A stretch of 64,000 nucleotides of DNA from Candidatus Anderseniibacteriota bacterium (GTDB lineage: Bacteria > Patescibacteriota > Andersenbacteria > UBA10190), in assembly GCA_021414205.1 (NCBI GenBank), contig JAIOOW010000003.1, forward strand, positions 48 to 64,047, given 5' to 3'. The stretch's first letter is position 1. The number at the start of each line of letters is the position of its first letter. This document shows, piece by piece, positions 1-64,000 of this stretch. The translations under genes were made by a program, and so were the position numbers. Under the pieces are notes generated by a model. It did no database searches. It was not told the origin of the DNA and saw only the letters and a program-made list of their open reading frames with translations.

Positions 1-478
1 CTCGAATTTGTCCTTCAGGAGGGAATGGCTTGTCGGTAAGAGGACCGTAATCCTCATTCTGACCAGGACGAGGGACGATACAGATGACGTCGTTGGGGGT
101 TTCTCGCTTTGCAAGATCGGAGGTAATACTATCAAGCTTCTGCTGGCTTGGTTTCCCCGTAAAATTATTAGCGGGGTTTACAGGATCTTGAAAGGCTGGT
201 GTCATCTCTGGTGTGCCAGCAGGAACATCTGCGGGTTCAAATTTTCCTGTTGTCGAATTGAATTTATTTGATACTCCATTTATGTTTTCGTAAAAATCAA
301 TCTTCCCAGCCTTTGCCAGATTTAGCATTGTTGGATCAGAAAATTTACAATATATGCAATAATCGGCTGTAAAATATGCAGGATTACCTGCTGCAGAAGC
401 ACGACTAATATACAAACCAGTACCAGCAATAGCAATGATCACAACTACGAAGAAGCTACTAAGAAGCCCCTTAATCAT
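1..478 (-). CDS. Hypothetical secreted/membrane-anchored protein. It is 3'-partial and continues beyond the window start.
   Basis: The minus-strand frame is open from an ATG at 478-476 to position 2 with no stop (translated by hand). The N-terminus MIKGLLSSFFVVVIIAIAGTGLYISRASAAG is a signal anchor. It is co-oriented with the downstream secreted-protein genes. This ORF is not in the supplied track because it runs off the window edge. Confidence 0.45.
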   Translation of the reverse strand, partial: MIKGLLSSFFVVVIIAIAGTGLYISRASAAGNPAYFTADYCIYCKFSDPTMLNLAKAGKIDFYENINGVSNKFNSTTGKFEPADVPAGTPEMTPAFQDPVNPANNFTGKPSQQKLDSITSDLAKRETPNDVICIVPRPGQNEDYGPLTDKPFPPEGQIR

Positions 479-482
479 ATTC

Positions 483-1208
483 CTATTGAACCGTTACTGC
501 TGTGCATGCCGTCGTAGAAGCATCGACACACATCTTATAAACTTTCTTGCTTGCGAATCGGAAAACCTGAGACGTCTTCGTAGCTATGTTATTTCCATTT
601 AATGAATGGTCCGCAGTATCTGTGTTAATCACAAGCGCGCAATCGCTTTGAGAAAGTGTAAGGGTTGATGGGTATGGCTTTGTTACAGCAGGAGATGCAG
701 TGGTGTCTTTTACGATAAACAGTGATTGAGAACACGATGGAGCCGGGGAAGAACTTGGGTTCGGAGTAGGTGTGGTGTAGTACGGACTATTCGCAGCAAC
801 ACTAGCAGGTCCTCCCGCACCTGGTGCAACATACTGCTCATCAACCTGCCCTGTCTGCGGCGTACTTCCTGCTCCTCCGCCCGCACCGCTTGCAAGACCG
901 CCAAGCATACTAGTAAGCAACCCAGCCATCGCGAGGCCCATATTACCGGAGAGCAATCCTGCTAATGCCAAAAATTGCCCGACCTGTGCAACTCCGCCGC
1001 TTCCGCCAGAACTAGTGCCTCCGCGTCCGCCTTGCATCATCATCATCATTAACAACGTATTTTGATCTATTCCGCCCGTACCCGATGTCTGCGCGAATGC
1101 GAGACTTGGCGTCACAATAAACGTAAATAATAATACGATACTAGCAATTGTATTGAAGGAGCGTGTGTTCATAAAGATGAATAAAATAAGTTGACTATAT
1201 TGTAACAC
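483..1208 (-). CDS. Hypothetical secreted Gly/Ser-rich low-complexity protein.
   Basis: N-terminal signal peptide (LLFTFIVTPSLAFA), a Gly/Ser/Ala-rich core, an unusual MMMMMQGGRGG run and a Thr/Pro-rich tail. No recognisable catalytic motif. Confidence 0.45.
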   Translation of the reverse strand: MLQYSQLILFIFMNTRSFNTIASIVLLFTFIVTPSLAFAQTSGTGGIDQNTLLMMMMMQGGRGGTSSGGSGGVAQVGQFLALAGLLSGNMGLAMAGLLTSMLGGLASGAGGGAGSTPQTGQVDEQYVAPGAGGPASVAANSPYYTTPTPNPSSSPAPSCSQSLFIVKDTTASPAVTKPYPSTLTLSQSDCALVINTDTADHSLNGNNIATKTSQVFRFASKKVYKMCVDASTTACTAVTVQ

Positions 1209-1232
1209 ACATCGCGTGTGAGTTGTTGAAAA

Positions 1233-2351
1233 CTAATTTCCCCCTGCGATCGTTTCTACTGCTTGTCTGAGCTGCGCTAACTGCGTTACATAACTTGGAA
1301 GCGTGTTCTGCATCGCAAGCAGAGCGCTTGCTGCAACTTGCTGATTGGTTGTTGCATTCTGCTCGATTGTTTGCAATGTTTGTCCTAGGAACGTAATCAA
1401 GGAAACGTATAACTGATGATATTGGGCTGCATTTTGCGGAGCAGGGACGCCTTTCAATGCCGTAGCGAATTGCTGAATTCTTTGCCGAGCAGCAGTAAGT
1501 GGAGCAGTATTTCCGGAAGCGGCGCTTTGAATTGCGTTTGTAATCGTAGTTCCGTCAGATAATTCTTGCGGACGCAACGAATCTATTTGCGATAAATACG
1601 CCTTCATATCCGCCGCCGATGTTTTACTCGTGATATGTAATTCCGACATCGAAACGAGCACGATACTGTTCGATCCTCCCGTATTCGTGCCACCACCTGC
1701 AGTTGGCTGAGGGGTTGGATTCGACCCGCCCGTAGCAGGCGTCGGCGTAGCGTTATTATTCGGAGAATACGTTGGCAATGGAGTTGGATTTCCCACAGGG
1801 ATCGGGGTAGGCAGTCGATCGCTCCCATGCCCGTCACCTCTTTTCGTCGGATCAAACCCAGCTTTCACTTCTGCGCCATCAGTAAATCCATCACCATCGG
1901 AATCCGGATTAAACGGATCTGTATGCCAAACCGAGCACTCGACGTCGTCTGTTAATCCGTCGTGATCACTATCCAGCTTTGCAGAAGAATTAGGATTGAG
2001 CGGATCATGACCTGTTCGCACTTCTGCGCCATCAGAATACCCATCGCCATCGGTGTCCGGATTATTTGAATCCGTTCCGTAAATAGCCTCTACAGAATCC
2101 GGCATACTATCGCCATCAGTGTCTTTCTGCCCAACCCAAGTATCCGGACACACGCCTCGAAATGCAACGGGGCTGACGCTCGGATTTGGAGCGGTGGAAT
2201 TAATCGGTAACCCTCCAGTAGTAGGCGCCGGAGTTGGTGTTGCAGTCGCCTGTGGTTGCCCTCCGCCAAGAAAAATAAACCATATACCAAAAGCAATTCC
2301 TGCAATTGCAACAACCCCTGCGACTACTCCCAAAAGAACCCTCCAGTTCAT
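1233..2351 (-). CDS. TM-anchored Thr/Pro-rich protein with thrombospondin type-3-like calcium-binding repeats.
   Basis: N-terminal TM segment, then about four tandem 23-aa DxDxDGxxDxxE repeats (DTDGDGYSDGAE, DSDHDGLTDDVE, DSDGDGFTDGAE) typical of TSP3/OmpA-like Ca-binding repeats, then PT-rich linkers. Confidence 0.55.
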   Translation of the reverse strand: MNWRVLLGVVAGVVAIAGIAFGIWFIFLGGGQPQATATPTPAPTTGGLPINSTAPNPSVSPVAFRGVCPDTWVGQKDTDGDSMPDSVEAIYGTDSNNPDTDGDGYSDGAEVRTGHDPLNPNSSAKLDSDHDGLTDDVECSVWHTDPFNPDSDGDGFTDGAEVKAGFDPTKRGDGHGSDRLPTPIPVGNPTPLPTYSPNNNATPTPATGGSNPTPQPTAGGGTNTGGSNSIVLVSMSELHITSKTSAADMKAYLSQIDSLRPQELSDGTTITNAIQSAASGNTAPLTAARQRIQQFATALKGVPAPQNAAQYHQLYVSLITFLGQTLQTIEQNATTNQQVAASALLAMQNTLPSYVTQLAQLRQAVETIAGGN

Positions 2352-2355
2352 AGCA

Positions 2356-2598
2356 TTAATGACTCGCCCCTCCTAAAATTGCTCCCGTAATTCCAGATGC
2401 AGCATTTTGGATATCAGCGGAAGATGCAAATGGAGTACCGCTCGGCGACGGGGATGGATTATTTGCCTGTGTTTTCACTTGATTACTTGTGGAAGAATTT
2501 GTTAAGAGCAACGTCGCCCCTGCAACAGACCCAACAATCGCCACGAGCACGATCATTCCCGTCCACACTTCAAACGCCATTTTCTCGTTCAGAGTCAT
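2356..2598 (-). CDS. Small membrane protein (hypothetical).
   Basis: 80-aa ORF with a single N-terminal TM helix and a Ser/Pro-rich tail. First gene of the leftward secreted-protein operon. Confidence 0.35.
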   Translation of the reverse strand: MTLNEKMAFEVWTGMIVLVAIVGSVAGATLLLTNSSTSNQVKTQANNPSPSPSGTPFASSADIQNAASGITGAILGGASH

Positions 2599-2602
2599 AC
2601 GC

Positions 2603-3736
2603 TTAGTGTATCACAAGTTTTTCGTCTCTCTTTGCCTGTTCAATGATCGCTTTATACACGTATGCGCTGGGGCGAATCGTTCGCTCTTGAGTTGCATAAT
2701 CTACGGCAACTAAACCGAAGCGAGGCCCAAACCCCTCCGCCCATTCGAAATTGTCCAATAAAGACCAATGCAGGTAACCACGAACATCGATACCCTGCCG
2801 TTGCACGTTTTCAATCGCACGAAGGTGAGAACGAATAAATTCCGCGCGATTATTGTCTTGCGCATCAGCAATTCCATTTTCTGTCACATATACTGGCTTA
2901 TGATACTTTTTCAGACTGAGCAGCACTTGCTCAAACCCTTCAGGAGAAACAATCCAGCCCAGATCACTTCGGACAGTATCGGCGTTGTTCGAATATTCCG
3001 CGAAATAATAATTCACTCCGATAAAATCCTGCTTATTCTTTATTAATGAAAAAAATCGATGATTAAAAAACCAGTGCTTGAGTGTTTGGTTGGGAGCAAA
3101 TGCAACCATGCTTTTTGCAATGCCGACTGGTGCATGCGGAGTAATACGATGCAATGTTCGATATGCAAGCACATGGGCTTTTGCAAAATTATTTACCACA
3201 CGTAGCATGGTGAATACATTCTTCTTTTGCGGGGGCCATACTGCTTTGGCATACGACTGCACCGCGTACACCATTGGCTCATTGATAGTAATCCAAAAAT
3301 CTACCAGGTCGCCCAAATGTTGGGCGCAATAGGAAACGTATCGGTTAAATAGCTCAGCAGTTTCAGAAGATTCCCAAGAATTTCGTTTTTCCAGCCATAA
3401 CGGATTCGCAAAATGATGCAACGTAACAAATGTTTTTATATTATATTTTTTTAGCTCTAATAGAACATCGCGATAATGCTGTATAGCAGTTGCATCAAAT
3501 ACGCCTTCCGTAGGTTCGATTTTGCTCCACTCCAATGAAAGCCTATGCGCCGTATGTCCAAGTTGGTGGGCGAGCGCAAAATCTTCTTTGTATCTATTCC
3601 AGTGATCACACGCAATGCCGGACCGAAATTCTTCGGGACGCCCCTGCTCCCACTTCCACCAATTATTATTTACCGAATTACCCTCCACCTGATGTGCGCT
3701 TGTAGCAGCGCCATATAGGAATACATGCGGTTTCAT
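2603..3736 (-). CDS. Glycoside hydrolase family 1 (beta-glucosidase-like), compact form.
   Basis: N-terminal LYGAATSAHQVEGN matches the GH1 signature 1. TLHHF..NEP contains the acid/base region and YVTENG contains the nucleophile. C-terminal WSLLDNFEWAEGF..RFGL matches the GH1 C-terminus. At 377 aa it is shorter than typical GH1 enzymes. Confidence 0.8.
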   Translation of the reverse strand: MKPHVFLYGAATSAHQVEGNSVNNNWWKWEQGRPEEFRSGIACDHWNRYKEDFALAHQLGHTAHRLSLEWSKIEPTEGVFDATAIQHYRDVLLELKKYNIKTFVTLHHFANPLWLEKRNSWESSETAELFNRYVSYCAQHLGDLVDFWITINEPMVYAVQSYAKAVWPPQKKNVFTMLRVVNNFAKAHVLAYRTLHRITPHAPVGIAKSMVAFAPNQTLKHWFFNHRFFSLIKNKQDFIGVNYYFAEYSNNADTVRSDLGWIVSPEGFEQVLLSLKKYHKPVYVTENGIADAQDNNRAEFIRSHLRAIENVQRQGIDVRGYLHWSLLDNFEWAEGFGPRFGLVAVDYATQERTIRPSAYVYKAIIEQAKRDEKLVIH

Positions 3737-3773
3737 GCATTCATCATAACACGACGCCCTGCATGCTAGCTGG

Positions 3774-4640
3774 CTATCGAGCCTTTCGAAATGATGCCCG
3801 ATGGCGCAATCTCTCTAACGCAACGTTTTGCAACTGGCGCACTCGCTCCCGACTGATATGGAAACTCTCGCCGATCTCTTCTAGTGTTTTCGGATTATTA
3901 TCCGTTATACCGAACCTGGCATCAATAATTTCCCGCTCTCGAACAGGAAGCCCAGCTAAGGCACGCGCAACTTCCAACCTATCTAAAGAGTCTTGTGCTT
4001 GCTGAATAGGTGAGACAGCATCCACGTCTTCTATCATATCCTGAAGGGTTCCTTGTTCATCGTCATCATTTCCGCCCCCGATCGAGCGTTCCAAGGAAAT
4101 AATATCCGTAGAAAATACTTCAAGCTCTCGCACAATTTCAGGCTCAATCCCCATTTCAGCTGCAACTTCATTTGCATTCGGAGTGCGACCTAACGCTTGC
4201 GATAACTTTGAGCGAATTCTCTGCATCGCAAGAACGCGATCAAATACATTCTCAGGCAGTCGAACAAGACGACGAGCTTTTAATGCGCGCAGAATCGCCT
4301 GGCGAATCCAATACACACCATACGTAGAGAATCTCGTATTATAGATACTCTTAAATCGATCGACGGCGCGCATTAAGCCAATATTCCCTTCTTGAATTAA
4401 ATCCATCAATACTTCAGAGTCGTTTCCTGGAACATACTGCTTCGCAATGTTTACAACCAAGCGCAAGTTCGCGAGCAGCATTTGCTGGCGCGCTTTCGAA
4501 TCCCCTTTTGCGATCCTGTCCGCAAGCTCGCGCTCCTCTTGCGCGGTCAGTAAAGGAGTTCTTCCTATCTCTTGCAAGTACCTTGTAAGAGAAGATATTG
4601 ATGTTGAAAAAGTGGTTGTAGTCATACCAAAAGAATGCAT
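3774..4640 (-). CDS. RNA polymerase sigma-70 family sigma factor (RpoD-like, compact).
   Basis: Region 2 motifs (DLIQEGNIGLMRAVDRF, FSTYGVYWIRQAI) and a region 4 helix-turn-helix (TLEEIGESFHISRERVRQLQNVALERLR). Confidence 0.85.
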   Translation of the reverse strand: MHSFGMTTTTFSTSISSLTRYLQEIGRTPLLTAQEERELADRIAKGDSKARQQMLLANLRLVVNIAKQYVPGNDSEVLMDLIQEGNIGLMRAVDRFKSIYNTRFSTYGVYWIRQAILRALKARRLVRLPENVFDRVLAMQRIRSKLSQALGRTPNANEVAAEMGIEPEIVRELEVFSTDIISLERSIGGGNDDDEQGTLQDMIEDVDAVSPIQQAQDSLDRLEVARALAGLPVREREIIDARFGITDNNPKTLEEIGESFHISRERVRQLQNVALERLRHRASFRKAR

Positions 4641-4806
4641 TAAAACATATGAACTTTTTGTGAAGCGTAACTATCGGAAGTGATACCGGATAACACCGGT
4701 GAAGATGCGGGGGTAAGTTAGCACTCACAACACCCGACTGCTAACAATGTACATCTGCTAGCAATAAAAAGCAAAGGGAGTTTTCCCCCATTTTGTCAGT
4801 ATTTTT

Positions 4807-5370
4807 TTACGCGCGCTCCAGGTAATCTCCCGTTCGAGAATCAACCAAAATAAGGTCCCCTTCTTTAATGAATAGCGGCGCACGCATATGAACCCCACCT
4901 TCGATCACAATATCCTTCGTAACGTTAGAAGATGTATCTCCGCGAACCCCCTCAGGAGCTTCAATGACCTTGCGCTCAATTTTAATAGGCATATCTACAG
5001 AAACAGGATTGCCCTCAAAAAGCATGACTTGAACCTCTTGCCCCTCCAATAAGAAGCGAGCAATATCTCCAATAACATCTTCTGCAATCTCAACCTGCTC
5101 ATATGTTTCGTTATTCATGAAGACATATTTTCCGTCTTGAAGGTAAAGATACTGATGTGGAGACCGCTGAACGTCAGCTTCTTCAATGCGATCCGACTGT
5201 TGAAATGTATGCTCTCGCGTTTGACCAGTACGCAGATGCTTCAAGATAGTATTAATAGTAGGACGGCGCATTTGCTTGCGTAAAAATGCCGCAGAAGTAA
5301 TAACAAACGGCTCGCCATCAAGCACAATAATCTTTCCCTTCCCTTTTCGTATGTCGTTAAATTCAAGCAT
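4807..5370 (-). CDS. efp: Translation elongation factor P.
   Basis: 187 aa. The N-terminal KOW-like region (FNDIRKGK.I..DGEPF.I) and the OB-fold domain II/III pattern are typical of EF-P. Confidence 0.88.
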   Translation of the reverse strand: MLEFNDIRKGKGKIIVLDGEPFVITSAAFLRKQMRRPTINTILKHLRTGQTREHTFQQSDRIEEADVQRSPHQYLYLQDGKYVFMNNETYEQVEIAEDVIGDIARFLLEGQEVQVMLFEGNPVSVDMPIKIERKVIEAPEGVRGDTSSNVTKDIVIEGGVHMRAPLFIKEGDLILVDSRTGDYLERA

Positions 5371-5376
5371 AGTACA

Positions 5377-5574
5377 TTAGTTAGCAAATAGATTATGTAT
5401 CGGAACGGCTATTTTTTCAACCTGAGTGCCAGATTCGGCACTCGGAAGAAGGTTTGGTGCATACACCACGGCAGGATTCTTCATTGCGTCCGGCAAGAGC
5501 AGCAAGGCAACTGAAAACCCCAGAATCAGCACTAACAATCCCATTATTTCTCGAAAATTATCAAAAGTTACCAT
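5377..5574 (-). CDS. Small membrane protein (hypothetical).
   Basis: 65-aa ORF with one TM helix (IMGLLVLILGFSVALLLL), directly downstream of efp. Confidence 0.3.
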   Translation of the reverse strand: MVTFDNFREIMGLLVLILGFSVALLLLPDAMKNPAVVYAPNLLPSAESGTQVEKIAVPIHNLFAN

Positions 5575-5682
5575 AACGGAACACTATAGAGGAAAGTAAA
5601 TGGGTATGCAATCCCCTTGTGCGCTGGTATGCTAGGAGCAGAACGTATCATCCACTAACAACACTTGAAGGAGGTGATTTAT

Positions 5683-5820
5683 ATGGTAGGAACATGTACA
5701 GGATGCGGAACAGAGAACGTTGAATTAAACGAAGCTGGCCTATGCGCAATGTGCGCAAGCAAAGGAGAAATGCCGAGCACGGATACTCCAGCTGAGCCAA
5801 TGGGAGGATCAGCAATGTAA
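5683..5820 (+). CDS. Small zinc-ribbon protein (45 aa, CxxC...CxxC).
   Basis: ATG at 5683 preceded by a perfect Shine-Dalgarno GGAGGTG (5670-5676) at 6-nt spacing, which is rare in this window. It encodes MVGTCTGCGTENVELNEAGLCAMCASKGEMP... with two CxxC pairs. Below the 60-aa cutoff of the supplied ORF track. Confidence 0.5.
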   Translation: MVGTCTGCGTENVELNEAGLCAMCASKGEMPSTDTPAEPMGGSAM

Positions 5821-5837
5821 TTTCATTGTTGACTACA

Positions 5838-5872
5838 TAAAACCTCGCTATAAAGAGCGGGGTTTTATTTTA
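5838..5872. terminator. Putative bidirectional intrinsic terminator between convergent genes.
   Basis: Hairpin AAAACCTCGCT-ataaag-AGCGGGGTTTT followed by a T-rich run (ttttattttatt). It lies between the zinc-ribbon gene stop (5820) and the convergent YgjP-like gene stop (5865). Confidence 0.45.
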
Positions 5873-6575
5873 TTACAAGCGAGCCGCCGTACTGTTTTAA
5901 CCAGGCTCGCGACGATGCGTAATTTGGATTCAGCTGCGCGACAGCTTTCCAGAATCGCGCAGAATGATTCGCATGGATAATATGAGCAACCTCATGAGCC
6001 GTCACGTATCGAGCAACATGTTCTGGAGCAAGAGCTAATCTCCAATTAAAGGTAAGCGTGTGGGTTCTATGATTACAGCTTCCCCATTGCGTTTTCATAT
6101 CTATAACGCGCACTCGAGGAATGTTCTTGCCGATAATTTGACCATATTCGTGCGATTGCCCAATAAAATACTGCTTAGATTGCGCAATATAAAATCGAGA
6201 TACAGCTAAGCGCAGTTTGCTTGTCTCTGGAATATGCGCAATAAGTTCCCCACTTTTTTCTTCAACAAACGACCTTGTCCGATCAGACTCTATAGATACC
6301 CGCAACAGCAGAGTGTCCCCGAAAAAGGGGAGCGACGCCCCGTTCTTCAATTCCGTAACAGGCATAACGCGAACGGCGGATTCCTGCTTTTTCAATATTT
6401 GAATAATCCAATCTTGTCGTTCTGCTAGAAATGCTATGCCCAACGCTTCAGATGCGCGTTTCGGCAACACCAGCTCTACCTGCCCCATAGCCTCCACATG
6501 GATTGCCATGCGGCGCGCTCGTGAACTCCTTCTCACAGAGACTGGGAATGGGAATAAGTCTAATTGCGCTTTCAT
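5865..6575 (-). CDS. YgjP/DUF45-like metal-dependent hydrolase (HExxH zincin).
   Basis: C-terminal motif HEVAHIIHANHSARFW matches the DUF45/YgjP HExxHLxxxNHSxxFW signature. Confidence 0.7.
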   Translation of the reverse strand: MKAQLDLFPFPVSVRRSSRARRMAIHVEAMGQVELVLPKRASEALGIAFLAERQDWIIQILKKQESAVRVMPVTELKNGASLPFFGDTLLLRVSIESDRTRSFVEEKSGELIAHIPETSKLRLAVSRFYIAQSKQYFIGQSHEYGQIIGKNIPRVRVIDMKTQWGSCNHRTHTLTFNWRLALAPEHVARYVTAHEVAHIIHANHSARFWKAVAQLNPNYASSRAWLKQYGGSLVIK

Positions 6576-6598
6576 AGGATATCACCCATGCTATATCC

Positions 6599-6949
6599 AT
6601 GTTCAATATTTGGAAAAAGAAATCAAAAGAAGAAGGGCAAACAGTGCCGTCCACCAATCCATCATCCAAGCCTGCAGGCCAGTTATCATGGGATAATTCA
6701 GCTATTACAGCGCTCGCACAGGCAGTTTCCCAAGCTCCCGTACCATCCATGATGAAAGGGCGCATCAAACAAGAACTTTCAAATGCTGCGGAAGAAGCAG
6801 CCAGGAAAGAAGGAAAAACTACCGTTACGGCTCAACACTTGATGGCAGGCATCCTCTCCCGCTTACCTGAGAATATGAGAAAGAAAGTAGAAGACGCTGC
6901 CAAACAAGGTCCCGCAGGACTCAAAAAGCTCCAGGAAGAATTGAAATAA
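6599..6949 (+). CDS. Stand-alone Clp N-terminal-domain-like protein.
   Basis: 116 aa. The two-repeat pattern (ITALAQAV...; TAQHLMAGILS) resembles the Clp_N repeat [T.HLLLALL]. Confidence 0.45.
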   Translation: MFNIWKKKSKEEGQTVPSTNPSSKPAGQLSWDNSAITALAQAVSQAPVPSMMKGRIKQELSNAAEEAARKEGKTTVTAQHLMAGILSRLPENMRKKVEDAAKQGPAGLKKLQEELK

Positions 6950-6953
6950 CCGG

Positions 6954-7763
6954 CTACTCTCCTCGCTCTTGCTGCAAATCGCGATAGATTTTTTCTGCTC
7001 GGATAAAGTCGGCCGGCTCGTCCAAATCAGTGCTTGTACGAGGATCTAAAACAAACCCATGGAGGTTTTCTCCCCAAATATTTTCCAATTCCAGCGCTTC
7101 CGGGCGCAATACAAACTTTCTGCGCGTAATATCAACTTGGCCGTCTTGGAAGAATACCGGGAACATCTGTTGAATTTTCTGCCGAGGCTGGTCTGGCCCA
7201 TGCTGACGACGAAACTCGTTATCAAATACGGGAATCAGTTTTCCCGATGACCCAATTTCAGGCGAACCCTCTAACTGCCACATTTTGTATGGATGTAGAG
7301 GGGTGGGGATGACGCTTTTCAGTCCATCCGCTCCTGAACTCTTTATGTGTTCAATCATTCGATCAATATCTTTGGCGAATCGGAGCGGACTTGTCGGCCG
7401 CAGATTCACTAAAAACTCCGGAGTCCAGCCGTGCTCCTGCTCCATCCATTTTACGGCATGGTCGTAAAATCCGGCATCACCGGATGTCGGTTGAGAAAAT
7501 TCTTGCGGACGCGGAGCAACCAGTGCCCCGAATTTTTTCGCCTCTTCTGCAATTTTTTCGTCTTCCGTAGATACGATAACAACATCAACATTTTTAGCTT
7601 CAAAGGCAACTTCAATAGCCCACTGGACCAAGCTTTTTCCGCCCAATGTTTGAAGGTTTTTATACGGCACGCTTTGCTGTCCAGCACGAGCCGGAATAAT
7701 AACTGCCACATCAACTGGTTCGCGTTTTGGATTCGATAGATTATTCATACCCCCATGATACAC
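6954..7763 (-). CDS. Acylneuraminate/CMP-sugar cytidylyltransferase family (NeuA-like).
   Basis: N-terminal VAVIIPARAGQQSVPYKNLQTLGGKSLVQWAIEVA is the CMP-NeuAc/CMP-Kdo synthetase family signature. Confidence 0.75.
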   Translation of the reverse strand: MYHGGMNNLSNPKREPVDVAVIIPARAGQQSVPYKNLQTLGGKSLVQWAIEVAFEAKNVDVVIVSTEDEKIAEEAKKFGALVAPRPQEFSQPTSGDAGFYDHAVKWMEQEHGWTPEFLVNLRPTSPLRFAKDIDRMIEHIKSSGADGLKSVIPTPLHPYKMWQLEGSPEIGSSGKLIPVFDNEFRRQHGPDQPRQKIQQMFPVFFQDGQVDITRRKFVLRPEALELENIWGENLHGFVLDPRTSTDLDEPADFIRAEKIYRDLQQERGE

Positions 7764-7770
7764 TAAAACA

Positions 7771-8241
7771 ATGCTTTACGGTCAATACAATAAACCACAT
7801 ACATATAACAAGCTCTTAACCCATCCTGTTTGGGAAACTGCACTATCCTGGATCCAAGCCCATGCCATCAACCTTCCGGACGGCGAACACGAAATACAAA
7901 ATCTGGATATCTATGCCAATATCATGTCCGTTACCACGCTAAAACCAGAAGACACATTCTTTGAAGTGCACGAAGAATATATTGACATTCACTATTGCTT
8001 GAGCGGTGGAGAGGCTATTGGATACGCTCCAATAGGAGAGCCCACAGAAAAAGAGCTTAACAAAGAAAAGGACTACCAACTCTTTCTGCCAACAGAAAAA
8101 ATGAGCCTCTGCATCTTGCAACCCCATAATTTCGCGGTCTTTTTCCCTACAGAACCGCATATGCCGAAGCTTCAAAATGGCATGGATACCACAGTAAAAA
8201 AGGTTGTTATTAAAATAAAAAAGAGCATGCTTGAGATATGA
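7771..8241 (+). CDS. YhcH/YjgK/YiaL (DUF386, NanQ-like) family cupin protein.
   Basis: 156 aa with a length and motif pattern (H..nLPDGeHEI.nLDIYANI...EVHEEYIDIHYCLSGGEAIGY) matching DUF386 sialic-acid-inducible proteins. Divergent from the NeuA-like gene. Confidence 0.6.
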   Translation: MLYGQYNKPHTYNKLLTHPVWETALSWIQAHAINLPDGEHEIQNLDIYANIMSVTTLKPEDTFFEVHEEYIDIHYCLSGGEAIGYAPIGEPTEKELNKEKDYQLFLPTEKMSLCILQPHNFAVFFPTEPHMPKLQNGMDTTVKKVVIKIKKSMLEI

Positions 8242-9173
8242 AAAACGTACTAGGAAAAACTGGGTTGAAAGTATCTCGAATTGGACTTGGGACCGTTGAA
8301 ATCGGCTTGGCATATGGCTTAAAAAATGAAGGGTTACCATCTGAACAAGATGCTATCACTCTACTAAAAACAGTTGTCGAAATAGGCATCACATATATCG
8401 ATACGGCCCGTGGATATGGGTTGGCGGAAGAAAGAATCGGCAAGTCTGAAATTGGAAAAAACGATCAAATAATAATAGGTACAAAATTCGGACAATTCAT
8501 AAAAAATGAACCCAACTTGCGTGGCTCAGATCTTGAAAAACGGATCCGAGAAGACATCGATTTGAGTCGAAAAAAATTGAATAAAGAAACACTCCAGCTC
8601 GCTCAATTTCATAACGAACTAGAAGACTACACTAACTTTTCTGAAATTATCGAAATTGCCGAAAAACTTAAAAACGAACAAAAAATCCAGCATGTCGGAA
8701 TCGCCGTTCGCGGAGAAGCAGCTGCGCTCGCCGCGATTAAAACTGGCTTTTTTGAGACCATTCAACTTGCGAACAACATAGTTGATCAAAGAATGGTACA
8801 AAATGTTCTGAAAAAAGCTCGTGAAAACAACATTGGAATCATCAATCGATCAGTCCTATTAAAAGGCGCTCTCACGCCTGCTCGAGCATCTTTACCTGAT
8901 GCGTTAGCGGAATTAAAGCAAAAAGCAGACAAGGCAGAAGCGATTGCCAAAAATCTCGGTGTAGACCTGCCCACTCTGGCAATTCGCTACGTATTATCAC
9001 AATCTGCCGTATCAACTGCCTTAATAGGGACTGTAAAAGCAAATCGCATAGAAAGCGCCCTGCAAGCACTTACCCAAGGTCCATTGCCAGAAGAAGTACT
9101 TATACAGTTTCAAGAATTAGCAATTGCAGACTCCGCCCAGATTGACCCTGCCAAGTGGCCCAAGGTAGACTAA
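8238..9173 (+). CDS. Aldo/keto reductase family oxidoreductase.
   Basis: GLGTVEIG and IDTARGYG motifs in an approximately 310-aa protein are typical of the AKR superfamily. ATGA overlap with the upstream gene. Confidence 0.8.
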   Translation: MKNVLGKTGLKVSRIGLGTVEIGLAYGLKNEGLPSEQDAITLLKTVVEIGITYIDTARGYGLAEERIGKSEIGKNDQIIIGTKFGQFIKNEPNLRGSDLEKRIREDIDLSRKKLNKETLQLAQFHNELEDYTNFSEIIEIAEKLKNEQKIQHVGIAVRGEAAALAAIKTGFFETIQLANNIVDQRMVQNVLKKARENNIGIINRSVLLKGALTPARASLPDALAELKQKADKAEAIAKNLGVDLPTLAIRYVLSQSAVSTALIGTVKANRIESALQALTQGPLPEEVLIQFQELAIADSAQIDPAKWPKVD

Positions 9174-9177
9174 CGCT

Positions 9178-9912
9178 ATGACACTCACTAACAAAGTAGC
9201 GCTTATCACAGGAGGAAATGGATTTTTAGGACAATATTTCGTTACTGCACTTAAAAATGCAGGAGCAACGGTAGTAGTCACTGATCGCGATAATGCTGAA
9301 ATTAATTTAGACGTTACCAGCAAGTCGTCTATTACAGATGCATTTGAACAAGCAATTTCTAAATACGGAAAAGTAGACATTGTTATTAACAACGCCGCAC
9401 TTGATCCGAAATTCGATGCCAACGCAGAGCAAAATGCGAAACTGTTTGAAAATTATCCCGAAGAATTAATTAAACAGAGCCTCGACGTAAATTTGCTTGG
9501 GTATACTTTAGTAGCTCAAGAAGCAATAAAACGAATGCTCGCTCAGGGATCCGGAAATATTATTAACGTTTCATCCATTTATGGCGTTGTAGGGCCAGAC
9601 CAGAGCATTTACCCGGAAGGCACCCAAAAACCAGTTGATTACTTTATCACAAAAGGTGGCGTAGTGATGCTCACAAAATTCTTGGCAACCACATACGGAA
9701 ACAAAGGCATTCGAGTAAATACATTAACGCTTGGCGGTGTATTTAAAGGGCACGGAAAAGATTTTACCGACAAATATGGAGCACGAACACCGATGGGTCG
9801 CATGGCAAATCCTGAAGAGGTAGGTGGGCCATTAGTGTTTCTCGCATCGGATAACAGCAGCTATATGACCGGTGCCAACCTCATCGTCGACGGCGGATTA
9901 ACTGCGTGGTAA
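9178..9912 (+). CDS. Short-chain dehydrogenase/reductase (SDR) family oxidoreductase.
   Basis: N-terminal Rossmann ALITGGNGFLGQ, NNAA, the YxxxK region and a PG-containing C-terminus. Confidence 0.75.
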   Translation: MTLTNKVALITGGNGFLGQYFVTALKNAGATVVVTDRDNAEINLDVTSKSSITDAFEQAISKYGKVDIVINNAALDPKFDANAEQNAKLFENYPEELIKQSLDVNLLGYTLVAQEAIKRMLAQGSGNIINVSSIYGVVGPDQSIYPEGTQKPVDYFITKGGVVMLTKFLATTYGNKGIRVNTLTLGGVFKGHGKDFTDKYGARTPMGRMANPEEVGGPLVFLASDNSSYMTGANLIVDGGLTAW

Positions 9913-10704
9913 TTAGTTTTTCCTCGCAATCACAACCATTCCCGCAGAAGCGAACCAAGGGGAAATGGCGTTTGAAATCGTCTTTACGATTTTTCCGAGA
10001 ATATTGAGCTCGTATGGCTTTGCACCACGAAGTATAGGCCAGTTGGAATACAGTCCGAAGTGACTATTAGCATCGGGCAAATCATGCGCAACTACTTCTT
10101 CTATCACAAAACCTGCCCGCATAAGCATTGCTTCAAACTCTGATTTTCCAAATAGATAATATGCAAAACTTGGCCTTCGGCCGAATATGCGCATAAACAA
10201 CCCTTCGATTCTTTTTAGGGGAATGTATAAAATTGTACGGAGCGTATTTGCTAGTGGAACTTCAACGCATACAAACCCATCTTTTTTTAGAACGCGATAA
10301 AATTCTTTAAGAGATTCTTCAACAGCGCCTTCAACATACTCGAGCGACCCGATAGAAAGGACTCCGTCTAGTGAATTGTCCATTGCCGGAATAGCGTCGC
10401 TTCCTGCAATTTTTACCGAAAGGTCCGGGTCATACTCCGTCATTGCGCGCACTGCCTGCGGATGTGCATCTATTCCAGATACGGCATACCCTTTGTTAGC
10501 TAGAAATAAAATCCACCCGCCAATTCCGCACCCAGCATCGAGATACGTTCCATTTTTCTGCAATTTCTTTTCCAGCATAGGCCAAAACGACTGCTTCTCG
10601 TACTGGGAAAAGTCGTTAATTGCGCTGTACATTTCTCGATAGCGATCATCCCACATTTTCGAGCGGTCAAAATTCTTCGGGTCAAATTTGTAAATAGGAA
10701 TCAT
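9913..10704 (-). CDS. Class I SAM-dependent methyltransferase.
   Basis: Motif I YLDAGCGIGGW and a post-I acidic residue (VSGIDA). Confidence 0.7.
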   Translation of the reverse strand: MIPIYKFDPKNFDRSKMWDDRYREMYSAINDFSQYEKQSFWPMLEKKLQKNGTYLDAGCGIGGWILFLANKGYAVSGIDAHPQAVRAMTEYDPDLSVKIAGSDAIPAMDNSLDGVLSIGSLEYVEGAVEESLKEFYRVLKKDGFVCVEVPLANTLRTILYIPLKRIEGLFMRIFGRRPSFAYYLFGKSEFEAMLMRAGFVIEEVVAHDLPDANSHFGLYSNWPILRGAKPYELNILGKIVKTISNAISPWFASAGMVVIARKN

Positions 10705-10719
10705 AGTATTAACCGTATG

Positions 10720-12600
10720 CTACTTCATGTATCGCTTCAAATGCTCCATGGCCTGCAAGAACCCGCGCCCGCCATGCAAATGCCCCTGCCAAATCTCCGG
10801 AACCATCGTTTCAGAATATCCTGCAAGCGGATCGAGGATCTTTTTAAAATCAACCGTTCCTTGGCCAATTTGCAGCCCCTCTTCACCAGTACCAGAACCA
10901 TCGGCAACATGAAGATGATGAATAAACGGTTTTAGCTCCGTAATCATTTCAACCAAATCTTCTCCGTACTGGTTACAGGAGAGCGCTGCATGAGACGTGT
11001 CAAAGCACATGGAATACCCAGTTTCTTCGAGGAATTTTTTAATTTCATCTTTTAACATGAAAATATTCGTAACCCATTCACCTCCGAACACCCATGGGCG
11101 AGGTGGAAGATTTTCCGGAAGCATTTCAACACCATCCGTCTTTAATTGCGATAATGTATCTGCGAATAATTCCAGTAGCTTTGCAGGATGCGGGGATCGG
11201 GTAAGCGTAATTCCTCCAGGATGAATAATAAATTTCGGCGTTCCTTGAAACGATTCCCCAAGCTTACGCGCAACATCGACGCTTCGCTGCAAAATCGCAA
11301 TAACTTGCTTGCGCTCATCAATATCTTCTGATGCTGGGTTCAAATATACACGCTTCATGTATTCCGGCGCATGCACGACAACTTCTTGCGAAAAAGATCC
11401 CGTTGGAATTTCTTCATCCAAATCTTTATCGCTCAAATGAAATTCGAACAAGTCGGGTTTAAATTCCAAATAATTTCGAAAATCCTTCCATCGAACAACG
11501 GGGCCCCATTTCCAAGAAATGTCCTCTGAAGAAAATGTTTTCGCAAGAGAAGCTCCAACTACATCGTCCTCCGTAAGAGCATCGCCAGCAGGAATATCCC
11601 TACAAGCAGTAACGCCAACTAATTCGTCCAGTCTCTGTGGGGATAATCCTTTTGCAGGACTTTTTGTGGTGAGCATATCGCGCGTAATGACGGTTCCGTC
11701 AGCAATAAACGTCTTTGCAACAACGCTCTTGCCTAACAGTTCTCGATTCATAATCTCCCCTCGAGAAAGTTTTTTTACGCCCTCCCCAACCGCCATTTCA
11801 ACTTCGCGAATTCCTGCAACCATGTCCTTAAATTCTTGCGGGAGCAGGGAAGCTTTGTGGTCCGGTCCTTCCAAATTTCTATCCGTGGTAATGTGTCGCT
11901 CAATAATGCACGCGCCCCGAGCAACTGCTCCGATGGAAACGGCAATTCCGCGTTCGTGTCCGGAATATCCTACCGGAACGCCATACACGCTCAGCGAATC
12001 CATATACTTCAAATTAATTTCCTTGAACGGCGCCGGATATGTGCTATTGCAATGCAAAATGGCAAACGGAACACCCAATGTCTTAATAAACTCTACGCCC
12101 GCTTTAATTTCTTCCTCCTGAGCCATTCCAGTAGACACGATCATCGGCTTTTTTGTCTTCGCAATATATTCCAAAAGCTCGTTATTCGTAAAATCAGGAG
12201 AACCTACTTTGTATACCGGAACATGGAGAAGATTTTCAATCATATCGCAGCTTTTCTTATCCCACGGATTCACCATGAAAATAATATTTCGCTTTGCCGC
12301 ATATGCTTCCAATTCCAAATAAGCATCGTCAGACAGCTCAAATTCTTTGAGTAGGGGGATTAAATACTGATACTTCTGCTCTGCACTATTCGGATTATCT
12401 AATATCTTTTTTTGATACACTTCCGCCAAATTTCGTTTTTGGAATTTTACCGCATTCGCTCCGGCATCTGCAGCAGCATCAATGAGCTCCCGTGCACGAT
12501 CGACGCTGCCGTTATGGTTTAGCCCGGCTTCCGCAATAATAAACGTAGGGTTGCCTGGTCCGATCTTTATATCACCCACTAGAAGAGGTTCAATTTTCAT
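10720..12600 (-). CDS. N-acylneuraminate (nonulosonate) synthase NeuB/PseI/LegI-like with SAF domain, fused to a C-terminal xylose-isomerase-like TIM-barrel (sugar phosphate isomerase/epimerase) domain.
   Basis: The N-terminal part (IGPGNPTFIIAEAGLNHNGSVDRARELIDAAADAGANAVKFQ) is the NeuB signature and is followed by a SAF-like segment. The C-terminal approximately 250 aa carries FEFHL, VVVHAPE, IIHPG, ENLP, CFDTSHA and HLHVAD..GEEG motifs of the AP_endonuc_2/xylose-isomerase-like fold. The start is chosen at internal Met39 (MKIEPLL, 12600) by alignment to NeuB N-termini. The ORF is open upstream to 12714. Confidence 0.72.
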   Translation of the reverse strand: MKIEPLLVGDIKIGPGNPTFIIAEAGLNHNGSVDRARELIDAAADAGANAVKFQKRNLAEVYQKKILDNPNSAEQKYQYLIPLLKEFELSDDAYLELEAYAAKRNIIFMVNPWDKKSCDMIENLLHVPVYKVGSPDFTNNELLEYIAKTKKPMIVSTGMAQEEEIKAGVEFIKTLGVPFAILHCNSTYPAPFKEINLKYMDSLSVYGVPVGYSGHERGIAVSIGAVARGACIIERHITTDRNLEGPDHKASLLPQEFKDMVAGIREVEMAVGEGVKKLSRGEIMNRELLGKSVVAKTFIADGTVITRDMLTTKSPAKGLSPQRLDELVGVTACRDIPAGDALTEDDVVGASLAKTFSSEDISWKWGPVVRWKDFRNYLEFKPDLFEFHLSDKDLDEEIPTGSFSQEVVVHAPEYMKRVYLNPASEDIDERKQVIAILQRSVDVARKLGESFQGTPKFIIHPGGITLTRSPHPAKLLELFADTLSQLKTDGVEMLPENLPPRPWVFGGEWVTNIFMLKDEIKKFLEETGYSMCFDTSHAALSCNQYGEDLVEMITELKPFIHHLHVADGSGTGEEGLQIGQGTVDFKKILDPLAGYSETMVPEIWQGHLHGGRGFLQAMEHLKRYMK

Positions 12601-13204
12601 AAGAGGAAAGTACCGCACGAGCAGGGACGCCGTCAATACCAGGTATAGATAGCGGCAAACACATAAGTTGATATGGGCCCGGCTGAATATCGGGCAGATA
12701 CAACCCTTCAACAATGACTATATTATGCGTCAGCAATATTTCATGCACTCGATCCTTTATGCCCTTTTTCTTAATAGAGAGAGCATCAAGGCCAACTAAT
12801 ACTATGCCAAGCTGGGCAATTTTTTCCGCAGCGCTTTCATCGAGCGCAGTAAAGTCTGCTCGAAATTCGTCAACAGAGAAGTTTGAATTGGCAGTTTTAA
12901 AAATAATTCGCTTACTGCCTGTTTCAGGAATGTGAGCAGATGTTATCACTGCAACGTCTGGGGGAATTTCCACAACCTCGCAATCGCCCACATATTGATC
13001 TAGGCTAAATGACTCTATTCCGGAATTACTAGCATTAATATGCGAAAGTGCATCTATATGGGTACCCGTATGAGATCCGAGAGAGATAGCAGTAAGACCG
13101 CTCTGCTCCACGCCTGCTTTTTGAATTTGTAATAGCTCAACGCCTGGATTGCCGGGATATATTGCCATAGCAGAGTGAATAGGTCGCGAAATATCAATCA
13201 GCAT
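12590..13204 (-). CDS. Cyclase-family protein (kynurenine formamidase-like).
   Basis: HTGTHIDALSH matches the putative-cyclase HxGTHxDxPxH metal-binding motif. Confidence 0.6.
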   Translation of the reverse strand: MLIDISRPIHSAMAIYPGNPGVELLQIQKAGVEQSGLTAISLGSHTGTHIDALSHINASNSGIESFSLDQYVGDCEVVEIPPDVAVITSAHIPETGSKRIIFKTANSNFSVDEFRADFTALDESAAEKIAQLGIVLVGLDALSIKKKGIKDRVHEILLTHNIVIVEGLYLPDIQPGPYQLMCLPLSIPGIDGVPARAVLSSYEN

Positions 13205-13356
13205 AGAATTATCATATACTGTACACTATTTGCATACATCTATGACACTTATCCTTGATCATATCTTGCTGTGGGGAGCATTCTTTTTACTAGGTATCGC
13301 CCTCGGATACTTAATGACTACTATTCTTATTTGGGGGTCGAAAGTGAGATTCTAAT

Positions 13357-13587
13357 ATGGATACTCCTTTTCTCACAACCCTTGCGGGCATATTACGAAA
13401 TACGGCAATTGTATTGCTCTATTTCGTCACAGGATTCGGGCCGGGGTTCTGCATTGGATTACTGCTTGCTAATAAGTTTGCAGGGAAAGACAACCAGCTA
13501 AGAATGGACAAACACAACGAGAATATTCAAAAGGCAGGCCAGCACAACAGCCAATGGCATCCAGATAATCCTAGATGGAAAGAGTAG
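13357..13587 (+). CDS. Small membrane protein (hypothetical, weak call).
   Basis: 76-aa ORF with one TM helix in a 366-bp intergenic gap. There is no strong RBS. Confidence 0.2.
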   Translation: MDTPFLTTLAGILRNTAIVLLYFVTGFGPGFCIGLLLANKFAGKDNQLRMDKHNENIQKAGQHNSQWHPDNPRWKE

Positions 13588-14980
13588 TTCCTTCGTGAGA
13601 ATACGTAGTCGCAACGCTTGGCAGTGCCTCGCCCAGCTTTTCACGGAGCATCTTTGCCTCTTGCTCTTCTCCGTGCACTAATGCGATGTTTTTCAAACCC
13701 TTTATCTGTTTTGCAAAATCAACTAATTGCCCTTGATCTGCGTGGGCAGAAAATTCGTTAAACAAAAATAATTCCGAACGAACAGGGAACCACTCCCCAT
13801 GCAATTCGATATTTTTTGCACCGGATAAAATCATTCTCCCTGTCGTACCTCGTGCCTGGTACCCCGTAATAAATACAGCGTTATTTGGATTACTAATAGT
13901 ATTGCGCAAATGATGGACTACGCGACCTGCAGTCATCATCCCTGATGCAGAAATAACCATAAAGGGCCCCTTCTTGCCGTTGAGCGCCTTAGATTCTTGG
14001 ACAGTGCGGATGTATTCAAGATTTCGGAAGGCGAGAGGTCGATCATCTTCACGCTCAAAATCGGCGCGCGTTTCAGTGTCGTACACATCAGCATGGTCGC
14101 GATACACTTCGGTAATATCAGTGGCAAGAGGTGAGTCTACGTAAATAGGAAATCGCGGAATTGCGCCACTATCTATCAACTTATGAATGATGTAGACCAA
14201 CATTTGTGTTCGGCCAAGCGAAAACGCAGGCACCACCATCACCCCGTTTCTGTCGCACACCTTTTTAATAGCCTGCGCTAATTCTATCTTCGCCTGCTTA
14301 AGGGGAATATGAGCTCTATTCCCGTACGTACTCTCCATGAGCAACACCTCGATTTCCTCTTTTGGAATTTCAGGATCGTGAAGAAGAGGAACCCCCTTGG
14401 GGCCCATATCACCCGTATATGCTATACAATGCGCTACGCCATCCTCTTCATATCTCAAAACAATAATCGCTGACCCCAGAATATGCCCGGCGTCATAGAA
14501 TTTAATAGAAACCCCTTCAACAATTTCATGCCACGCATCATCATCGTCGCGAGCATACGGCAACGACTCGAAATGCAACATAAGCTCAGTAACGTCTTTA
14601 AGCGTAACCAACGGTTCTCTATCATCAGGAGAACCAAGGTGGTGCAGGGCCCTATATTCGGCATCCTGCGCCTCAATTCCTACCATATCTTCAAGCATGC
14701 GCTGGGCCACATCTTTTGTTGCGGACGTAGAAAATATTTTTCCCACAAATCCTCGCTTTACTAGTAGCGGCAACATTCCGCAATGATCCAAATGTGCATG
14801 AGAAAGAACTACCGCATCTATTGAATCGGGAGGGAAAGAAAATGACCTGTTCCTCTCGCGCACATCCGGCAACCCCTGAAACGTTCCGCAATCAAATAGA
14901 ATTCTTTTTCCGGCAACTTCAACTAAGTGTTTACTACCAGTAACACTTCCCGCTCCGCCAAAGAAGGTTATACTAGCCAT
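13571..14980 (-). CDS. MBL-fold beta-CASP family ribonuclease (RNA-metabolising metallo-beta-lactamase).
   Basis: Canonical N-terminus MASITFFGGAGSVTGSKHLVE and the HxHxDH motif (SHAHLDHCG), with beta-CASP downstream motifs over approximately 470 aa. Confidence 0.75.
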   Translation of the reverse strand: MASITFFGGAGSVTGSKHLVEVAGKRILFDCGTFQGLPDVRERNRSFSFPPDSIDAVVLSHAHLDHCGMLPLLVKRGFVGKIFSTSATKDVAQRMLEDMVGIEAQDAEYRALHHLGSPDDREPLVTLKDVTELMLHFESLPYARDDDDAWHEIVEGVSIKFYDAGHILGSAIIVLRYEEDGVAHCIAYTGDMGPKGVPLLHDPEIPKEEIEVLLMESTYGNRAHIPLKQAKIELAQAIKKVCDRNGVMVVPAFSLGRTQMLVYIIHKLIDSGAIPRFPIYVDSPLATDITEVYRDHADVYDTETRADFEREDDRPLAFRNLEYIRTVQESKALNGKKGPFMVISASGMMTAGRVVHHLRNTISNPNNAVFITGYQARGTTGRMILSGAKNIELHGEWFPVRSELFLFNEFSAHADQGQLVDFAKQIKGLKNIALVHGEEQEAKMLREKLGEALPSVATTYSHEGTTLSI

Positions 14981-16843
14981 ATGCTCAGTATACTCTACGA
15001 ATGGATCACGGCCATCATTGCGATCCTTGTCCCCGGATGGATGGGCATCGCAATAATTTCACGCCTCAATATTCTTCAAGAAAAAACATTGCAGGTATCG
15101 ATAGGGTCGATACTAGGTATTTCTGTATTCGGCACAATATTGTATTACCTTGCGCACATCGTGCCTATCTACGCACGGGTATTGTGGCCCATGATTGGGC
15201 TATTTTTGTTCATAGCGATTTTTTCTCATTTTTGGAAAAAAAATCATAAGCACGCAACAACACTAGATAAAACCGCTCTCTTTATTTTCATGCTGGCGCT
15301 CATCCTCTTTTCAATAATAGGATCAAAACTACTTATTCAGCGCACCGACGGATTATACACGGGGATCATAAATGCATACGGGGATATCGGATGGCACGCA
15401 GCCCTCATTACCCAGTTAGCACAAACAAAAACATTACCTTTGCAAGACCCCATTTTCGCCGGAACAAACCTCACGTACCCATTCCTATCAAACGCAATGA
15501 GCTCCGCAATAATGATCATGGGATCCTCGCTTTCCGCAAGCGTAGACGTCCCTGCAATTATTCTGTTGCCGATTATTATCGTACTTCTTTACCATTTCGG
15601 AAAAACATATGGCGCATCTCGAGGAGCTGGAATACTTGTAATGCTGCTATTTTTATTCGGAGGGGCAACATTCGGATGGACAAGAATTGTCGCCGACATC
15701 AGTCAAAGCAATACATCCCTCGTACAATTTTTCACCCATCTCCCTAATAGGGATTATTCCGGAGTTGGAGGAGATACGCAGGGATATGATTTTCTTAACC
15801 CTGTAACATCACTATTACTTCCTCAACGTGCCATGCTGTTCGGCCTGCCCATTGTGCTAGCTGTCCTCATCCTCCTATCTCCGACTATCATCAAGAAAAA
15901 ATATTCTGCAATTATTGCAGGGCTCTTATCTGGGATGCTCCCGCTATTTCATGCACACGCGTGCATAGCACTTGCGGCAGGCATTACTGCACTTATTATT
16001 ACGAATCCAAACAAAAAATACTGGCTGCAATTTTTTATCCCCGCCTTTGTATTAGGCATTCCAGAATTGCTATTTTATACACATGGCAGTGCCGGTTCTG
16101 GGTCATTTTTCAGATTTGAACCGGGATGGATGAAGGGGGATATCAACTTCTTTGTATTCTGGGCGCAAAATACGGGAATAATTATCCCGCTAAGCATTCT
16201 GGCGTTGTTTATCAAAAAATGCCCAAAACCTGTACGCGCACTAGCGATCGCGGGCTTATTCTTATTCTGCATTTCCAACCTGTTTTTATTTGCTCCATGG
16301 GCATGGGATAATTTTAAAATTCTAGTATTTTGGTATTTATTTGCACTACCAATTGTTGCCTGGGTATGCGTTCGAATGTGGCAATCTCACGCAAAACATC
16401 TTATCCGACCACTCATTATTATCATTCTTTTTGTCCAAATCTTTTCAGGTGCTCTCGATATATGGAAACTTTCCCTCCCCACAGCAACGACGTGGCAGGA
16501 ATGGGATGCCAAAGCAATTATATTCGCTCAATACATTCAGCAATTCGTCCCAGTACAAGATCCTGTCGCAACAGCATCGGTACATAACTCACCAGTGGTA
16601 TTAGCGGGTCGCCTTTTATACCTTGGGTATCCTGCACACGTATGGAGCCACGGGGTATTACCATGGACAAGGGAAGCAGGCGTAAAGGCATTCTATTCAG
16701 GAGCATCTCAAACAATCAATAATGAAACCCCAAAATTTATCGTAGTGGGTCCTCAAGAGGTATCCTCATTTCCTACCCTAGTTATCCAACCAAGCTGGAT
16801 AAAAACAGTACAATACGGCCCCTATATACTATTTCGCCAATAA
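14981..16843 (+). CDS. Large polytopic membrane protein (function unknown, possibly a GT-C-like glycosyltransferase).
   Basis: At least 12 predicted TM helices. Adjacent to GDP-6-deoxyhexose genes. The start codon is uncertain. The ATG at 14981 abuts the divergent gene's start, and alternatives are the ORF start at 14927 or Met at 15041. Confidence 0.45.
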   Translation: MLSILYEWITAIIAILVPGWMGIAIISRLNILQEKTLQVSIGSILGISVFGTILYYLAHIVPIYARVLWPMIGLFLFIAIFSHFWKKNHKHATTLDKTALFIFMLALILFSIIGSKLLIQRTDGLYTGIINAYGDIGWHAALITQLAQTKTLPLQDPIFAGTNLTYPFLSNAMSSAIMIMGSSLSASVDVPAIILLPIIIVLLYHFGKTYGASRGAGILVMLLFLFGGATFGWTRIVADISQSNTSLVQFFTHLPNRDYSGVGGDTQGYDFLNPVTSLLLPQRAMLFGLPIVLAVLILLSPTIIKKKYSAIIAGLLSGMLPLFHAHACIALAAGITALIITNPNKKYWLQFFIPAFVLGIPELLFYTHGSAGSGSFFRFEPGWMKGDINFFVFWAQNTGIIIPLSILALFIKKCPKPVRALAIAGLFLFCISNLFLFAPWAWDNFKILVFWYLFALPIVAWVCVRMWQSHAKHLIRPLIIIILFVQIFSGALDIWKLSLPTATTWQEWDAKAIIFAQYIQQFVPVQDPVATASVHNSPVVLAGRLLYLGYPAHVWSHGVLPWTREAGVKAFYSGASQTINNETPKFIVVGPQEVSSFPTLVIQPSWIKTVQYGPYILFRQ

Positions 16844-17760
16844 GTGAGAATATCTTCAAGAGATTGCTCAAGCAATATTACTGACCTCCATCCAGTTTTT
16901 TCCGTAAGCCTTGATGCATCACCAATCATCACCGGATTGTCAGACGGCCGCATTTTTAAAGGATCCTGCCGAACTGTAACCTTCGCACTGCTTTGCGCTA
17001 ACAAGTTATCCAAAATTACTTGAATAGACGTACCCTTCCCACTAGCAACGTTATAAACCTGGCCAGTTTCTCCGTATTCCATAAGCAGTCGATACGCACG
17101 AACAACGTCGCGAACATCGGTAAAGTCTCGAATTGCCGTAAGGTTACCTACTGATATAACAGAATCTTGCTTGCCTGCCTCAATGCCCGCAATTTGCGAA
17201 GCAAAATCCGCTGTCACAAACCCCTTTTTCTGATTCGGTCCAATATGAGGAAACGGTCGCACTCGAATGCACATATCAGAATAATCCTTCTCTATGATTT
17301 GCTCCATTTCTAATTTACTTTGCGCATACGGATTAGCAGGGTGGCAATCCGCTAATGCTTTTTCGGCAATAGGAACACTATCACCATGACCATATATATC
17401 AGCACTGCTTACCACGAGCACTTTTGTATGCGGAGAAATTTCTCTCACATGGCCTAGCAGCTTTTCTGTTCCGACCACATTTACTGTTCGCGTAATTTCT
17501 GGATGATCAATCGCAAAGCCAACGGAACTCACCGCTGCCAAATGAATAATCCAATCAGGCTTTTCAGATTTTAAAACATCGATATAGGTTTCCGGTTTTG
17601 AGATATCGCTTGCGTATTTCGTAACAGAATCCGGCATCGATTCGATGTTCGTATCAAGAGCAATAATGTTGCTTTCAATCCACTCCTTACGTAATTCAGT
17701 AACGAGATGGCCACCAACAAACCCTCCAGCGCCTGTAATGAGAACGGAGGGTGATTGCAT
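16822..17760 (-). CDS. NAD-dependent epimerase/dehydratase family protein, likely a GDP-4-keto-6-deoxymannose reductase/epimerase partner of Gmd.
   Basis: VLITGAGGFVGGHLV Rossmann motif and the extended-SDR architecture. Immediately downstream of gmd in the same operon. Confidence 0.65.
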   Translation of the reverse strand: MQSPSVLITGAGGFVGGHLVTELRKEWIESNIIALDTNIESMPDSVTKYASDISKPETYIDVLKSEKPDWIIHLAAVSSVGFAIDHPEITRTVNVVGTEKLLGHVREISPHTKVLVVSSADIYGHGDSVPIAEKALADCHPANPYAQSKLEMEQIIEKDYSDMCIRVRPFPHIGPNQKKGFVTADFASQIAGIEAGKQDSVISVGNLTAIRDFTDVRDVVRAYRLLMEYGETGQVYNVASGKGTSIQVILDNLLAQSSAKVTVRQDPLKMRPSDNPVMIGDASRLTEKTGWRSVILLEQSLEDILTYWRNSI

Positions 17761-17775
17761 ACGCTGCTATTAAAA

Positions 17776-18744
17776 TTACTTAGATGCTTCTACAAGCTTC
17801 ATTTCCGATTCAACCATCATTGATACCAACTCAGGGAATGAAACGCTCGGCTCCCACCCAAGAACGCTTTTTGCCTTTGAAGGATCCGCAATAAGAAGGT
17901 CCACTTCAGCCGGTCGCATAAATTCTTCAGCCTGCTCAACATAATCCTTCCAGTTAAGCCCAACGTGCTTGAATGCTAGATCTAAAAACTCCTCAACAGA
18001 ATGCGTCTCTCCAGTTCCGATAACAAAGTCCTGGGCAGTATCTTGCTGAAGCATCAACCACATTGCACGAACATAGTCTCCCGCAAAGCCCCAATCGCGC
18101 TTTGCATCAACGTTACCCATAATAAGCTTCGTATCCAATCCTGCCTTAATGCGCGCTACGCCATTTGCAATTTTCCTCGTGACGAATTCGCGACCTCTGC
18201 GCGGAGACTCGTGGTTAAACAGCATCCCAGAACATGCGAATAAATTGAAACTCTCGCGATAATTAATCGTCGCATAATGACCGTATACCTTCGCAACGCC
18301 GTACGGACTTCGCGGATACAAAGGGGTTGTTTCTTTTTGAGGAACCTCCATAACCTTCCCAAACATCTCACTGCTACTTGCTTGATAAAAACGAGCATCG
18401 GGCTTAATAATTCGAATTGCTTCAAGTACGCGCGTAACACCAACCCCTGTTGCGCTGCCAGTTAGCTCAGGGATATCCCAGCTCGCTTTTACAAATGACT
18501 GCGCAGCCAAGTTATACACCTCATCGGGCATGGATTGCTGAACGGCGCGAATAATGGAAGATGAATCCTCTAAATCACCCGTAATCAAGTGAATATCTTT
18601 TAAAATATGCTCTATATTCTCAAACTGATAATTAGCGCTTCGTTGCACCAATCCATACACCTTGTACCCTTTTTCCAATAATAGCTCCGCAAGATACGAA
18701 CCGTCTTGTCCGGTGACCCCTGTTATTAATGCTGTTTTTGACAT
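17776..18744 (-). CDS. gmd: GDP-mannose 4,6-dehydratase.
   Basis: [46 protein letters not shown] is a near-textbook Gmd N-terminus. It is 322 aa with the catalytic S/T...YxxxK region. Confidence 0.9.
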
Positions 18745-18764
18745 ACAACAATACTACAGAACAT

Positions 18765-19670
18765 ATGGATATAAATACAACCCCACTACGAGGAGGGCTA
18801 CTTATCAATAAGCCAGTAGGAATAACGTCGCATGATGTTATTTATCAACTTCGAAAAATGCCCCAATTGCAAGGCATAAAAATCGGCCATAGCGGAACCC
18901 TCGATCCGTTTGCGACAGGAGTATTACTCGTACTTATTGACGGGGCAGCGCGCCTGCAAGACGAACTTCACTTATTACCAAAAACATATAAGGCGGAAAT
19001 TATGTTGGGCGCAAATACGGATACGGACGACGCGACAGGCGAATTTCTTCCCCAAGTAAAAGAACACAAAGGAGTGTCCGCACCATCACAAGAACAAATC
19101 CTCGCTGCACTTGACCACATTAAACAGCAAACAACCCAGATTCCGCCTATATATTCCGCAATTCAGGTTGGCGGCAAAAGAATGTATAAACTGGCTCGAG
19201 AGGGGAGAACGGTTGAGCAAAAGCCACGAAATATAACTATTCATGATATTACTTTGGAGAATTATTCGTATCCCACGCTCACCATTACAGCAACGTGCAG
19301 CACTGGCACCTACATCCGAGCGATTGCACGCGATATCGGAACAATGCTTAGCACGGGTGGATATTGTTCCCAGCTCGAACGCACAGCTATCGGAAATTTC
19401 AAAATAAAAAATGCGATTACTATCCAAGATATTCCAGAGAACATATCTAGTGTTCTTATTCCGCTCGAACAATTAACGGAACATCTGCACTCAAGCTCGT
19501 TCTCAGATTCCAATGTCGCAAAATTAAAAAATGGCAGGGAAGTGGAAATACCGGAAAACAGCCCCCAAGACATACCTATAAGATTATTAACTAGCAATAA
19601 AAAGGTATTCGGGATTGGAATACGGCAATCTAGCGCCCTTTTCATCACCCCAAAAAAGATATTCCTCTAA
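18765..19670 (+). CDS. truB: tRNA pseudouridine(55) synthase.
   Basis: Catalytic-Asp motif GHSGTLDPFATGVLLVLIDGAARL and a PUA-like C-terminus. The start is taken at the internal ATG at 18765 to avoid overlap with the divergent gmd. Confidence 0.85.
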   Translation: MDINTTPLRGGLLINKPVGITSHDVIYQLRKMPQLQGIKIGHSGTLDPFATGVLLVLIDGAARLQDELHLLPKTYKAEIMLGANTDTDDATGEFLPQVKEHKGVSAPSQEQILAALDHIKQQTTQIPPIYSAIQVGGKRMYKLAREGRTVEQKPRNITIHDITLENYSYPTLTITATCSTGTYIRAIARDIGTMLSTGGYCSQLERTAIGNFKIKNAITIQDIPENISSVLIPLEQLTEHLHSSSFSDSNVAKLKNGREVEIPENSPQDIPIRLLTSNKKVFGIGIRQSSALFITPKKIFL

Positions 19671-19719
19671 CGCCCTATCAGGTATACCTCCCTCACATAA
19701 AAACATATATAATATAAAA

Positions 19720-20364
19720 ATGAATTCGCCTACCGCCCCATTAACGCCATCCTCAGAGCTAGGAAAGGATATAGAGAAACGAACATTTGGAGCAATTAAG
19801 CTTCATCCCACTGATAAAATTTATGAGAACTTAGAAAAGGATGAAGAAATCGTACTTTGCCTCGAGCGGCATTGGTCGCAACTTTTACGACCTGCCATTA
19901 ACGCACTCGTAATGAGTGCGCTTCCAATCATAATCATAATTGCCTACACAATCCTCGGTTTTTCATATCCAACAATTCCACAAATTATGGTTGCAACGTG
20001 GTTTTGGTACTGCCTTATTTTTTACTACTCCCTTTCCAGAATCATAGAGTGGCGTTCCGACGTATATATTATAACGGATGAACGAATCATAGATTTTGAC
20101 ACACGGGCATTCTTTTCAGAAAAAGTTACCGACACAGATCTTGATTCGATACATGAAATTCATTATGAAACTGGTGGAAATTTATTATCCGGGAGTATGA
20201 ATAAGGGGAAAATTATATTAAAAGACGTGAGCGGGAGTGAAGTCATAATGAATAATATCCCCCACCCAGCAGACGTGGCGCTGGTATTGGGCGAACTCAT
20301 AGAAAAAATTAAGGATGAGGCCCTGAAAACAAATACCACGTCCGCAGAAGTTCCATCAGTATGA
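19720..20364 (+). CDS. Membrane protein with a bacterial PH-like (YdbS/YdbT-type) domain (hypothetical).
   Basis: Two TM helices followed by a segment resembling bPH_2 (IITDERIIDFDTRAFFSEKVTDTDLDSIHEIHYETGGN). Confidence 0.4.
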   Translation: MNSPTAPLTPSSELGKDIEKRTFGAIKLHPTDKIYENLEKDEEIVLCLERHWSQLLRPAINALVMSALPIIIIIAYTILGFSYPTIPQIMVATWFWYCLIFYYSLSRIIEWRSDVYIITDERIIDFDTRAFFSEKVTDTDLDSIHEIHYETGGNLLSGSMNKGKIILKDVSGSEVIMNNIPHPADVALVLGELIEKIKDEALKTNTTSAEVPSV

Positions 20365-20594
20365 ACTCAGCAATCCTTACCGCTACCCTCCTCCAAACGA
20401 TTCCAAATACAATTATTGTAATAGTTCTTTGCGTATATACCCTCTTTGCATTTGTAGCCTTTATTAAAATAAAACGATTAGAAAAGTGGCTCCTAAGCCT
20501 ACGCGCCTACAATTTTCCTCGCTATGCATTCATTCATCTCATATTGGCAACAATCGGTTTATTGATGGCCTTCATACTATTATTTTTTCTTTAA
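20361..20594 (+). CDS. Small two-TM membrane protein (hypothetical).
   Basis: 77 aa, entirely hydrophobic with two helices. ATGA-type overlap with the upstream gene. Confidence 0.3.
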   Translation: MNSAILTATLLQTIPNTIIVIVLCVYTLFAFVAFIKIKRLEKWLLSLRAYNFPRYAFIHLILATIGLLMAFILLFFL

Positions 20595-20600
20595 TCATCT

Positions 20601-21518
20601 ATGGCAGATATATTCACAATTCTCCTGACAATTTGCGGATTAGCACTCTTTGAAACAATCAGCAGCATTGATAACGCCATTATTAATGCAGAAGTCCTAG
20701 GAACAATGAAGAAAGCCTCTAGAAAGTGGTTTTTAACATATGGCATGCTCTCAAGCGTTTTTGTTGTGCGAGGGTTACTTCCATGGCTTATTGTTTGGAT
20801 TGCTACGCCGTCTCTTAGCCCCCTCAAAGCTCTTACTGCGACATTCTCAAGCGATCCGACAATAGTCCAAGCAATCGACTCTTCTTCTCCGATTCTTCTT
20901 ATAGGTGGTGGCGTATTCCTCATTTCCCTATTCCTTCATTGGCTTTTTCTAGAACCAAAAAGCTACGGCCTTCCAAGCGAACGCTTTTTTGAAGCCCAAG
21001 GAGTATGGTTTTTTGCAATCTTATCAGTAATTCTCGCTAGCATCGTATGGCTCTCACTGAAAATAAGCCCGATGATGGCATTCGGGGCCGTAATAGGATC
21101 CACTATATTTTTTATCACGCACGGATTCAAGCAAAATGCTGAAAAAAATGAACAAGGACTTATCGGATCGGGACTATCTGATATAAGCAAATTATTCTAC
21201 CTAGAGGTAATTGATACGACCTTCTCAGTAGACGGGGTCCTTGGCGCATTTGCATTCACACTGGCAGTACCCCTCATCATGATAGGAAGCGGTTTAGGAG
21301 CGATCATAGTAAGACAACTTACAATGGGAAATATTGAAGCAGTTAAAAAATATGTTTTTCTAAAAAATGGCGCAATGTACTCAATATTGGTTCTAGGTAC
21401 AATCATGCTAATGGATAGTTTCAATCTCCATGTGCCAAGCTGGCTATCCCCAATAGCAACATTCGCAATTATTGGCTTTTTTTACCTAAAATCATTCAAA
21501 CAAGAGAGGGCCTCATAG
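20601..21518 (+). CDS. DUF475/TerC-like integral membrane protein.
   Basis: Multi-TM protein with an early SSIDNAIINAEVL motif resembling the TerC/DUF475 SxDNA signature. Confidence 0.45.
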   Translation: MADIFTILLTICGLALFETISSIDNAIINAEVLGTMKKASRKWFLTYGMLSSVFVVRGLLPWLIVWIATPSLSPLKALTATFSSDPTIVQAIDSSSPILLIGGGVFLISLFLHWLFLEPKSYGLPSERFFEAQGVWFFAILSVILASIVWLSLKISPMMAFGAVIGSTIFFITHGFKQNAEKNEQGLIGSGLSDISKLFYLEVIDTTFSVDGVLGAFAFTLAVPLIMIGSGLGAIIVRQLTMGNIEAVKKYVFLKNGAMYSILVLGTIMLMDSFNLHVPSWLSPIATFAIIGFFYLKSFKQERAS

Positions 21519-21538
21519 TAGCACTTTGGGTCAGGTTA

Positions 21539-21567
21539 TTGACTTTATTTTGAACTTTTGTCATACT
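21539..21567 (+). promoter_or_regulatory. Putative sigma-70-type promoter for rpsT.
   Basis: TTGACT (-35) at 21539-21544, a 17-nt spacer ending in an extended-10 TG, then CATACT at 21562-21567. The -10 element is weak. Confidence 0.3.
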
Positions 21568-21574
21568 TCCCTTC

Positions 21575-21838
21575 ATGCCACAACTATCCGCTGGAAAGAA
21601 AGCTTTACGAAAAGACGCACGACGACGTGCTGTTAATGATGTTTGGAGAAAAAAGATTCGAGAAGCTAAGAAGGCTGTTCGAGAAGCCATTGCCTCTAAT
21701 GATGCAAAAAAGATTGCAGAAGTAGCAGTGCAGGCTGAAAGCATCTTCGACCGAGCTGCAAGACGGAATATCATTCATCCGAACGAAGCAGGCCGACGAA
21801 AAGCTGGATTACGAAAGCTCCAAATAAAGGCGAAATAA
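21575..21838 (+). CDS. rpsT: 30S ribosomal protein S20 (bS20).
   Basis: An 87-aa basic protein. MPQLSAGKKALRKDARRR...IHPNEAGRRKAGL follows the bS20 pattern (SAxKrxxqxxkRRxxN...IHKNxAARxK). Confidence 0.88.
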   Translation: MPQLSAGKKALRKDARRRAVNDVWRKKIREAKKAVREAIASNDAKKIAEVAVQAESIFDRAARRNIIHPNEAGRRKAGLRKLQIKAK

Positions 21839-22780
21839 TTACGACGCCAAACCAATAACGAGCATTGTAACGATGGACCGAGGGTCCATCGTTTTATTAC
21901 TGTTCATGGATCGCTCTACGCCCGCAATACGAACCAAAGCATCTTGGATAACAGGCACAGAAAGCCTTCGCACTATTGGAGTCGCTTTCTGCACGGCAAT
22001 TGGATGAAACTTTGATTGCTTAGAAATAACGCTGGCGCTTTCGTTATTATCGATACCCATTCGTACTGCCAAAAACAATCTGAATTGATACGCAATCATC
22101 GATGTAATGAACCTCTCTGATGCACCGCCTGCAATCATTGACTGCAAAATATTCGTGGCAATAATGGGCTTCTTCGCCGTAATGGCTTCCAAGAGCGGAA
22201 AGGCACTAGGCACTGCGCTGCTGCGTTCCGGAACTATACTTTCAACATCATCTTTTGTTACCACCTCTTTATATGCTACCAATTTTTGCAGCTCTGATGC
22301 GAGCGCATACGTATCAAATCCAACCCTCTGCACCAGCGATATCATCGCATCCTGCTCTATAGCATCGTCTTTCATGCCCCCTTCTTTTATATAGTTCTGT
22401 ATCCACCGTACGCCCTGTTGAATATCACCAATTGCCGGAAACTGCTCAACCTCTGCATTCTTTTTGAGAAACTTATGCACAGCAGATCGAGCATCTGCGC
22501 CCCCTCGTTGCCAAAAGATACTATCACCCTTCATATTTTCAGGCGTGCAATATTCGATAATTTGAGTACGAACTGCTTCGGAATATGATAATGGATCCCG
22601 GAACACCAGAAGAGACACTCCAAATAGCGATCCTTTTGCGCTATCAAAGATAGCTTCAATAGGAGAATTCCTCATATCATCTTCATCCACAAAACGAACC
22701 TGCGCATGCGACTTATTCGCATACGCAGCTATCTTCGCTCGCGCCGTTCGTGTATCTTCCCCGAAGAAATATCGGATCAT
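21839..22780 (-). CDS. holA: DNA polymerase III delta subunit-like protein.
   Basis: Length of approximately 313 aa and an N-terminal FFGEDTRTARAKI pattern like the delta subunit. The genomic context also fits. Similarity is weak, so this is tentative. Confidence 0.45.
   Translation of the reverse strand: MIRYFFGEDTRTARAKIAAYANKSHAQVRFVDEDDMRNSPIEAIFDSAKGSLFGVSLLVFRDPLSYSEAVRTQIIEYCTPENMKGDSIFWQRGGADARSAVHKFLKKNAEVEQFPAIGDIQQGVRWIQNYIKEGGMKDDAIEQDAMISLVQRVGFDTYALASELQKLVAYKEVVTKDDVESIVPERSSAVPSAFPLLEAITAKKPIIATNILQSMIAGGASERFITSMIAYQFRLFLAVRMGIDNNESASVISKQSKFHPIAVQKATPIVRRLSVPVIQDALVRIAGVERSMNSNKTMDPRSIVTMLVIGLAS
21870..21898 (+). terminator. Intrinsic terminator for rpsT, embedded in the 3' coding region of the convergent holA-like gene.
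   Basis: Perfect 10-bp stem ACGATGGACC-gag-GGTCCATCGT followed by TTTATT. Confidence 0.5.
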
Positions 22781-22799
22781 GAATATACACTACACGCTC

Positions 22800-23933
22800 C
22801 TACTTTCCTGTCCAAGTCACTGAAATAGTCGGCTCAACCGCAGTTACCCATACCTGTCCGCGAGTAAACGTAATCGGTTTTCCTTGTGCGTCCAAGAAAT
22901 GCACAGGGTCTTTCTTATTATTAATATCTTTTGTCCACTTCCCCGTAATTGCTTTTCCGTCCTCGTATACCGTTAAGTCTCCAGTTCCTTCGATGGCAAC
23001 ATTGTTGTATCCGCCAGGTCCATCCATGTACGTATTCGTTGCGCGCATCACCGCAACTACACTTGGGGCAATCACTTTCTTGTCGTACCCATCGACCTGC
23101 TTTACTCCTGCCCAGTATCTTACATATCGATTCGTTGCAGAATCATATTCATAGCTCACCTTAAATGCGCCAGGCCAATTGATCGTAAGCGTTCCCCCTG
23201 TAGGCCGGTCGCTTGCAGGAGCATCGTCTTTAAAATCATACCCCTTGAACTGAGTCTCTGTTCTGTACCCGAGCTTTTGCAACGTATCCCACAATCGCGC
23301 ATATGTAGTAAACCCATTATACGGCGCAGGCAAGTTATCCTTTCTGAAGAAGGCATTATTCGGATTTTGCAGAGCATTCATTGTTTGGAATTGGCCTGCT
23401 GCAATCATATTAAGCGCCCAGTAGCTTCCTCCCCAGTGAGCCATGATTCCATCAATACCGTCGAGCAAGTACAAGTAATCGTGTCGAGCAGAACGCACTG
23501 ACCCCATTTCAGGAGCCTCTCCGCACTGATACACGGCAGTAAGTCGCGTAACATCGCTCACAAGCACCGGCAACTCAAACACCATGTCTGCCGTAGAAAA
23601 TCCTGAAAGCGGACGATTAATTGGATCTCCTGCAAGCATTACGCCAATCGGCCTTCGGTTAGGATGATCGCATGGCATTCCAGACAATCCGCTCGTATCT
23701 CGATTTACGGGCGCAGGCGTAGGAGATGCATTTTGTCCAAGCGGAAGATTGCCGTACATAGAAGTGCTCCCAGAACCTTTAGATTTGGAATGAAGCCCCG
23801 CATATGCGCCAACTGCAATAACAATAACGCCCACAACTACCGCGATTATAATTGGAAGCATCTGCTTCTTTTTAGAAGAGGGCGAATGCATCCCTGCTTC
23901 CGGATTAGAATGTTGAGGCTCTTCTTCAGACAT
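22800..23933 (-). CDS. TM-anchored secreted protein, DUF3048-like.
   Basis: N-terminal TM helix, a Ser/Gly linker and a conserved core (PCDHPNRRPIGVMLAGDPINRPLSGFSTADMVFELPV) resembling the YerB/DUF3048 family. Confidence 0.4.
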   Translation of the reverse strand: MSEEEPQHSNPEAGMHSPSSKKKQMLPIIIAVVVGVIVIAVGAYAGLHSKSKGSGSTSMYGNLPLGQNASPTPAPVNRDTSGLSGMPCDHPNRRPIGVMLAGDPINRPLSGFSTADMVFELPVLVSDVTRLTAVYQCGEAPEMGSVRSARHDYLYLLDGIDGIMAHWGGSYWALNMIAAGQFQTMNALQNPNNAFFRKDNLPAPYNGFTTYARLWDTLQKLGYRTETQFKGYDFKDDAPASDRPTGGTLTINWPGAFKVSYEYDSATNRYVRYWAGVKQVDGYDKKVIAPSVVAVMRATNTYMDGPGGYNNVAIEGTGDLTVYEDGKAITGKWTKDINNKKDPVHFLDAQGKPITFTRGQVWVTAVEPTISVTWTGK

Positions 23934-23981
23934 GATAATTATGCTAGAAAATAAATGATTCCTTTATAATACCTCACTGCC

Positions 23982-26468
23982 CTATCCAATATCAAAAAGG
24001 GACTCGCTCATGTATGAATCGTGTTCCACTTTATCGCTTTGTTGATTAGGTTTTACTCCTTCAAATCGAGATGTAATCTCTTGCTCAACATCAGCGCGAG
24101 ATCTGCCATAGAGCGTCCGCGAATTCTCTTTTATCTGCCCTGCGATATCAGGATCTCCAATTGCAGGAGGAAGCGGCACAGCAATACTGCATGCGCGCTC
24201 CGGCGTACTGTTCACAAGAGGTCGAACAACGGCAGTAAATCGTCTCAAGTTTACTAAATCATATTGCGTAAACACGGGTGCAAATTGTTTTTCCATAAAC
24301 TCCGCATCCTCAACGCCAATGCGATACGAAACAATCGTACCAACGTTTCCAAATACGGCATCTGCAATCGGCTCGTCAAGCTGATTAATAAACTGATGTG
24401 CCAAATTAAGATTCAAACGATACTTTCTTGCTTCCGACAATATCGTCGCGATGCTGTCGGTTGTAAAATTTTGAAACTCATCAAGGTACAAATAAAAATC
24501 ATTACGCTCGTTTTCCGGAATATCTGCGCGACCAAGAGCAGCTATTTGAATTTTAGATACCAGTACAAATCCCAATAAATCAGAATTCATATCGCCTAAT
24601 TCCCCTTTCGATAAATTGCAGAGCAGAATTTTCTTCTGATCCATAATCTCCCTCACATCAAATGATGATGTTGCCTGCCCGATAATATTCCTCACTGTGT
24701 CGTTACTAATAAATCTACCAAGCTTACTAATGATATAGCTGAGCATATCCGCAGACATTTGTCCGCGCTGGGACTGTGCAAATTCTTGGTTCCAAAACTG
24801 CAACACAACAGGGTTTGTAACTTTGCTCAATATTTGCTTCCTGAATGGCTCATCCACAAACATGCGAGGCACGTCGAGCAATGTTGCCTGCGGATCTTCA
24901 ACAAGCGCTAATAATGCATTCCTTAAATAATGCTCGAACATCGGCCCTATCGATTCCGGATTTAACCTTGCGGCAAGCTTTTGCAAAATTTGCACTACCT
25001 CATTTACAACTAAGTCCCTCTGCTCAGAATTCTTTGATTCTAAAATATTAAACCCGAGTGGGCGGTCTTTATCTCGCGGATCAAACAGCACAACATCCTT
25101 CAATCGATTCTGAGGAATGTGGTGTAGAATATCTGAAATTAAATCGCCGTGCGGATCTACAACGCCGACGCCATTCCCTGCCTGAATATCCTGAATAATC
25201 ATGTTTAAAAACATCGTCGTTTTTCCAGTTCCAGTTTGGCCCAATAGATACATATGGCGTCTCCTATCAGACTGGCTGATATGTACAGGCGTATCGATTC
25301 CCCGATACTGATTAACACCAATTAACACGCCATCTTGAGGAAGATTACTTGGCGCAGGCGCAGACTTAGCTCCTCTCCAAACTATATTAGGAGTAGATGT
25401 GGTAGGAAGAGGAAAGTGATACATACTAGATATTTCAGCAGTGCCAAACACCGATGCGGAGGATTCATCAGGAACTCGAAATACCATCTTCTCAATAAAC
25501 TTCTTCTTGTTTTTAGGTTCCTTAAACACAAGCTGATTTAAGTCGGGAAAATCATACTGAGAAAATGCTGATGCAAGGCCATGGAATACGCGCTCCGCAT
25601 CGTCCCGCTTTCGCACAGAAACGCCCACGCGAATATTTACAGAGAACTGCTGTTGTACCATTTTCGCTTCTACCAACTCAATACGTTGTTGCATCCGAGT
25701 TGTCATCTTGCCTGCTCGCTGCTCGTCCGTATCCCTATCCGACTTTGTTTTCGTTACTGCAGATAAAATTGAGGAAAAACCAAACGAGGAGCTCGAAAGG
25801 TCCGCTTGCTTCCCGAGCATCGTACGTTTTGTGGCTTGCGATGCCTGTATAGATGACGATCTCGATGCCGGCGTAAGAATGTACTGTATTAGTGCGGAAT
25901 CAGTGCTTTGCATTTTTGCCAATGCGCCCGTAAGCGGCTGCATCGGATCAACTTCCAACTCTTTATATGTTGCAATTGGCAAATATTCTTTCCGTCGTAA
26001 TCGGAAACTGGCCACACGAACAGCATCCCCTTCCGCAAAAATGGTAAATTCTGGAGCATCCTTAACTTCCGCTTCTGGATAATGCGCATAAATCTGCTTT
26101 TCCAAATGCTGAATATACTTCCGTTCTGTTCCTGCAAAAAACAAAATTCCTTGATCTGGGATACTGGCCATCTCAAACACCACGACTGGCTTACCATATA
26201 GAAACTGCTGTTTCCAGGATGATGGCAAAGATGAGAGCGTAGATAAAAACTGCTCTCCAACCGCGATACGCTCCTTGATTGACTGCCCAATACCTTCCTC
26301 CCTATCTTCCTTCTGCATATCTTTCGGCAACAGCACTTGGAGCATTTGAATATCTAGCGATCGAGACATTCGCGCACGTTCACGAAGAAGCAGCGCTATC
26401 GCAAAAAGTCCGGCGCAACAGAGGCCCAACATAATAACTAGTAACAAAAACCCGATAAAAGAAATCAT
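23982..26468 (-). CDS. TrwB/TraD/VirD4-like type IV coupling-protein-family ATPase with an approximately 400-aa N-terminal extension.
   Basis: N-terminal TM segment. Walker A YLLGQTGTGKTTMF followed by VVDPHGDL matches the TrwB_AAD_bind pattern (GxTGxGKS...VDPnGD). Walker B is LYLDEFQNF. The 370-aa region before the NTPase domain includes Ser-rich low complexity. Confidence 0.55.
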   Translation of the reverse strand: MISFIGFLLLVIMLGLCCAGLFAIALLLRERARMSRSLDIQMLQVLLPKDMQKEDREEGIGQSIKERIAVGEQFLSTLSSLPSSWKQQFLYGKPVVVFEMASIPDQGILFFAGTERKYIQHLEKQIYAHYPEAEVKDAPEFTIFAEGDAVRVASFRLRRKEYLPIATYKELEVDPMQPLTGALAKMQSTDSALIQYILTPASRSSSIQASQATKRTMLGKQADLSSSSFGFSSILSAVTKTKSDRDTDEQRAGKMTTRMQQRIELVEAKMVQQQFSVNIRVGVSVRKRDDAERVFHGLASAFSQYDFPDLNQLVFKEPKNKKKFIEKMVFRVPDESSASVFGTAEISSMYHFPLPTTSTPNIVWRGAKSAPAPSNLPQDGVLIGVNQYRGIDTPVHISQSDRRRHMYLLGQTGTGKTTMFLNMIIQDIQAGNGVGVVDPHGDLISDILHHIPQNRLKDVVLFDPRDKDRPLGFNILESKNSEQRDLVVNEVVQILQKLAARLNPESIGPMFEHYLRNALLALVEDPQATLLDVPRMFVDEPFRKQILSKVTNPVVLQFWNQEFAQSQRGQMSADMLSYIISKLGRFISNDTVRNIIGQATSSFDVREIMDQKKILLCNLSKGELGDMNSDLLGFVLVSKIQIAALGRADIPENERNDFYLYLDEFQNFTTDSIATILSEARKYRLNLNLAHQFINQLDEPIADAVFGNVGTIVSYRIGVEDAEFMEKQFAPVFTQYDLVNLRRFTAVVRPLVNSTPERACSIAVPLPPAIGDPDIAGQIKENSRTLYGRSRADVEQEITSRFEGVKPNQQSDKVEHDSYMSESLFDIG

Positions 26469-26947
26469 AGAGAATATACAAAAACTATGACCGCAACAAC
26501 AATAGCAGCAAACAATGCGAAAATGCCAAACAATACTTTAGGGGATACATAGTGCTCATTCACGCGATCAGCAATCACAGCGTCGTACAACCTTCCCGTC
26601 AATACGTCATGGAGCAAATCAATATTTCGTGGAAAATATTCGCTCGTTTTCGCTTTTGCAATCGCTACATCAAGCCCATCCGAAAACGCCGTTTCAACCA
26701 ACGCCTGAACTTCTTTATGCTCTTCAGGAGAATGTTCCCATGGCTCCCTGATAGGAGTAACGCCAACACCTTCGTGCTCAAATACTTGCACTAATTCCTC
26801 ACCCAACAATTCCTTATCGCGCTTTGTACCGGGTACTGCATGCTTTTCGACGCGTCGTTCGTACGACTCCTGAAATGAGCGTGCTTGTTCTGGATTGCGA
26901 AAAATCAACGACTCGCGCACCCCTCCCTTGCGAGATTCCAATGACAT
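26465..26947 (-). CDS. Hypothetical protein with a C-terminal TM anchor, translationally coupled to the downstream coupling-protein gene.
   Basis: 160 aa with a C-terminal hydrophobic helix (VLFGIFALFAAIVVAVIVFVYSL). The stop overlaps the next gene's start (ATGA). Confidence 0.4.
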   Translation of the reverse strand: MSLESRKGGVRESLIFRNPEQARSFQESYERRVEKHAVPGTKRDKELLGEELVQVFEHEGVGVTPIREPWEHSPEEHKEVQALVETAFSDGLDVAIAKAKTSEYFPRNIDLLHDVLTGRLYDAVIADRVNEHYVSPKVLFGIFALFAAIVVAVIVFVYSL

Positions 26948-26965
26948 ATGCCATAAGTATATCAG

Positions 26966-29674
26966 TTAACCTACGCTCTGAATATCGCCCCAACTCGGTC
27001 CAATTCCAACGTCCACGACAAGAGGGGCGTCGAGCACAACTACGCCTTCCATAATACGCTTCATATCTTGAGCAAACAGCCCCGCATCTTCTTTTCTAAT
27101 TTCACACACAAGCTCGTCGTGAACAGTAAGGACAATGGCGCTTTGCACATACTGTTTTTTCATATGGTCATACAGCATAATCATTGCCTTCTTTATAATG
27201 TCCGCCTCAGCACCCTGGATTGGGAAATTAAATGCTGCACGCTCCGCACCTGCCCGAATGGCCGGGTTATTGGAATGAATTTCAGGAATATATCGCTTGC
27301 GCCCGAACATCGTCTCAACAAACCCATTTGCACGAGCACCCTCCACAATGTTCTCAATGCATTGCACAATACCTGTATATTGATGCTGATACCGATCAAT
27401 AAATGAGCGTGCCTCTTCAACACTCACTCCCGCAGAACGCGCAAAACTTTGTGCGCCCATCCCATACAGCACGCCGAAATTCAGGGTCTTAGCCTGTCTA
27501 CGCATATGATCAGTCACCTCTTTAACAGGGACGGAAAACACCCAGGCAGCAGTAGACTTATGAATATCCTCCCCCGCCTTAAATGCGGAAATCAATTTTT
27601 CATCTTGCGATACGTGCGCAGCAATTCGTAATTCAAGTTGCGAATAATCTGCCTTCACCAGCACAAATCCCTCGCGAGCAACAAATGCATTGCGAATTTC
27701 CTGCCCAACCTCAGTCCTAATTGGAATATTCTGCAGATTCGGGTTCGTAGACGAAAGCCTGCCAGTTGCCGCTATTGTCTGATTAAAAGAGGCATATATC
27801 CTATTCGTCTTGCTATCTACAAGAGGCGGTAGAGCATCTAAATACGTGCTTTTCAGCTTGGATAACTCTCGATATTCAGATAAGAACGCAATAATAGGGT
27901 GCTTTCCTGCCAATTTCTCCAATTCATCCGCACCAGTGGAGTATCCCGATTGTGTCTTCTTAATTCCAACAGTTGGAAGGTTCAAGTTCACAAATAATAT
28001 TTCTCGTAATTGCTTCGGGGACCCGATATTAAAATGCACACCAGCAAGTGACCATATTTGTTGTTCAATTATATCTATTCGCTCAGAAACTTTTTTACTC
28101 AGCATCGTAAAGATTTTTTTATCAATTGCCACCCCGGTCATTTCCATATGAACTAACACATCCAACAACGGGAGCTCAATTTCTTGCAGCACGTCCAGTA
28201 ATTTTTCTTCAATGATTTTCGGCAAGAAAAAATCATACAGTCGAAGCGATACATCAGCATCTTCAGCCGCATATCGAGCAAGCTCCATGAGCGGAACTTC
28301 TTTCATGCTTTTCTGATTTTTTCCGGAGCCGATTAAATCAGTGATCGGAATTGGCGTGTAGTTTAAAAATTCTTCAGCCAAGTCGTCCATGCCAAAATTT
28401 CGAGATCCCGGACGAAGCAAATAGCTCGCAATCATAGTATCAAAAACGACACCCTTCATATGAATACCCGACTGGGCCAATACCTCCATATCGTACTTTA
28501 AATTGTGGCCTGTTTTCTGAATTGCTGAATCTTCAAAAAAATCCTTCCAAAGTAAAACGGAGGTCGAATCAGTCGGCACATACCACGCCTGAATACCAGA
28601 CTCGGCGTGACAGGCGAAGCTCATCCCAATGATCGGACTCATCCTACCACCCAATCCATCCGTTTCTGTATCAAATGCGATAATCTTTTTGCTTTTTAAC
28701 ACTTTTTGCAAATCCAACTGCTCTTCTCTCAATTGAGCTATAAAATATCCGTCCGGCAGAACAATCTTTTCCTCATTTTTCATACCGAGCGTAGGCTGAA
28801 ATCCATCTTGACTTTTCGGAAGACGGCTAATTAAACTTCGAAATCCAAGCTTCTGAAACTCCGACCGAACTTTCTTTTCGTCATACGTAATAAATAGCGC
28901 ATCTTCCAATTCGACCTCTATAGGAACTTGCTGATGAATAATAGCCAATTTTCGAGAAAACAATGCGTCTTTTTCATGGCCCACAATATACTTTTTTGCC
29001 CGAGATGGGAGCTCTTCCTCGTGATCAAAAATAGACTCGAGCGGTCCAAAATTACCAACTAAATCCTTCGCAGTCTTAACACCAATCCCGACAACGCCTG
29101 GAATATTATCCGATGGGTCGCCAGCCAATCCCTTATAGTCAGGGATATATTTGGGCTCAAATCCGTACTTCTCTTTTACCAATTCTGGGGTGTATAAAAT
29201 CGTATCTGAGATACCTTTCTTGAGTGTAAATACTGATGTTTTTTCTGAAACTAATTGGAGCGTATCCATATCCCCAGTAACTACCACAACAGGAATTCTA
29301 TCTTCCAGCTTCCTCACAAGAGTCCCAATAATATCGTCTGCCTCAAACCCTTTTTTCTCCAATATGGGAATAGAAAATGCGCGGACCACATCGCGCACGA
29401 TATCGAACTGAACAATTAAATCGTCATCTAGCTCTTTTCTATGCGCCTTATAATCCGCATATTCTTCGTGTCGAAACGTGGGCCCCTTCATATCAAACGC
29501 AGCAATAACATGAGTAGGCTTCAACGTGCTGATCATTTTCATAAGCATTGTTGTAAACCCATACACCGCGTTTGTAGGAATACCATCCTCAGAAGTCATG
29601 GGCGGCAAGGCGTGATATGCCCTATGAATAAGGGCGTGCGCATCTATAATTGCCAGTTTTTGCCGTTTTGCCAT
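26966..29674 (-). CDS. polA: DNA polymerase I.
   Basis: 902 aa. N-terminal 5'-3' exonuclease (IIDAHALIHRAYHAL, GIGVKTA), a middle 3'-5' exonuclease-like domain, and C-terminal family-A polymerase motifs (DYSQLELRIAAH, KTLNFGVLYGMG, VHDELV). Confidence 0.95.
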   Translation of the reverse strand: MAKRQKLAIIDAHALIHRAYHALPPMTSEDGIPTNAVYGFTTMLMKMISTLKPTHVIAAFDMKGPTFRHEEYADYKAHRKELDDDLIVQFDIVRDVVRAFSIPILEKKGFEADDIIGTLVRKLEDRIPVVVVTGDMDTLQLVSEKTSVFTLKKGISDTILYTPELVKEKYGFEPKYIPDYKGLAGDPSDNIPGVVGIGVKTAKDLVGNFGPLESIFDHEEELPSRAKKYIVGHEKDALFSRKLAIIHQQVPIEVELEDALFITYDEKKVRSEFQKLGFRSLISRLPKSQDGFQPTLGMKNEEKIVLPDGYFIAQLREEQLDLQKVLKSKKIIAFDTETDGLGGRMSPIIGMSFACHAESGIQAWYVPTDSTSVLLWKDFFEDSAIQKTGHNLKYDMEVLAQSGIHMKGVVFDTMIASYLLRPGSRNFGMDDLAEEFLNYTPIPITDLIGSGKNQKSMKEVPLMELARYAAEDADVSLRLYDFFLPKIIEEKLLDVLQEIELPLLDVLVHMEMTGVAIDKKIFTMLSKKVSERIDIIEQQIWSLAGVHFNIGSPKQLREILFVNLNLPTVGIKKTQSGYSTGADELEKLAGKHPIIAFLSEYRELSKLKSTYLDALPPLVDSKTNRIYASFNQTIAATGRLSSTNPNLQNIPIRTEVGQEIRNAFVAREGFVLVKADYSQLELRIAAHVSQDEKLISAFKAGEDIHKSTAAWVFSVPVKEVTDHMRRQAKTLNFGVLYGMGAQSFARSAGVSVEEARSFIDRYQHQYTGIVQCIENIVEGARANGFVETMFGRKRYIPEIHSNNPAIRAGAERAAFNFPIQGAEADIIKKAMIMLYDHMKKQYVQSAIVLTVHDELVCEIRKEDAGLFAQDMKRIMEGVVVLDAPLVVDVGIGPSWGDIQSVG

Positions 29675-29678
29675 ATAT

Positions 29679-30134
29679 TTATTCTACTCTACTTACTACA
29701 ACAATTCGCCCGCTATTATCGATACTAGTAATGGAAATATTCCAATGCGGCTGCAAAATTTCGCTACCCAGCTTTTCCGGCCATTCAATAAGAACGACTG
29801 CTTTTTGATCTTCCGCAGTTCGCAGTATTTCATGAACATAATTAGTGTCCATTGATTCTCGGTATGCATCGATATGAATAAGCTTTTTAATTCCCCGAGA
29901 AATATCGGATATGTCGTACTCGGCCATGATTGTATACGTAGGAGAAGTTACAGGATCTAATATTCCCAAAGCCTGCGCAACGAACTGCACAAATGTCGTC
30001 TTGCCGGCGCCTAAATCGCCTTGTAAGCACACAATATCGCCTATGCGAAATTGCTCGGTAACGAGCGTAGCTAGCAACTCAAGCTCCTGCAGGCTGGATA
30101 TAGTATGGGTTCCAAGTAATTTTTTATCACTCAT
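29679..30134 (-). CDS. tsaE: tRNA threonylcarbamoyladenosine biosynthesis protein TsaE.
   Basis: 151 aa with a P-loop (GDLGAGKTTFVQ) and the YjeE/TsaE family pattern. Confidence 0.82.
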   Translation of the reverse strand: MSDKKLLGTHTISSLQELELLATLVTEQFRIGDIVCLQGDLGAGKTTFVQFVAQALGILDPVTSPTYTIMAEYDISDISRGIKKLIHIDAYRESMDTNYVHEILRTAEDQKAVVLIEWPEKLGSEILQPHWNISITSIDNSGRIVVVSRVE

Positions 30135-30231
30135 ACGACTATCCTATCTGAATTTTTTGAAAATACATATATTTTCCACATATGCACAGTTCCTTTTATT
30201 TATAAGCCGAGATACGATAATACGATTTCCT

Positions 30232-31383
30232 ATGAGTATCCCTGAAACCCAACAAGCGCTATCCGTGATTACACGAGCGAACAATATTGCATTGTTTGTA
30301 CCGGAGAAGCCTTCTATTGACGCTTTTTCATCCATGATGGCTCTATCCCTTGCGCTGTCTGCTCAAACTAAAAAGACTATATATAGCATTAGCCCTGTGC
30401 ATGTTCCAAATGAGCTACAGTTCTTACCAGGGTCGTCCCAAGTAGAAATGAAACCACGCCTACAACCAACCCTTGTTATAGATATTGCAGGAATTTCAAC
30501 TATCGCCAATATTGAACAAGTCTCAACGAAGGACGGCATAAAAATCCACCTGGAACTCCCCGCGAATACAGACATGAGCGCCGACATGGTTGAAACGCAC
30601 GTACGCCAACTTCCGTATGACTGTGCAATCTTGTTCGGTGCCTCGGACCTGGCTGATCTAGGGCCAATGTTTACAGATTTTGCAGACTTCTTCTACAACA
30701 TCCCAGTTATCAATATTGACCACAAACCCACGAATGAGTATTTCGGCACTATTAATATGGTTGATATTACGGCTTCTTCTATTGCAGAAATTACTCACGA
30801 GCTCATAACAGCCCTTTCCCCCGAAGCTGTCACCCAAGACGTCGCCACGGCATTATATGCGGGCATTGTTGGAGCAACAGAGTCATTCCAAAAACCTTCA
30901 ACTACGCCAAAGGCGTTTCAACTATCAGCAGAATTAATGACCAAGCAGGCGCAAACAGACGTTGTTATTCAGCATCTGGTGAAAACAAAGCCATTGTCAT
31001 TATTAAAGATTGCGGGACGCACATATGCTCGACTTCGACATGATGAGCACGGACATCTGTTCTGGAGTATTTTACGCGAACTGGATTTTCAGGAAAGTCA
31101 TGCAACAGAAGCTGATATCCCGCTTATTATGCACGAATTAACCAATAATATTTCCGGGTATAACGCGGCCTTCATCCTGCATGAAAATGAGAATAAAGAG
31201 CACGTGATATACATAACGCTTGGCAAAGGACTGGCAAAAAAACGACAAGAAATTCAAGAGCAACTTTCCGCAAAGAAACAAAACGGTATGCTAGTGGTCA
31301 CGCTTCCGCCGTCATCACTAGAAGATGCCGAGCTTTTAGCTGTACAAAAAATCAGGCAAATACTTCCGCAATTTCACTCCTGA
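30232..31383 (+). CDS. DHH/DHHA1-family NrnA-like phosphoesterase homolog with degenerate catalytic motifs.
   Basis: The architecture aligns to NrnA. Motif I reads PEKPSIDAFSS instead of H..PDGDA.GS, and motif III reads INIDHKP instead of IDHH. A DHHA1-like C-terminus is present. The start is taken at the internal ATG at 30232, because the ORF's 5' extension overlaps tsaE. Confidence 0.55.
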   Translation: MSIPETQQALSVITRANNIALFVPEKPSIDAFSSMMALSLALSAQTKKTIYSISPVHVPNELQFLPGSSQVEMKPRLQPTLVIDIAGISTIANIEQVSTKDGIKIHLELPANTDMSADMVETHVRQLPYDCAILFGASDLADLGPMFTDFADFFYNIPVINIDHKPTNEYFGTINMVDITASSIAEITHELITALSPEAVTQDVATALYAGIVGATESFQKPSTTPKAFQLSAELMTKQAQTDVVIQHLVKTKPLSLLKIAGRTYARLRHDEHGHLFWSILRELDFQESHATEADIPLIMHELTNNISGYNAAFILHENENKEHVIYITLGKGLAKKRQEIQEQLSAKKQNGMLVVTLPPSSLEDAELLAVQKIRQILPQFHS

Positions 31384-33056
31384 GATACGCGCTCCACTTC
31401 ATCGATAGTGGTTTTCTTATCAATTACTTTCAAATACGCATCCTGGGCAATAGTCGTCATCCCCGCTTGCAATGCAACTTTTTGAATATCGGCACTGCTC
31501 ACTCCCTCCAAAATTAACTTCTTCATTTCTTGATCTACGGCAAAAATTTCAAATGCGCCCAATCGACCGTGATACCCTGTATTGCCGCACACTTGGCATC
31601 CAACTGCCCGCATAAACCGCAACGCCGGATCATCAAGTACGACTGGATCAAAAATATCTTTTCGTATGTTCTTCATTGATTCCTTTACCTTATTTCTCAG
31701 CGCTACATCAGGATCATACTCCTGGGCGCACGAGGTGCACACCACGCGAACCAACCTCTGCGCAATAACAAGATTAAGAGCCGGAGCAAGCACATACGGC
31801 TTGATACCCATATCAATAAGGCGAGGAATAGCTCCTGCGGCATCATTTGTGTGGAGAGTAGAGAACACCAAGTGACCAGTAAGCGCTGCATGCACGGCTG
31901 TTTCTGCAGTTTCCACGTCACGCATTTCACCCACCATGATGACATCCGGATCTTGACGCAAAATACTGCGCAATCCCGCCGCGAACGTATACCCAGCGTC
32001 TGGATCCACCTGCGTTTGCTCAATACCCGGAATGCGATATTCAATAGGATCTTCTAATGTAATAATCTTCGACCCCGTAACGTTCACATCTCGCAAAAAC
32101 GAAGCCAGTGTTGTTGTTTTACCAGATCCGGTTGGTCCTGTGATCAATATCATGCCGTTTACCCTCTTAAGCTCTGCATTCACCACATCCAAGTCCCTGT
32201 TTTTCATACCAAGCTCTTTCATCGCAACTGCTTCAGCGTCTCTATTCAATAAACGAATTACAATGTTTTCCCCGTATCCGCCAGGCAACGTCGAAAGACG
32301 CATATCGTACGTTTCCTCTCCAATACGAAGCACGAAGCTTCCGTCTTGCGGCGCATCGTGGATATTCAGTTTTAATCTCGCCATTACTTTCACGCGAGAT
32401 AGCACAAGCGACCATCCGTCCCGCTCAAATTCAACGATATCCTGCAATACGCCGTCAATACGAAACCGGAGGCGCGCACTCTTTTCCTTTGGTTCTATGT
32501 GAATGTCCGACGCCCGCAACCTTACTGCGCTTATAGCAATTGCGGTGAGAATTTCAGTAGGAGGCATGGTAGTGATTCGCTTCCCCAGCTCTTCCAAGTT
32601 CTTTAATTCGGTCGCAAACGTATCTGCCTCTTTTTGGCCAATTTTTAATTCATCTTGCGGAACATCCTCGAGAGCGGCGTCTCTTCGGTATCGAGCAATA
32701 CCGGCAAGCAAGCTTCGCTTTGAAATAACATACATGTGCGGATCATATCCAAGATCTTCCTTTATTTTCGCAACCAAACTAATCGTTGCAGGAGCAGTGG
32801 GGTTAACTGCCCCAATGCGAATATCCCCTCCCTGTTTATAAAATAGCAACGCCTCAGCAGTCATCGCATCCTGTTTTGACACTCTCTCCAAAACATCGGA
32901 ATCAATAGGAAATACTACGAGATTAATATACGGAATCCCCAATTGCTCAGAACGGTGCTGCGCCAATCGCTCCTCTTGCCCCTGAGAAAACGTGACGAGT
33001 TTTGCGCCCAACTCTTTGTGGCGCTCAGATTCAGATACTGCCGGATCAAATACCAT
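31374..33056 (-). CDS. pilB: Type II/IV secretion-system ATPase, PilB/GspE family (type IV pilus assembly ATPase).
   Basis: Walker A LITGPTGSGKTTTL, Asp/His boxes and a tetracysteine C-terminus (CTSC...CQVCGNTG). The N-terminal domain is GspE_N-like. Confidence 0.85.
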   Translation of the reverse strand: MVFDPAVSESERHKELGAKLVTFSQGQEERLAQHRSEQLGIPYINLVVFPIDSDVLERVSKQDAMTAEALLFYKQGGDIRIGAVNPTAPATISLVAKIKEDLGYDPHMYVISKRSLLAGIARYRRDAALEDVPQDELKIGQKEADTFATELKNLEELGKRITTMPPTEILTAIAISAVRLRASDIHIEPKEKSARLRFRIDGVLQDIVEFERDGWSLVLSRVKVMARLKLNIHDAPQDGSFVLRIGEETYDMRLSTLPGGYGENIVIRLLNRDAEAVAMKELGMKNRDLDVVNAELKRVNGMILITGPTGSGKTTTLASFLRDVNVTGSKIITLEDPIEYRIPGIEQTQVDPDAGYTFAAGLRSILRQDPDVIMVGEMRDVETAETAVHAALTGHLVFSTLHTNDAAGAIPRLIDMGIKPYVLAPALNLVIAQRLVRVVCTSCAQEYDPDVALRNKVKESMKNIRKDIFDPVVLDDPALRFMRAVGCQVCGNTGYHGRLGAFEIFAVDQEMKKLILEGVSSADIQKVALQAGMTTIAQDAYLKVIDKKTTIDEVERVSQE

Positions 33057-33080
33057 GCAGGTAAGTATATAACACTTTAT

Positions 33081-34130
33081 TTATGCAAGATACGAGGAAA
33101 ATATTTTTCTCATCTCGGCATCATCATGAACCAGCACAGGACGAGGGACGCTATCACTCGCTTCTTGTTTTGCTTCAAGGAGACGAACAACATTATCTTG
33201 GATCAATTCATATGCGTGCCTATCGTCAATAAAATCCACCCAACTCTGCCCCTCAACAAGAGATATTGGCGCTCTCCCGGAATTTGCAATAACGGTATCC
33301 ACAGGTCTGCCGATATAGGATTCATATACCCGCACGAAATCTTCCCCTGACCAACCCACTGTATGCAGCGGAGTCGTAAGAAGCGTCATCACAACGCAAA
33401 TCTCCGCCTTACTATCGCGAAGCGCGGAAGAGCCTCCTATCGCAAGCGATGCTAACGTAGGCAAAATGGATCCAAACGTATGGCCAGGAGCAATAATAAT
33501 ATGCGTCGCATTATCAAGCGCTTTCTTTGCCCGAGGATTCAGCTCAGCATTTTTTTCAGCAAACGTAACCTTGATATCCCCAGGTTTCCAAGTTGGATCT
33601 GCCTGTGCATCCACATTCCAGGATATAAAATGCTGCCCACTTCCTAATAACTTTTCCTGACCATCTTTTTGCAATACCACCTGTTGAGTTAACGCTTCGA
33701 GTGTTGTTGGAATAACTCCGGCAAATTTTGGAACCTGCAATACTCGAGCAAATGTTGCGATTGCCGCGTCAAGATCACTCGTAAGCTCAAGCGCAGTTAA
33801 TAGAACGTTTCGAAGCGTATGCCCAGAAAAGTCACCATTTGCGAATCTGTATTCAAGAGCTTTTAAAAACTTATCCCCACGAACATCACCGCGAAGAGAG
33901 CTGAGAGCGAGCAAACATTTCGTAACATCCCCCATAGCGCCAACATCGTATTGTTCACGGAGCCTCCCCGTCGAACCACCGTCATCCGCCATATGAATAA
34001 GCGCGTGGAGCGATGCTATCGATCCATGTTCTAACAATGGAAGAAGTGCTGTAAGCAGTCGAGAAGTGCCGTTTCCCCCGCCCAACACAACGACTCGCTT
34101 TCCCTTTTTATTACTCAGAGCAAATGCCAT
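33081..34130 (-). CDS. YvcK/CofD-like (UPF0052, gluconeogenesis factor) family protein.
   Basis: N-terminal RVVVLGGGNGTSRLLTAL is the YvcK/CofD signature. Confidence 0.78.
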   Translation of the reverse strand: MAFALSNKKGKRVVVLGGGNGTSRLLTALLPLLEHGSIASLHALIHMADDGGSTGRLREQYDVGAMGDVTKCLLALSSLRGDVRGDKFLKALEYRFANGDFSGHTLRNVLLTALELTSDLDAAIATFARVLQVPKFAGVIPTTLEALTQQVVLQKDGQEKLLGSGQHFISWNVDAQADPTWKPGDIKVTFAEKNAELNPRAKKALDNATHIIIAPGHTFGSILPTLASLAIGGSSALRDSKAEICVVMTLLTTPLHTVGWSGEDFVRVYESYIGRPVDTVIANSGRAPISLVEGQSWVDFIDDRHAYELIQDNVVRLLEAKQEASDSVPRPVLVHDDAEMRKIFSSYLA

Positions 34131-34133
34131 AGA

Positions 34134-35843
34134 TCAATTAAACCAGATTTTCTCCTTTCGCGATATGCCAGATATAAGCTGCCAACCTGCGCAAAGTATT
34201 CCGAAAGCCATGAAAACCACTTGTTTCTGTTTATTTGGATTTGGAATATTACTATTACCATATACGGTCCGAACAACATTATGGGATACCAACCCCGGCC
34301 AATCAGGAGGAGGTGTCGGCTGACTCACCATAGTCACAGCACCGGCAACCCTTGGCTGTGACGCTGGGACCTTTTTACCCCTTACTTGCTTCGGTGTCGG
34401 CAATACTTCTTCATGAACACATATTATGTTCTCTTTCCCAGGTGTCACAATATCGGTCCATTGATACAAACCATCATCAGTCCTACTTAGCGACTGGCCG
34501 GCATATGTTTTTTCGTATGCAAGAATCGCAACGACTTTTCCTTGAGGGTCAATAAGCCTTGCACTGTCATCGCTATTATTTAATGCAATTTTTGTACTAT
34601 TTTTATCAAGAACAATAATCTTTGTTGGACCAATTTTATCACCGAACTTAAAGCGGTATGGCTTACTTCCACCATCCTCGTCATCAACAGTCCAACCAAC
34701 TAAAGACACTACTCGATTATCAAGGTTTTTTATCTCTATAAACTCATTATTTTTATCATCTTTTATAGTATTTGGGTAAAGCTCGTTAATAACGATTTTT
34801 GATGAGAAATCATATGTAGTAGAGGTGGTAGTCGGCTTCGGCGTTGCCAGTGGTTTTGGGGTTGAGGTGGTAGTCGGATTTGGAACCTCGATAATGTTTT
34901 CCTCGCCAGGAGTAGGACGCTCGCTTTGTTGAAAATCGCCATCGTCCACATGATTATACGAATACCCCTCCTTACTACTAACGTATGTAATATCCTCTCG
35001 CACAATATCATCCGAACTGATCAATCTCACATGTTCACTATCATTGTTCAAAGATAATTTTGTCTGACTGCTATAAAAAACTATGTACCCTTTTGTGGGA
35101 ATGCTTGTATCGTCAGGTATTATAAACGGCGGACTTCCCCCATCGGCAATATCATCTAATTTCCATCCCGATATATCTACAGCGTCAGCAGAATCATTAT
35201 ATAACTCGATAAACTCCAGCGTCGCGTCATCGCCTGCGGGATTTGGAATAAATTCGTTGATATGAGCATGCTCCGAATATTCCACAACTGGCGATGAACT
35301 TGGGCTCGTACTAGGAGATGGAATTGTCGTCGGGGTAGGGCTGGGCGTAGGCGTAGGGTCCAGTATGTTTAAAGCGTTTGGAGTTGGAGTAGAACTCTTA
35401 CTATACGTACCGTCATCAAGCCTATTATATGAATAGCCTGAGGTGCTTCCATTATATGAAGCCGTTTCATGTATCGTCGCGCCTGGATCTATAAGAGAGA
35501 TACTTCTCTCTCCCGTGTTTGCCAACATACTTCCTGTTTGCGAGCTATAAAATGCCATGTATCCATCAGCATCAATATGCACACCACTTGATATAATAAG
35601 CACCTTCCCAGACGCGTTTTTTAAAACCCAACCAGACAGATCAATAGAATTATTGGAATTGTTATGCAATTCGATAAACTCCAACGTATCATCATCTCCC
35701 ACTGGATCTGGAAGAAATTCATTTATATGAACTTCATTTGAATACGTGGGAATTTGAGCCCGTGCGCTCAAAAAAGCCCCCGCAAAGCATGCTACGGAAA
35801 AGAGGGTAATGAGTCTACCTCGCCATGTGAGCTCTCCCAGCAT
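34134..35843 (-). CDS. Secreted protein with three lamin-tail-domain (LTD) repeats.
   Basis: Signal peptide, then three modules each starting I/VNEF(L/I)PxPxGDDxTLEFIEL(H/Y)N and separated by Pro/Thr/Ser-rich linkers. Confidence 0.6.
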   Translation of the reverse strand: MLGELTWRGRLITLFSVACFAGAFLSARAQIPTYSNEVHINEFLPDPVGDDDTLEFIELHNNSNNSIDLSGWVLKNASGKVLIISSGVHIDADGYMAFYSSQTGSMLANTGERSISLIDPGATIHETASYNGSTSGYSYNRLDDGTYSKSSTPTPNALNILDPTPTPSPTPTTIPSPSTSPSSSPVVEYSEHAHINEFIPNPAGDDATLEFIELYNDSADAVDISGWKLDDIADGGSPPFIIPDDTSIPTKGYIVFYSSQTKLSLNNDSEHVRLISSDDIVREDITYVSSKEGYSYNHVDDGDFQQSERPTPGEENIIEVPNPTTTSTPKPLATPKPTTTSTTYDFSSKIVINELYPNTIKDDKNNEFIEIKNLDNRVVSLVGWTVDDEDGGSKPYRFKFGDKIGPTKIIVLDKNSTKIALNNSDDSARLIDPQGKVVAILAYEKTYAGQSLSRTDDGLYQWTDIVTPGKENIICVHEEVLPTPKQVRGKKVPASQPRVAGAVTMVSQPTPPPDWPGLVSHNVVRTVYGNSNIPNPNKQKQVVFMAFGILCAGWQLISGISRKEKIWFN

Positions 35844-36834
35844 CAGTCACTTCTCGCCCCCTTGGCGTACGCACAAGAAATCCGCATTGTACTAAAAATG
35901 GCTCTATAACGTCCTCAATAGTCCGCTCTTCTTCTGAACACACCATTGCCAGCGTCTGCAAACCAACGGGACCGCCATTAAATTTTTCAATAATTGTAGA
36001 TAACACCATTTGGTCAGACATATCCAATCCCATTTCATCGATATGCAAAAGTTCGAGTGTCTGAGCGACTACGTCACTTGTTACAACTCCGTGCCCGCCA
36101 ACCTGCGCAACATCCCGAACGCGTTTTAATAGCCTGTTCCCAATACGAGGAGTCCTTCTGCATCTGCGAGCAATCTCAAACAGAGCATCTTCCTCTATCT
36201 TTAACCCCAGCAATTGTGCGGAACGAGCCAAAATCACCTTCATTTCATCAACATCATAAAAATCCAAGCGATACGTCATACCAAATCGATCGCGAAGCGG
36301 AGCCCCTAGCATCCCAACCCGCGTAGTAGCTCCTACGAGCGTAAATTGAGGCAAGTCGATACGAAGCGTTTTTGCGCCCGGCCCTTGCCCAACAACCAAG
36401 TCAAGCGCGAAGCTTTCCATTGCCGGATACAAAACTTCCTCTATAGAGCGGTTCAATCGATGAATTTCATCAATAAACAACACATCACCCTCTTGAAGAT
36501 TCGTTAAAATAGCGGCGAGATCTGCCACTTTCGTAAGAACAGGGCCTGCTGTTATGCGAATACTTGCAGAAAGCTCTCGGGCGATAATCATCGCAATACT
36601 CGTCTTGCCTAGTCCCGGAGGGCCTGCTAATAATACATGCTCTAACGCCTCGCCTCGCTGCTTCGCCGCTTGCAAAAAGACCTGCAAGCTCTTCTTCAAA
36701 TGCTCCTGTCCGGTAAAGTCGCTTAACATCTTTGGGCGAAGCGTTGCATCCAAGTTTTCATCCTCAGGAATACTGACTGCCGTTACAACGCTGGTCTGTG
36801 CCTCTTCAATAGCCATACATCCTAGTGTACCCAT
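35815..36834 (-). CDS. ruvB: Holliday junction branch-migration helicase RuvB.
   Basis: LRPKMLSDFTGQEHLKKSL, Walker A LLAGPPGLGKTSIA, DEIHRL, a sensor and a winged-helix C-terminus are textbook RuvB. Confidence 0.9.
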   Translation of the reverse strand: MGTLGCMAIEEAQTSVVTAVSIPEDENLDATLRPKMLSDFTGQEHLKKSLQVFLQAAKQRGEALEHVLLAGPPGLGKTSIAMIIARELSASIRITAGPVLTKVADLAAILTNLQEGDVLFIDEIHRLNRSIEEVLYPAMESFALDLVVGQGPGAKTLRIDLPQFTLVGATTRVGMLGAPLRDRFGMTYRLDFYDVDEMKVILARSAQLLGLKIEEDALFEIARRCRRTPRIGNRLLKRVRDVAQVGGHGVVTSDVVAQTLELLHIDEMGLDMSDQMVLSTIIEKFNGGPVGLQTLAMVCSEEERTIEDVIEPFLVQCGFLVRTPRGREVTDAGRAHMAR

Positions 36835-36881
36835 GTTGCATTTTTTCTGCCAATACCATATAGTAGCTAGTTATCTTCATA

Positions 36882-36995
36882 GGTAACTGTAGACATTGCT
36901 TTTGTGGGGTTTGAGCCCAGATCGGATTGCGTGGTTCCGCCTTGGCGTGACGACGCATCTCCTCGGCACCTATCCTTCTCATGTCTACAGCTACC
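36882..36995. other. Long-range inverted repeat enclosing an 84-nt GC-rich segment (candidate structured RNA or operator).
   Basis: GGTAACTGTAGACAT (36882-36896) and ATGTCTACAGCTACC (36981-36995) form a 14/15 complementary pair flanking tgcttttgtggggtttgagcccagatcggattgcgtggttccgccttggcgtgacgacgcatctcctcggcacc... It lies in the ruvB / 37026 divergent intergenic region. Confidence 0.25.
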
Positions 36996-37025
36996 TACGC
37001 GGAAAACATGGTATTCTAGCACCAT

Positions 37026-37595
37026 ATGAAATCAGATATTGTCTCGTATCTTATCATCGCCCTATGCGCGGGATGCGTATTTTTTGCGCAGCAACACATT
37101 CAAATTCCTGCAAATCCGCTCATCGCTGTTCCAGATAGCTTGCAACACATCAACTTTCATACACCAGTCATCACAACCGGCCTTGTCCTACCAGCGCATA
37201 TAGCCACCAACATGGTAGTCGGACCAGATCAAGGGACGATTATTATAAATAGCCTGGTTAGCATAGAAAAAAACGCATCCCTCACAATACAACCAGGAAC
37301 CACGCTTGCGGTGAGTGAATTCGGAGGCTTAAACGTATTCGGATCCCTATACGCCGTAGGCACCACAAATAAACCAATATCGTTTATCACCAACGAATTA
37401 AACGAGACAAACCGACATTGGGTGGGCATACTACTTCAAGACTTCAGCACATCACACATAAGTAACGTATCAATCCACCATGCATCTCCCGCAATAAGTT
37501 GCTCCGGTCAAGCGAAAACAAGCATTCAGCACATCACTTTTCTACTTGACGCCGTCGGGAATGCACGCAACACTGCTAACTGCACTATACAATAA
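37026..37595 (+). CDS. Hypothetical secreted protein (beta-helix-like).
   Basis: Signal peptide (IIALCAGCVFFAQQ) followed by Ser/Thr/Asn/Ile-rich repetitive beta-strand-like segments. Confidence 0.4.
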   Translation: MKSDIVSYLIIALCAGCVFFAQQHIQIPANPLIAVPDSLQHINFHTPVITTGLVLPAHIATNMVVGPDQGTIIINSLVSIEKNASLTIQPGTTLAVSEFGGLNVFGSLYAVGTTNKPISFITNELNETNRHWVGILLQDFSTSHISNVSIHHASPAISCSGQAKTSIQHITFLLDAVGNARNTANCTIQ

Positions 37596-37599
37596 TACT

Positions 37600-38112
37600 A
37601 TGTCCGGACATTCTAAATGGAGCCAAATAAAACGAGCGAAGGAAGTTACCGATAAAAAGAGGAGCCAGTTATTCGGCAAGCTTTCTCATGACATTTTGAT
37701 TGCTTCTGTATCCGGGACGGACCCAAAGGCAAACGCTGCCCTGCAAGACGCGATCGCGAAAGCGAGAAAAGGAAATATGCCCCAGAGCAATATTGATCGC
37801 CTTTTAGAACGCCAAGCAAAAAAGGGTACGCAGACAGTAACGTACGAGGGTTTTGGGCCAGGAGGAATTGCTATTCTTATTATTACCCTTACTGATAACC
37901 CAAATAGAACCGTCGCAGAAATCAGAGCAATTATGAAATCGCACGGAATGCAGCTTGGCGTTCCGGGAAGCGTTCAGTGGAAATTCGATGAGCAAAAAAA
38001 CCCAAAGTATCCCGTCCAACTAGAAGGCGAATTGAAAGATGCTGCAGACGCACTTGTTGATGAATTAGAATCACACAACGACACTGTGCAAATCGTTACA
38101 GATATTTTATAA
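37600..38112 (+). CDS. yebC: YebC/PmpR-family transcriptional regulatory protein, shortened form.
   Basis: MSGHSKWSQIKRAK is the family N-terminus. A central YEGFGPGGIAILI..TDNPNRT region and a C-terminal ...LESHNDTVQIVTDI are present. At 170 aa it is about 70 aa shorter than the usual approximately 240 aa. Confidence 0.7.
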   Translation: MSGHSKWSQIKRAKEVTDKKRSQLFGKLSHDILIASVSGTDPKANAALQDAIAKARKGNMPQSNIDRLLERQAKKGTQTVTYEGFGPGGIAILIITLTDNPNRTVAEIRAIMKSHGMQLGVPGSVQWKFDEQKNPKYPVQLEGELKDAADALVDELESHNDTVQIVTDIL

Positions 38113-38119
38113 TATACAT

Positions 38120-38587
38120 ATGATTATCCTCGGACTGGACCCGGGCATTGCTCGGACCGGTTATGGAATTATAAACACCGATGCTCCTTTTCAATTCGTT
38201 ACATGCGGATGTATTACGACGCTCCCCATATACCCACTCGAGCAACGACTAGATATTATTGCGCAAGATGTAACGAATCTTATAGATACGTACAATCCAG
38301 ACATTGGAGTTGTCGAGGAAATATTCTTTGGAAGAAACACAACTACGGCGATGAAAACCGCTCATGTGCGCGGAGTACTCCTCCAAATTCTGCATGCACG
38401 CCATATAACAGTTCAGGAACTCACGCCGCTTCAGATCAAATCTCGACTTACAGGGTATGGGGCTGCAACAAAAACACAAATACAAAACATGATAAAACAA
38501 CAACTACGCTTAACTTCTATCCCTCAACCAGATGATGCTGCAGACGCATTGGCGGCAGCATTATGCGCTGAAAAAATAACACTATGA
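38120..38587 (+). CDS. ruvC: Crossover junction endodeoxyribonuclease RuvC.
   Basis: MIILGLDPGIARTGYGII with the catalytic Asp, EE...FFGRN, and a C-terminal DDAADALAAAL are all classic RuvC. Confidence 0.9.
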   Translation: MIILGLDPGIARTGYGIINTDAPFQFVTCGCITTLPIYPLEQRLDIIAQDVTNLIDTYNPDIGVVEEIFFGRNTTTAMKTAHVRGVLLQILHARHITVQELTPLQIKSRLTGYGAATKTQIQNMIKQQLRLTSIPQPDDAADALAAALCAEKITL

Positions 38588-40122
38588 AACCATTTTTCCA
38601 ACAGACAATTTTAACATCTCTATGCGCAGGAGTAATCTTTGGAACTGCACTACTGGCGCATGCCCAAGACACGCCTCAGAACAAACTATCCGTACATATC
38701 ACCCAAGGAAGCAATCAGTCATTCGTTGGAAAATTAAACAACTTCTCTCTTGCAGATCAGCAAAATCTGGACCCAGCTCACATAAACACTGTCTGGACAT
38801 TTGGAGATGGCACAAAGTCAGAAGGATCTTCCGTGAGCCACGCATATAAACTATCCGGCACATATGCAGTAAAAGTTACACAGACAGACGATAGCGGACA
38901 AATTGCCGAAGATACTACGCAGATTACCGTTTTCACTCACGTAGCAATCCTACTCATCGATAATTCATTCCCAAGCGATCAAATAGAAGTGAAGCAACAA
39001 GAAGCTGCCCGCGAACAAGTTCTTCTTGTCGTTATTCAGCCAAAAACAAACGGACCAGAAACAGTAACAGAAGAAGCGCTTACTAATCAATTACTGGATG
39101 CGCGCGACGCCGTATTAAAAGCGAACTATATCCTCGTTGAAACTTCTGGAAGCGTTGGATCGAGCGCATTATCGAAGCTTGCACAGCACATCAAACAGTC
39201 CTCGGACTTATCGTTTGAAGACTTGGGAATCAAAGATAAGGGTATCTTCATACTATCAAACACCCCCTTTGGAGTCTTGGCGCCCGCAGCACAGTCCGCG
39301 TTCGATCAACTACGACCAAATTACGTCCTGCTTACAAAACCAGAGGCAATGGATTTGATTCTCGAACCGATGACGGCTGAGGAAGCTAAGCAAACTATTA
39401 TCACCTCCCCAATCGACCATCGACTGCTTGGTCCATTTAGTGCACGCACCGTAAAAGACATAGGAATTACTAATTTCATATCATTCGGAATCAATTACTT
39501 AGTAAATAAAGGTGTGCCTATAAATAGCATCACCCTTATCTTAATGCTGCCCGTCATCGCCACTATTCTATCTTTCTCGCGACAAGTAATCGGAATGAAG
39601 GCGTTTGGACTCGTGACCCCAACCATGACAACACTCAGCTTTCTCGTGATGGGTCTTCCATATGGCCTCATTATCTTTTCCGCGGTACTGCTTTCAGGAA
39701 CGCTCACTCGTCTCATCCTCAAACGCCTACATCTCCTCTACTTGCCTCGCATGGCCCTCGTCTTAACAAGCGCCAGTATTGCGATATTGCTCGTATTCGG
39801 ACTTGGCGCGTCTACTGACAATTCGATCCTAGCCTCATTCTCCATATTCCCCATCCTAATGCTCACCTTACTTGCAGAAGAATTTATCGCACTACAATTT
39901 AAGTCTGGAGCAAAAAGCGCATTCACCGTCACTACCTGGACGCTCGTATTATCTATCGGATGTTACTTTATTGTCAGCTGGCAACTGCTTCGAACAATTA
40001 TTGTGTCCTATCCGGAAATTGTCTTGTTGACGCTTCCTCTTAACATCTTGTTCGGCCGATGGAGCGGACTACGCATCACGGAATACATTCGATTCCGCCA
40101 CCTTCTTCGATACATCCAATAA
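38584..40122 (+). CDS. Secreted PKD-domain protein with a C-terminal 7-TM bundle (7TM_transglut-like receptor module).
   Basis: Signal peptide, a PKD domain (WTFGDGTKSEGSSVSHAYKLSGTYAVKVTQTDDSGQ), an approximately 180-aa globular region and seven predicted TM helices in the last approximately 210 aa. ATGA overlap with ruvC. Confidence 0.55.
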   Translation: MKPFFQQTILTSLCAGVIFGTALLAHAQDTPQNKLSVHITQGSNQSFVGKLNNFSLADQQNLDPAHINTVWTFGDGTKSEGSSVSHAYKLSGTYAVKVTQTDDSGQIAEDTTQITVFTHVAILLIDNSFPSDQIEVKQQEAAREQVLLVVIQPKTNGPETVTEEALTNQLLDARDAVLKANYILVETSGSVGSSALSKLAQHIKQSSDLSFEDLGIKDKGIFILSNTPFGVLAPAAQSAFDQLRPNYVLLTKPEAMDLILEPMTAEEAKQTIITSPIDHRLLGPFSARTVKDIGITNFISFGINYLVNKGVPINSITLILMLPVIATILSFSRQVIGMKAFGLVTPTMTTLSFLVMGLPYGLIIFSAVLLSGTLTRLILKRLHLLYLPRMALVLTSASIAILLVFGLGASTDNSILASFSIFPILMLTLLAEEFIALQFKSGAKSAFTVTTWTLVLSIGCYFIVSWQLLRTIIVSYPEIVLLTLPLNILFGRWSGLRITEYIRFRHLLRYIQ

Positions 40123-40127
40123 GCGCT

Positions 40128-41441
40128 ATGGCGGCATTTCTAAACAAAAAATGGGGAGATATTTTGGGCATGAATTCTCGCATGTTGGATTATATTATCA
40201 AATCCAATTCACCTGAATCGATCCGTATTGCAAACAATAAATTAGCTACAAAAAAAGCTCTTCAAAAAGCAGGGTTAGCAACTCCTCGCCTGTTCGCAGT
40301 AGTCCGCAATCGAACTGAATTACGAAAATTCAGATGGACAAAACTCCCCGCTTCTTTTGTGCTAAAACCAACATCCTCCTCTGGTGGAGGTGGAATTATC
40401 GTAATGTTCGGCAGAAACAAAAAAGGTAACTGGGTAAAAGCGAATAAGACGGAAGTTTTTATTCCTGAGCTCAAGGCTCATATTCAAGATATTTTGGATG
40501 GAAACTTCTCAAAAGGAAATGTCCCAGATACCGCCTTTTTTGAACAACGAGTAAAGATTCATGCAACATTAAAGCCCTATTGCGTAAAAGGAATTCCGGA
40601 TGTCCGAGTCATTATCTACAACCAAGTCCCCGTGATGGCCATGCTCCGGTTACCCACCGAAGAATCTCACGGCCGGGCAAACCTCCATACTGGCGGAATT
40701 GGTGCGGGGATAGACATATCGACCGGACTCACAACGTCAGCTATTCGACACCACAAGCCAATAGACAAAACGCCACATAATCACTTGCGAATTTCCGGCA
40801 TCCAAATTCCGTTCTGGGACGACATTCTCTTGCTTGCTTCACGAGCGGCTCAGGCATGCGGACTTAATTATGTTGGGGTTGATATCGCAATCGACAGAGA
40901 CGACGGTCCGCTCGTTCTTGAAGTAAACGCGCGGCCGGGATTAGACATACAATTCGCTAACCTTTCTCCGCTCAAGTCTCGCCTGCGCAGAGTGGAGGGG
41001 TTAAAAATGAAAAGCATCGAAAAAAAAATACAACTGGCAAAAAACTTATTTGGCGCTGAGTTAGACCAGGAAATTGAAGATATTTACGGCCATACCGTGC
41101 TTGGAATTGAAGAAGAGGTCATTATCTTTGATCATGAAGGGCGACAATACCCCGTGCTTGCAAAAATAGATACTGGCGCATACAGAACTACTATAGATGA
41201 AAACCTGGCTATTCGTCTGGGCATCAATTCCCCTGTCATTATCCACAAAGGCGTCCGAGGAGCGCTCGGAAGGCAAACTCGGCCCGTAATCTCCCTGGAA
41301 ATGTCTCTCAGAAATAGGAATATTAAAACACATGCCTCTCTTATTGACCGTTCTCATATGAAATACGATATGATTATAGGAAGGCGTGACATGAAGGGGT
41401 TTTACGTAAATCCTTCTAAAATACGCCAAACAGTCTTATAG
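40128..41441 (+). CDS. RimK-like ATP-grasp alpha-L-glutamate-ligase-like enzyme fused to a C-terminal retropepsin-like (DTGA) peptidase domain.
   Basis: The ATP-grasp core contains FVLKPTSSSGGGGIIVM, VIIYNQ...MLR and NLHTGGIGAGIDISTG (RimK family). The C-terminal approximately 100 aa carries VLAKIDTGAYRTTID, matching the PF05618 retropepsin-like 'Zn-protease' motif (AKxDTGA). The ATG at 40128 lies 5 nt after the upstream stop. Confidence 0.65.
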   Translation: MAAFLNKKWGDILGMNSRMLDYIIKSNSPESIRIANNKLATKKALQKAGLATPRLFAVVRNRTELRKFRWTKLPASFVLKPTSSSGGGGIIVMFGRNKKGNWVKANKTEVFIPELKAHIQDILDGNFSKGNVPDTAFFEQRVKIHATLKPYCVKGIPDVRVIIYNQVPVMAMLRLPTEESHGRANLHTGGIGAGIDISTGLTTSAIRHHKPIDKTPHNHLRISGIQIPFWDDILLLASRAAQACGLNYVGVDIAIDRDDGPLVLEVNARPGLDIQFANLSPLKSRLRRVEGLKMKSIEKKIQLAKNLFGAELDQEIEDIYGHTVLGIEEEVIIFDHEGRQYPVLAKIDTGAYRTTIDENLAIRLGINSPVIIHKGVRGALGRQTRPVISLEMSLRNRNIKTHASLIDRSHMKYDMIIGRRDMKGFYVNPSKIRQTVL

Positions 41442-41444
41442 CCT

Positions 41445-44270
41445 ATGCCTACACGCAAATACAACAGACATCACCATATCGCGACATCGCTCTCGCGTAG
41501 ATTTTTTACAAAAAAAATCTTTTTTCGAGCGCTCTCTGGCATAGGAATTCTGCTCATAGTATTTGCCGGCGTAGTGCTCTGGTGGAGTCGAGACTTACCA
41601 GATCCGAGCAAGCTGCAGCCCGGCCATGTAGCCGAATCTACGAAAATATACGACTCAACCGGCACACAGCTATTGTATGAGGTTGGCGATATTAAACACA
41701 CAGAAGTGCCCCTTGATCAAATATCCAAATTCGCTGTTGATGCCCTGCTAGCAGCCGAAGACGACCAATTCTATAACGAACATGGCATATCTATCACGGG
41801 CATACTGCGCGGCGTTATCTTAAAACCCCTAAGCGGACAGCGAGCTGAGGGGGGTTCTACTATTACTCAGCAACTGGTAAAAAATTCCTTACTCACATCC
41901 GACAGAACCATTCAAAGAAAAGTAAAAGAATTGGTGTTGTCCTTGGAATTAGAGCAGCGATTCTCAAAAGACCAAATACTTTCAATGTATTTAAATAGTA
42001 TTCCATACGGAAGTCGTGCATACGGGATAGAGTCTGCCTCACAAACGTTTTTTGGAAAATCGTCAAAAGATCTCGATATATCTCAAGCAGCCATCCTTGC
42101 AGCGCTCGTTCAAGCACCAAGCCACTATTCTCCATACGGATCATACCTCGATGATTTAAAAACTCGCCAACAATACATTATTGGACGAATGGCGACGCTT
42201 AACATGATAACGAAAGACCAGGCAGAACAAGCAAAAGCAGAACCTCTCGCTTTCCAGCCTCAAACTGACAACATCATTGCGCCACACTTCGTTTTCTATA
42301 TTCAAGACCTCCTCGACCAAGAATACGGCGCGCAAGTAGTTGATCAAGGTGGCTTAAAAATCATCACCACACTTGATATGCGTTTACAGAAAATAGCAGA
42401 GGATACGCTCAAGAAATATCAAGCGAAACTCACTGCGAATGGTGCAAAAAATGCCTCAATCGTCGCAATTGATCCGAAAAATGGAAATATTCTGGCAATG
42501 GTCGGCTCAATTGATTATTTCAATAAGGATATCGATGGAAACGTGAACGTATCTATCCGAAATCGCTCCCCAGGATCATCGTTCAAGCCTTTTATATACG
42601 CACAAGCGTTTGCGGAAGGATATAGACCGGAAACCCTATTAGTTGACGCCAACACTGACTTCGGCCAAGGATACACTCCTCAAAACTACGACCTCAAAGA
42701 ACACGGGATCGTATCAATGAGAACGGCACTCGACAACTCTCTTAATATTCCCGCCGTAAAAACACTTTACTTAGCAGGTGTTAAGAATGTCGTAGCGCTT
42801 GCCCAAAAAATGGGTATTCCAACTCTGACAAACCCTGATCAATACGGGCTATCTCTTGCGCTTGGAGGTGGCGACGTAACCCTTCTCGACATGACGTCGG
42901 CATATGGCGTATTTGCAAACGAAGGGGTCCAATTTCCTCCGCGAGCTATCTTGAAAATCGATCACGGAAGTCAGAACGTATTCGACTCAAGTAAAAATCA
43001 GCCTCAAGGCAATGCAGCACTTGATCCTCAAATAGCGCGGATTGTTACAAACGTACTATCGGACAATAATGCCCGCGGCATGGTATTCGGGCTTAACAGC
43101 TATTTGCAGCTTGGAGCACGCCCGGTTGCTGCTAAAACAGGAACCTCTCAAGACTTTAGAGACGGTTGGACATACGGGTATACCCCTTCCCTAGTTGCTG
43201 GTGTATGGACGGGCAATAATGATAACTCCCCAATGAGAAATAACTCAGACGGGGTCGTAACTGCCGGTCCTATTTGGAACACATTTATGAAACAAGCCCT
43301 CAGCAATACTCCAATAGAACAGTTCACCGCTCCAGAACCTCTCTCGCCGGCAAGCAATAGCATGGTCAACGGACAATTACCGCAAGTCAAAGGAAAATGG
43401 GTTGCGGACACCCAAACACTCTATACCCCAGACTGTCCGATTGACGCGGGAGAAATGAGGACGTTTGAAGAAGTGCACAGTATTCTATTTTATACGAGAA
43501 GAGGTGACCCGAATGGCCCACCTCCTGCCCAAGCAGAGTCAGACCCTCAATTCGCCAGCTGGGAAAATGGCGTATCGGCATGGATAGCTAAGCAGAATCA
43601 AGCAAACCAAGCAGACCCAACGCAGCCAATATACACATCCTCGCTTCCGACCCCTTCGTGCAACATAGGAAGCTCCGATGAATTGCCTCAAGTGCGCATC
43701 ACTTCGCCTGCAGAAACAATTCTTCGAAGCAGTCCCGTAACAGTTACTGCCACCGTCGACTCTAGCCACCCACTCAAGACTGTTCGCTTCTTGCTCGATG
43801 GACAAGAAATAGCCTCATTGCAACCAGGCGACTCTTATAAGGCATCCTTCTCATTCCCTTCATCATTCGCAGGAAGAAAAACACTCGTTATTCAAGCTAT
43901 AACACAGGATAACCTCATTGGAACGGCACACAGGACCTTTATTATCAATCCAGATCCATCAGCTCCAATCGTTACCCTAAACGTCCCTCAAAATGGCTCA
44001 ACCGTGGCATCTCTGCCATACACCATCAAAGTAACTGCAACGGCCCACGCAGGCATAGACTTTGTAGATATTCTATACACAAAAGATGGTGGAAACGGCA
44101 CGCAACGAATTGCGCGAGTAACTGCTCCATCTGCAAGCGGTCCTAATAGATGGGACACCACCTGGCAAGACTCAAGCGGTCCGGGAACATACCACATATA
44201 CGCTGTTGCATACGACAAGACAGGCAACACGACGCAATCAAGCGTAAATACCGTAAACGTTCAGCAATAA
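41445..44270 (+). CDS. Class A penicillin-binding protein (PBP1A-type) with C-terminal Ig-like extensions.
   Basis: N-terminal TM segment, GT51 transglycosylase motifs (EDDQFYNEHGIS, GGSTITQQLVKN), transpeptidase motifs SxxK (SSFKPF), SxN and KTGT, then an approximately 250-aa C-terminal beta-rich extension. Confidence 0.9.
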   Translation: MPTRKYNRHHHIATSLSRRFFTKKIFFRALSGIGILLIVFAGVVLWWSRDLPDPSKLQPGHVAESTKIYDSTGTQLLYEVGDIKHTEVPLDQISKFAVDALLAAEDDQFYNEHGISITGILRGVILKPLSGQRAEGGSTITQQLVKNSLLTSDRTIQRKVKELVLSLELEQRFSKDQILSMYLNSIPYGSRAYGIESASQTFFGKSSKDLDISQAAILAALVQAPSHYSPYGSYLDDLKTRQQYIIGRMATLNMITKDQAEQAKAEPLAFQPQTDNIIAPHFVFYIQDLLDQEYGAQVVDQGGLKIITTLDMRLQKIAEDTLKKYQAKLTANGAKNASIVAIDPKNGNILAMVGSIDYFNKDIDGNVNVSIRNRSPGSSFKPFIYAQAFAEGYRPETLLVDANTDFGQGYTPQNYDLKEHGIVSMRTALDNSLNIPAVKTLYLAGVKNVVALAQKMGIPTLTNPDQYGLSLALGGGDVTLLDMTSAYGVFANEGVQFPPRAILKIDHGSQNVFDSSKNQPQGNAALDPQIARIVTNVLSDNNARGMVFGLNSYLQLGARPVAAKTGTSQDFRDGWTYGYTPSLVAGVWTGNNDNSPMRNNSDGVVTAGPIWNTFMKQALSNTPIEQFTAPEPLSPASNSMVNGQLPQVKGKWVADTQTLYTPDCPIDAGEMRTFEEVHSILFYTRRGDPNGPPPAQAESDPQFASWENGVSAWIAKQNQANQADPTQPIYTSSLPTPSCNIGSSDELPQVRITSPAETILRSSPVTVTATVDSSHPLKTVRFLLDGQEIASLQPGDSYKASFSFPSSFAGRKTLVIQAITQDNLIGTAHRTFIINPDPSAPIVTLNVPQNGSTVASLPYTIKVTATAHAGIDFVDILYTKDGGNGTQRIARVTAPSASGPNRWDTTWQDSSGPGTYHIYAVAYDKTGNTTQSSVNTVNVQQ

Positions 44271-44281
44271 GCGCCCAAAAA

Positions 44282-44992
44282 CTACGATGGATGCATGAAT
44301 TCTTTCCAGCGAAGATACAGCTCCGCCGTCGCGATAATGTCGCGAGCGTTATACTGGGCAATTTCAAATCCGCGCCCATCCTTATACGCCTGGGCCACAT
44401 CTTTACCAGCAATTCCACCGCCCTTTGGGCTCTCAATACCCATTGCAGTTGTCCATAAGTGCAGACTTCCCGCCCGCTGCACAGACCCATAATATCGCAA
44501 TTGGTCATATAAATCGGTGTGTATCATTCCACCCCAAGACTTATTGCCGAATCGATTACTCATCAAATCACGCGATACGTGCACGCCATTAACACCAGAA
44601 CGCGCGATCAAATAAGGAATATCAAACCCGCGCCCATTGAATGTTATACACTCATCGTACTGAGAAACGCCTCCCCAAAACGCCTCTAACATACTCTTTT
44701 CGCTCCTTTGTTTGTAGGTAATATTACCCTCAACAACTTCCCCATGCTCAGCCGTAGGGTCTTGGAAAGAAACAACCCCAGTCTTCTGCTCTAGGTCATA
44801 TACCCCAATCACAACAACCTGCCCCATCAATGGAGAAAACTGCAGTTCCTGGACGCGCTTATTAAACTCCTCATCATATTCGGGGGTTCCTTTCTCAAAT
44901 CCAATATGCTCAAGAATGTCTTTTTTTGTGACCTCGTCAAAGGCATCAAAATCATTCCCAACCGTCTCAATGTCTACAACAATTCGTTTCAT
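44282..44992 (-). CDS. RNase H-like / DEDD-type 3'-5' exonuclease family protein (YprB-like).
   Basis: MKRIVVDIETVGNDFD (acidic DxE), downstream F.NG..FD.PY, and H..LYD are consistent with the RNase_H_2/PolB-exonuclease-like family. Confidence 0.5.
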   Translation of the reverse strand: MKRIVVDIETVGNDFDAFDEVTKKDILEHIGFEKGTPEYDEEFNKRVQELQFSPLMGQVVVIGVYDLEQKTGVVSFQDPTAEHGEVVEGNITYKQRSEKSMLEAFWGGVSQYDECITFNGRGFDIPYLIARSGVNGVHVSRDLMSNRFGNKSWGGMIHTDLYDQLRYYGSVQRAGSLHLWTTAMGIESPKGGGIAGKDVAQAYKDGRGFEIAQYNARDIIATAELYLRWKEFMHPS

Positions 44993-44994
44993 AT

Positions 44995-45267
44995 CTACTC
45001 CAGCATAACGCGAATACTCCCAATCTCACAATCCAGCTCTTTTTTCACCTTCTCACGCACGTCATGCTCAGCGAGAAGCGCCGTCTGGGCAGCCAAGGGG
45101 TCATGAAGACGAATACGAACAATAACCCCCATGCCGCTGACTGCGCAGTACACCGCATCTGTGTGTAATAGCTCGCGATAAAAATGCTCAACGTAATACT
45201 GAATATCGGCATCAGTAATGTCCACTGATCGCTTCTCAAATAATCCAGATACCGACTGAAAAGCCAT
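44995..45267 (-). CDS. DUF721 (DciA-like) protein downstream of recF.
   Basis: An approximately 90-aa protein whose pattern (VVRIRLHDPLAAQTALLAEHDVREKVKKELdceIgsIRV) matches DUF721 and sits in the conserved position after recF. The start is at the internal Met at 45267. Confidence 0.5.
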   Translation of the reverse strand: MAFQSVSGLFEKRSVDITDADIQYYVEHFYRELLHTDAVYCAVSGMGVIVRIRLHDPLAAQTALLAEHDVREKVKKELDCEIGSIRVMLE

Positions 45268-45274
45268 AACAAAC

Positions 45275-46339
45275 CTACGAGGAAGCAAGCGTCCTGATAT
45301 CAATAATAGCAACATCGCTCTTCGCCCGAATTGCTTCTGGAATCGATGTACACGTCAAAATTGTTTGCGATCCAGGAAGGTGACTCAGCAAACTCTCCTG
45401 CCTTACAGGGTCAAGCTCGCTCAATATTTCATCGAAAAGCAAAATTGGATTCCGACCTATTCGTTGCTCTATAAAGGCGCGAGAAGCAACCTTAATAGCA
45501 ATAACAAGTCCTCGAACTTGACCCCGAGAAAGTACCGCATCCGCCGGCCTACCATCTACAGCAACAGCTAGATCATCTCGATGAGGGCCATAAAGCGTAT
45601 GCTTATATTTTTTCTCATACTCCCAAGATTCGTACAAAATATCTCCCAAGGACTCAGTAGATGGTGCGCCTAATGTAAGGGAAACCCGAATATCCCGATC
45701 TTCAAAAAAAAGTTCTTTATACAGTGCGGAAACACGATTATTTAAAAAATCCACAAACTCAAGCCGCTCAAACCAAATCGGCTGTGCATATTCAACCAAC
45801 AAGCTCGTCCAAGCCTGAATATCTTCAAACGTTTTCGCATGCTTAATCGCCATATTCCGCTGACGCAATACTCTATGATATTGAACAATACTAGATAAAT
45901 ACTTCTGAGAACCCGCAAGCGCAGAATTTAAGAAATTTCTCCTTCCGACCGGCCCCCTATTGAACAAAAACGCATCCTCTGGGAGAAAAGCTACGTAAGG
46001 ATACTTCCCGAAAAACGTAACAGGAGAAACGAGGGATCCATTTTCCTGAATACGCATTTTTTTCTGCGCCACAGTGTACTCAACCGACAGCTTTACTAAC
46101 CCCTCCTCCGTATCAACCTGCCCCTGAACCACAAAACTATCCCTTCCCCAAGAAACGCACTCCTCTGCCCGCGAACGAAACGATCTCGCACGAAGCATCA
46201 TAACAATTGCTTCTAAAAAATTGGTTTTTCCGCTTGCGTTTGGGGCCAAAACTGCAATAAGGGGCGCTTCTGGAAAAACAAGCTGATCAATATGATCAAA
46301 ATTCCGAAACTGGTGCGCCGAAAAAGAATAAATTCTCAT
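45275..46339 (-). CDS. recF: DNA replication and repair protein RecF.
   Basis: Walker A PNASGKTNFLEAI at the N-terminus, an SMC-like signature and a C-terminal LLFDEILSELD. Confidence 0.9.
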   Translation of the reverse strand: MRIYSFSAHQFRNFDHIDQLVFPEAPLIAVLAPNASGKTNFLEAIVMMLRARSFRSRAEECVSWGRDSFVVQGQVDTEEGLVKLSVEYTVAQKKMRIQENGSLVSPVTFFGKYPYVAFLPEDAFLFNRGPVGRRNFLNSALAGSQKYLSSIVQYHRVLRQRNMAIKHAKTFEDIQAWTSLLVEYAQPIWFERLEFVDFLNNRVSALYKELFFEDRDIRVSLTLGAPSTESLGDILYESWEYEKKYKHTLYGPHRDDLAVAVDGRPADAVLSRGQVRGLVIAIKVASRAFIEQRIGRNPILLFDEILSELDPVRQESLLSHLPGSQTILTCTSIPEAIRAKSDVAIIDIRTLASS

Positions 46340-46342
46340 ACA

Positions 46343-47443
46343 CTACGCCTGAATAGGCATCACAACATACGTATACACACTCCCCTTATCCTGCTGCCGA
46401 AATACGAGGGGGTCATATTGCCCGGAGAAAAACAACACACATTCACTACTCGTTATATGGGAGATGCCATCAATAATATACTGAATATTAACAAGAACAG
46501 ACATGTCCTCACCCTCGCCAGAAATCGGTAATCTAACTTCACCCTCGCCAAGCTCACCACCAGCAACTTTAGTAACAAGCTCCTGTTCACCAAACTTAAT
46601 AACAACAGACACCCGCCGCGACTCCTTTGGCAGGAAAACAGATACCGTTTTTAATGCTCGAGATAACTCACTCCTCCCCACACGAACCTCGCTCGTGTGC
46701 GTAGTTGGAATAATATCCTCATACCGAGGATACTCCCCATCAACAATTCGAGAAGTTAACTCAACACCATCAGCACTAAATGAAATATAATTATCATGAA
46801 TCGCCACCCGAACTTGCGACTGCCCCGTAAATAACCGAGTAACCTCCTGCGCAGAAGAAAGCGGTAAAATCGCAGAAACATCCCCTTGAAAATCACTCTC
46901 AACTACATATTCAGCCAAGCGAAAAGAGTCCGTTGCGGCAATCCGTAACTTTTTCTCTCTCCACACCAGAAATACGCTGCGAATCTCAGGGCGAGTCTCC
47001 TCACGAGCAGCAGAAAATAGTACGCGACTAAGCCCTCCACATAAATCATCACCAGATAACGTAACAAGCTGATCCCCACCAGCTTCTGGGAGTAGTGGGT
47101 ATTCTTCCGGATCAGATGAAGAAAATTGTGCGCGAAAACCTTTTGTAGAAATGTGCACAAGCTCACCTTTGCGTTCAAGAGTAATTGGGTTTCCAGAAGG
47201 AAGCTGTTGCACATACTCAAAAAAACGCTTCGCAGGAAGCACGCAGCTACCCTCAGCGTCCATTTTCCCACCAATAATGGTCCGTACTCCAACTTCCAGA
47301 TCCGTCGTTGTTAGGATGAGTGTATTTTGCTCTACGCGAAGAAGTATGTGTTGCAAGATTGGTAGTTGAGAATTCTTCCCAGCAATAGGCGCTGTGTTAG
47401 ATACGCCTCGTAATAAGTTTTCCTGCGTGCACGTGAACTTCAT
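46343..47443 (-). CDS. dnaN: DNA polymerase III beta sliding clamp.
   Basis: 366 aa with the three-domain clamp pattern (MKFTCTQENLLRGV...). The dnaA-dnaN-recF synteny supports the call. Confidence 0.9.
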   Translation of the reverse strand: MKFTCTQENLLRGVSNTAPIAGKNSQLPILQHILLRVEQNTLILTTTDLEVGVRTIIGGKMDAEGSCVLPAKRFFEYVQQLPSGNPITLERKGELVHISTKGFRAQFSSSDPEEYPLLPEAGGDQLVTLSGDDLCGGLSRVLFSAAREETRPEIRSVFLVWREKKLRIAATDSFRLAEYVVESDFQGDVSAILPLSSAQEVTRLFTGQSQVRVAIHDNYISFSADGVELTSRIVDGEYPRYEDIIPTTHTSEVRVGRSELSRALKTVSVFLPKESRRVSVVIKFGEQELVTKVAGGELGEGEVRLPISGEGEDMSVLVNIQYIIDGISHITSSECVLFFSGQYDPLVFRQQDKGSVYTYVVMPIQA

Positions 47444-47673
47444 AATTATATATAGTTAGTTATACGTTATTATAGTGAAGAGAAAATCTGTGGATAATCG
47501 AATTTTTATTCTTAGTGTAGAGATTTTTTTTGGGAAAACGTGTGGAAACCGTGATGGATTTCTGTGTATGGATCGGTGTGTATCTACGGGATGCTGTGTG
47601 CATAATCTAATAACTTTTTATTTATAGACAAGTTTTCCGCTCTTTATAGAGTGTTGTGCACACTCTTCCCACA
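47444..47673. promoter_or_regulatory. dnaA-dnaN intergenic region with DnaA boxes and an AT-rich tract (part of oriC).
   Basis: Perfect TGTGGATAA at 47489-47497. Near-consensus boxes TGTGGAAAC (47541-47549) and TGTGCATAA (approximately 47597-47605). An AT-rich run (taacttttttatttatagaca) follows. Confidence 0.5.
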
Positions 47674-49071
47674 TCATGCATAAATCCTTTCTCGCAAGAA
47701 GCTGATCTCTTGTGATAACTCCTCATCATTATCAATAAGTTTTTCTATTTTTTCGCATGCATGCATGGCAGTTGTGTGGTCTCGTCCGCTAAAATGTTCA
47801 CCAATAGATGGAAAGGACATATTGCTTTCTCTTCGAAGGATGTACATTGCAACCTGGCGTGGTCGCACGATTTCTTTTTTTCTGGACTTTCCGCACAATT
47901 CCTCATGGGAAATATTATAGTAAGAGCTTACTGCGGAAATAATTTCCTCCGCGTTTACTGTTTTGCGTTGAGGTTTTTCAATAAGATCTTTAAGTACTCG
48001 CTTAGCATATTCCAGGGTTATTTTTTCGTGATGGAGGTCAAAGTATGCTGCTACCTTATTAAGCGCTCCTTCCAATTCTCGTACGTTGCTTTGAATGTTT
48101 TTTGCTATATAGGAGAGCGCGTCGGAATCGATGTCTATATTTCTGAGGTCTCGTTTTTCTTCTAGGATTGCAAGGCGGGTTTCGTAGTCTGGCCGCTTTA
48201 CGTCAGCTATCATGCCGGCAGATAATCTTGATGATAGGCGCTCTTGGAGTGCTGGGATAGCTGATGGTGGGCGATCGCTGCTTAAAATAATTTGCTTGTT
48301 TTGATTATGGAGTGTGTTAAATGTATAGAAGAGCTCCTCTTGAGTTTTGTCTTTGCCCGCAAAAAACTGAACGTCGTCAATAATAAACATATCCACGTCT
48401 CGGTAGCGCTTTTTAAATTGCTGTATAGTCCCCTCTCGGAGAGATTCGACGAATTCATTCGCAAATTTTTCAGATGCTACATACATAACAGTGAATCCGG
48501 GATTTGCTGCGATAACTGCATTTCCTACTGCTTGTAGGAGGTGTGTTTTTCCCAAACCAACTCCGCCGTAAATAAAAAGAGGGTTATATGTTTCACCTGG
48601 ATGCTCGGCAACCGCTCTGCACGCTGCGTGCGCAATTTCGTTACTTGTACCAACTACGAATGTGTCGAATGTGTACTTTTTATTGAGAGGTATTGAGGAT
48701 GGTGATGGTTGCTTGGTTGGGTATTTTGCGATGTGATCGGATGATGACGGAGTATTTTCGTTTTTTGCGGTATTTTTTTGAGCCACAATGCGAATATTTT
48801 TCTTGGAAATGCGCCGATCGGTATTCTTGGATGCAATAGAGAATTTGATGTCAGATATAGAGTTGTCTATCCCCTGGATTACTTCAAGGATGAGTGGTTT
48901 GTATTTTTTAGATAACCATTCGTATGCAAAAGGGTTTTGAGTTTCGATAATCGCCACGTCGTTTGTACGCTCTTTGATATTTGTGTTTCGAAACCATGTA
49001 AGGAAGTTCCCCTTACTCACGCGGAGCTCCAGTTGATCAAGTGCTACCTTCCAAAGTTGAGTGTCTTTCAT
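47674..49071 (-). CDS. dnaA: Chromosomal replication initiator protein DnaA.
   Basis: AAA+ Walker A GGVGLGKTHLLQA, box VII and sensor motifs, and a C-terminal DNA-binding domain (...MYILRRESNMSFPSIGEHFSGRDHTTAMHACEKI). The start is at Met8 (MKDTQLWKVALDQL), which aligns to DnaA N-termini. The ORF is open to 49092. Confidence 0.93.
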   Translation of the reverse strand: MKDTQLWKVALDQLELRVSKGNFLTWFRNTNIKERTNDVAIIETQNPFAYEWLSKKYKPLILEVIQGIDNSISDIKFSIASKNTDRRISKKNIRIVAQKNTAKNENTPSSSDHIAKYPTKQPSPSSIPLNKKYTFDTFVVGTSNEIAHAACRAVAEHPGETYNPLFIYGGVGLGKTHLLQAVGNAVIAANPGFTVMYVASEKFANEFVESLREGTIQQFKKRYRDVDMFIIDDVQFFAGKDKTQEELFYTFNTLHNQNKQIILSSDRPPSAIPALQERLSSRLSAGMIADVKRPDYETRLAILEEKRDLRNIDIDSDALSYIAKNIQSNVRELEGALNKVAAYFDLHHEKITLEYAKRVLKDLIEKPQRKTVNAEEIISAVSSYYNISHEELCGKSRKKEIVRPRQVAMYILRRESNMSFPSIGEHFSGRDHTTAMHACEKIEKLIDNDEELSQEISFLRERIYA

Positions 49072-49217
49072 ATGCAAGCAGAATCGTATCATGGTTATCC
49101 ACAGCTGTGTACAGTCCGTAAGGTTGAAAATGTGGAAAAGGTGTTGATAATGTGTGTAAAAAATAGTTGATGGTCCTGACTATTGACTTTATAGCGCCTA
49201 TAAAGCATCATTGGGAA
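49072..49217. promoter_or_regulatory. dnaA upstream region / origin of replication candidate (DnaA boxes, divergent promoters of dnaA and rpmH).
   Basis: Perfect TTATCCACA at 49095-49103 and TGTGGAAAA (one mismatch) at 49131-49139. The region is AT-rich. Gene orientation and G/T skew switch here. Confidence 0.5.
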
Positions 49218-49358
49218 ATGCCAAAACGTACCTACCAACCAAGTAAGCGTCGCCGAGCTCGTCGGTTTGGTTTTCTGATTCGCAAGAAAAAGCACCAAGG
49301 AGTACTTGCTCGCCGAAGAAAACGAGGGCGCGCTCGCCTTGCTGTTAAGACTTCCTAA
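49218..49358 (+). CDS. rpmH: 50S ribosomal protein L34.
   Basis: MPKRTYQPSKRRRARRFGFLIRKKKHQGVLARRRKRGRARLAV is a near-identical match to the bL34 consensus. The start is at the internal ATG at 49218. Confidence 0.92.
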   Translation: MPKRTYQPSKRRRARRFGFLIRKKKHQGVLARRRKRGRARLAVKTS

Positions 49359-49360
49359 TT

Positions 49361-49699
49361 ATGTTGCAGCCCCAAAATAGGCTGCGGGACTCAGTTGAGA
49401 TTATGGAAACGCTCCGACAAGGAGCGCGTTTTCATGTATCGTTTTGCGATATCTACATAAAGCCTGCCCCAGGGGGTAAGGCCCGCTTAGCCTGCATTGT
49501 GGGAAAGCGCGTTCACGCATCAGCTGTTAAGCGACACCTGGCTCAAAGAAGGCTTCGGGCAGCCTCTGCACAACTTTTGCCCGCAATACAGGCCCCTTGC
49601 AATATCGTGATTGTGGGCACGGATAGTGTAATATTACATATGGACTTTAATAGTCTTGTACGAGAGCTATATTATGGAATTCTTCAAGGCGTTGAATAG
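49361..49699 (+). CDS. rnpA: Ribonuclease P protein component.
   Basis: 112-aa basic protein. LRDSVEIMETLRQGARFH, GKRVHASAVKRHLAQRRLRAA and the rpmH-rnpA synteny. Confidence 0.85.
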   Translation: MLQPQNRLRDSVEIMETLRQGARFHVSFCDIYIKPAPGGKARLACIVGKRVHASAVKRHLAQRRLRAASAQLLPAIQAPCNIVIVGTDSVILHMDFNSLVRELYYGILQGVE

Positions 49700-49919
49700 A
49701 GGTGTGAGTCGGCTAGTAATAGGTCTGATTGTATTATATCAGCACACTCTCTCGCCAGATCATGGACCATTTAAGTATGTGTACGGTGGGCCGGTATGTA
49801 AGTTTCATCCGACATGTTCCGAATACACTGCCCAAGCTATTCGCGAACATGGAATAAGGGGTCTGTGGGCGGGCTTTAAGAGAGTTTTATCATGTAATCC
49901 ATTTAGTAAGGTGCTATGA
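49674..49919 (+). CDS. yidD: Membrane protein insertion efficiency factor YidD.
   Basis: YQHTLSPDHGP...CKFHPTCSEYTAQAIREHGIRGLWAGFKRVLSCNPFS is the YidD signature. The ORF track start at 49656 is a TTG, and the ATG at 49674 is preferred. Confidence 0.85.
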   Translation: MEFFKALNRGVSRLVIGLIVLYQHTLSPDHGPFKYVYGGPVCKFHPTCSEYTAQAIREHGIRGLWAGFKRVLSCNPFSKVL

Positions 49920-50668
49920 ATATTATCTCCACAATTTATATAGAAGGACTGTTTCGGCCTCTGCTTAATTTATTGATTGGCATTACGAATATTACCCCTG
50001 GCCACGCAGTTGGTTGGGCCATTATTGTGGTCACAATTATTGTTCGCCTTATCTTGTTGCCATCCTTTTTACACCAGGCAAGGGCGATGCAAAAAAATCA
50101 GGAAAAAATGAAGTCGATACAATCTCAACTCGACGAAGCGAAGATAAAGCATAAGGACGATAAGGCGAAGCATGCGGAGGAGACAATGCGTATTTATAAG
50201 GAAGCAGGAGTTAATCCTGCTTCGGGGTGTTTGCCACTCATTATTCAGCTCCCTATCTTGCTTGCCCTCTATAGAGTATTTTTTTCAGGGTTAACCCCAA
50301 GCACATACCATTATTTATATTCATTCGTAGCTCACCCGGCGGTGCTTAGTTTCGCATTTTTGGGGATTAATTTGAATAGCCCGAGCCTTTTGCTTGGCGT
50401 AATTGCTGGCGCGCTTCAATTTATTCAGATGAAATTCTTAGCTCCACAGCAACAGGCGCAACCTGGAGCAAATGAGGAAACTGCCGCAATGATGGCATCC
50501 ATGCAAAAAAACATGATGTATATTTTCCCGGCGATGACTATTTTTATAGCACTTCGCCTCCCTGCTGCACTTGCGCTGTATTGGGCGGTTTCAACGTTGT
50601 TCGGAATTGTTCAGCAGGTTATTGTTCGCAGAACGTTGCACTTAACGACCAATCCGCCGAACATTTGA
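49916..50668 (+). CDS. yidC: Membrane protein insertase YidC (short Gram-positive/Oxa1-like form).
   Basis: 250 aa with five TM helices and conserved GCLPLIIQLPILLALY plus a C-terminal Y..S....Q. Preceded by an AGGTG Shine-Dalgarno. ATGA overlap with yidD. Confidence 0.85.
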   Translation: MNIISTIYIEGLFRPLLNLLIGITNITPGHAVGWAIIVVTIIVRLILLPSFLHQARAMQKNQEKMKSIQSQLDEAKIKHKDDKAKHAEETMRIYKEAGVNPASGCLPLIIQLPILLALYRVFFSGLTPSTYHYLYSFVAHPAVLSFAFLGINLNSPSLLLGVIAGALQFIQMKFLAPQQQAQPGANEETAAMMASMQKNMMYIFPAMTIFIALRLPAALALYWAVSTLFGIVQQVIVRRTLHLTTNPPNI

Positions 50669-50700
50669 TATTTTTAAGGTTTTTGCATACTGTGCAACAT

Positions 50701-51174
50701 ATGCAACCGGATGATTCAGCGGGTATCTTGATAGCGGAACATGTCCGCAGGGTGTTGGAAGTAATGGGGATAGAAGGTGCACAAGTGTCTTGCAGTTTTC
50801 CGGAAGCGGATACGCTTTTGATATCAATTGCGACTGAAGGGTTGGGAAGTATGCTTATAGGAGCGCAAGGTGCTCATCTCTATGCGTTTCAACATGTTGT
50901 GCGCTGTATGCTGAAAAAGAGTATGCAGTCAGATATGCGAATTCTTGTTGATGTAAATGGGTATCGTGCTCGTCGAGAAAAAGGTCTTGCTGGTTTGGCG
51001 GAAGAAACGGCCCGTAAGGCGCAGAAAACAGGTCTTGCGGTCGAGCTTGCACCTATGAATGCCGTTGATCGTCGCGCAGTTCATACTGCGCTTGCAGGCT
51101 ACAAGGATGTGCGGACTGAAAGCTTGGGCGAGGGCGTAACGCGCAGAGTGGTTGTACGTCCAATATTCTTATAA
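50701..51174 (+). CDS. jag: Jag/KhpB-like RNA-binding protein (KH plus R3H domains).
   Basis: A C-terminal R3H-like segment (GYRARREKGLAGLAEETARKAQKTGLAVELAPMNAVDRRAVHTAL...) and the position after yidC. The start is taken at the ATG at 50701. Confidence 0.7.
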   Translation: MQPDDSAGILIAEHVRRVLEVMGIEGAQVSCSFPEADTLLISIATEGLGSMLIGAQGAHLYAFQHVVRCMLKKSMQSDMRILVDVNGYRARREKGLAGLAEETARKAQKTGLAVELAPMNAVDRRAVHTALAGYKDVRTESLGEGVTRRVVVRPIFL

Positions 51175-52608
51175 ATGGCGCAGTCAGTATTGCTGAATAG
51201 CTCAGTAGCGCTTGTTGGCAGGCTTATTACGTTGGTATTGGGTCTTGGGGCGACTGCCCTTATGACTCGCTTGTTGGGTGCTCAGGAATTCGGCCAATAT
51301 TCTTTTATTGCAACGATTGGAACATTTTTGCAATTAGTTGCCGATTTCGGACTGTACCTGACGGCGAGTCGAGAGCTTGGGCACGGGTCGGAGCATACAG
51401 ATATTCGCTTCGGGCATATTATGTCATTGAGAAGTATTTTTTTAGCCGGTGTGTATGTGTTGGGCGCGATTGCATTGCTGCTTATTCCTTCGGCACGATC
51501 GTATCTTCCTCTTTTTATGGTATTTGCTGTTGGATTTTCCGCTCAATCGGTAAGTCAGTTGTTGTTGAGCGTTTTTCAGGCGAGTGGTGTTGTTTGGAGG
51601 GCAACTGTTAGCGATATTGTGGGCAGATGCGCCCAAATAAGCACCTTAATTCTGCTGTTTATGCGAGCTGAGCACGTTCCTGCACATGCAGTTAGTGTTG
51701 CTGGAGCATTCTCACTTGGTCTTATTGTTTCGTGCGGTGCCTATGTTGTCTTGGCCCCAAATAAAAGAATTATTATTCCGGTGGTATCCCCCATTATATG
51801 GAAGAAGATTATTAAAATTTCTTTGCCGGTAGGAGCACTTTTAGTGCTCAATGTAATTTACTTTAGGATCGACACGGTTATGCTGGCCATGTTTCGTGCT
51901 TCCCAAGAGGTTGGTTGGTATGCATTGGCGTATCGTGTGGTAGAAAATACGCTGTTCTTTCCCGCAATGCTGGGGGGGCTCGTATTGCCCCATATCAGTT
52001 CTGCAATACATAAGAAAAATCACGATCTCTCAAGAGGCTTTGTAGAGCAGGCGCTCTTTTTATCTATTTCGCTGGCGTTGCCAGTGGTCGGCATTCTTGC
52101 TCTGTATGCAAATAGTCTTGTTGTTCTTGTTTCGGGCTATGCATTTGCCCCTGCCGGCCCCATTCTCGAGGTGCTTGCTTGGGCTGCCGGGATTATGTTT
52201 GTTGGAAATATATTAGGGTTTGTATTAATTGCGCTGCAACGCCAAAAAGATCTTTTATTCCTCTATGCCGGATTGGCTGTTGGTAATATTATTGCTAACC
52301 TCGTCTTTATCCCCCATTTTGGGGCGCTTGGAGCAGCTTGGATTACGGTTATAACTGAAGGAGTGGCTACTAGTGTCGCATCGTATTTGGTGTATGAGCG
52401 CATTAGATGGAGTATTGCGTCGGCGCAACTGCTAAAGATTGGCGTAATTTGTGGCGTTGCGCTCGTTGTTAGCTATGTATTGCCGGCATCGGTGCCCGTC
52501 ATTGGTAAAATTGTGTGTGTTTGTGCGGTGTATGCAATCCTCGGATACACTAATGGGGTATGGAGTCAGTCAACAACCAATCTTCTCCGCTCCGCAAAGG
52601 GAGTATAA
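51175..52608 (+). CDS. Polysaccharide/oligosaccharide flippase (Wzx-like, MOP superfamily).
   Basis: 477 aa with approximately 12-14 TM helices and an N-terminal LLNSSVALVGRLITLVLGL typical of Wzx/MATE-like flippases. Confidence 0.7.
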   Translation: MAQSVLLNSSVALVGRLITLVLGLGATALMTRLLGAQEFGQYSFIATIGTFLQLVADFGLYLTASRELGHGSEHTDIRFGHIMSLRSIFLAGVYVLGAIALLLIPSARSYLPLFMVFAVGFSAQSVSQLLLSVFQASGVVWRATVSDIVGRCAQISTLILLFMRAEHVPAHAVSVAGAFSLGLIVSCGAYVVLAPNKRIIIPVVSPIIWKKIIKISLPVGALLVLNVIYFRIDTVMLAMFRASQEVGWYALAYRVVENTLFFPAMLGGLVLPHISSAIHKKNHDLSRGFVEQALFLSISLALPVVGILALYANSLVVLVSGYAFAPAGPILEVLAWAAGIMFVGNILGFVLIALQRQKDLLFLYAGLAVGNIIANLVFIPHFGALGAAWITVITEGVATSVASYLVYERIRWSIASAQLLKIGVICGVALVVSYVLPASVPVIGKIVCVCAVYAILGYTNGVWSQSTTNLLRSAKGV

Positions 52609-53513
52609 AAACATGCGATATTATCCTGCCTACGTATAAGAGACCATATGCGTTGCAGGAAGCGTTGCGGGCGTTACAGGGCCAGCGAATTCCGAGTTCT
52701 TGGCAGGTTCGCATTGTTGTGTGTGATGATGGTTCCTCGAGCGCCACTCAAGGGGTGGTGGATGCGTTTTTCTGGACTGGTCAATGGATGCCACCACTAA
52801 TTCTTCCGCTCGCGCACCTTGGGCGCTCTGGAGCGCGTAATGCGGGGATTAAGTGCTCCCAAGCAGATATTATATTGTTATTAGCTGATGATATCCTGTT
52901 GCGATCTCACGCGTTGGCGCTTCATTTAGAATTTCATGACCAACATCAAGGCGCTCAAGATGTTGCCTTAGGATATGTATTATGGGATCCTCGAATTCGC
53001 CCTACGCCATTTATGGAGTGGATGACCCATGGAGGTCAGCAAAATAACTATGATGCATTACTGGGCGCAAAAACGTGCGATCCGGACAGTTTTTTCTATG
53101 GGTCTCACCTATCGATAAAAAGACCCCTCATACAAGAAAACCTATTTTCCGAGAAGTTTACTGCATACGGCTGGGAAGATTTGGAGCTGGGCAGCCGCTT
53201 AAAAGAGAGGGGTGCGCAACTGCACGTCCTTCACAATGCTATTGGGTTGCACCAGCATTTTTATTCTGCGAAGGAGCTCTTATGGCGACAGCAGATTATT
53301 GGGGCTCAAAAATATCGAGTGAACACAAATTCGATTCGAAAGCTAAAACACAGCCTATACTGGTATTCCGGTGCTCGTCTCTGCTCTGTATATATAATGA
53401 AAAAAATGGGCAACAAAGTAAATATTCCAAGAATATTCCAGATTATAATTGCGGGAGAATTCTGGTATGGGGTGTTTCACTCCCCTGGGCTGTTGAAAAG
53501 AAAAACTTTATGA
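52560..53513 (+). CDS. Glycosyltransferase family 2.
   Basis: IILPTYKRPYAL (N-terminal GT-A), VVCDDGSSS and a DxD-like LADD are present. Confidence 0.65.
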   Translation: MESVNNQSSPLRKGSIKTCDIILPTYKRPYALQEALRALQGQRIPSSWQVRIVVCDDGSSSATQGVVDAFFWTGQWMPPLILPLAHLGRSGARNAGIKCSQADIILLLADDILLRSHALALHLEFHDQHQGAQDVALGYVLWDPRIRPTPFMEWMTHGGQQNNYDALLGAKTCDPDSFFYGSHLSIKRPLIQENLFSEKFTAYGWEDLELGSRLKERGAQLHVLHNAIGLHQHFYSAKELLWRQQIIGAQKYRVNTNSIRKLKHSLYWYSGARLCSVYIMKKMGNKVNIPRIFQIIIAGEFWYGVFHSPGLLKRKTL

Positions 53514-54337
53514 AAGGCTCTATAAAGAGAAAAATAACACGAATACCCAACATGTTCACGAAAAGTAGTGGATTATCCACAGACTTATCCACAATAATTC
53601 CACAAAGAAGATCAATAATCGTGATTATTGTCCATTTTGGAAACAAAAAAGATACTAATTCCCTCGTGGATTCGCTGAAGAATAATGCTCGCGTGCCAGA
53701 CGATATTATTGTTATTGATAATGACGTCGACAATAGAGGGTATCTTGGCGGGCTAAAAGCGGGGGTATTTCAGAGCAGGCAATCCGGATATAGGTCAAAC
53801 GACCTCCTCGTACTTTTAAATAACGACCTTCGAGTAGGGGTAGGCTTTATTTCTGAGATTGAAAGATGGTGGGATGAGCAAGGATCTCCTCGCACGCTTG
53901 CCGGCCCTACGGCCGGACAGCTTTCGGTTGTAACTGGGCGTGCCCATGTTAGGTCTTTGCAGAAAAGGGTGTTGCCTAAAGGGTATGTGCACGGTTCGTG
54001 TTTGATTGTGGAGCGCGCTTTCTTTGAGCAGCTTTCTGATATGGAGGATTTCTTTATGTATTGGGAGGATGTTGCGATGAGTTTGCGAGCATTGGCGCTT
54101 GGGGGCAATCTGAAAATTATTCCAAACCTTCCCGTGTATCATGACGATGTTCTAGCGTCGATGTCTGGCGATAAGTTGTATTATTTGGTGCGAAATGGCG
54201 CATACGTTCTCGAGAAGCTTAAGTTCCCTTGGGGCGCTTATTGGCGCATAGGTAATTCGTTGCGATACGCATATCATCGCCTTCTTGGGCACGATGTGAT
54301 CGTTCGTGCCTTACGTGATAGAAAAAGTATTCTATGA
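53510..54337 (+). CDS. Glycosyltransferase family 2.
   Basis: SIIVIIVHFGNKKDT, VIDNDVDN and the GT2 fold pattern. The start at the ATG at 53510 overlaps the upstream stop (ATGA). The ORF's long 5' extension is rejected. Confidence 0.62.
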   Translation: MKGSIKRKITRIPNMFTKSSGLSTDLSTIIPQRRSIIVIIVHFGNKKDTNSLVDSLKNNARVPDDIIVIDNDVDNRGYLGGLKAGVFQSRQSGYRSNDLLVLLNNDLRVGVGFISEIERWWDEQGSPRTLAGPTAGQLSVVTGRAHVRSLQKRVLPKGYVHGSCLIVERAFFEQLSDMEDFFMYWEDVAMSLRALALGGNLKIIPNLPVYHDDVLASMSGDKLYYLVRNGAYVLEKLKFPWGAYWRIGNSLRYAYHRLLGHDVIVRALRDRKSIL

Positions 54338-55104
54338 CAATAGGAGCTGTAATTGTTACATATAATAGTAAGAATACTGTGCGTGCCTGCATTGATAGCG
54401 TGCTCTCTGAGGGGGTATCTGACATTGTCATTGTTGATAGCAATTCAACGGATGGTACTCAATTGGTTATATCGAATCTGGAGGGCCGGGTTGTTGAGCT
54501 TTCCGAGAATAGAGGATTTGGGTTTGCCGCAAATACTGGTGCATATTTATTGAACACTGATTGTGTTCTATTTATAAATCCGGACGCTTATCTAAAACCG
54601 GGAGCCCTATCTTCGATGATGCAAGTAATGCATAGCCGTAAAAAAATCGGCGCTGTTGGTGGAATGCTTGTAGATACGCAGGGCGCCCCAGAGCCATATT
54701 CATTTGGAGAAACCGTAACCCCATTTGGGATCCTTGCGAGGGCGCGGAGGAGGCAAAAGAGTGTTTCTGAGCCGGTTTCAGTGGGGTGGGTTTCGGGTGG
54801 CGCCATTCTGGTAAATCGCAGGGTATTTCAGGGTATTGGCGGATTCGATGATAGTTTTTTTCTGTATTGGGAGGATGTTGATCTATGCAGGAGGATTAAA
54901 GAGTGTGGATTTGACGTCTATATTGACCCAAATGCGACTGTTGTTCATGTTCGCGGAGCGAGCAGTACAGATATTCGAGAAAAAACAGAACTATACGACG
55001 CGTCTGCAACCAGGTACTTTCAAAAGTACTACCCCCCTTTTATATGGAGCACTTATCTTATCGCACGAAAAATATACCGACTCGTGCGCCCATTGGCATA
55101 TTAA
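54334..55104 (+). CDS. Glycosyltransferase family 2.
   Basis: GAVIVTYNSKNTVRACIDSVL, IVIVDSNSTDGT, a DxD and a C-terminal FFLYWEDVDLC are typical of GT2 (rhamnosyltransferase-like). ATGA overlap with the upstream gene. Confidence 0.75.
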   Translation: MTIGAVIVTYNSKNTVRACIDSVLSEGVSDIVIVDSNSTDGTQLVISNLEGRVVELSENRGFGFAANTGAYLLNTDCVLFINPDAYLKPGALSSMMQVMHSRKKIGAVGGMLVDTQGAPEPYSFGETVTPFGILARARRRQKSVSEPVSVGWVSGGAILVNRRVFQGIGGFDDSFFLYWEDVDLCRRIKECGFDVYIDPNATVVHVRGASSTDIREKTELYDASATRYFQKYYPPFIWSTYLIARKIYRLVRPLAY

Positions 55105-56276
55105 TTAGTATTTGTGGAGCGGTTATCGTGGGGCAGATAGGGCGCATCCCCTTAAATAACCAGGGTGGCGGCCTCCTCATAAGTGACATTGTTCTTGTCG
55201 CGAGCCTGGCATGCGGGGTAATTACGATGTTGCTTGGCATAATTCCGCTGCAGGGAGCTCTTAAGGCACCAAGGGTATATGTATATACATCATTGCCATT
55301 TTTTCTATGGGTGTTTGCTGTGCTTGTGTATCGCGAGTACATGCTCGGTGTGCACTCATTTTTGATTGCCTTGTTGTATGCACTTAGGCTGCTTGCGATA
55401 TCCCTCTTATTCCCCCTGCTCACCTGTCTCGTGAGCGCAAGAGTAGCTCAAAAGGCGTTTTTATGGATGTATTACATGCTTATTGCTCTTGGGTATGCCC
55501 AGCTCGTCGTATTCCCATCTCTCGTTGGCAACATAAATGGGTGGGATCCTCATATTCATCGTATGGTGGCAACGTGGTTTGATCCGAATTTTTTTGGAGC
55601 GTTTATTGCAATGGGTATCTTGCCAGCATTGTATTGGTCTCGAGGAAATATAGCCGTGCTCGTCGCATCAATGAGCGCATTGGCCCTCACAGGCTCTCGA
55701 AGCTCTTGGATTGCCGTTATGATAGCTTGTATCGTGGTTTTGTTCGTGTATCTGCTGCGCGGATCGCTCGCACCGCATTGGAAGAAGGGCGTGTGCATTG
55801 CATTATTGGCTGGTGGAATAGTATGTATTGCTGTTGCCGGTATATTTTCCGATCGCATCTCTCATTTTTTCGTGCATGACCCTACCGTAGCATTGCGGTC
55901 AGCCGCATATACGGAAACATGGCATCGCCTGGTTGAACCGAATATGCTTTTTGGGGTCGGATACAATGCGTATCAATTTAGTGCAAAGTCCGCAGGCCTG
56001 ATACGAGATTTTTCCATCCACTCAAGGGCCGGATCCGATAATAGCGGGATAACGCTCCTCGTGACTACGGGAATAATCGGCACTATGCTCTTTTTTCTGC
56101 CGTTTATTGTTGGGGTATATTGGCATGGAAAGCAGTGGTTGTTGCACAAAAGGGGCCAATCGTTACTTTTTCTCTGGTCGCTGGTTGTTATTATTGTGCA
56201 TGCACAGTTTGAAAATAGCTTACTATATCCACACCTGTTGATGGCGTTTATTATTATTGCCGTGGCTACGCTATGA
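55044..56276 (+). CDS. O-antigen ligase/polymerase-family (Wzy/WaaL-like) polytopic membrane protein.
   Basis: At least 10 TM helices and a LTGSRSSWIA motif in a periplasmic-loop-like segment, typical of the O-antigen ligase domain. Confidence 0.58.
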   Translation: MEHLSYRTKNIPTRAPIGILISICGAVIVGQIGRIPLNNQGGGLLISDIVLVASLACGVITMLLGIIPLQGALKAPRVYVYTSLPFFLWVFAVLVYREYMLGVHSFLIALLYALRLLAISLLFPLLTCLVSARVAQKAFLWMYYMLIALGYAQLVVFPSLVGNINGWDPHIHRMVATWFDPNFFGAFIAMGILPALYWSRGNIAVLVASMSALALTGSRSSWIAVMIACIVVLFVYLLRGSLAPHWKKGVCIALLAGGIVCIAVAGIFSDRISHFFVHDPTVALRSAAYTETWHRLVEPNMLFGVGYNAYQFSAKSAGLIRDFSIHSRAGSDNSGITLLVTTGIIGTMLFFLPFIVGVYWHGKQWLLHKRGQSLLFLWSLVVIIVHAQFENSLLYPHLLMAFIIIAVATL

Positions 56277-57454
56277 GCTATAATTCCTTGCTGCTGGTAC
56301 TAGCGGGAATTCTCCCCTTGTATATTGTCCGCTTCTCGATTTTTGGCGTTCCAACAAACGCATTTGAGGTTTCTGTATTATTAGCTCTTTGTATTGGAGT
56401 CTTTTCTATTAACATCAGAAGGAGCTGGGTGTACGCGCTAAAAACGATGCCTCGAGGGATGCAAATTGCCATCGCACTCTTGTTTTTGTCGGCGTGTATC
56501 TCAGCTGCAATTTCTCATGAAATGCGAGTGAGCTTTGGGATTTTAAAGGGCTGGTTTATTGTGCCGATGGTCTTTGGGTTTTTAGTTATGAGCGCAATAA
56601 AATATAACTCCGCCATGAAACCGCGAATACTAGATTCGCTGATGGTATCTGGGGTAGTCGTGTCCGTAATTGGTATGTTGCAAATCGGCTCGATGCCAAG
56701 GATTGCGTCTGTGTATGACGTGCCAAACTCACTGGCATTATTTATAGTTCCTCTAGTAATTATTGCTTTATATAGAGGCGTATTACTCAGAAATCGGGCA
56801 TATCTTGTGTCTGCTGCTATTATAGCTATTGCCATTCTTGCGACGCAATCCGTTGGGGCGATATTTGCGCTTATAGGAACTGGTAGTATCGGCTGGTTTG
56901 CGGGTATTTTGCCAGCGGTTTTCAATTCGAAAGCGCAAAGGTTGAGAGTACGTTTTTTGAGCTGGGTGATAATGGCTGTTATTTTTATCGCTTTTGTATT
57001 GTCGGGTCGGATTCAGTATCTCATCCCCCCGCTTCTTCATCCTGGGGCAACAAATTCCGCAACGGTGCGACTGCAATTATGGGATGTTGGTATTCGCCTT
57101 ATACAAAAGCACTCGATTCTTGGTGTTGGGCTTGGGCAGTTCGAGCCAGCATATCAGGCACAACTTCATCAGCTTTTTACTCAACATGTCCCAGGGTTGC
57201 AGGCAGAATACGTTTTTCGAGATCCGCACAATTGGATTATATCGTTTTGGTTGAACCTCGGTATCTTGGGTTTGGTAAGTTTCGCATATATAAATTACAA
57301 AGCCATTCGTATTTCAATAAAGTCTAAAAACCTAGAAAATAGAGCAATCGCTCTTGCTGGTATTTCTACACTGTTATTTGGGTTAGTTGATACGATCTAC
57401 TGGAAAAACGATCTATCGGTGCTGTGGTGGATGGTAATGGTATTAGCGTTCTGA
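56273..57454 (+). CDS. Second O-antigen ligase/polymerase-family polytopic membrane protein.
   Basis: A multi-TM paralog of the preceding gene (overall architecture plus a QSVGAIFALIGTG segment). ATGA overlap with the upstream gene. Confidence 0.55.
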   Translation: MSYNSLLLVLAGILPLYIVRFSIFGVPTNAFEVSVLLALCIGVFSINIRRSWVYALKTMPRGMQIAIALLFLSACISAAISHEMRVSFGILKGWFIVPMVFGFLVMSAIKYNSAMKPRILDSLMVSGVVVSVIGMLQIGSMPRIASVYDVPNSLALFIVPLVIIALYRGVLLRNRAYLVSAAIIAIAILATQSVGAIFALIGTGSIGWFAGILPAVFNSKAQRLRVRFLSWVIMAVIFIAFVLSGRIQYLIPPLLHPGATNSATVRLQLWDVGIRLIQKHSILGVGLGQFEPAYQAQLHQLFTQHVPGLQAEYVFRDPHNWIISFWLNLGILGLVSFAYINYKAIRISIKSKNLENRAIALAGISTLLFGLVDTIYWKNDLSVLWWMVMVLAF

Positions 57455-57467
57455 TTTGAGGAGATGG

Positions 57468-57821
57468 CTAAGGGTTTTTTTCAAGCGCGCGAACTCGATC
57501 AATTAAATCTTGTAACCTTGCCTCGTCTTTATTTATTTGGTCTTGTAGCTCAGCGGATGCAGTTCCTCCTGGAGGTATCTGGCTTTCTAATGTCGAAATA
57601 TCGTTTGTAATAGCTTGTTCTTGGGATTGGAGGTCCGCAATTTCAGCAGCAGTATCTGTTCCCGAACCCCCAGAACTAGTTGAGGATGTTCCTCCCCCCG
57701 GTGCTCCGCTTCCTACAGGCCCCAAGCTTGGCTCCACTGCATTTTTCCCCAAGAAAGGATTGATGGTGTTAAGCAATACTACGGATATGAATGCAATGAA
57801 TATGCCCAGCAATGCAGACAT
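57468..57821 (-). CDS. Small TM protein with Gly/Ser-rich linker and coiled-coil tail (C-terminal half of a disrupted/recombined paralog).
   Basis: The N-terminal TM MSALLGIFIAFISVVLLNTINPFLGK...GAPGGG is encoded by the 141-bp exact repeat. It is followed by an SSGGSG linker and a coiled coil (EIADLQSQEQAITNDISTLESQI...). Confidence 0.4.
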   Translation of the reverse strand: MSALLGIFIAFISVVLLNTINPFLGKNAVEPSLGPVGSGAPGGGTSSTSSGGSGTDTAAEIADLQSQEQAITNDISTLESQIPPGGTASAELQDQINKDEARLQDLIDRVRALEKNP

Positions 57822-57830
57822 GATCCATTC
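57690..57830. repeat. 141-bp perfect direct repeat, copy B (identical to 58052..58192).
   Basis: Base-by-base identical to 58052..58192 on comparison by eye (cctccccccggtgctccgcttcctacagg...gcagacatgatccattc). It encodes the TM/Gly-rich segment of two paralogous small proteins. Confidence 0.9.
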
Positions 57831-58027
57831 TTTGTATCAAGAAAAGCCCCTACTGGCTGATTCGCGGTAAAGGTTTTTGATCCTGGTAATCCGACTTCGA
57901 AACATCCTAATGCGGATGCTGATGATGGGCAGGGCGCAGATGTTTGTGCGTGCGCGGAATATCCAAAAAGTACCGACAAAAAGAGGCTGGAGGTAGTAAT
58001 AAATTTTTTTATGGTGCTATGGTTCAT
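57779..58027 (-). CDS. Small secreted Cys-containing protein (N-terminal half of a disrupted paralog, possible pseudogene fragment).
   Basis: Signal peptide plus the segment APCPSSASALGCFEVGLPGSKTF, homologous to AQACPSGSTYGCLEVGLPGNSDF in the 58049..58579 gene. Its 3' end reads into the shared repeat out of frame. Confidence 0.3.
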   Translation of the reverse strand: MNHSTIKKFITTSSLFLSVLFGYSAHAQTSAPCPSSASALGCFEVGLPGSKTFTANQPVGAFLDTKNGSCLHCWAYSLHSYP

Positions 58028-58048
58028 GACGCAAGTAAGTATACCGCA

Positions 58049-58579
58049 CTATCCTCCCCCCGGTGCTCCGCTTCCTACAGGCCCCAAGCTTGGCTCCACT
58101 GCATTTTTCCCCAAGAAAGGATTGATGGTGTTAAGCAATACTACGGATATGAATGCAATGAATATGCCCAGCAATGCAGACATGATCCATTCGGTGATAA
58201 CGCCAATGATGACGAGGATTGCGAGGGCGAATTTCACAACGAGGTTAACTAAATCTCTGATAGGGGTGCCGGCATATGCAATTGCGTCAACTTTTGATCC
58301 AGCACTAAAATCGCTATTGCCCGGCAATCCAACCTCAAGACAGCCGTATGTTGATCCGGATGGGCACGCTTGCGCACTAGTAGAGCTAGAACCTGTGTCT
58401 ATAACATCTCCGCCGGGCGCAGGCTTGCCGTTTCCTATTTGCGCCTGAGCGTACATATGTTGATTTCCGAGCAAGAAAAATGTGCTCATTATCACGAATG
58501 CTATTTTCTGTGGTAGCGGCATTAATATTAGTATATCACGCACTACTTTACGTTTTGTAAAGAACCGATGCTTTGGCAC
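58049..58579 (-). CDS. Secreted/TM-anchored small Cys-containing surface protein (intact paralog).
   Basis: Signal peptide (IAFVIMSTFFLLGNQHMYAQA), a Cys-containing domain (CPSGSTYGCLEVGLPG), a hydrophobic helix, then the repeat-encoded TM/Gly-rich segment ending ...GAPGGG. Confidence 0.45.
   Translation of the reverse strand: MPKHRFFTKRKVVRDILILMPLPQKIAFVIMSTFFLLGNQHMYAQAQIGNGKPAPGGDVIDTGSSSTSAQACPSGSTYGCLEVGLPGNSDFSAGSKVDAIAYAGTPIRDLVNLVVKFALAILVIIGVITEWIMSALLGIFIAFISVVLLNTINPFLGKNAVEPSLGPVGSGAPGGG
58052..58192. repeat. 141-bp perfect direct repeat, copy A.
   Basis: Identical to 57690..57830 at an offset of 362 bp. Confidence 0.9.
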
Positions 58580-59046
58580 ATACCCAGCGTTGCTTTATCA
58601 ACTGTCCATCCGGTCCATGTGTCGCAATACCCTTTGAATAGTAAGAAGAATACGATAGTTATCAGAACTGTTCCTAGAAGAATTGCGATTAATGAAGTGA
58701 TAATAATTCCACTGATACCTTTTTTCCCTCCAATGTATCTTCCTAACAGCGCTCCCGCAGCTGTTCCTAGGAATGGAATAACAGATCCAATCCACCCTCC
58801 TGCAAATTCGCCCGCTACCTGTCCCGCCTTCTTATCTGCCATTTTTACGGCTCTATTGCTGGCCATGGATTTTAATAGCGATAGATTTTGCTTGTGAGCA
58901 TATTCTCTATTTGCGGTATCTTGATCCTCTTCGTCGATATTCGTGTTTACTAATTGGGGCTTATAGGATCTTTTTTGTATTTGAGCCTCTATGCGATTGC
59001 GATTTGCGTTTAATTCTGCAAGGCGAGCATGTTCATTGCTTGCCAT
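58543..59046 (-). CDS. Coiled-coil plus C-terminal multi-TM small protein (hypothetical, T4SS-associated).
   Basis: An N-terminal charged coiled coil followed by Gly-rich hydrophobic helices (GGWIGSVIPFLGTAAGALLGRYIGG..IIITSLIAILLGTVLITIVFFLLF). Located directly downstream of the VirB4-like gene. Confidence 0.4.
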   Translation of the reverse strand: MASNEHARLAELNANRNRIEAQIQKRSYKPQLVNTNIDEEDQDTANREYAHKQNLSLLKSMASNRAVKMADKKAGQVAGEFAGGWIGSVIPFLGTAAGALLGRYIGGKKGISGIIITSLIAILLGTVLITIVFFLLFKGYCDTWTGWTVDKATLGMCQSIGSLQNVK

Positions 59047-59049
59047 ATA

Positions 59050-60876
59050 TTACGCATTAGCGCTCAACTCTTTCTTTGCAGCCTCAATGGCAAGGATTTG
59101 TTGCGGATCGGATGTAATAATCTGGTCTTCTGCATAGCTTGCCACAACTTTGATTGCCACGTGCTTGAGCCCCGCAAAGAAAATACCCTCTCCTACGTCG
59201 CTTTCCAGTAACCTGAACTTTTCGTGGTCCGTTAAGTAGAATACTTCAGATAGAGTATCGATTGCTGCCGGAGATTGTCGCAACAAGAGCTGAATAGATG
59301 AATTCGTCACAATCGGCTTGCCGTACTTTGATGCCAAGAAGTCGGAAATGTCTTGCGTAATCGTTGTTACTCCCAAATAGTACTTGCGGGCGCGTTTTGC
59401 CATAGAGAATAAGAATTTCGCAGATTCTTCGTTGCGCATCATGATCCAGGCTTCGTCTACGACGAGGATTCGTCGCTTTAATTGGCTTCGAACACGGTTC
59501 CAAATGAATCCGAGTACTACATACATGGCAATCGGCCGCAATTCTTCTTCCATGTCTCGGATATTAAATACGATGCACGCTTGATCAAGGTCGATATTGG
59601 TTGCTCGGTTAAATACTCCTGCAAATGTACCTTCTACGAAGCGCTGTAAGCGCACCGCAACGTTCTTTCCACCTTCCATTTCTTTCGTAATGTTGTAAAA
59701 ATCTTGCAGAGTTGGTACTTCTGGATTTTTCCAACGCGCACCGCGTGTAATATCTTTTAATGCATACGTTTCCCAAAGACCAGAGTCAACGATGGATTGC
59801 TCCTCTGCAGAAAGTCCATCGACCATCAAGGAAATTAGACCGATTAAGCGCGTAATATTTTCTCGTAAGGCAGATTCCGGATTTTCGTCTTCAGCTAATT
59901 CCGGTAAATCGAACGGATTGATGCGATGATCGGATGCGATAGCGATTTGCAGATACGCTCCCCCTACGGCTTCCGCGAGGTATCTGTATTCTTGCTCAGG
60001 GTCGATGACGATAACTTCGGTACCAAACATCATACTTCTTAATATTTCCAGTTTTACGGTATAGCTTTTCCCGGCACCGGATTTTGCGAAGATGACCATA
60101 TTGGCATTTTCTAGGCTAAACCTGTCGAACAATACCAAGCTGCTGTTATGCAGGTTGATTCCGTACAGCACTCCCGTATTGCTTGTAAGGTCCGAGCTTA
60201 CGAACGGGAAGCTGGTAGAGAGCGGCGACGTGTTCATGTTCGTATTTACGGCCAAGTTATCGTGTCCGAGCGGTAATGTAGAGGTAAACGCCTGCTCCAT
60301 TTGGAATAGCGCCGGCTTTGCGTAGATAAGGCGCCCTTCGAGCAATACCTCAACTTGAGAGAGGATGTCATCCAATTCTTCCTCCGTATTTGCATACACC
60401 GTAATATAGAGGCCGTACTGATAAAAGCGCTCTGTCCCCTGCACTAAGCGGTCTCGGAGCTCTTCAATGTCTTGGTATGCTGTTTCGAGCTGCGGATCGC
60501 GTACCTTTCCTTGCTCCTGCTGCATCGTAATAGATGTAGATACTTGAGTAATGCGCTTTCTAAGCTCTTTTAAGATGGTTGCAGAGTCTTGCGGATAAAT
60601 AAACATTGCAACGTCGAATTCCACGTCAAAATTTACGATAGAGGCAAACCAATTCGTATCTAGGTATCGCGGATAGGTTGTTACGTAGATTGTTGTGGCA
60701 AATTTGCCGTCTATTTCCAACGACTTTGTCTTCACTTTGAATCCTGATGGGGCTATCAGGTCGCGAAGCGATGATACTCCTTTCTCGAATTGATCCATAA
60801 CGGCCTTATCTTCTTTGCTGATCGGGGCAGTTGGTGTACCCGTCTTTTTTTGTGGGAATAGAGAGGGGAATTTCAT
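59050..60876 (-). CDS. VirB4/TrbE/CagE-family type IV secretion ATPase.
   Basis: An N-terminal VirB4-type domain (KSLEIDGKFATTIYVTTYPRYLDTNWFASIV), Walker A IFAKSGAGKSYTVK and Walker B ILVVDEAWIMM (the DEAW motif typical of VirB4/TraC). Confidence 0.75.
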   Translation of the reverse strand: MKFPSLFPQKKTGTPTAPISKEDKAVMDQFEKGVSSLRDLIAPSGFKVKTKSLEIDGKFATTIYVTTYPRYLDTNWFASIVNFDVEFDVAMFIYPQDSATILKELRKRITQVSTSITMQQEQGKVRDPQLETAYQDIEELRDRLVQGTERFYQYGLYITVYANTEEELDDILSQVEVLLEGRLIYAKPALFQMEQAFTSTLPLGHDNLAVNTNMNTSPLSTSFPFVSSDLTSNTGVLYGINLHNSSLVLFDRFSLENANMVIFAKSGAGKSYTVKLEILRSMMFGTEVIVIDPEQEYRYLAEAVGGAYLQIAIASDHRINPFDLPELAEDENPESALRENITRLIGLISLMVDGLSAEEQSIVDSGLWETYALKDITRGARWKNPEVPTLQDFYNITKEMEGGKNVAVRLQRFVEGTFAGVFNRATNIDLDQACIVFNIRDMEEELRPIAMYVVLGFIWNRVRSQLKRRILVVDEAWIMMRNEESAKFLFSMAKRARKYYLGVTTITQDISDFLASKYGKPIVTNSSIQLLLRQSPAAIDTLSEVFYLTDHEKFRLLESDVGEGIFFAGLKHVAIKVVASYAEDQIITSDPQQILAIEAAKKELSANA

Positions 60877-61574
60877 AGAGCGGGTTCCGTTTCTTCTACT
60901 TTTAAATCAGTCACATTGCGCAATTTCTGATTTCGCGATGTTGTTGGGTTGAAGTAGTTGTAAAATAACTCAATTAATTCCTGCGTTTTAAGCGGCACCA
61001 CGCGCAAGCCAATTCCTCGAAGGCCGATTGCGATCTGCTCTACTCGGTGGAGAATCTGTGTCTTATTGTGCTCAAACTCAACGTCGTTCATTTTGAGATT
61101 CCCAGTTGCGCCCTTGGCCCCTTTCGTAATTCTGCCGAATGTCCCCTCTTTCTTGCTCTGGGATACGGAGAATGGAATGGTTACAAAGAACGTTTTGGTC
61201 ATGATATTACTTCCTTTTACGAGTTCTCCGATGAAGTTGATATATTCGGTCATCTGTAAATGCAGTAACTCGTTTTTTTGCAGATCCCTAAGGCGTTTTA
61301 CTTCTTCTAAATAGGCCGTAATATCCATTTTTCGAGAAGAAACGGTGAGCTGGATGGAGAAGTCCAATGAATTAATAAATTCCTGATATGCGTAGATGAT
61401 AGCGTTCTGTTCTTCCTCTGATTTTAATGCGAAATTTACGGAAGAGATCATGAGCACGCTTCGCATTGTTCCGTCGTTCAAAATTAAAATTCCATCTCGA
61501 ATCTCCGAAATTTTAATGAGCGATTGGCTTGCACGCCCTTTGCTCGAAGGATTAAGCATGTCGAAGATTGCCAT
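60873..61574 (-). CDS. Hypothetical T4SS-associated protein.
   Basis: A 233-aa soluble protein whose stop overlaps the VirB4-like start (ATGA). No recognisable motif. Confidence 0.4.
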   Translation of the reverse strand: MAIFDMLNPSSKGRASQSLIKISEIRDGILILNDGTMRSVLMISSVNFALKSEEEQNAIIYAYQEFINSLDFSIQLTVSSRKMDITAYLEEVKRLRDLQKNELLHLQMTEYINFIGELVKGSNIMTKTFFVTIPFSVSQSKKEGTFGRITKGAKGATGNLKMNDVEFEHNKTQILHRVEQIAIGLRGIGLRVVPLKTQELIELFYNYFNPTTSRNQKLRNVTDLKVEETEPAL

Positions 61575-61598
61575 ACGGGTGCATTATACCACAGCCTG

Positions 61599-62042
61599 CT
61601 ATTTGGGTTCTTCGGCTAATGGATCTTCAATATCTTCCGTGCTGACATTTCCTTTTGTATCGAGCGATTGCGCAATTGCATCGAGCGATGAAGATTCCCG
61701 CTCAGCCTTCGCAGTTGTGCGCACGGCGTCCCATTCATCGTCTACAATCTTGAACGGTTCAACCTTTTGTCTGCGCCATACGTATAGCTGGCCTTTTGAT
61801 ATATATGAAAATCCTGCAAGTATGACGGCGCCGAATGATTTGCCGTATATTTTTACATGAGCAAACACTGCTGCAATGCCTAGGACGGGCAGTGCAATCG
61901 TGATAAATAGCGATAAGTCGGAGTAAATATATACTGGCACAAGTAACATGCACGCAACGATGTACATGATGAATTGCTTGAGCGTAAATGGACCGATAAT
62001 CTTGTCCTCGATGTCCGTAAATTGTGGTACTTGAAATCGCAT
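61599..62042 (-). CDS. Small two-TM membrane protein (VirB3/PrgI/TcpE-like candidate).
   Basis: 147 aa with two adjacent TM helices (FIMYIVACMLLVPVYIY / FITIALPVLGIAAVFAHV) and an acidic C-terminus. The size and topology match the small proteins found upstream of VirB4 in Gram-positive T4SS. Confidence 0.4.
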   Translation of the reverse strand: MRFQVPQFTDIEDKIIGPFTLKQFIMYIVACMLLVPVYIYSDLSLFITIALPVLGIAAVFAHVKIYGKSFGAVILAGFSYISKGQLYVWRRQKVEPFKIVDDEWDAVRTTAKAERESSSLDAIAQSLDTKGNVSTEDIEDPLAEEPK

Positions 62043-62045
62043 GGG

Positions 62046-62768
62046 CTATGGTCTACGTGTTGGAGGTAATGGAAACTGTGGCTTCGGCGGAATTGAAGGA
62101 GGTGTAGGCGCCACCCTCGGTAAAGCCGAGGGGCGAGATGGTGTCGTTGGTCGTTGAGATAAATCCACAGTCCTATTCCCCGGCATTAGTTTTTTTTGCA
62201 CTGGCCTTGCCGGCAAATCTTTTTGTTCGGGCCGTGCGTTTAATTCTTTTAAGTCGAGTACATTCTTTGCTCCGCGAAGTCTGGATGGTGTAGTTGGGAT
62301 GGTGTTCACATTAGGTGTTCGATTATTATTTTCAACGTTTTGATTTGGTAATGAATCCAGCTTTTTCTGCGCGGGAGCAGTTGATGGTCCGGATGACTGT
62401 TGTGCCCAAAACGCATCGAGCTCCCCCTGTATCGGGGCAAATAAATCCTGATCGATTTCGGAGGCAAGATTTAGTGCAATATCCATACCTACGCCGGTTT
62501 TTTGGGCAATGAGCGTACTTAAGTCGCTAATATTCTTGTTTCCGATAAATACTTCAAGAATCGAAAGCGCGATTTTGGGCGCATCGTCTGGTGTTATTTT
62601 AGACCCTTTTGTTAACCCCCTGATATATGCTCCAGTATCATCAGAGAAAGCCACGTCTCTAATTTTCTCGGGTGCAGCAATGATTTTACTTAAGTACCCG
62701 GAGCGCCGATCTTCTGGCAGTAATATTACTGAGTTTGCTGGTATTGTTGAGAATAATAATGTGTCCAT
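62046..62768 (-). CDS. Hypothetical protein with a Pro-rich C-terminal tail.
   Basis: 240 aa. The C-terminal third is PxxP-rich (PARPVQKK...PTPPSIPPKPQFPLPPTRRP), suggesting a cell-wall spanning or linker region. Confidence 0.4.
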   Translation of the reverse strand: MDTLLFSTIPANSVILLPEDRRSGYLSKIIAAPEKIRDVAFSDDTGAYIRGLTKGSKITPDDAPKIALSILEVFIGNKNISDLSTLIAQKTGVGMDIALNLASEIDQDLFAPIQGELDAFWAQQSSGPSTAPAQKKLDSLPNQNVENNNRTPNVNTIPTTPSRLRGAKNVLDLKELNARPEQKDLPARPVQKKLMPGNRTVDLSQRPTTPSRPSALPRVAPTPPSIPPKPQFPLPPTRRP

Positions 62769-62777
62769 AGAGAAAAG

Positions 62778-63986
62778 TTATTTTTTGAGATCAGCAACTG
62801 TTTTGGCGATTTTTTCCATAGTCATAGTCTTTTCTTTATCGTTTATGTCCTTAGAGTCAAGTATTGCTGTTTGAAGCTTGGCCATATCTTTTGGTTTTAG
62901 ACTAGCAACGTAGTCTTTATTGCCAGCAATTGCATTACGACGTGATTGGCCACCCTTATTCATAATGAATTCAACGTTTGTATCACCAAGTGCTTTTAAT
63001 ACATGGCCCTTTGAAAGCTCGCTCGGGAGAAGCTCCGCCTTTGTTGTGATGTCGTCGGGCTTCGTAAGCGTGCCTAATGCCTTAATGTCAGCTACTTCCT
63101 TATTCACTTTTGTATTCAGTCCACTTGTTAAGCTATTTCCGAAGCTTGACCCTAGGGTCGACTTACCTTTTAGAAGCTTACCTTCCTTGTCACGCAGATC
63201 GTATCCTAAGCCCTCTCTAATCTTTTTAATCGCGCTATTGCCCTTGAGGTTGTCTTTAGCTGAACCAAGAAAGTCTCCAGCCTGCTGACGCGCTCCCGTA
63301 TACCCCATCTGAGCTAGTCCAGCCCCACCTGCCGCTAGAACACCAGCTCCGACTCCCCCGGTCATTACGCCAACGCCAAGCCCGATTGCCTTCTTCGGGT
63401 TCTTGCGTGCCCATGCGCCTGTTTTATTTGCGAAGCCCATCGCAACATCCGATCCGACTCCTGCCACTCTTTTGCCCGCATAATTTGCGATGAAGAATAG
63501 CGCGATCACTACGATGAAATGCAGCATGGCATTGAATGAAGTTTGCCAAGAAGTGTCGGTAGTTACGTCGCTGGGCAATTCCGGCGAAATATTTTGCACC
63601 TGAATAATAATTAAGAGGAAAAAGAACACGATTGGGCCATATAAAACCCATTTGATAAACATTCCCCACCATGCAGACGCGTATCCAGACGTTTTCGGAA
63701 GGGCAAAGGCAAGGTATGCGAGAGGAGAAACCATGAGGAGCATAATAAGGGCGATATATCGAACGAATAGGTTGATGGCGATGATGCCCATGCCAGCCGT
63801 TAATGCAATCGTAAAGAAACTTTGCTGAATGAGGCGCGACATAATAGCAATAAAATTACTGTTTGTGCCCGGGTCTTGTAACCCGGCCACTTTTTCGTTA
63901 ACAATTTCACTTCTTTCAATTAACTTTGCCGTGAAATTTTTCGCCGTTACTTGCCCTCCACCCATCAAATTTATTTCAACGGCCAT
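62778..63986 (-). CDS. Polytopic membrane protein, VirB6/TrbL-like candidate. The N-terminus may extend beyond the window.
   Basis: At least five TM helices in the N-terminal half with Gly-rich loops (GVGVMTGGVGAGVLAAGGAGLAQMGY) and a hydrophilic C-terminal half. It sits at the head of the VirB4 operon. The reading frame stays open upstream of the Met at 63986 to the window end. Confidence 0.42.
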   Translation of the reverse strand: MAVEINLMGGGQVTAKNFTAKLIERSEIVNEKVAGLQDPGTNSNFIAIMSRLIQQSFFTIALTAGMGIIAINLFVRYIALIMLLMVSPLAYLAFALPKTSGYASAWWGMFIKWVLYGPIVFFFLLIIIQVQNISPELPSDVTTDTSWQTSFNAMLHFIVVIALFFIANYAGKRVAGVGSDVAMGFANKTGAWARKNPKKAIGLGVGVMTGGVGAGVLAAGGAGLAQMGYTGARQQAGDFLGSAKDNLKGNSAIKKIREGLGYDLRDKEGKLLKGKSTLGSSFGNSLTSGLNTKVNKEVADIKALGTLTKPDDITTKAELLPSELSKGHVLKALGDTNVEFIMNKGGQSRRNAIAGNKDYVASLKPKDMAKLQTAILDSKDINDKEKTMTMEKIAKTVADLKK

Positions 63987-64000
63987 AGCTACTCGCGACA

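What the first reader, a model, noticed from the sequence alone, without database searches (positions are those of the whole stretch)
6954..13204. Nonulosonic-acid (sialic-acid-like) biosynthesis cluster with a novel NeuB-SAF-TIM-barrel fusion
Seven adjacent genes: a NeuA-like CMP-sugar synthetase, a YhcH/NanQ-like cupin, an AKR, an SDR, a SAM-methyltransferase, a NeuB-like synthase and a cyclase-family protein. The NeuB-like synthase (10720..12600) carries an extra C-terminal domain of approximately 250 aa with xylose-isomerase-like TIM-barrel motifs (HLHVAD, ENLP, CFDTSHA). Together these encode what looks like a pathway to a CMP-activated, possibly methylated, nine-carbon keto-sugar. A synthase/isomerase fusion is unusual and could channel the hexosamine precursor. 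Such a decoration pathway is unexpected in a minimal genome and may modify pilins, S-layer or the polysaccharide made by the 51-57 kb cluster.
Basis: partly seen in the sequence, partly recalled or inferred. Interest (0 to 1): 0.62.

Follow-up and report, generated by a model that had tools for sequence, protein, structure and literature searches.

The report
Nonulosonic-acid cluster with synthase–phosphoesterase fusion
A conserved gene cluster in a tiny-genome (Candidatus Andersenbacteria) bacterium encodes a pathway to a CMP-activated sialic-acid-like sugar; its synthase is fused to an uncharacterised metal-binding barrel that resembles DNA-repair endonuclease IV more than sugar isomerases, most plausibly the pathway's missing sugar-phosphate phosphatase.

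Summary
Gene 10720-12600(-) encodes NeuB + SAF + a PF01261 TIM barrel.

The fusion is not unique. It is conserved in 18 Andersenbacteria loci. It also occurs in cyanobacteria (with added CBS domains), a Bacillus, Bdellovibrionales and a Helarchaeota archaeon, or as two adjacent genes. In the library searched, no paper describes its function.

The interpretation needs revising in three ways:
- **The barrel.** It belongs to a small subfamily found almost only with NeuB. Its nearest structures are MJ1311 and endonuclease IV, not ketose epimerases. It keeps 7 of endonuclease IV's 9 zinc ligands.
- **The NeuB domain.** It forms its own clade. The catalytic core is intact, but the Arg314 that bacterial NeuB needs is lost. 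It shares D134, K56, G214 and H248 with synthases that use sugar 6-phosphates (human NANS, the Prymnesium Kdn-9-P synthase).
- **Missing genes.** The locus has no hexosamine, NeuC/PseG or HAD-phosphatase gene.

Best reading (about 0.4): sugar-6-P + PEP gives NulO-9-P, the fused phosphoesterase removes the phosphate, and the product is CMP-activated and tailored by the SDR, AKR and methyltransferase. An isomerase/epimerase role or an NDP-sugar hydrolase role remains possible. I rate it a new variant of a known pathway, of moderate interest.

The parts
6954..7763 (-). CMP-ulosonic-acid synthetase-like cytidylyltransferase (269 aa)
   Evidence: PF02348, E 2.5e-19. The best NCBIfam hit is PseF at 77 bits, below the equivalog cut-off. 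Nearest PDB entries are CMP-Neu5Ac synthetases (6ifd 1.2e-18, 1eyr 9e-15), ahead of Kdo cytidylyltransferases. It is 29% identical to the P. parvum CMP-Kdn synthetase over 164 aa. It is conserved in all complete Andersenbacteria loci. It has 30-37% identical counterparts in clusters L032 and L038 from other lineages.
7771..8241 (+). YhcH/NanQ-like cupin (156 aa), a putative ulosonic-acid anomerase
   Evidence: PF04074, E 1.4e-38. It passes the TIGR00022 family cut-off. The N-acetylneuraminate anomerase model scores 117 bits, below its cut-off of 160. Nearest PDB entry is H. influenzae YhcH, 1jop, 1.7e-15. It is present in most Andersenbacteria loci but not all.
8238..9173 (+). Aldo/keto reductase (311 aa), a tailoring oxidoreductase
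   Evidence: PF00248, E 5.5e-39. Nearest PDB entries are AKR11-type enzymes (1ynp, 1pz1) and L-galactose dehydrogenases. It is conserved in Andersenbacteria loci. In other lineages its place is taken by GFO_IDH_MocA or Aminotran_3 genes.
9178..9912 (+). PtmA-like classical SDR (244 aa)
   Evidence: PF13561, E 4.9e-42. NCBIfam PRK09186 scores 164 bits and the flagellin-modification PtmA model 130 bits, both below cut-off. Orthologue-like SDRs (39-43% identity) sit beside NeuB-TIM in unrelated lineages L031, L032 and L038.
9913..10704 (-). SAM-dependent methyltransferase (263 aa)
   Evidence: Methyltransf_11/25/23, E down to 4e-14. It is conserved next to NeuB-TIM in Andersenbacteria. Methyltransferases recur in clusters L029, L031, L034, L037 and L039. 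One is fused to the C-terminus of NeuB-SAF-TIM in P0373/L038, 959 aa.
11761..12600 (-). NeuB (PEP-aldose condensing) TIM-barrel domain of the fusion, aa 1-280
   Evidence: PF03102, 270 bits. TIGR03569 NeuB_NnaB scores 341 bits (cut-off 399.65) and PseI 231 bits. The catalytic residues E25, K53, Q55, K129, S132, S154, Y186, S213, H215, E234, H236 and D247 (N. meningitidis numbering) are kept. Clade-specific states are K56, R57, D134, G214 and H248.
11539..11760 (-). Linker + SAF/antifreeze-like domain of the fusion, aa 281-354
   Evidence: PF08666, E 2.9e-10. The best PDB match is the human sialic acid synthase AFP-like domain, 1wvo, 3.1e-5. The position of N. meningitidis Arg314 is Ser (K-S-P). 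R286 and K291 are conserved in the clade.
10720..11538 (-). C-terminal MJ1311/endonuclease-IV-like metal-binding TIM barrel of the fusion, aa 355-626, plus stop codon
   Evidence: PF01261, 83 bits. Invariant or near-invariant residues are E386, H388, D393, H410, E413, H460, E496, D534, H537, H562, H564, D567, E574, E602 and H607. Profile against PDB: MJ1311 2e-23, endonuclease IV 5e-14 to 1e-8, UlaE 2e-4. hhalign gives 95.7% to E. coli Nfo against 2.7% to D-psicose 3-epimerase. The AF2 model has pLDDT 94.5, and the top Foldseek hits are 3wqo and 5zhz.
12590..13204 (-). Cyclase/arylformamidase-family protein (204 aa), an accessory gene whose 3' end overlaps the fusion gene's start by 11 nt
   Evidence: PF04199, E 1e-16. 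TIGR03035 scores 117 bits, below its cut-off of 223. It contains an HxGTHxD motif. It is present in the nearer Andersenbacteria loci only and absent from L010-L013 and L018.

Best explanation
The locus is a self-contained pathway to a CMP-activated ulosonic acid that carries no N-acyl group, most likely a Kdn-type nine-carbon sugar. It runs by the 'phosphorylated' route known from animals, Bacteroides and haptophytes, not by the classical bacterial route.

Proposed steps:
1. (inferred) The NeuB/SAF part of the fusion condenses PEP with an aldose 6-phosphate. Mannose-6-P is the simplest candidate. The product is an ulosonate 9-phosphate.
2. (inferred) The fused C-terminal barrel is a multinuclear-metal phosphoesterase of the MJ1311/endonuclease-IV type. 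It removes that phosphate, standing in for the HAD phosphatases (NANP, KdsC/BT1713 type) that do this job elsewhere.
3. (inferred) The YhcH cupin equilibrates anomers or the open chain.
4. (family shown, substrate inferred) The cytidylyltransferase makes the CMP-sugar.
5. (inferred) The PtmA-like SDR and the AKR oxidise and re-reduce one position, giving a net epimerisation. Related clusters transaminate at this point instead. The methyltransferase then O-methylates the sugar.

Shown here: the domain families; the intact catalytic residues of both domains; the obligate genomic coupling of this barrel subfamily to this NeuB clade; and the conservation of the cluster.
For: (1) Coupling of the barrel to NeuB.
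- The barrel subfamily is rare: 705 representatives at E<1e-3 among 1.84 billion.
- Of the 150 nearest representatives, 93 carry NeuB N-terminally.
- Complete stand-alone copies lie directly downstream of a NeuB gene in 5 of 5 cases at >=34% identity: L029, L031, L032, L034 and L039.

(2) Phosphoesterase-like active site.
- Seven of endonuclease IV's nine Zn ligands are invariant: H69/H109/E145/D179/H182/H216/E261 correspond to H410/H460/E496/D534/H537/H564/E602.
- Profile similarity ranks MJ1311 (2e-23) and endonuclease IV (5e-14) far above sugar epimerases. Foldseek agrees.
- From my own knowledge: endonuclease IV has 3'-phosphatase activity, and MJ1311 was reported to retain the trinuclear Zn ligands.

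(3) The partner NeuB forms a distinct clade.
- It is monophyletic in 97 of 100 bootstraps, with an intact catalytic core.
- Arg314 is S/G/T/C/I, never Arg, in every member examined, but Arg in all classical NeuBs sampled.
- It shares K56, G214, H248, A250 and the absence of Arg314 with human NANS. It shares the same residues plus R57 with the experimentally proven, Man-6-P-dependent P. parvum Kdn-9-P synthase.
- BLASTP gives 229 bits to NANS against 169 bits to N. meningitidis NeuB.
- PMC8208679 independently ties E134D and loss of R314 to the eukaryote/archaeal enzymes, which it suggests use ManNAc-6-P.

(4) The route needs a phosphatase and none other is present.
- PMC6200933 describes the synthase-phosphatase-CMP-synthetase scheme.
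- No BT1713/KdsC-type HAD gene is found in the window or in the 18 Andersenbacteria loci.
- No NeuC/PseG-type or amino-sugar gene is present either.

(5) Context. In Bacillus sp. JJ1533 the fusion gene sits next to a bifunctional mannose-6-P isomerase/GDP-mannose pyrophosphorylase.

(6) The cytidylyltransferase is nearest to CMP-sialic acid synthetases.
Against: - No enzyme of this barrel subfamily, MJ1311 included, has a demonstrated activity.
- The D229/H231 loop of endonuclease IV is deleted, so the third metal site is incomplete.
- The barrel also keeps the E-D-H-E tetrad used by ketose 3-epimerases, and structural similarity to those enzymes is nearly as good.
- A large subgroup, including all CBS-containing forms, has H460N/E496Q/N497T. 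That would cripple an endonuclease-IV-like site 1.
- One split cluster (L029) has a HAD-family hydrolase right beside NeuB-TIM, and L037 has a Metallophos gene and an Epimerase_2 (NeuC-like) gene.
- The NANS-like signature is not uniform. P. parvum has Ser at position 134 and human NANS has Ser at position 57. The human sequence was recalled from memory; only its C-terminal 56 residues were checked against PDB 1wvo.
- The three-clade unrooted tree cannot show that the clade is sister to NANS.
- A PtmA-like SDR is a constant partner, yet no SDR is needed in the plain Kdn/Neu5Ac-9-P scheme. The real chemistry is therefore richer than proposed.
Confidence: 0.4

Rival explanations
1. The barrel is a metal-dependent sugar isomerase or epimerase. 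It would act in one of two places. It could act before the synthase, for example making the aldose-6-P from a ketose-6-P as KdsD does before KdsA. Or it could act next to a keto group introduced by the partner SDR, epimerising a keto-intermediate of the ulosonic acid.
For: - It is a PF01261 member with the complete E496-D534-H564-E602 tetrad plus H537, the same positions that ketose 3-epimerases use.
- Foldseek finds L-ribulose, D-psicose and D-tagatose 3-epimerases and UlaE at E 1e-10 to 1e-8, TM 0.6-0.7.
- An SDR or GFO oxidoreductase is always in the cluster and could supply a keto substrate.
- A distant homologue (33% identity) sits between an NDP-sugar pyrophosphorylase and a 4,6-dehydratase-type SDR, where epimerisation alpha to a keto group is the expected chemistry.
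- The CBS pairing recalls KdsD, which is SIS + CBS (my own knowledge).
Against: - The sequence profile gives endonuclease IV 95.7% hhalign probability against 2.7% for D-psicose 3-epimerase. The PDB profile search lists about ten endonuclease IV sequences with better E-values than any epimerase.
- The extra invariant histidines H410 and H460 are endonuclease-IV Zn1 ligands. At least H410 has no histidine counterpart in the recalled D-psicose 3-epimerase sequence.
- The type-2 subgroup replaces the would-be catalytic base E496 with Gln.
- In Bacillus a conventional mannose-6-P isomerase is adjacent, so a second isomerase would be redundant there.
Confidence: 0.25
2. The barrel is a phosphodiesterase that frees the reducing sugar from a nucleotide sugar just before condensation. 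It would be a non-homologous replacement for NeuC, LegG or PseG, for example converting GDP-mannose or a GDP-6-deoxyhexose into the free sugar.
For: - It has endonuclease-IV-like phosphodiesterase ligands.
- The cluster lacks any NeuC/PseG homologue.
- GDP-mannose 4,6-dehydratase and a GDP-4-keto-6-deoxymannose reductase/epimerase-like gene lie 4-6 kb away, at 16822-18744, and are syntenic in relatives.
- NTP_transferase and 4,6-dehydratase-type genes flank the module in L033 and L035, and ManC does so in L036.
Against: - The partner NeuB carries the signature of enzymes that use sugar phosphates and lacks the Arg used by enzymes that take free N-acetylhexosamines.
- The GMD/GFS synteny is seen only among close relatives and is separated from the cluster by two unrelated genes.
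- Clusters L037 and L038 contain Epimerase_2-like genes as well.
Confidence: 0.12
3. The barrel does other chemistry on the ulosonic acid, or is a non-catalytic regulatory or scaffolding module. Candidate reactions are beta-elimination/dehydration as in IolE or dehydroshikimate dehydratase, or oxidation by a multinuclear iron centre as in MbnB-type enzymes.
For: - The same fold and a similar ligand set support dehydratases and multinuclear non-heme iron oxidases. IolI, the mannonate dehydratase 1tz9 and MbnB 7fc0 all appear among the Foldseek hits.
- Type-2 members change two ligands in concert, which hints at a different metal or role.
- CBS domains and radical-SAM, TPP and aminotransferase partners show that these clusters perform elaborate tailoring.
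Against: - Fifteen polar residues are invariant or nearly so across phyla, which argues for catalysis.
- No specific sequence similarity to the dehydratase or MNIO families was found above the endonuclease IV/MJ1311 signal.
Confidence: 0.1
4. The cluster makes one of the classical bacterial nonulosonic acids (Neu5Ac, legionaminic or pseudaminic acid). The missing steps would be encoded elsewhere in the genome.
For: - The best NCBIfam hits are NeuB_NnaB, PseF and the PtmA-like SDR.
- YhcH is linked to Neu5Ac.
Against: - All of those hits fall below the equivalog cut-offs.
- Arg314, essential for N. meningitidis NeuB, is absent.
- The conserved cluster and the window contain no dehydratase/aminotransferase/acetyltransferase set and no hydrolysing epimerase.
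Confidence: 0.05

Closest known systems
Phosphorylated sialic acid/Kdn route: animal NANS + NANP + CMAS; Bacteroides thetaiotaomicron Kdn-9-P synthase (BT1714) + Kdn-9-P phosphatase (BT1713) + CMP-Kdn synthetase; Prymnesium parvum Kdn-9-P synthase (PMC6200933)
   Same: - It has a NeuB-family synthase followed by CMP activation.
- The window's synthase domain shares K56, G214, H248, A250 and the lack of Arg314 with human NANS and the P. parvum enzyme, plus D134 with NANS and R57 with P. parvum.
- It scores higher against both of those enzymes than classical NeuBs do.
- No amino-sugar genes are needed if the substrate is Man-6-P.
   Different: - The phosphatase in all known examples is a HAD-superfamily enzyme. 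Here no HAD gene is present, and a TIM-barrel metalloenzyme is fused to the synthase.
- The cluster has extra constant partners that the known route lacks: a PtmA-like SDR, an AKR or GFO or aminotransferase, and a methyltransferase.
- Substrate and product are untested.
Classical bacterial NeuB/LegI/PseI synthases (e.g. N. meningitidis NeuB, PDB 1xuz)
   Same: - It has the same two-domain NeuB + SAF architecture and the same metal and PEP-binding residues.
- It is 32% identical to the N. meningitidis enzyme.
   Different: - It forms a separate clade (97/100 bootstraps).
- Arg314 is replaced by Ser or Gly and E134 by Asp, and K56/R57/K313 are gained.
- It falls below the NeuB_NnaB and PseI equivalog cut-offs.
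- It carries an extra C-terminal domain.
Endonuclease IV (Nfo/End), a trinuclear-zinc DNA phosphodiesterase/3'-phosphatase
   Same: - It has the same PF01261 fold.
- Seven of the nine Zn ligands are conserved in register, and the signature motifs HAP.., D-T-x-H, H-x-x-D and I-G-x-G are recognisable.
   Different: - The loop bearing D229 and H231 is deleted, with an invariant E574 nearby.
- It occurs only in sugar-biosynthesis contexts and is fused to a sugar synthase.
- Additional invariant residues E386, H388, D393 and E413 are present.
- DNA-binding features were not examined.
MJ1311 of Methanocaldococcus jannaschii (PDB 3wqo, 'D-tagatose 3-epimerase-like protein', function unknown)
   Same: It is the closest solved structure by sequence profile (E 2e-23) and by fold. 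By my recollection of the 2014 structure paper, which the tools do not hold, it retains endonuclease IV's Zn ligands but lacks a DNA groove.
   Different: - Identity is only about 22%.
- MJ1311 keeps the D-x-H of metal site 3, whereas the NeuB-linked subfamily has E-G there (alignment).
- MJ1311 is not known to be linked to a NeuB gene.
Ketose 3-epimerases / L-xylulose-5-P 3-epimerase UlaE (xylose-isomerase-like TIM barrels)
   Same: It has the same fold and the same E-D-H-E metal tetrad positions.
   Different: - Profile similarity is weak: UlaE 2e-4, L-ribulose 3-epimerase 0.013, D-psicose 3-epimerase hhalign 2.7%.
- The His ligands H410 and H460 are not a feature of that family.
Kdo pathway: KdsD (SIS+CBS) - KdsA - KdsC (HAD) - KdsB
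   Same: It follows the same logic: aldose-phosphate + PEP gives an ulosonate phosphate, which is dephosphorylated and then CMP-activated. CBS domains accompany some members.
   Different: The synthase family differs (NeuB, not KdsA/DAHP; the DAHP models score only 15-18 bits). The proposed phosphatase fold also differs.

Membership tests
NeuB family (PF03102) PEP-aldose condensing synthases | Pfam NeuB domain above gathering score, followed by a SAF/antifreeze-like domain | tested here: met
   NeuB scores 270 bits (cut-off 22.1) and SAF 41 bits (cut-off 21).
NeuB family (PF03102) PEP-aldose condensing synthases | Metal ligands H215/H236 and catalytic or PEP-binding residues E25, K53, Q55, K129, S132, S154, Y186, S213, E234, D247 (N. 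meningitidis numbering) | tested here: met
   All are conserved in the window protein and in 24 fused or split relatives.
Classical bacterial Neu5Ac/legionaminic acid synthase (TIGR03569 NeuB_NnaB) or pseudaminic acid synthase (TIGR03586 PseI) | Score above the NCBIfam equivalog cut-off | tested here: not met
   NeuB_NnaB scores 341.3 bits against a cut-off of 399.65. PseI scores 230.8 bits against 340.25.
Classical bacterial Neu5Ac/legionaminic acid synthase (TIGR03569 NeuB_NnaB) or pseudaminic acid synthase (TIGR03586 PseI) | Arg314 of the SAF domain, essential in N. meningitidis NeuB (PDB 4ipi/4ipj mutants; PMC8208679) | tested here: not met
   The window has Ser at this position. It is S/G/T/C/I, never Arg, in all TIM-associated NeuBs, and Arg in 7 of 7 stand-alone NeuBs and in N. 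meningitidis NeuB.
NANS-type (aldose-6-phosphate-using) NulO-9-P synthases | Sequence states reported or observed in enzymes that use phosphorylated substrates: E134D, no Arg at 314, K56, G214, H248 | tested here: met
   The window has D134, S314, K56, G214 and H248. Human NANS (recalled sequence) has D, G, K, G, H. The P. parvum Kdn-9-P synthase has S, no SAF domain, K, G, H. The link between E134D/R314 loss and phosphorylated substrates is proposed in PMC8208679.
NANS-type (aldose-6-phosphate-using) NulO-9-P synthases | Activity with Man-6-P or ManNAc-6-P and not with the free sugars | not testable with these tools
   This requires an enzyme assay.
AP_endonuc_2 / xylose-isomerase-like TIM barrel (PF01261) | Pfam domain above gathering score and a TIM-barrel fold | tested here: met
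   It scores 83 bits against a cut-off of 31.1. The AF2 model has pLDDT 94.5 with alternating beta/alpha elements. Foldseek probability is 1.00 to family members.
Endonuclease IV | Nine ligands of the trinuclear Zn centre (H69, H109, E145, D179, H182, H216, D229, H231, E261) | tested here: not met
   Seven are conserved (H410, H460, E496, D534, H537, H564, E602). The D229/H231 segment is deleted. I therefore do not file it as an endonuclease IV; it resembles one.
Endonuclease IV | DNA-binding groove and AP-site cleavage | not tested
The genomic context is sugar biosynthesis only.
Ketose 3-epimerase / sugar-phosphate 3-epimerase family | E-D-H-E metal/catalytic tetrad | tested here: met
   E496, D534, H564 and E602 are invariant in type-1 members. 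E496 is Gln in type-2 members.
Ketose 3-epimerase / sugar-phosphate 3-epimerase family | Significant profile similarity to characterised members | tested here: inconclusive
   Fold similarity is good (Foldseek E 1e-10 to 1e-8). Sequence-profile similarity is poor: UlaE 2e-4, L-ribulose 3-epimerase 0.013, DPEase hhalign 2.7%.
CMP-sialic/ulosonic acid synthetases (PF02348) | CTP_transf_3 domain, with nearest relatives being CMP-NulO rather than CMP-Kdo synthetases | tested here: met
   PF02348 scores 70 bits. PDB entries 6ifd, 1eyr and 1qwj (CMP-Neu5Ac synthetases) score 1e-18 to 1e-13, against KdsB at 2.5e-8 or weaker. The PseF and KdsB equivalog cut-offs are not met.
YhcH/NanQ N-acetylneuraminate anomerase | Family and equivalog HMM cut-offs | tested here: inconclusive
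   The TIGR00022 family cut-off is met (107.6 bits against 45.5). The anomerase equivalog cut-off is not met (117.4 bits against 160).
HAD-type Kdn-9-P/Neu5Ac-9-P/Kdo-8-P phosphatase | A homologue is present in the cluster | tested here: not met
   tblastn with B. thetaiotaomicron BT1713 finds nothing better than E 0.29 in the window, and no hit at E<1e-3 in loci L001-L028, which include the 18 Andersenbacteria loci. The rest of the genome could not be searched.

The most novel reading that the evidence does not exclude
The NeuB-linked barrel would be a previously unrecognised class of sugar-phosphate phosphoesterase built on the endonuclease IV/MJ1311 scaffold. Together with its dedicated NeuB clade it would define a widespread prokaryotic 'phosphorylated' route to ulosonic acids, present in CPR bacteria, cyanobacteria, Firmicutes and Asgard archaea. 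This route would start from a plain sugar 6-phosphate and introduce epimer, amino and methyl decorations after condensation, so its products could be nonulosonic acids not yet described. It would also supply the prokaryotic counterpart, and possibly the ancestor, of the eukaryotic NANS-type pathway.
Probability: 0.3. Interest if true: 0.7.

Novelty: new variant of a known kind. Interest (0 to 1): 0.55.

Why it matters
- **An orphan enzyme gets a testable function.** Nonulosonic acids decorate flagella, pili, S-layers and capsules and shape host and phage recognition, yet environmental and uncultivated lineages are almost unexplored. This finding links an orphan TIM-barrel subfamily (nearest solved structure MJ1311, function unknown since 2014) to one specific pathway step. 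That makes its function directly testable with a simple coupled assay.
- **It would extend the phosphorylated route into prokaryotes.** If the barrel is the missing 9-phosphate phosphatase, the animal-type phosphorylated route would be widespread in prokaryotes. A published conjecture that E134D and loss of R314 mark enzymes using phosphorylated substrates would gain support.
- **It would explain how a reduced genome makes this sugar.** A CPR bacterium with a reduced genome could build a sialic-acid-like surface sugar from central metabolites alone, namely PEP, a hexose-6-P, CTP and SAM.
- **Annotation should change.** Current labels such as 'N-acetylneuraminate synthase' or 'sugar phosphate isomerase/epimerase' are probably misleading for several hundred database entries.

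Tried and rejected
- **Wasted literature search.** The first paper search used min_terms=2 and returned only noise.
- **MJ1311 paper not available.** Searches by name, topic and DOI failed. What I say about its Zn ligands rests partly on memory and partly on the HMM alignment.
- **No prior description found.** No paper links nonulosonic acids or NeuB with Patescibacteria/CPR, or describes the fusion.
- **Phylogeny limited.** The NJ tree shows that the TIM-associated NeuBs are one clade. With only three clades and no outgroup it cannot show that they are sister to NANS. I rely on shared residue states and bit scores instead.
- **Uninformative contexts.**
  - Crocosphaera L019 has MenF, UbiA and protease neighbours.
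  - L033 and L034 are frameshift-ridden assemblies.
  - The listing of cluster members gave almost no taxonomy.
- **KDO8P/DAHP-type synthase rejected.** Those models score only 15-18 bits.
- **Assembly artefact rejected.** The fusion is conserved in more than 120 clusters.
- **Epimerase_2-like proteins are not NeuC equivalents.** The ~630-aa proteins in L032, L037 and L038 are only weakly related to each other, look like glycosyl- or glycerophosphotransferases, and have no counterpart in the window.
- **Promoter/terminator scan uninformative.** It found fewer sites than the shuffled controls.
- **Link to the 51-57 kb cluster untested.** It contains a flippase, GT2 enzymes and Wzy_C proteins but nothing specific to CMP-NulO.

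Full report
**What is there**

The window comes from a Candidatus Andersenbacteria (Patescibacteria/CPR) genome. The best related loci are 95% (L015) and 89-90% identical (L002, RIFCSPHIGHO2_12_FULL_45_11b, and L001) at the protein level for the fusion gene.

They match the families it named:
- a CTP_transf_3 cytidylyltransferase, 6954-7763(-)
- a YhcH/DUF386 cupin, 7771-8241(+)
- an aldo/keto reductase, 8238-9173(+)
- a classical SDR, 9178-9912(+)
- a SAM methyltransferase, 9913-10704(-)
- a 626-aa NeuB + SAF + PF01261 (AP_endonuc_2, 'xylose isomerase-like TIM barrel') protein, 10720-12600(-)
- a cyclase/arylformamidase-family protein, 12590-13204(-), whose 3' end overlaps the fusion gene's start by 11 nt

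The genes form three abutting transcription units. The cytidylyltransferase and YhcH genes diverge with only 7 nt between them. The SDR and methyltransferase genes converge with no spacer. Consensus promoter and terminator scans were uninformative.

**Is it real and conserved?**

Yes.
- More than 120 protein clusters at >=61% identity carry the same three-domain architecture.
- In 18 Andersenbacteria loci, down to 64% identity, the set NeuB-TIM, methyltransferase, SDR, AKR, usually YhcH, and cytidylyltransferase is syntenic.
- The cyclase gene is lost from the more distant loci (L010-L013, L018), so it is accessory.
- A beta-CASP nuclease, a 638-aa membrane protein with no Pfam match, and a GDP-mannose 4,6-dehydratase plus a GDP-fucose-synthase-like gene flank the cluster in the nearer relatives.

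**The fusion is not unique**

I searched 1.84 billion cluster representatives with the C-terminal domain alone (aa 355-626).
- Only 705 hits came back at E<1e-3, and 105 at E<=1e-30.
- Of the best 150, 93 have a NeuB domain N-terminal to the barrel.
  - 53 are NeuB-SAF-TIM, about 620-660 aa when complete.
  - 40 carry an extra N-terminal region of about 110-140 residues, about 730-770 aa in all.
- That extra region is a CBS domain in the members I checked, such as Crocosphaera L019, Dactylococcopsis salina and P0377. The Geminocystis sp. NIES-3709 protein is equally long (748 aa), but no CBS hit is recorded for it.
- Other carriers are a Bacillus sp., Bdellovibrionales, a Helarchaeota archaeon, and a NeuB-SAF-TIM-methyltransferase quadruple fusion.

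Complete stand-alone copies of the barrel (34-42% identical) lie immediately downstream of a separate NeuB gene in every case I examined: L029, L031, L032, L034 and L039. Only more distant relatives (30-33% identity, L035 and L040) are unlinked to NeuB.

The barrel is therefore a small subfamily dedicated to a NeuB partner. That is a textbook gene-fusion / split-gene functional link. Annotation pipelines already name these proteins 'N-acetylneuraminate synthase family protein' or 'sialic acid synthase SpsE/sugar phosphate isomerase/epimerase'. I found no paper describing them.

**What kind of barrel is it?**

Alignments of fused and stand-alone members show an unusually rich set of invariant polar residues: E386, H388, D393, H410, E413, H460, E496, D534, H537, H562, H564, D567, E574, E602 and H607.

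A profile of the family against all PDB sequences gave:

| Target | E-value |
|---|---|
| MJ1311 (3wqo, function unknown) | 2e-23 |
| Endonuclease IV, M. tuberculosis (5zhz) | 5e-14 |
| Endonuclease IV, several other species | about 1e-8 to 1e-6 (E. coli Nfo about 1e-2) |
| UlaE | 2e-4 |
| L-ribulose 3-epimerase | 0.013 |

Other comparisons agree.
- Profile-sequence comparison gave 95.7% probability to E. coli Nfo against 2.7% to D-psicose 3-epimerase. Both sequences were recalled from memory.
- An AlphaFold2 model is confident (pLDDT 94.5). Its best Foldseek PDB matches are again MJ1311 and M. tuberculosis endonuclease IV, followed closely by ketose 3-epimerases.
- In register with endonuclease IV, seven of the nine zinc ligands are invariant: H69/H109/E145/D179/H182/H216/E261 correspond to H410/H460/E496/D534/H537/H564/E602.
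- The loop carrying D229 and H231 is deleted, with an invariant E574-G575 nearby.
- The same E-D-H-E tetrad is what ketose 3-epimerases use, so the residues alone do not exclude isomerase chemistry. The two extra histidines, H410 and H460, are typical of endonuclease IV.
- A second subtype has concerted H460N/E496Q/N497T changes. It includes all CBS-bearing proteins. I cannot explain this.

**What kind of NeuB is it?**

The catalytic core is intact. The protein nevertheless falls below the NeuB_NnaB and PseI equivalog cut-offs.

In an alignment of 24 TIM-associated NeuBs, 7 stand-alone bacterial NeuBs and N. meningitidis NeuB:
- The TIM-associated proteins form one clade (97 of 100 NJ bootstraps).
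- They differ at active-site-proximal positions. Arg314 of the SAF domain is essential in N. meningitidis NeuB (PDB 4ipi/4ipj; PMC8208679). It is replaced by S, G, T, C or I in every TIM-associated NeuB, but is Arg in every classical one.
- E134 is Asp in all but one member (P0155 has Thr).
- R57 is present in all members, and K56 and K313 are gained in most, with some type-2 members differing.

I took the experimentally characterised, Man-6-P-dependent Kdn-9-P synthase of Prymnesium parvum from the supplement of PMC6200933. I recalled human NANS from memory; its C-terminal 56 residues are confirmed by the 1wvo alignment.
- Both share K56, G214, H248, A250 and the absence of Arg314 with the TIM-associated clade.
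- NANS also shares D134, and P. parvum shares R57.
- Most TIM-associated NeuBs, especially the type-1 and split forms, score higher against both enzymes than classical NeuBs do. Some type-2 members do not. Scores against N. meningitidis NeuB are similar in the two groups. For the window protein the figures are 229 bits (38% identity) to NANS and 169 bits (32%) to N. meningitidis NeuB.
- PMC8208679 independently notes that E134D and loss of R314 distinguish eukaryotic/archaeal synthases, and suggests a link to phosphorylated substrates.

The three-clade tree cannot be rooted, so I do not claim a sister relationship.

**Putting it together**

The phosphorylated route runs aldose-6-P + PEP to NulO-9-P, then a phosphatase, then a CMP-synthetase. 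It is established for animals, B. thetaiotaomicron and P. parvum, always with a HAD phosphatase (PMC6200933).
- The Andersenbacteria cluster has the synthase and a cytidylyltransferase whose nearest solved relatives are CMP-Neu5Ac synthetases.
- It has no HAD phosphatase. No BT1713 homologue was found in the window or in the Andersenbacteria loci.
- No NeuC/LegG/PseG-type hydrolase, dehydratase, aminotransferase or acetyltransferase for amino sugars was found in the cluster or among the roughly 50 larger window ORFs I scanned.
- A phosphoesterase-like domain fused to, or encoded right after, a NANS-like synthase is most simply the missing phosphatase.
- Mannose-6-P is the most economical substrate. 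In Bacillus sp. JJ1533 the fusion gene sits beside a bifunctional mannose-6-P isomerase/GDP-mannose pyrophosphorylase.

The remaining genes are recurrent partners across phyla:
- a PtmA-like SDR, 39-43% identical in L031, L032 and L038
- a cytidylyltransferase, 30-37% identical
- a methyltransferase, once fused to the synthase
- a second oxidoreductase (AKR here, GFO_IDH_MocA elsewhere) or, in its place, a class-III aminotransferase

This pattern suggests oxidation of one position after condensation. Re-reduction would then give an epimer, as here, and transamination would give an amino sugar, as elsewhere. Methylation would follow. That part is inference only.

**Rivals**

- **Isomerase/epimerase (0.25).** The barrel could act before the synthase or on a keto intermediate supplied by the SDR. 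The E-D-H-E tetrad, the fold matches and the L035 context favour this. The profile similarities and extra His ligands argue against it.
- **NDP-sugar hydrolase replacing NeuC/PseG (0.12).** The nearby GDP-mannose dehydratase genes fit this. The NANS-like signature argues against it.
- **Dehydratase, iron oxidase or non-catalytic module (0.1).**
- **A classical Neu5Ac/Leg/Pse pathway with the other genes elsewhere (0.05).**

Evidence against my preferred reading:
- a HAD gene beside NeuB-TIM in L029
- Metallophos and Epimerase_2 genes in L037
- the type-2 ligand changes
- the complete lack of biochemical data for any member

**Verdict**

Three claims need revising.
- The fusion is not novel as an architecture.
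- The barrel is not demonstrably an isomerase.
- Nothing points to a hexosamine precursor.

What is new is the functional inference. A dedicated NeuB clade with NANS-like features is obligately paired with an MJ1311/endonuclease-IV-like metallo-barrel. This probably constitutes a synthase-phosphatase module of a phosphorylated ulosonic-acid route that is widespread in uncultivated bacteria and some archaea. I rate it a new variant of a known kind, interest 0.55.

Noticed in passing
window 45275-49092 and composition profile 46-52 kb: recF-like (45275-46339), dnaN (46343-47443) and dnaA (47674-49092) lie together. The GC skew changes sign between about 48 and 50 kb, so the chromosomal replication origin is probably in the 49.1-49.9 kb gap.
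   Followed up: partly
window 23982-26468, 59050-60876, 62778-63986, 31374-33056: Type IV secretion/conjugation-like genes are present: a TrwB/VirD4-like coupling protein, a TraG/VirB4-like ATPase and a weak TrbL/VirB6-like hit. There is also a T2SSE/PilB-type ATPase. Several neighbouring ORFs have no Pfam match.
   Followed up: no
window 14927-16843(+): A 638-aa polytopic membrane protein has no Pfam match (best hit DUF6338, E 0.005). It is conserved between the cluster and the GMD/GFS genes in relatives. Its called start overlaps the divergent beta-CASP gene by 54 nt. It could be a GT-C-type glycosyltransferase; a PMT_2 protein occupies a similar place in L031.
   Followed up: partly
window 16822-18744(-): GDP-mannose 4,6-dehydratase (17776-18744) and a GDP-fucose-synthase-like epimerase/reductase (16822-17760) lie 4-6 kb from the cluster and are syntenic in near relatives. 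They may feed the same glycan, or supply the NeuB substrate under the NDP-sugar hydrolase rival.
   Followed up: partly
alignment A1; proteins P0142, P0145, P0150, P0161, P0172, P0175, P0176, P0181, P0182, P0187, P0190, P0202, P0224, P0239: A second subtype of the NeuB-linked barrel has concerted H460N(S)/E496Q/N497T(S) substitutions. It comprises all CBS-NeuB-SAF-TIM proteins (cyanobacteria and others) and a few without CBS. The change in two predicted metal ligands is unexplained.
   Followed up: partly
L038 5828-8707 (P0373, 959 aa); L032 8001-9242, L034 9001-10170 and several TIM+CBS proteins: Further architectures of the same module exist: NeuB-SAF-TIM-methyltransferase in one polypeptide, and stand-alone TIM-CBS proteins encoded after a separate NeuB gene.
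   Followed up: partly
L029, L031, L032, L037, L039: Related clusters pair NeuB-TIM with class-III aminotransferases, GFO_IDH_MocA oxidoreductases, B12-radical-SAM enzymes, KpsC-like Capsule_synth proteins, Glyphos_transf proteins and a Maf-like PF01973 protein. This suggests a family of differently decorated ulosonic acids, with amination after condensation.
   Followed up: no
L019 6802-11661 (Crocosphaera) and L040 3291-5289: A UbiA-family prenyltransferase lies close to the barrel-containing gene in two unrelated contexts. In Crocosphaera it is separated from the gene by an isochorismate-synthase-like gene. In the archaeal-looking contig L040 it is directly adjacent to a distant stand-alone barrel. 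This may be coincidence.
   Followed up: no
window 38584-41441: A PKD + 7TM_transglut membrane protein is followed by a 'sugar-transfer associated' ATP-grasp protein with a Zn-protease-like tail, next to a class A PBP with Big_7 domains.
   Followed up: no
window 1233-2351 and 34134-35843: Two probable surface proteins are present, one with bacterial TSP3 repeats and one with three lamin-tail domains. These are the kind of proteins that could carry the glycan.
   Followed up: no
window 7763/7771 and 9912/9913: Gene packing is extremely tight. There are only 7 nt between the divergent cytidylyltransferase (GTG start) and YhcH starts. There is no spacer between the convergent SDR and methyltransferase stop codons. 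Promoters and terminators must therefore lie inside coding sequence, or the GTG start is called too far upstream.
   Followed up: partly

Follow-up and report, generated by a model that had tools for sequence, protein, structure and literature searches.

A long VirD4-type coupling ATPase of Andersenbacteria with a predicted VirB4-like N-terminal domain and a small upstream partner

What does a coupling-protein-like ATPase do on a Patescibacteria chromosome when its gene lies beside polA and more than 30 kb from the nearest VirB4 gene? The question is raised by two genes in a 64,000-nucleotide stretch of DNA from a Candidatus Anderseniibacteriota bacterium, here called the window. The larger ORF (23982–26468, minus strand) encodes a protein of 828 aa, a long type-1 coupling protein (T4CP) homologue; the smaller ORF (26465–26947, minus strand) encodes a protein of 160 aa. 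The stop codon of the small gene overlaps the start of the ATPase gene, the junction reading ...TCT CTA TGA against ATG ATT TCT..., and is a true ATGA overlap. Coordinates, strand and junction given by an earlier, sequence-only reading were reproduced. That reading had set the pair in a block running from polA to holA: polA indeed ends 18 nt from the small gene, on its upstream side, but holA (21839–22780) does not adjoin the ATPase gene, as a DUF3048 gene (22800–23933) intervenes. The genes form a tight same-strand block, tsaE-polA-small gene-T4CP-DUF3048-holA. The order from tsaE to holA is also found in related Andersenbacteria at 61–66% protein identity, where one or two further genes separate polA from the small one. 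The GC content of the locus is that of its flanks, and no relaxase gene, integrase gene or repeat adjoins the pair. Among the loci compared across Patescibacteria, adjacency to polA/holA occurs in Andersenbacteria only; in other classes the neighbours are dnaX, gyrB/gyrA, or an XerC/D-like gene with RNR, and synteny around the long T4CP homologues is class-specific throughout. The proposal that the motor is integrated with replication/repair genes rested on the polA/holA adjacency, an Andersenbacteria-specific trait, and is not supported. The two genes are the Andersenbacteria version of a module that Patescibacteria carry on the chromosome and inherit vertically.

The C-terminal half of the 828-aa protein carries the NTPase signature, and the Pfam and NCBIfam ATPase matches are confined to aa ~377–746, as expected from the earlier reading. 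The nucleotide-binding domain (aa 379–770; 24159–25334, minus strand) is delimited by Pfam, NCBIfam and the AF2 model of the whole protein (pLDDT 86.2). It features a Walker A motif GQTGTGKTT (aa 410–418; 25215–25241, minus strand), the sequence VVDPHGDL (aa 436–443) and a Walker B motif LYLDEFQNF (aa 660–668; 24465–24491, minus strand). Between the two Walker motifs, helices at aa 481–610 are predicted to form an all-alpha insertion (~24639–25028, minus strand). K416 of Walker A and D663/E664 of Walker B are invariant across 54 homologues of 32–85% identity, and Q692 and Q696 are invariant in the same alignment. The protein begins with a membrane anchor (aa 1–35; 26364–26468, minus strand), which consists of the hydrophobic segment aa 2–28 noted before, followed by RERAR, and is modelled as one long helix, H2–38. 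Two TM helices are usual in classical T4CPs; the 828-aa protein has one. The C-terminal tail (aa 771–828; 23985–24158, minus strand) is modelled as two helices and a disordered acidic end, with pLDDT below 50 for aa 806–828. Its length differs among homologues, and type-1 relatives on Saccharibacteria-like contigs reach 1,045–1,116 aa.

The family of this ATPase was assigned by profile comparison. The Pfam model TrwB_AAD_bind (PF10412) matches aa 397–699 with 32.0 bits (gathering cut-off 20.5), and TraG-D_C matches aa 658–725 with 21.5 bits, under its cut-off of 22. The top NCBIfam match is the VirD4-like conju_CD1115 (49.3 bits, aa 389–721), to which the protein is related only, the cut-off for the equivalog being 250. 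Homologues number 1,371; the best 120 are ~815–847 aa long and all carry PF26449 and PF10412 in the precomputed annotation, and PF10412 together with PF02534 is annotated on most close homologues. The sequence-only reading had regarded a better match to FtsK/SpoIIIE or HerA as evidence against a coupling protein. Neither family scored better than TrwB/VirD4. A PDB search with the family profile returned TrwB (8e-8) and DotL (7e-6) ahead of HerA (0.01–0.03), with FtsK absent at E ≤ 10; hence this objection falls. Nor did any FtsK family model of Pfam or NCBIfam match at E ≤ 0.1, and the protein features neither the alpha nor the gamma domain of FtsK_SpoIIIE. The HerA models remained below their cut-offs (DUF87 23.0 against 23.2, in the Walker A region only; HerA_C 12.3 against 22). 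The C-terminal half is, in consequence, a VirD4/TrwB-type coupling ATPase and neither FtsK nor HerA, as the earlier reading had supposed, and the protein as a whole is of a familiar kind, though in a form that has been little described. At the level of the predicted model, Foldseek aligns it to TrwB, DotL and Cagbeta with target-normalised TM scores of 0.5–0.64, and to TrwB-deltaN70 with 0.57–0.64 over ~430–450 columns.

The N-terminal half had been described as being of no obvious homology. It is instead a conserved, folded alpha/beta domain, DUF8128 (PF26449; aa 36–378; 25335–26363, minus strand), assigned by the precomputed Pfam annotation of an identical protein (P0001) and of all the best 120 homologues as well as by an N-domain profile built here. 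Clustering at 50% identity gives 1,195 clusters that contain the domain, and it defines a subfamily of long T4CPs rather than being an orphan extension. The regions formerly read as coiled-coil-like and Ser-rich correspond to a variable loop inside it, modelled at low confidence (aa ~205–262; 25683–25856, minus strand). Structure prediction of this half, which the earlier reading had suggested, yielded a confident AF2 model for the domain alone (pLDDT 86.5, pTM 0.84). In the PDB its best 14 Foldseek matches are all TrwK/VirB4 (E 5e-7 to 9e-5), with query-normalised TM scores of 0.42–0.48 against the VirB4 chains and the next fold at E of at least 1e-3. In BFVD, an independent structure library, the model matches phage G gp156 (query-normalised TM 0.69), the 'VirB-like' phage G gp155 (0.50) and a protein annotated as 'Component of type IV transporter system' (0.45). 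A sequence-profile link between DUF8128 and VirB4/TrsD was sought and none was found. The predicted fold of DUF8128 resembles that of the VirB4 N-terminal domain, a likeness that is no proof of homology. In R388, the VirB4 N-terminal domain comprises residues 15–400 and is wrapped by VirB3 (PMC9259494). VirB3 and the tails of VirB8 bind this R388 domain, a parallel for the proposed docking.

In the 160-aa protein the N-terminal half is charged and variable, the helical core is conserved, and a TM tail forms the C-terminus. The core (aa 79–124; 26576–26713, minus strand) follows the pattern ..V..LV..AF..G...A...A.. and then ..LD..HD.L...LY; among 28 sequences D110 and D114 are invariant and H113, L116, L83 and A99 nearly so. 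The hydropathy scan confirms the C-tail anchor reported before (aa 138–160; 26468–26536, minus strand), which among the loci examined is restricted to the window and three Andersenbacteria loci (L001–L003), other members of the family lacking it. No family in Pfam, NCBIfam, PADLOC or PHROG matches the protein. It belongs to a family, here family A, of 182 clusters, all of them hypothetical proteins without a Pfam domain. In a reciprocal check, three of three other family-A members lie directly upstream of a gene for ~820–837 aa, two of which are annotated as DUF8128 in the precomputed Pfam. A small same-strand ORF just upstream accompanies the ATPase gene in 52 of 71 loci, compared with 87 of 278 other genes of at least 300 aa from these loci, which are not independent in phylogeny (Fisher p 2.5e-10). 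Judged by position and spacing, a small upstream gene is conserved at 60 of the 71 loci, and the gap is at most 20 nt in 40 of the 60. Type 1 is usually accompanied by such a closely spaced gene, and these genes fall into several mutually unrelated sequence families. The small protein appears to evolve fast, and it is proposed, by analogy, to be a bound adaptor or regulator of the ATPase.

The long T4CPs of Patescibacteria comprise two old paralogues, type 1 and type 2; they are chromosomal, without a relaxase and almost never near virB4. The 828-aa ATPase belongs to type 1, with 38–40% identity to type-1 representatives against 34–35% to type-2 ones. The NJ analysis recovers type 2 as monophyletic in 100 of 100 replicates and groups the 828-aa ATPase with it in 0 of 100, while all non-type-2 sequences form one clade in 76 of 100. 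Contig L090 mirrors the neighbourhood of SEML1_0142 in Southlakia epibionticum, a cultivated relative: YifB, then further on a small gene (145 aa), a long DUF8128 protein (1,045 aa, type-1 clade), two reverse-strand genes and gyrB. Type 1 therefore probably includes SEML1_0142, an assignment made from synteny with L090 and the distance tree rather than from the Southlakia sequence. In Southlakia, a 139-aa gene, SEML1_0141, likewise lies 12 nt upstream of the long TraM-recognition/P-loop protein SEML1_0142, the ATPase of which starts at ~aa 381. In contrast to the window, the C-terminus of SEML1_0142 is ~190–220 aa longer, the pair lies beside gyrB instead of polA/holA, and the small partner belongs to another sequence family, with no match to families A–D. 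Southlakia Tn-seq scored SEML1_0142 as ES/ES/ES, SEML1_0141 as GD/ES/ES with 0 insertions at T0–T2, and the T4SS genes SEML1_0006–0019 as mostly essential (Wang et al. 2023, PMC10633639 Table S1). Essentiality of SEML1_0142 is compatible both with T4SS coupling and with a housekeeping role. The 'non-essential t4cp' of the literature is probably type 2.

The VirB4-like gene of the window lies 32.6 kb from the pair, which agrees with the earlier remark on their distance. VirB4 is split over two ORFs (59050–61574, minus strand): one at 59050–60876, with Pfam matches to P-loop_TraG (88 bits), AAA_10 and CagE_TrbE_VirB assigned to the ORF pair, and an overlapping TrsD-like ORF at 60873–61574. A VirB6/TrbL-like gene with a weak TrbL match lies at 62778–63986. 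The cluster is situated ~10 kb from dnaA (47674–49092), and closeness to dnaA has been reported for Patescibacteria VirB4 clusters (PMC12102498). Among the window proteins scanned, a part of the ORFs, there is no relaxase, and Southlakia likewise lacks one. A VirB4 match was found within ±8 kb of a related long T4CP at 1 of 82 loci; in the literature, 148 of 5,713 t4cp genes are near virB4 (PMC12102498). The same study counted VirD4-type homologues in 2,918 of 3,035 Patescibacteria genomes (96%) and VirB4 in 2,417 of 3,035 (80%), so that some genomes may keep a T4CP without a T4SS, a point weakened by incomplete MAGs and by counts that pool the two paralogues. According to published work, Patescibacteria VirB4 nests within the monoderm MPF-FATA class. 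The plasmid-borne long T4CP homologues that stand beside VirB4, described below, fit this nesting.

The explanation favoured here, held at about even chances, is that the 828-aa ATPase is the coupling motor of a chromosomal T4SS. It would assemble as a membrane-anchored, TrwB-like ring that receives the substrate and drives its translocation for the VirB4/VirB6 system, devoid of a relaxase and encoded ~32 kb away. Its VirB4-like N-domain would offer a docking surface for the inner-membrane platform, and the small upstream protein, tail-anchored in Andersenbacteria, may be bound as adaptor or regulator in the role that CagZ has for Cagbeta. The substrate would presumably be protein, or nucleic acid without a relaxase pilot. 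Sequence family, catalytic residues, predicted folds, the conserved gene pair, the paralogue type and the kinship with plasmid T4CPs are results of the analysis, while ring formation, docking, the part played by the small protein and the substrate are inferred. Against T4SS coupling speak the single locus of 82 near VirB4, the absence of a relaxase, and recurrent neighbours from replication and topology rather than T4SS genes. The literature describes Patescibacteria T4SSs without a recognisable coupling protein or with a dispensable one. A tentative extension, to which clearly less credence is given, would have these systems served by an essential coupling ATPase module hitherto missed, composed of the type-1 DUF8128 protein with the small protein beside it. 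The VirB4-like N-domain and VirD4-like ATPase of the former would then be a surviving VirB4/VirD4 intermediate, which would move protein, or nucleic acid of the host, across the epibiont–host interface without a relaxase.

A first alternative is a T4SS-independent housekeeping translocase for nucleic acids: the membrane-anchored ring and its small partner would import or handle DNA or RNA, alone or with another channel, for instance in nucleotide scavenging or a replication-linked process. Such a role is rather unlikely. It accords with a near-universal presence exceeding that of VirB4, with the rarity of linkage to virB4, with the lack of a relaxase, with an apparent association with replication/topology genes (polA/holA, dnaX, gyrB/gyrA, XerC/D-like, RNR), with the essentiality of the probable Southlakia orthologue and with a 2026 preprint arguing that Patescibacteria feed on host RNA. 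These neighbours, however, differ between classes; no evident channel partner adjoins the ATPase gene; the nearest relatives outside Patescibacteria are true coupling proteins of conjugation, encoded beside VirB4; and Southlakia can do without ComEC-dependent uptake of DNA (PMC12857230).

Quite unlikely is a function like that of VirB4, in which the ATPase would assemble or energise the inner-membrane complex as its second VirB4-type subunit instead of receiving substrate. At full length the best Foldseek matches of the predicted model are TrwK/VirB4 (~900 columns, E 2e-15), above TrwB. Searched on its own, the N-domain finds only VirB4 among PDB structures, a small gene before a large ATPase gene recalls virB3-virB4, and R388 VirB4 acts as central and outside pairs (PMC9259494). 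The profiles, in contrast, put the ATPase with VirD4/TrwB: the VirB4 Pfam models (CagE_TrbE_VirB, AAA_10, P-loop_TraG) do not match it, VirB4 models reach 14–17 bits (TIGR00929 14.7 against a cut-off of 643), VirB4 is absent from the PDB search with the family profile, and the VirB4 encoded in the window aligns by hhalign with no more than 25% probability, in the ATPase portion only. In addition, the plasmid homologues lie beside a separate VirB4 and next to a putative relaxase, which is the position of a T4CP.

A chromosome-segregation motor like FtsK/HerA or a HerA-type defence ATPase is very improbable and largely refuted by the family comparisons above. It shares the ATPase superfamily, narrowly misses DUF87, and gains from PADLOC matches over the ATPase portion only (mad8 40 bits, HerA 18–21 bits) and from the XerC/D-like gene in Microgenomatia-like loci. 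Beyond the profiles, a canonical FtsK is present in Southlakia, complete and essential (SEML1_0096), and another is annotated in TM7x, and the context is one of housekeeping neighbours in conserved synteny, not a defence island. An integrated conjugative or mobilisable element for cell-to-cell DNA transfer is hardly credible: the Gram-positive plasmid homologues are conjugation coupling proteins and a minority of Patescibacteria have relaxases, 39 of these close to a t4cp (PMC12102498), but here relaxase, integrase and repeats are missing alongside, GC is as in the flanks, and the pair is embedded in a conserved same-strand block within class-specific synteny.

The coupling-motor reading can be set against known systems. 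Closest are homologues over the full length, DUF8128 included, of like size and domain order. On the Embleya sp. plasmid NZ_CP108778, the long T4CP WP_331738717.1 (812 aa) is clustered with PrgI, a VirB4-like ATPase, a replication-relaxation protein (putative relaxase) and NlpC/P60; on the Niallia sp. plasmid NZ_CP137637, WP_338473401.1 (867 aa) shares its cluster with TcpE, a VirB4-like ATPase and likewise a replication-relaxation protein. Scored with the A1 family profile, the Embleya and Niallia proteins reach 368 and 276 bits, and with the N-domain profile 67 and 102 bits. In Bacillus phage G, the VirB-like gp155 is followed by gp156 (825 aa, PHROG 5156), and phrog_5156 matches the 828-aa ATPase with 276 bits over aa 88–813. 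These relatives thus reside in plasmid T4SS clusters or in a jumbo phage beside VirB-like genes, whereas the 828-aa ATPase is chromosomal and remote from VirB4. None of the plasmid and phage loci checked has the small upstream partner, and the Niallia protein, unlike the 828-aa ATPase, has no obvious TM helix at its start.

TrwB of R388, VirD4, DotL and Cagbeta share with the 828-aa ATPase the Walker A/B domain, the all-alpha insertion and the membrane anchor, at identities of 13–17%. They differ in that a short N-terminal TM domain leads directly to the ATPase, whereas here a VirB4-NTD-like domain of ~340 aa lies between, and in that the 828-aa protein shows no relaxase/T4SS linkage. VirB4 (TrwK of R388; PDB 7o42, 7o43, 8rtd) resembles the predicted model in joining an alpha/beta N-domain of ~350–400 aa to a C-terminal RecA-like ATPase, and virB3-virB4 resembles the locus in its small gene immediately upstream. 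It is set apart by the lack of N-domain profile similarity, by the greater nearness of the 828-aa ATPase to VirD4 in every profile and by the separate VirB4 of the same genome. In H. pylori the small protein CagZ binds the coupling ATPase Cagbeta (PDB 8dol) and controls it. The small partner and the 828-aa ATPase may be likened to this pair by role only, and Cagbeta is among the Foldseek matches of the ATPase model.

The gene pair lies on the reverse strand and consists of a large ORF of 828 aa (23982..26468) and a small ORF of 160 aa (26465..26947), as given by the ORF call. The junction DNA reads ...TCT CTA TGA, with ATG ATT TCT beginning inside it, and hence the two genes share the ATGA overlap already seen in the sequence-only reading. 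The gene polA (26966..29674, −) ends 18 nt upstream of the small gene. That reading also wedged the pair between polA and holA: polA does adjoin, but a DUF3048 gene (22800..23933, −) intervenes downstream, so that the pair is not directly against holA (21839..22780, −; TIGR01128 at 119 bits, cut-off 80). The block from tsaE through holA comprises six genes, all on the reverse strand and separated by small gaps. Promoter- and terminator-like sites are no more frequent in the block than in shuffled sequence, and indeed fewer, as judged by a consensus scan—which would fit co-transcription without demonstrating it. Scans of the window for tRNAs and Rfam families give no matches. A 490-aa ORF at 29911-31383 (+) overlaps the opposite-strand tsaE (29679-30134); since its orthologues are DHH-family proteins of only ~380 aa, its true start probably lies ~100 codons further downstream. 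Other envelope-related genes near the pair occupy 31374-36834 and 38584-41441: a PilB/T2SSE ATPase (31374-33056); a CofD-like protein (33081-34130); at 34134-35843, a protein containing three lamin-tail domains; and, at 38584-41441, a 7TM-transglutaminase-associated protein and then a sugar-transfer ATP-grasp protein.

The VirB4-like gene (59050..60876, −) is 32.6 kb from the pair, in agreement with the earlier remark that the pair is far from the VirB4 cluster. The canonical VirB4 (59050-61574, −) is made up of two ORFs with a 4-nt overlap: a TrsD-like N-terminal piece of 233 aa with a weak TraC_F_IV match, and an ORF of 608 aa matching P-loop_TraG, AAA_10, and CagE_TrbE_VirB. A TrbL/VirB6-like gene (62778-63986, weak match) and small genes without annotation (58049-59046 and 62046-62768) belong to the same surroundings. 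Because recF, dnaN, and dnaA (45275..49092, −) and yidC (+; all within 45275-50668) coincide with a sign change of the GC skew near 48 kb, the replication origin is probably located at ~48 kb. From dnaA-dnaN-recF, the VirB4 cluster is ~10 kb away on one side and the pair ~21 kb away on the other.

The 828-aa protein starts with a hydrophobic helix (aa 2-28). Its Pfam and NCBIfam matches are confined to aa ~377-746, and the ATPase signature—GQTGTGKTT at aa 410-418, VVDPHGDL at aa 436-443, and LYLDEFQNF at aa 660-668—is thus limited to the C-terminal half, as first described. TrwB_AAD_bind matches with 32 bits (cut-off 20.5), TraG-D_C with 21.5 bits (cut-off 22), and DUF87 with 23.0 bits (cut-off 23.2); the top NCBIfam match is the VirD4-like CD1115 family with 49 bits, far from its equivalog cut-off of 250. 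Homologues of 32-85% identity all retain the Walker A Lys, the Walker B Asp-Glu, and several further residues of the ATPase. A profile of 54 homologues searched against all PDB sequences yields TrwB (8e-8) and DotL (7e-6) on top and HerA proteins next (0.01-0.03), with FtsK and VirB4 absent at E ≤ 10. The outcome named beforehand as speaking against a coupling protein was that FtsK or HerA would match better; with TrwB and DotL outranking HerA, sequence comparison identifies the protein as a VirD4/TrwB-type coupling ATPase, that is, a type IV coupling protein (T4CP). The gene is an ordinary, already annotated member of a known family and falls within the already reported Patescibacteria T4CP homologues far from virB4. 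The ATPase domain (aa 402-746) also matches mad8, which in PADLOC belongs to the MADS defence system, with 40 bits and no defence context, a similarity that by sequence is at superfamily level only.

The N-terminal half had been taken for an extension without obvious homology, which does not hold: DUF8128 (PF26449, aa 36-378) is annotated on the 828-aa protein and on all 120 best homologues (precomputed annotation). An exhaustive search with aa 1-390 gives 1,195 clusters at 50% identity, most of them ~780-860-aa proteins carrying the domain N-terminally. No mention of DUF8128 was found in the searched literature. The full-length AF2 model (pLDDT 86.2) predicts one long N-terminal helix, an alpha/beta domain, and the ATPase, with Walker A and Walker B separated by a predicted all-alpha insertion (aa 481-610). 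The Ser-rich, coiled-coil-like stretch noticed earlier is present (aa ~205-262) but is modelled as a variable low-confidence loop inside the N-domain. In Foldseek against the PDB, the full-length model is best matched by full-length TrwK, the VirB4 of R388 (~900 columns, E 2e-15), followed by HerA, TrwB (target-normalised TM ~0.6), DotL, and Cagbeta. A separate model of aa 36-378 (pLDDT 86.5, pTM 0.84) gives 14 TrwK/VirB4 matches (E 5e-7 to 9e-5, query-normalised TM 0.42-0.48), the next fold appearing only at E ≥ 1e-3. In a viral structure library, the same model matches two proteins of Bacillus phage G, gp156 (0.69) and the "VirB-like"-annotated gp155 (0.50), as well as a protein labelled "Component of type IV transporter system" (0.45). 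The N-domain is hence predicted to fold like that of VirB4, which in R388 spans residues 15-400 and is the portion of VirB4 enwrapped by VirB3 (PMC9259494). Sequence comparison gave no support for a link of DUF8128 to VirB4 or TrsD, since an N-domain profile retrieved nothing from the PDB but spurious designed repeat proteins and hhalign against the TrsD-like ORF of the window gave 0.15% probability; the relation to VirB4 is therefore one of predicted structure. Some relatives are longer, with C-terminal extensions of 500-1,200 aa in DUF8128 proteins of 1,267-2,006 aa (P0191, P0202, P0215, P0233, P0267); no Pfam domain matches the long extensions of the 1,045-2,006-aa relatives. At one locus (L009:324-2921), N-domain (397 aa) and ATPase (457 aa) are separate adjoining ORFs, either because the gene is naturally split or through a frameshift or an error of assembly.

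A small gene in front of the T4CP gene is a recurrent feature. Same-strand ORFs of 90-260 aa ending ≤200 nt from the T4CP start occur at 60 of the 71 loci with enough upstream sequence; ten of them overlap the T4CP start and 30 more lie at gaps of ≤20 nt. In a stricter gene set, 52/71 loci have the small gene, compared with 87/278 for other genes of ≥300 aa (p 2.5e-10, with loci that are not independent). The small protein of the window has no match in Pfam, NCBIfam, PADLOC, or PHROG. It belongs to family A, with the core ..V..LV..AF..G...A...A......LD..HD.L...LY, in which D110 and D114 are invariant; the 182 clusters of this family are all "hypothetical" and none has a Pfam domain. Reciprocally, three of three further family-A members lie directly upstream of a ~820-837-aa protein, two of these annotated DUF8128. 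Family B (ABY1-like), families C/D (Microgenomatia-like), and a Saccharibacteria-like form have no detectable homology to family A. A single family was rejected, and these groups are kept separate, because A and B are joined by one 13.8-bit phmmer edge with 0.1% in hhalign. The description as a small anchor protein fits the hydrophobic C-terminal tail (aa 138-160) but characterises the lineage, not the module, as among the small proteins examined such a tail occurs only in Andersenbacteria.

A one-genome-per-species scan returned at least 600 matches, of which 80 loci were kept; these are spread over numerous candidate phyla, among them Uhr-, Magasanik-, Staskawicz-, Woese-, Levy-, Berkel-, and Doudnabacteria. 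The pair resides in housekeeping synteny specific to the class: tsaE-polA-...-small-T4CP-DUF3048-holA in Andersenbacteria; small-T4CP-(methyltransferase)-unknown ~200-280 aa-dnaX in ABY1-like loci; RNR...small-T4CP...XerC/D-like in Microgenomatia-like loci; and small-T4CP next to gyrB (and gyrA) on Saccharibacteria-like contigs. The linkage to polA, holA, and DUF3048 was dropped as a general feature, and since it is found only in Andersenbacteria, the adjacency once read as a sign of function does not by itself indicate one. DNA-replication or topology genes do appear to recur beside the pair in several independent arrangements. Directly downstream of the T4CP of type 1, one of the two paralogues described below, 22 loci carry an unannotated ~170-300-aa family, often before dnaX (e.g., L004:6819-7664, L012:10472-11077, and L065:10490-11053). 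Its core is EGVFDGxxMxGxDGKxYxVPxNYASKSKLVEGDxLKLTI...WAAVENxI, and it has no Pfam match and no homologue in the window; likewise, unk281 and small-protein families B-D were not found elsewhere in the window. In Moran-like and other Parcubacteria, a ~1,000-1,136-aa E/K-rich protein and a ~100-aa DUF5663 protein precede the pair on the same strand (L084:893-4600, L085:2660-5993, L086:421-4146); the former have no Pfam matches, and neither features TM channel-like properties. Several contigs (L005, L010, L011, L015, L020, L023, L076, and others) have Patescibacteria-typical gene order under the titles Methylomirabilota, Gammaproteobacteria, Bdellovibrionales, and Bathyarchaeia, probably through mislabelling or mis-binning of the MAGs.

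Only one of 82 loci has VirB4 within ±8 kb. In published counts, 5,713 VirD4-type homologues occur in 2,918 of 3,035 genomes, 148 of them near virB4, and VirB4 is present in 2,417 genomes of the same survey (PMC12102498). The best supported reading, at about an even chance, has three parts: the T4CP would form a membrane-anchored ring acting as substrate receptor and motor for a relaxase-less chromosomal T4SS; its VirB4-like N-domain would dock it to the inner-membrane platform; and the small protein would be a bound adaptor or regulator. A distribution wider than that of VirB4, the missing linkage to virB4, and the DNA-gene neighbours would favour a nucleic-acid translocase independent of any T4SS, which is rather unlikely. 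The VirB4-like architecture could also point to an assembly ATPase of the VirB4 kind; every sequence profile opposes this, homologues hold the T4CP position in plasmid clusters, and we consider it improbable.

Two DUF8128 T4CP genes lie side by side at three Patescibacteria loci (L014, L057, L065). Identity is 50-63% within type 1, 51-57% within type 2, and 34-38% between types; the window protein has 38-40% (544-603 bits) to type 1 and 34-35% (448-460 bits) to type 2. In an NJ distance tree of 772 columns, rooted on plasmid and phage proteins, type 2 is monophyletic in 100/100 bootstraps, the window protein joins it in 0/100, and all non-type-2 Patescibacteria sequences form one clade in 76/100. 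This suggests that the orphan T4CP genes, widespread as they are, fall into two anciently separated paralogues. Type 2 (L057:12470-16551, L065:11077-15453, L014:3587-6163) measures ~860-1,073 aa and ends in a long low-complexity region, and in L057 and L065 it follows a 346-aa protein with Sigma70_r4 and HARE-HTH. In Southlakia epibionticum, SEML1_0294, upstream of SEML1_0293, has exactly this layout (Wang et al. Table S2, PMC10633639); SEML1_0293 carries PF10412 at aa 402-719 and is NE/NE/NE in Tn-seq (PMC10633639). The non-essential t4cp to which Quinonero-Coronel et al. refer is presumably SEML1_0293 and hence probably the type 2 paralogue. SEML1_0142 is ES/ES/ES, and SEML1_0141, a 420-nt hypothetical gene 12 nt upstream of it, is GD/ES/ES with no insertions at T0-T2 (PMC10633639). 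The contig L090 reproduces this neighbourhood: YifB ... a 145-aa gene, 11 nt, a 1,045-aa DUF8128 gene, two reverse-strand genes, and gyrB. Since its 1,045-aa protein falls within the type-1 clade, we infer from synteny and tree that the window pair corresponds, in Andersenbacteria, to SEML1_0141/0142. The Southlakia T4SS was stated to be without recognisable coupling and relaxase proteins (Wang et al., PMC10633639), and Table S1 of that study lists a complete essential FtsK and no relaxase (PMC10633639). A role as FtsK substitute was dropped, because Southlakia has its own FtsK and TM7x an annotated one. An FtsK/HerA-like or defence ATPase shares the ATPase superfamily with the protein and nothing else; with the family comparisons and the canonical FtsK of Southlakia opposed, it is very improbable.

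Patescibacteria, which depend on host cells, account for a large part of bacterial diversity, and the chromosomal T4SS is essential in their sole genetically tractable species. The type of the window gene appears to include an essential Southlakia gene (Tn-seq) and, upstream of it, a small partner gene without annotation. The predicted VirB4-like fold may in turn suggest a specific mode of docking as well as an evolutionary connection of VirB4 with VirD4. Five points were not found in the searched literature: the VirB4-like character of the N-domain; a long T4CP subfamily that extends to Gram-positive plasmids and phage G; the division into two paralogues; a small partner conserved in its position; and the probable correspondence between the window's type and the essential Southlakia pair.

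Homologues including the N-domain are recovered from plasmids and phages by tblastn. A coupling protein of a mobile element is nonetheless hardly credible for the window gene, given its conserved housekeeping synteny and a GC content like that of its flanks. The Embleya plasmid has the order PrgI, VirB4-like ATPase, 812-aa homologue, replication-relaxation protein, and NlpC/P60 hydrolase; the Niallia plasmid has an 867-aa homologue, replication-relaxation protein, TcpE, and VirB4-like ATPase; and in Bacillus phage G, gp156 (825 aa) comes after the VirB-like gp155. With the N-domain profile, the Embleya protein reaches 67 bits and the Niallia protein 102 bits, and PHROG 5156 matches the window protein with 276 bits over aa 88-813. 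Because these clusters carry N-domain-bearing homologues, the long architecture is a T4CP subfamily of monoderm conjugation systems, in agreement with the nesting of Patescibacteria VirB4 in the monoderm MPF-FATA class (PMC12102498). Unlike the window pair, the Embleya and Niallia plasmid homologues are without the small upstream gene.
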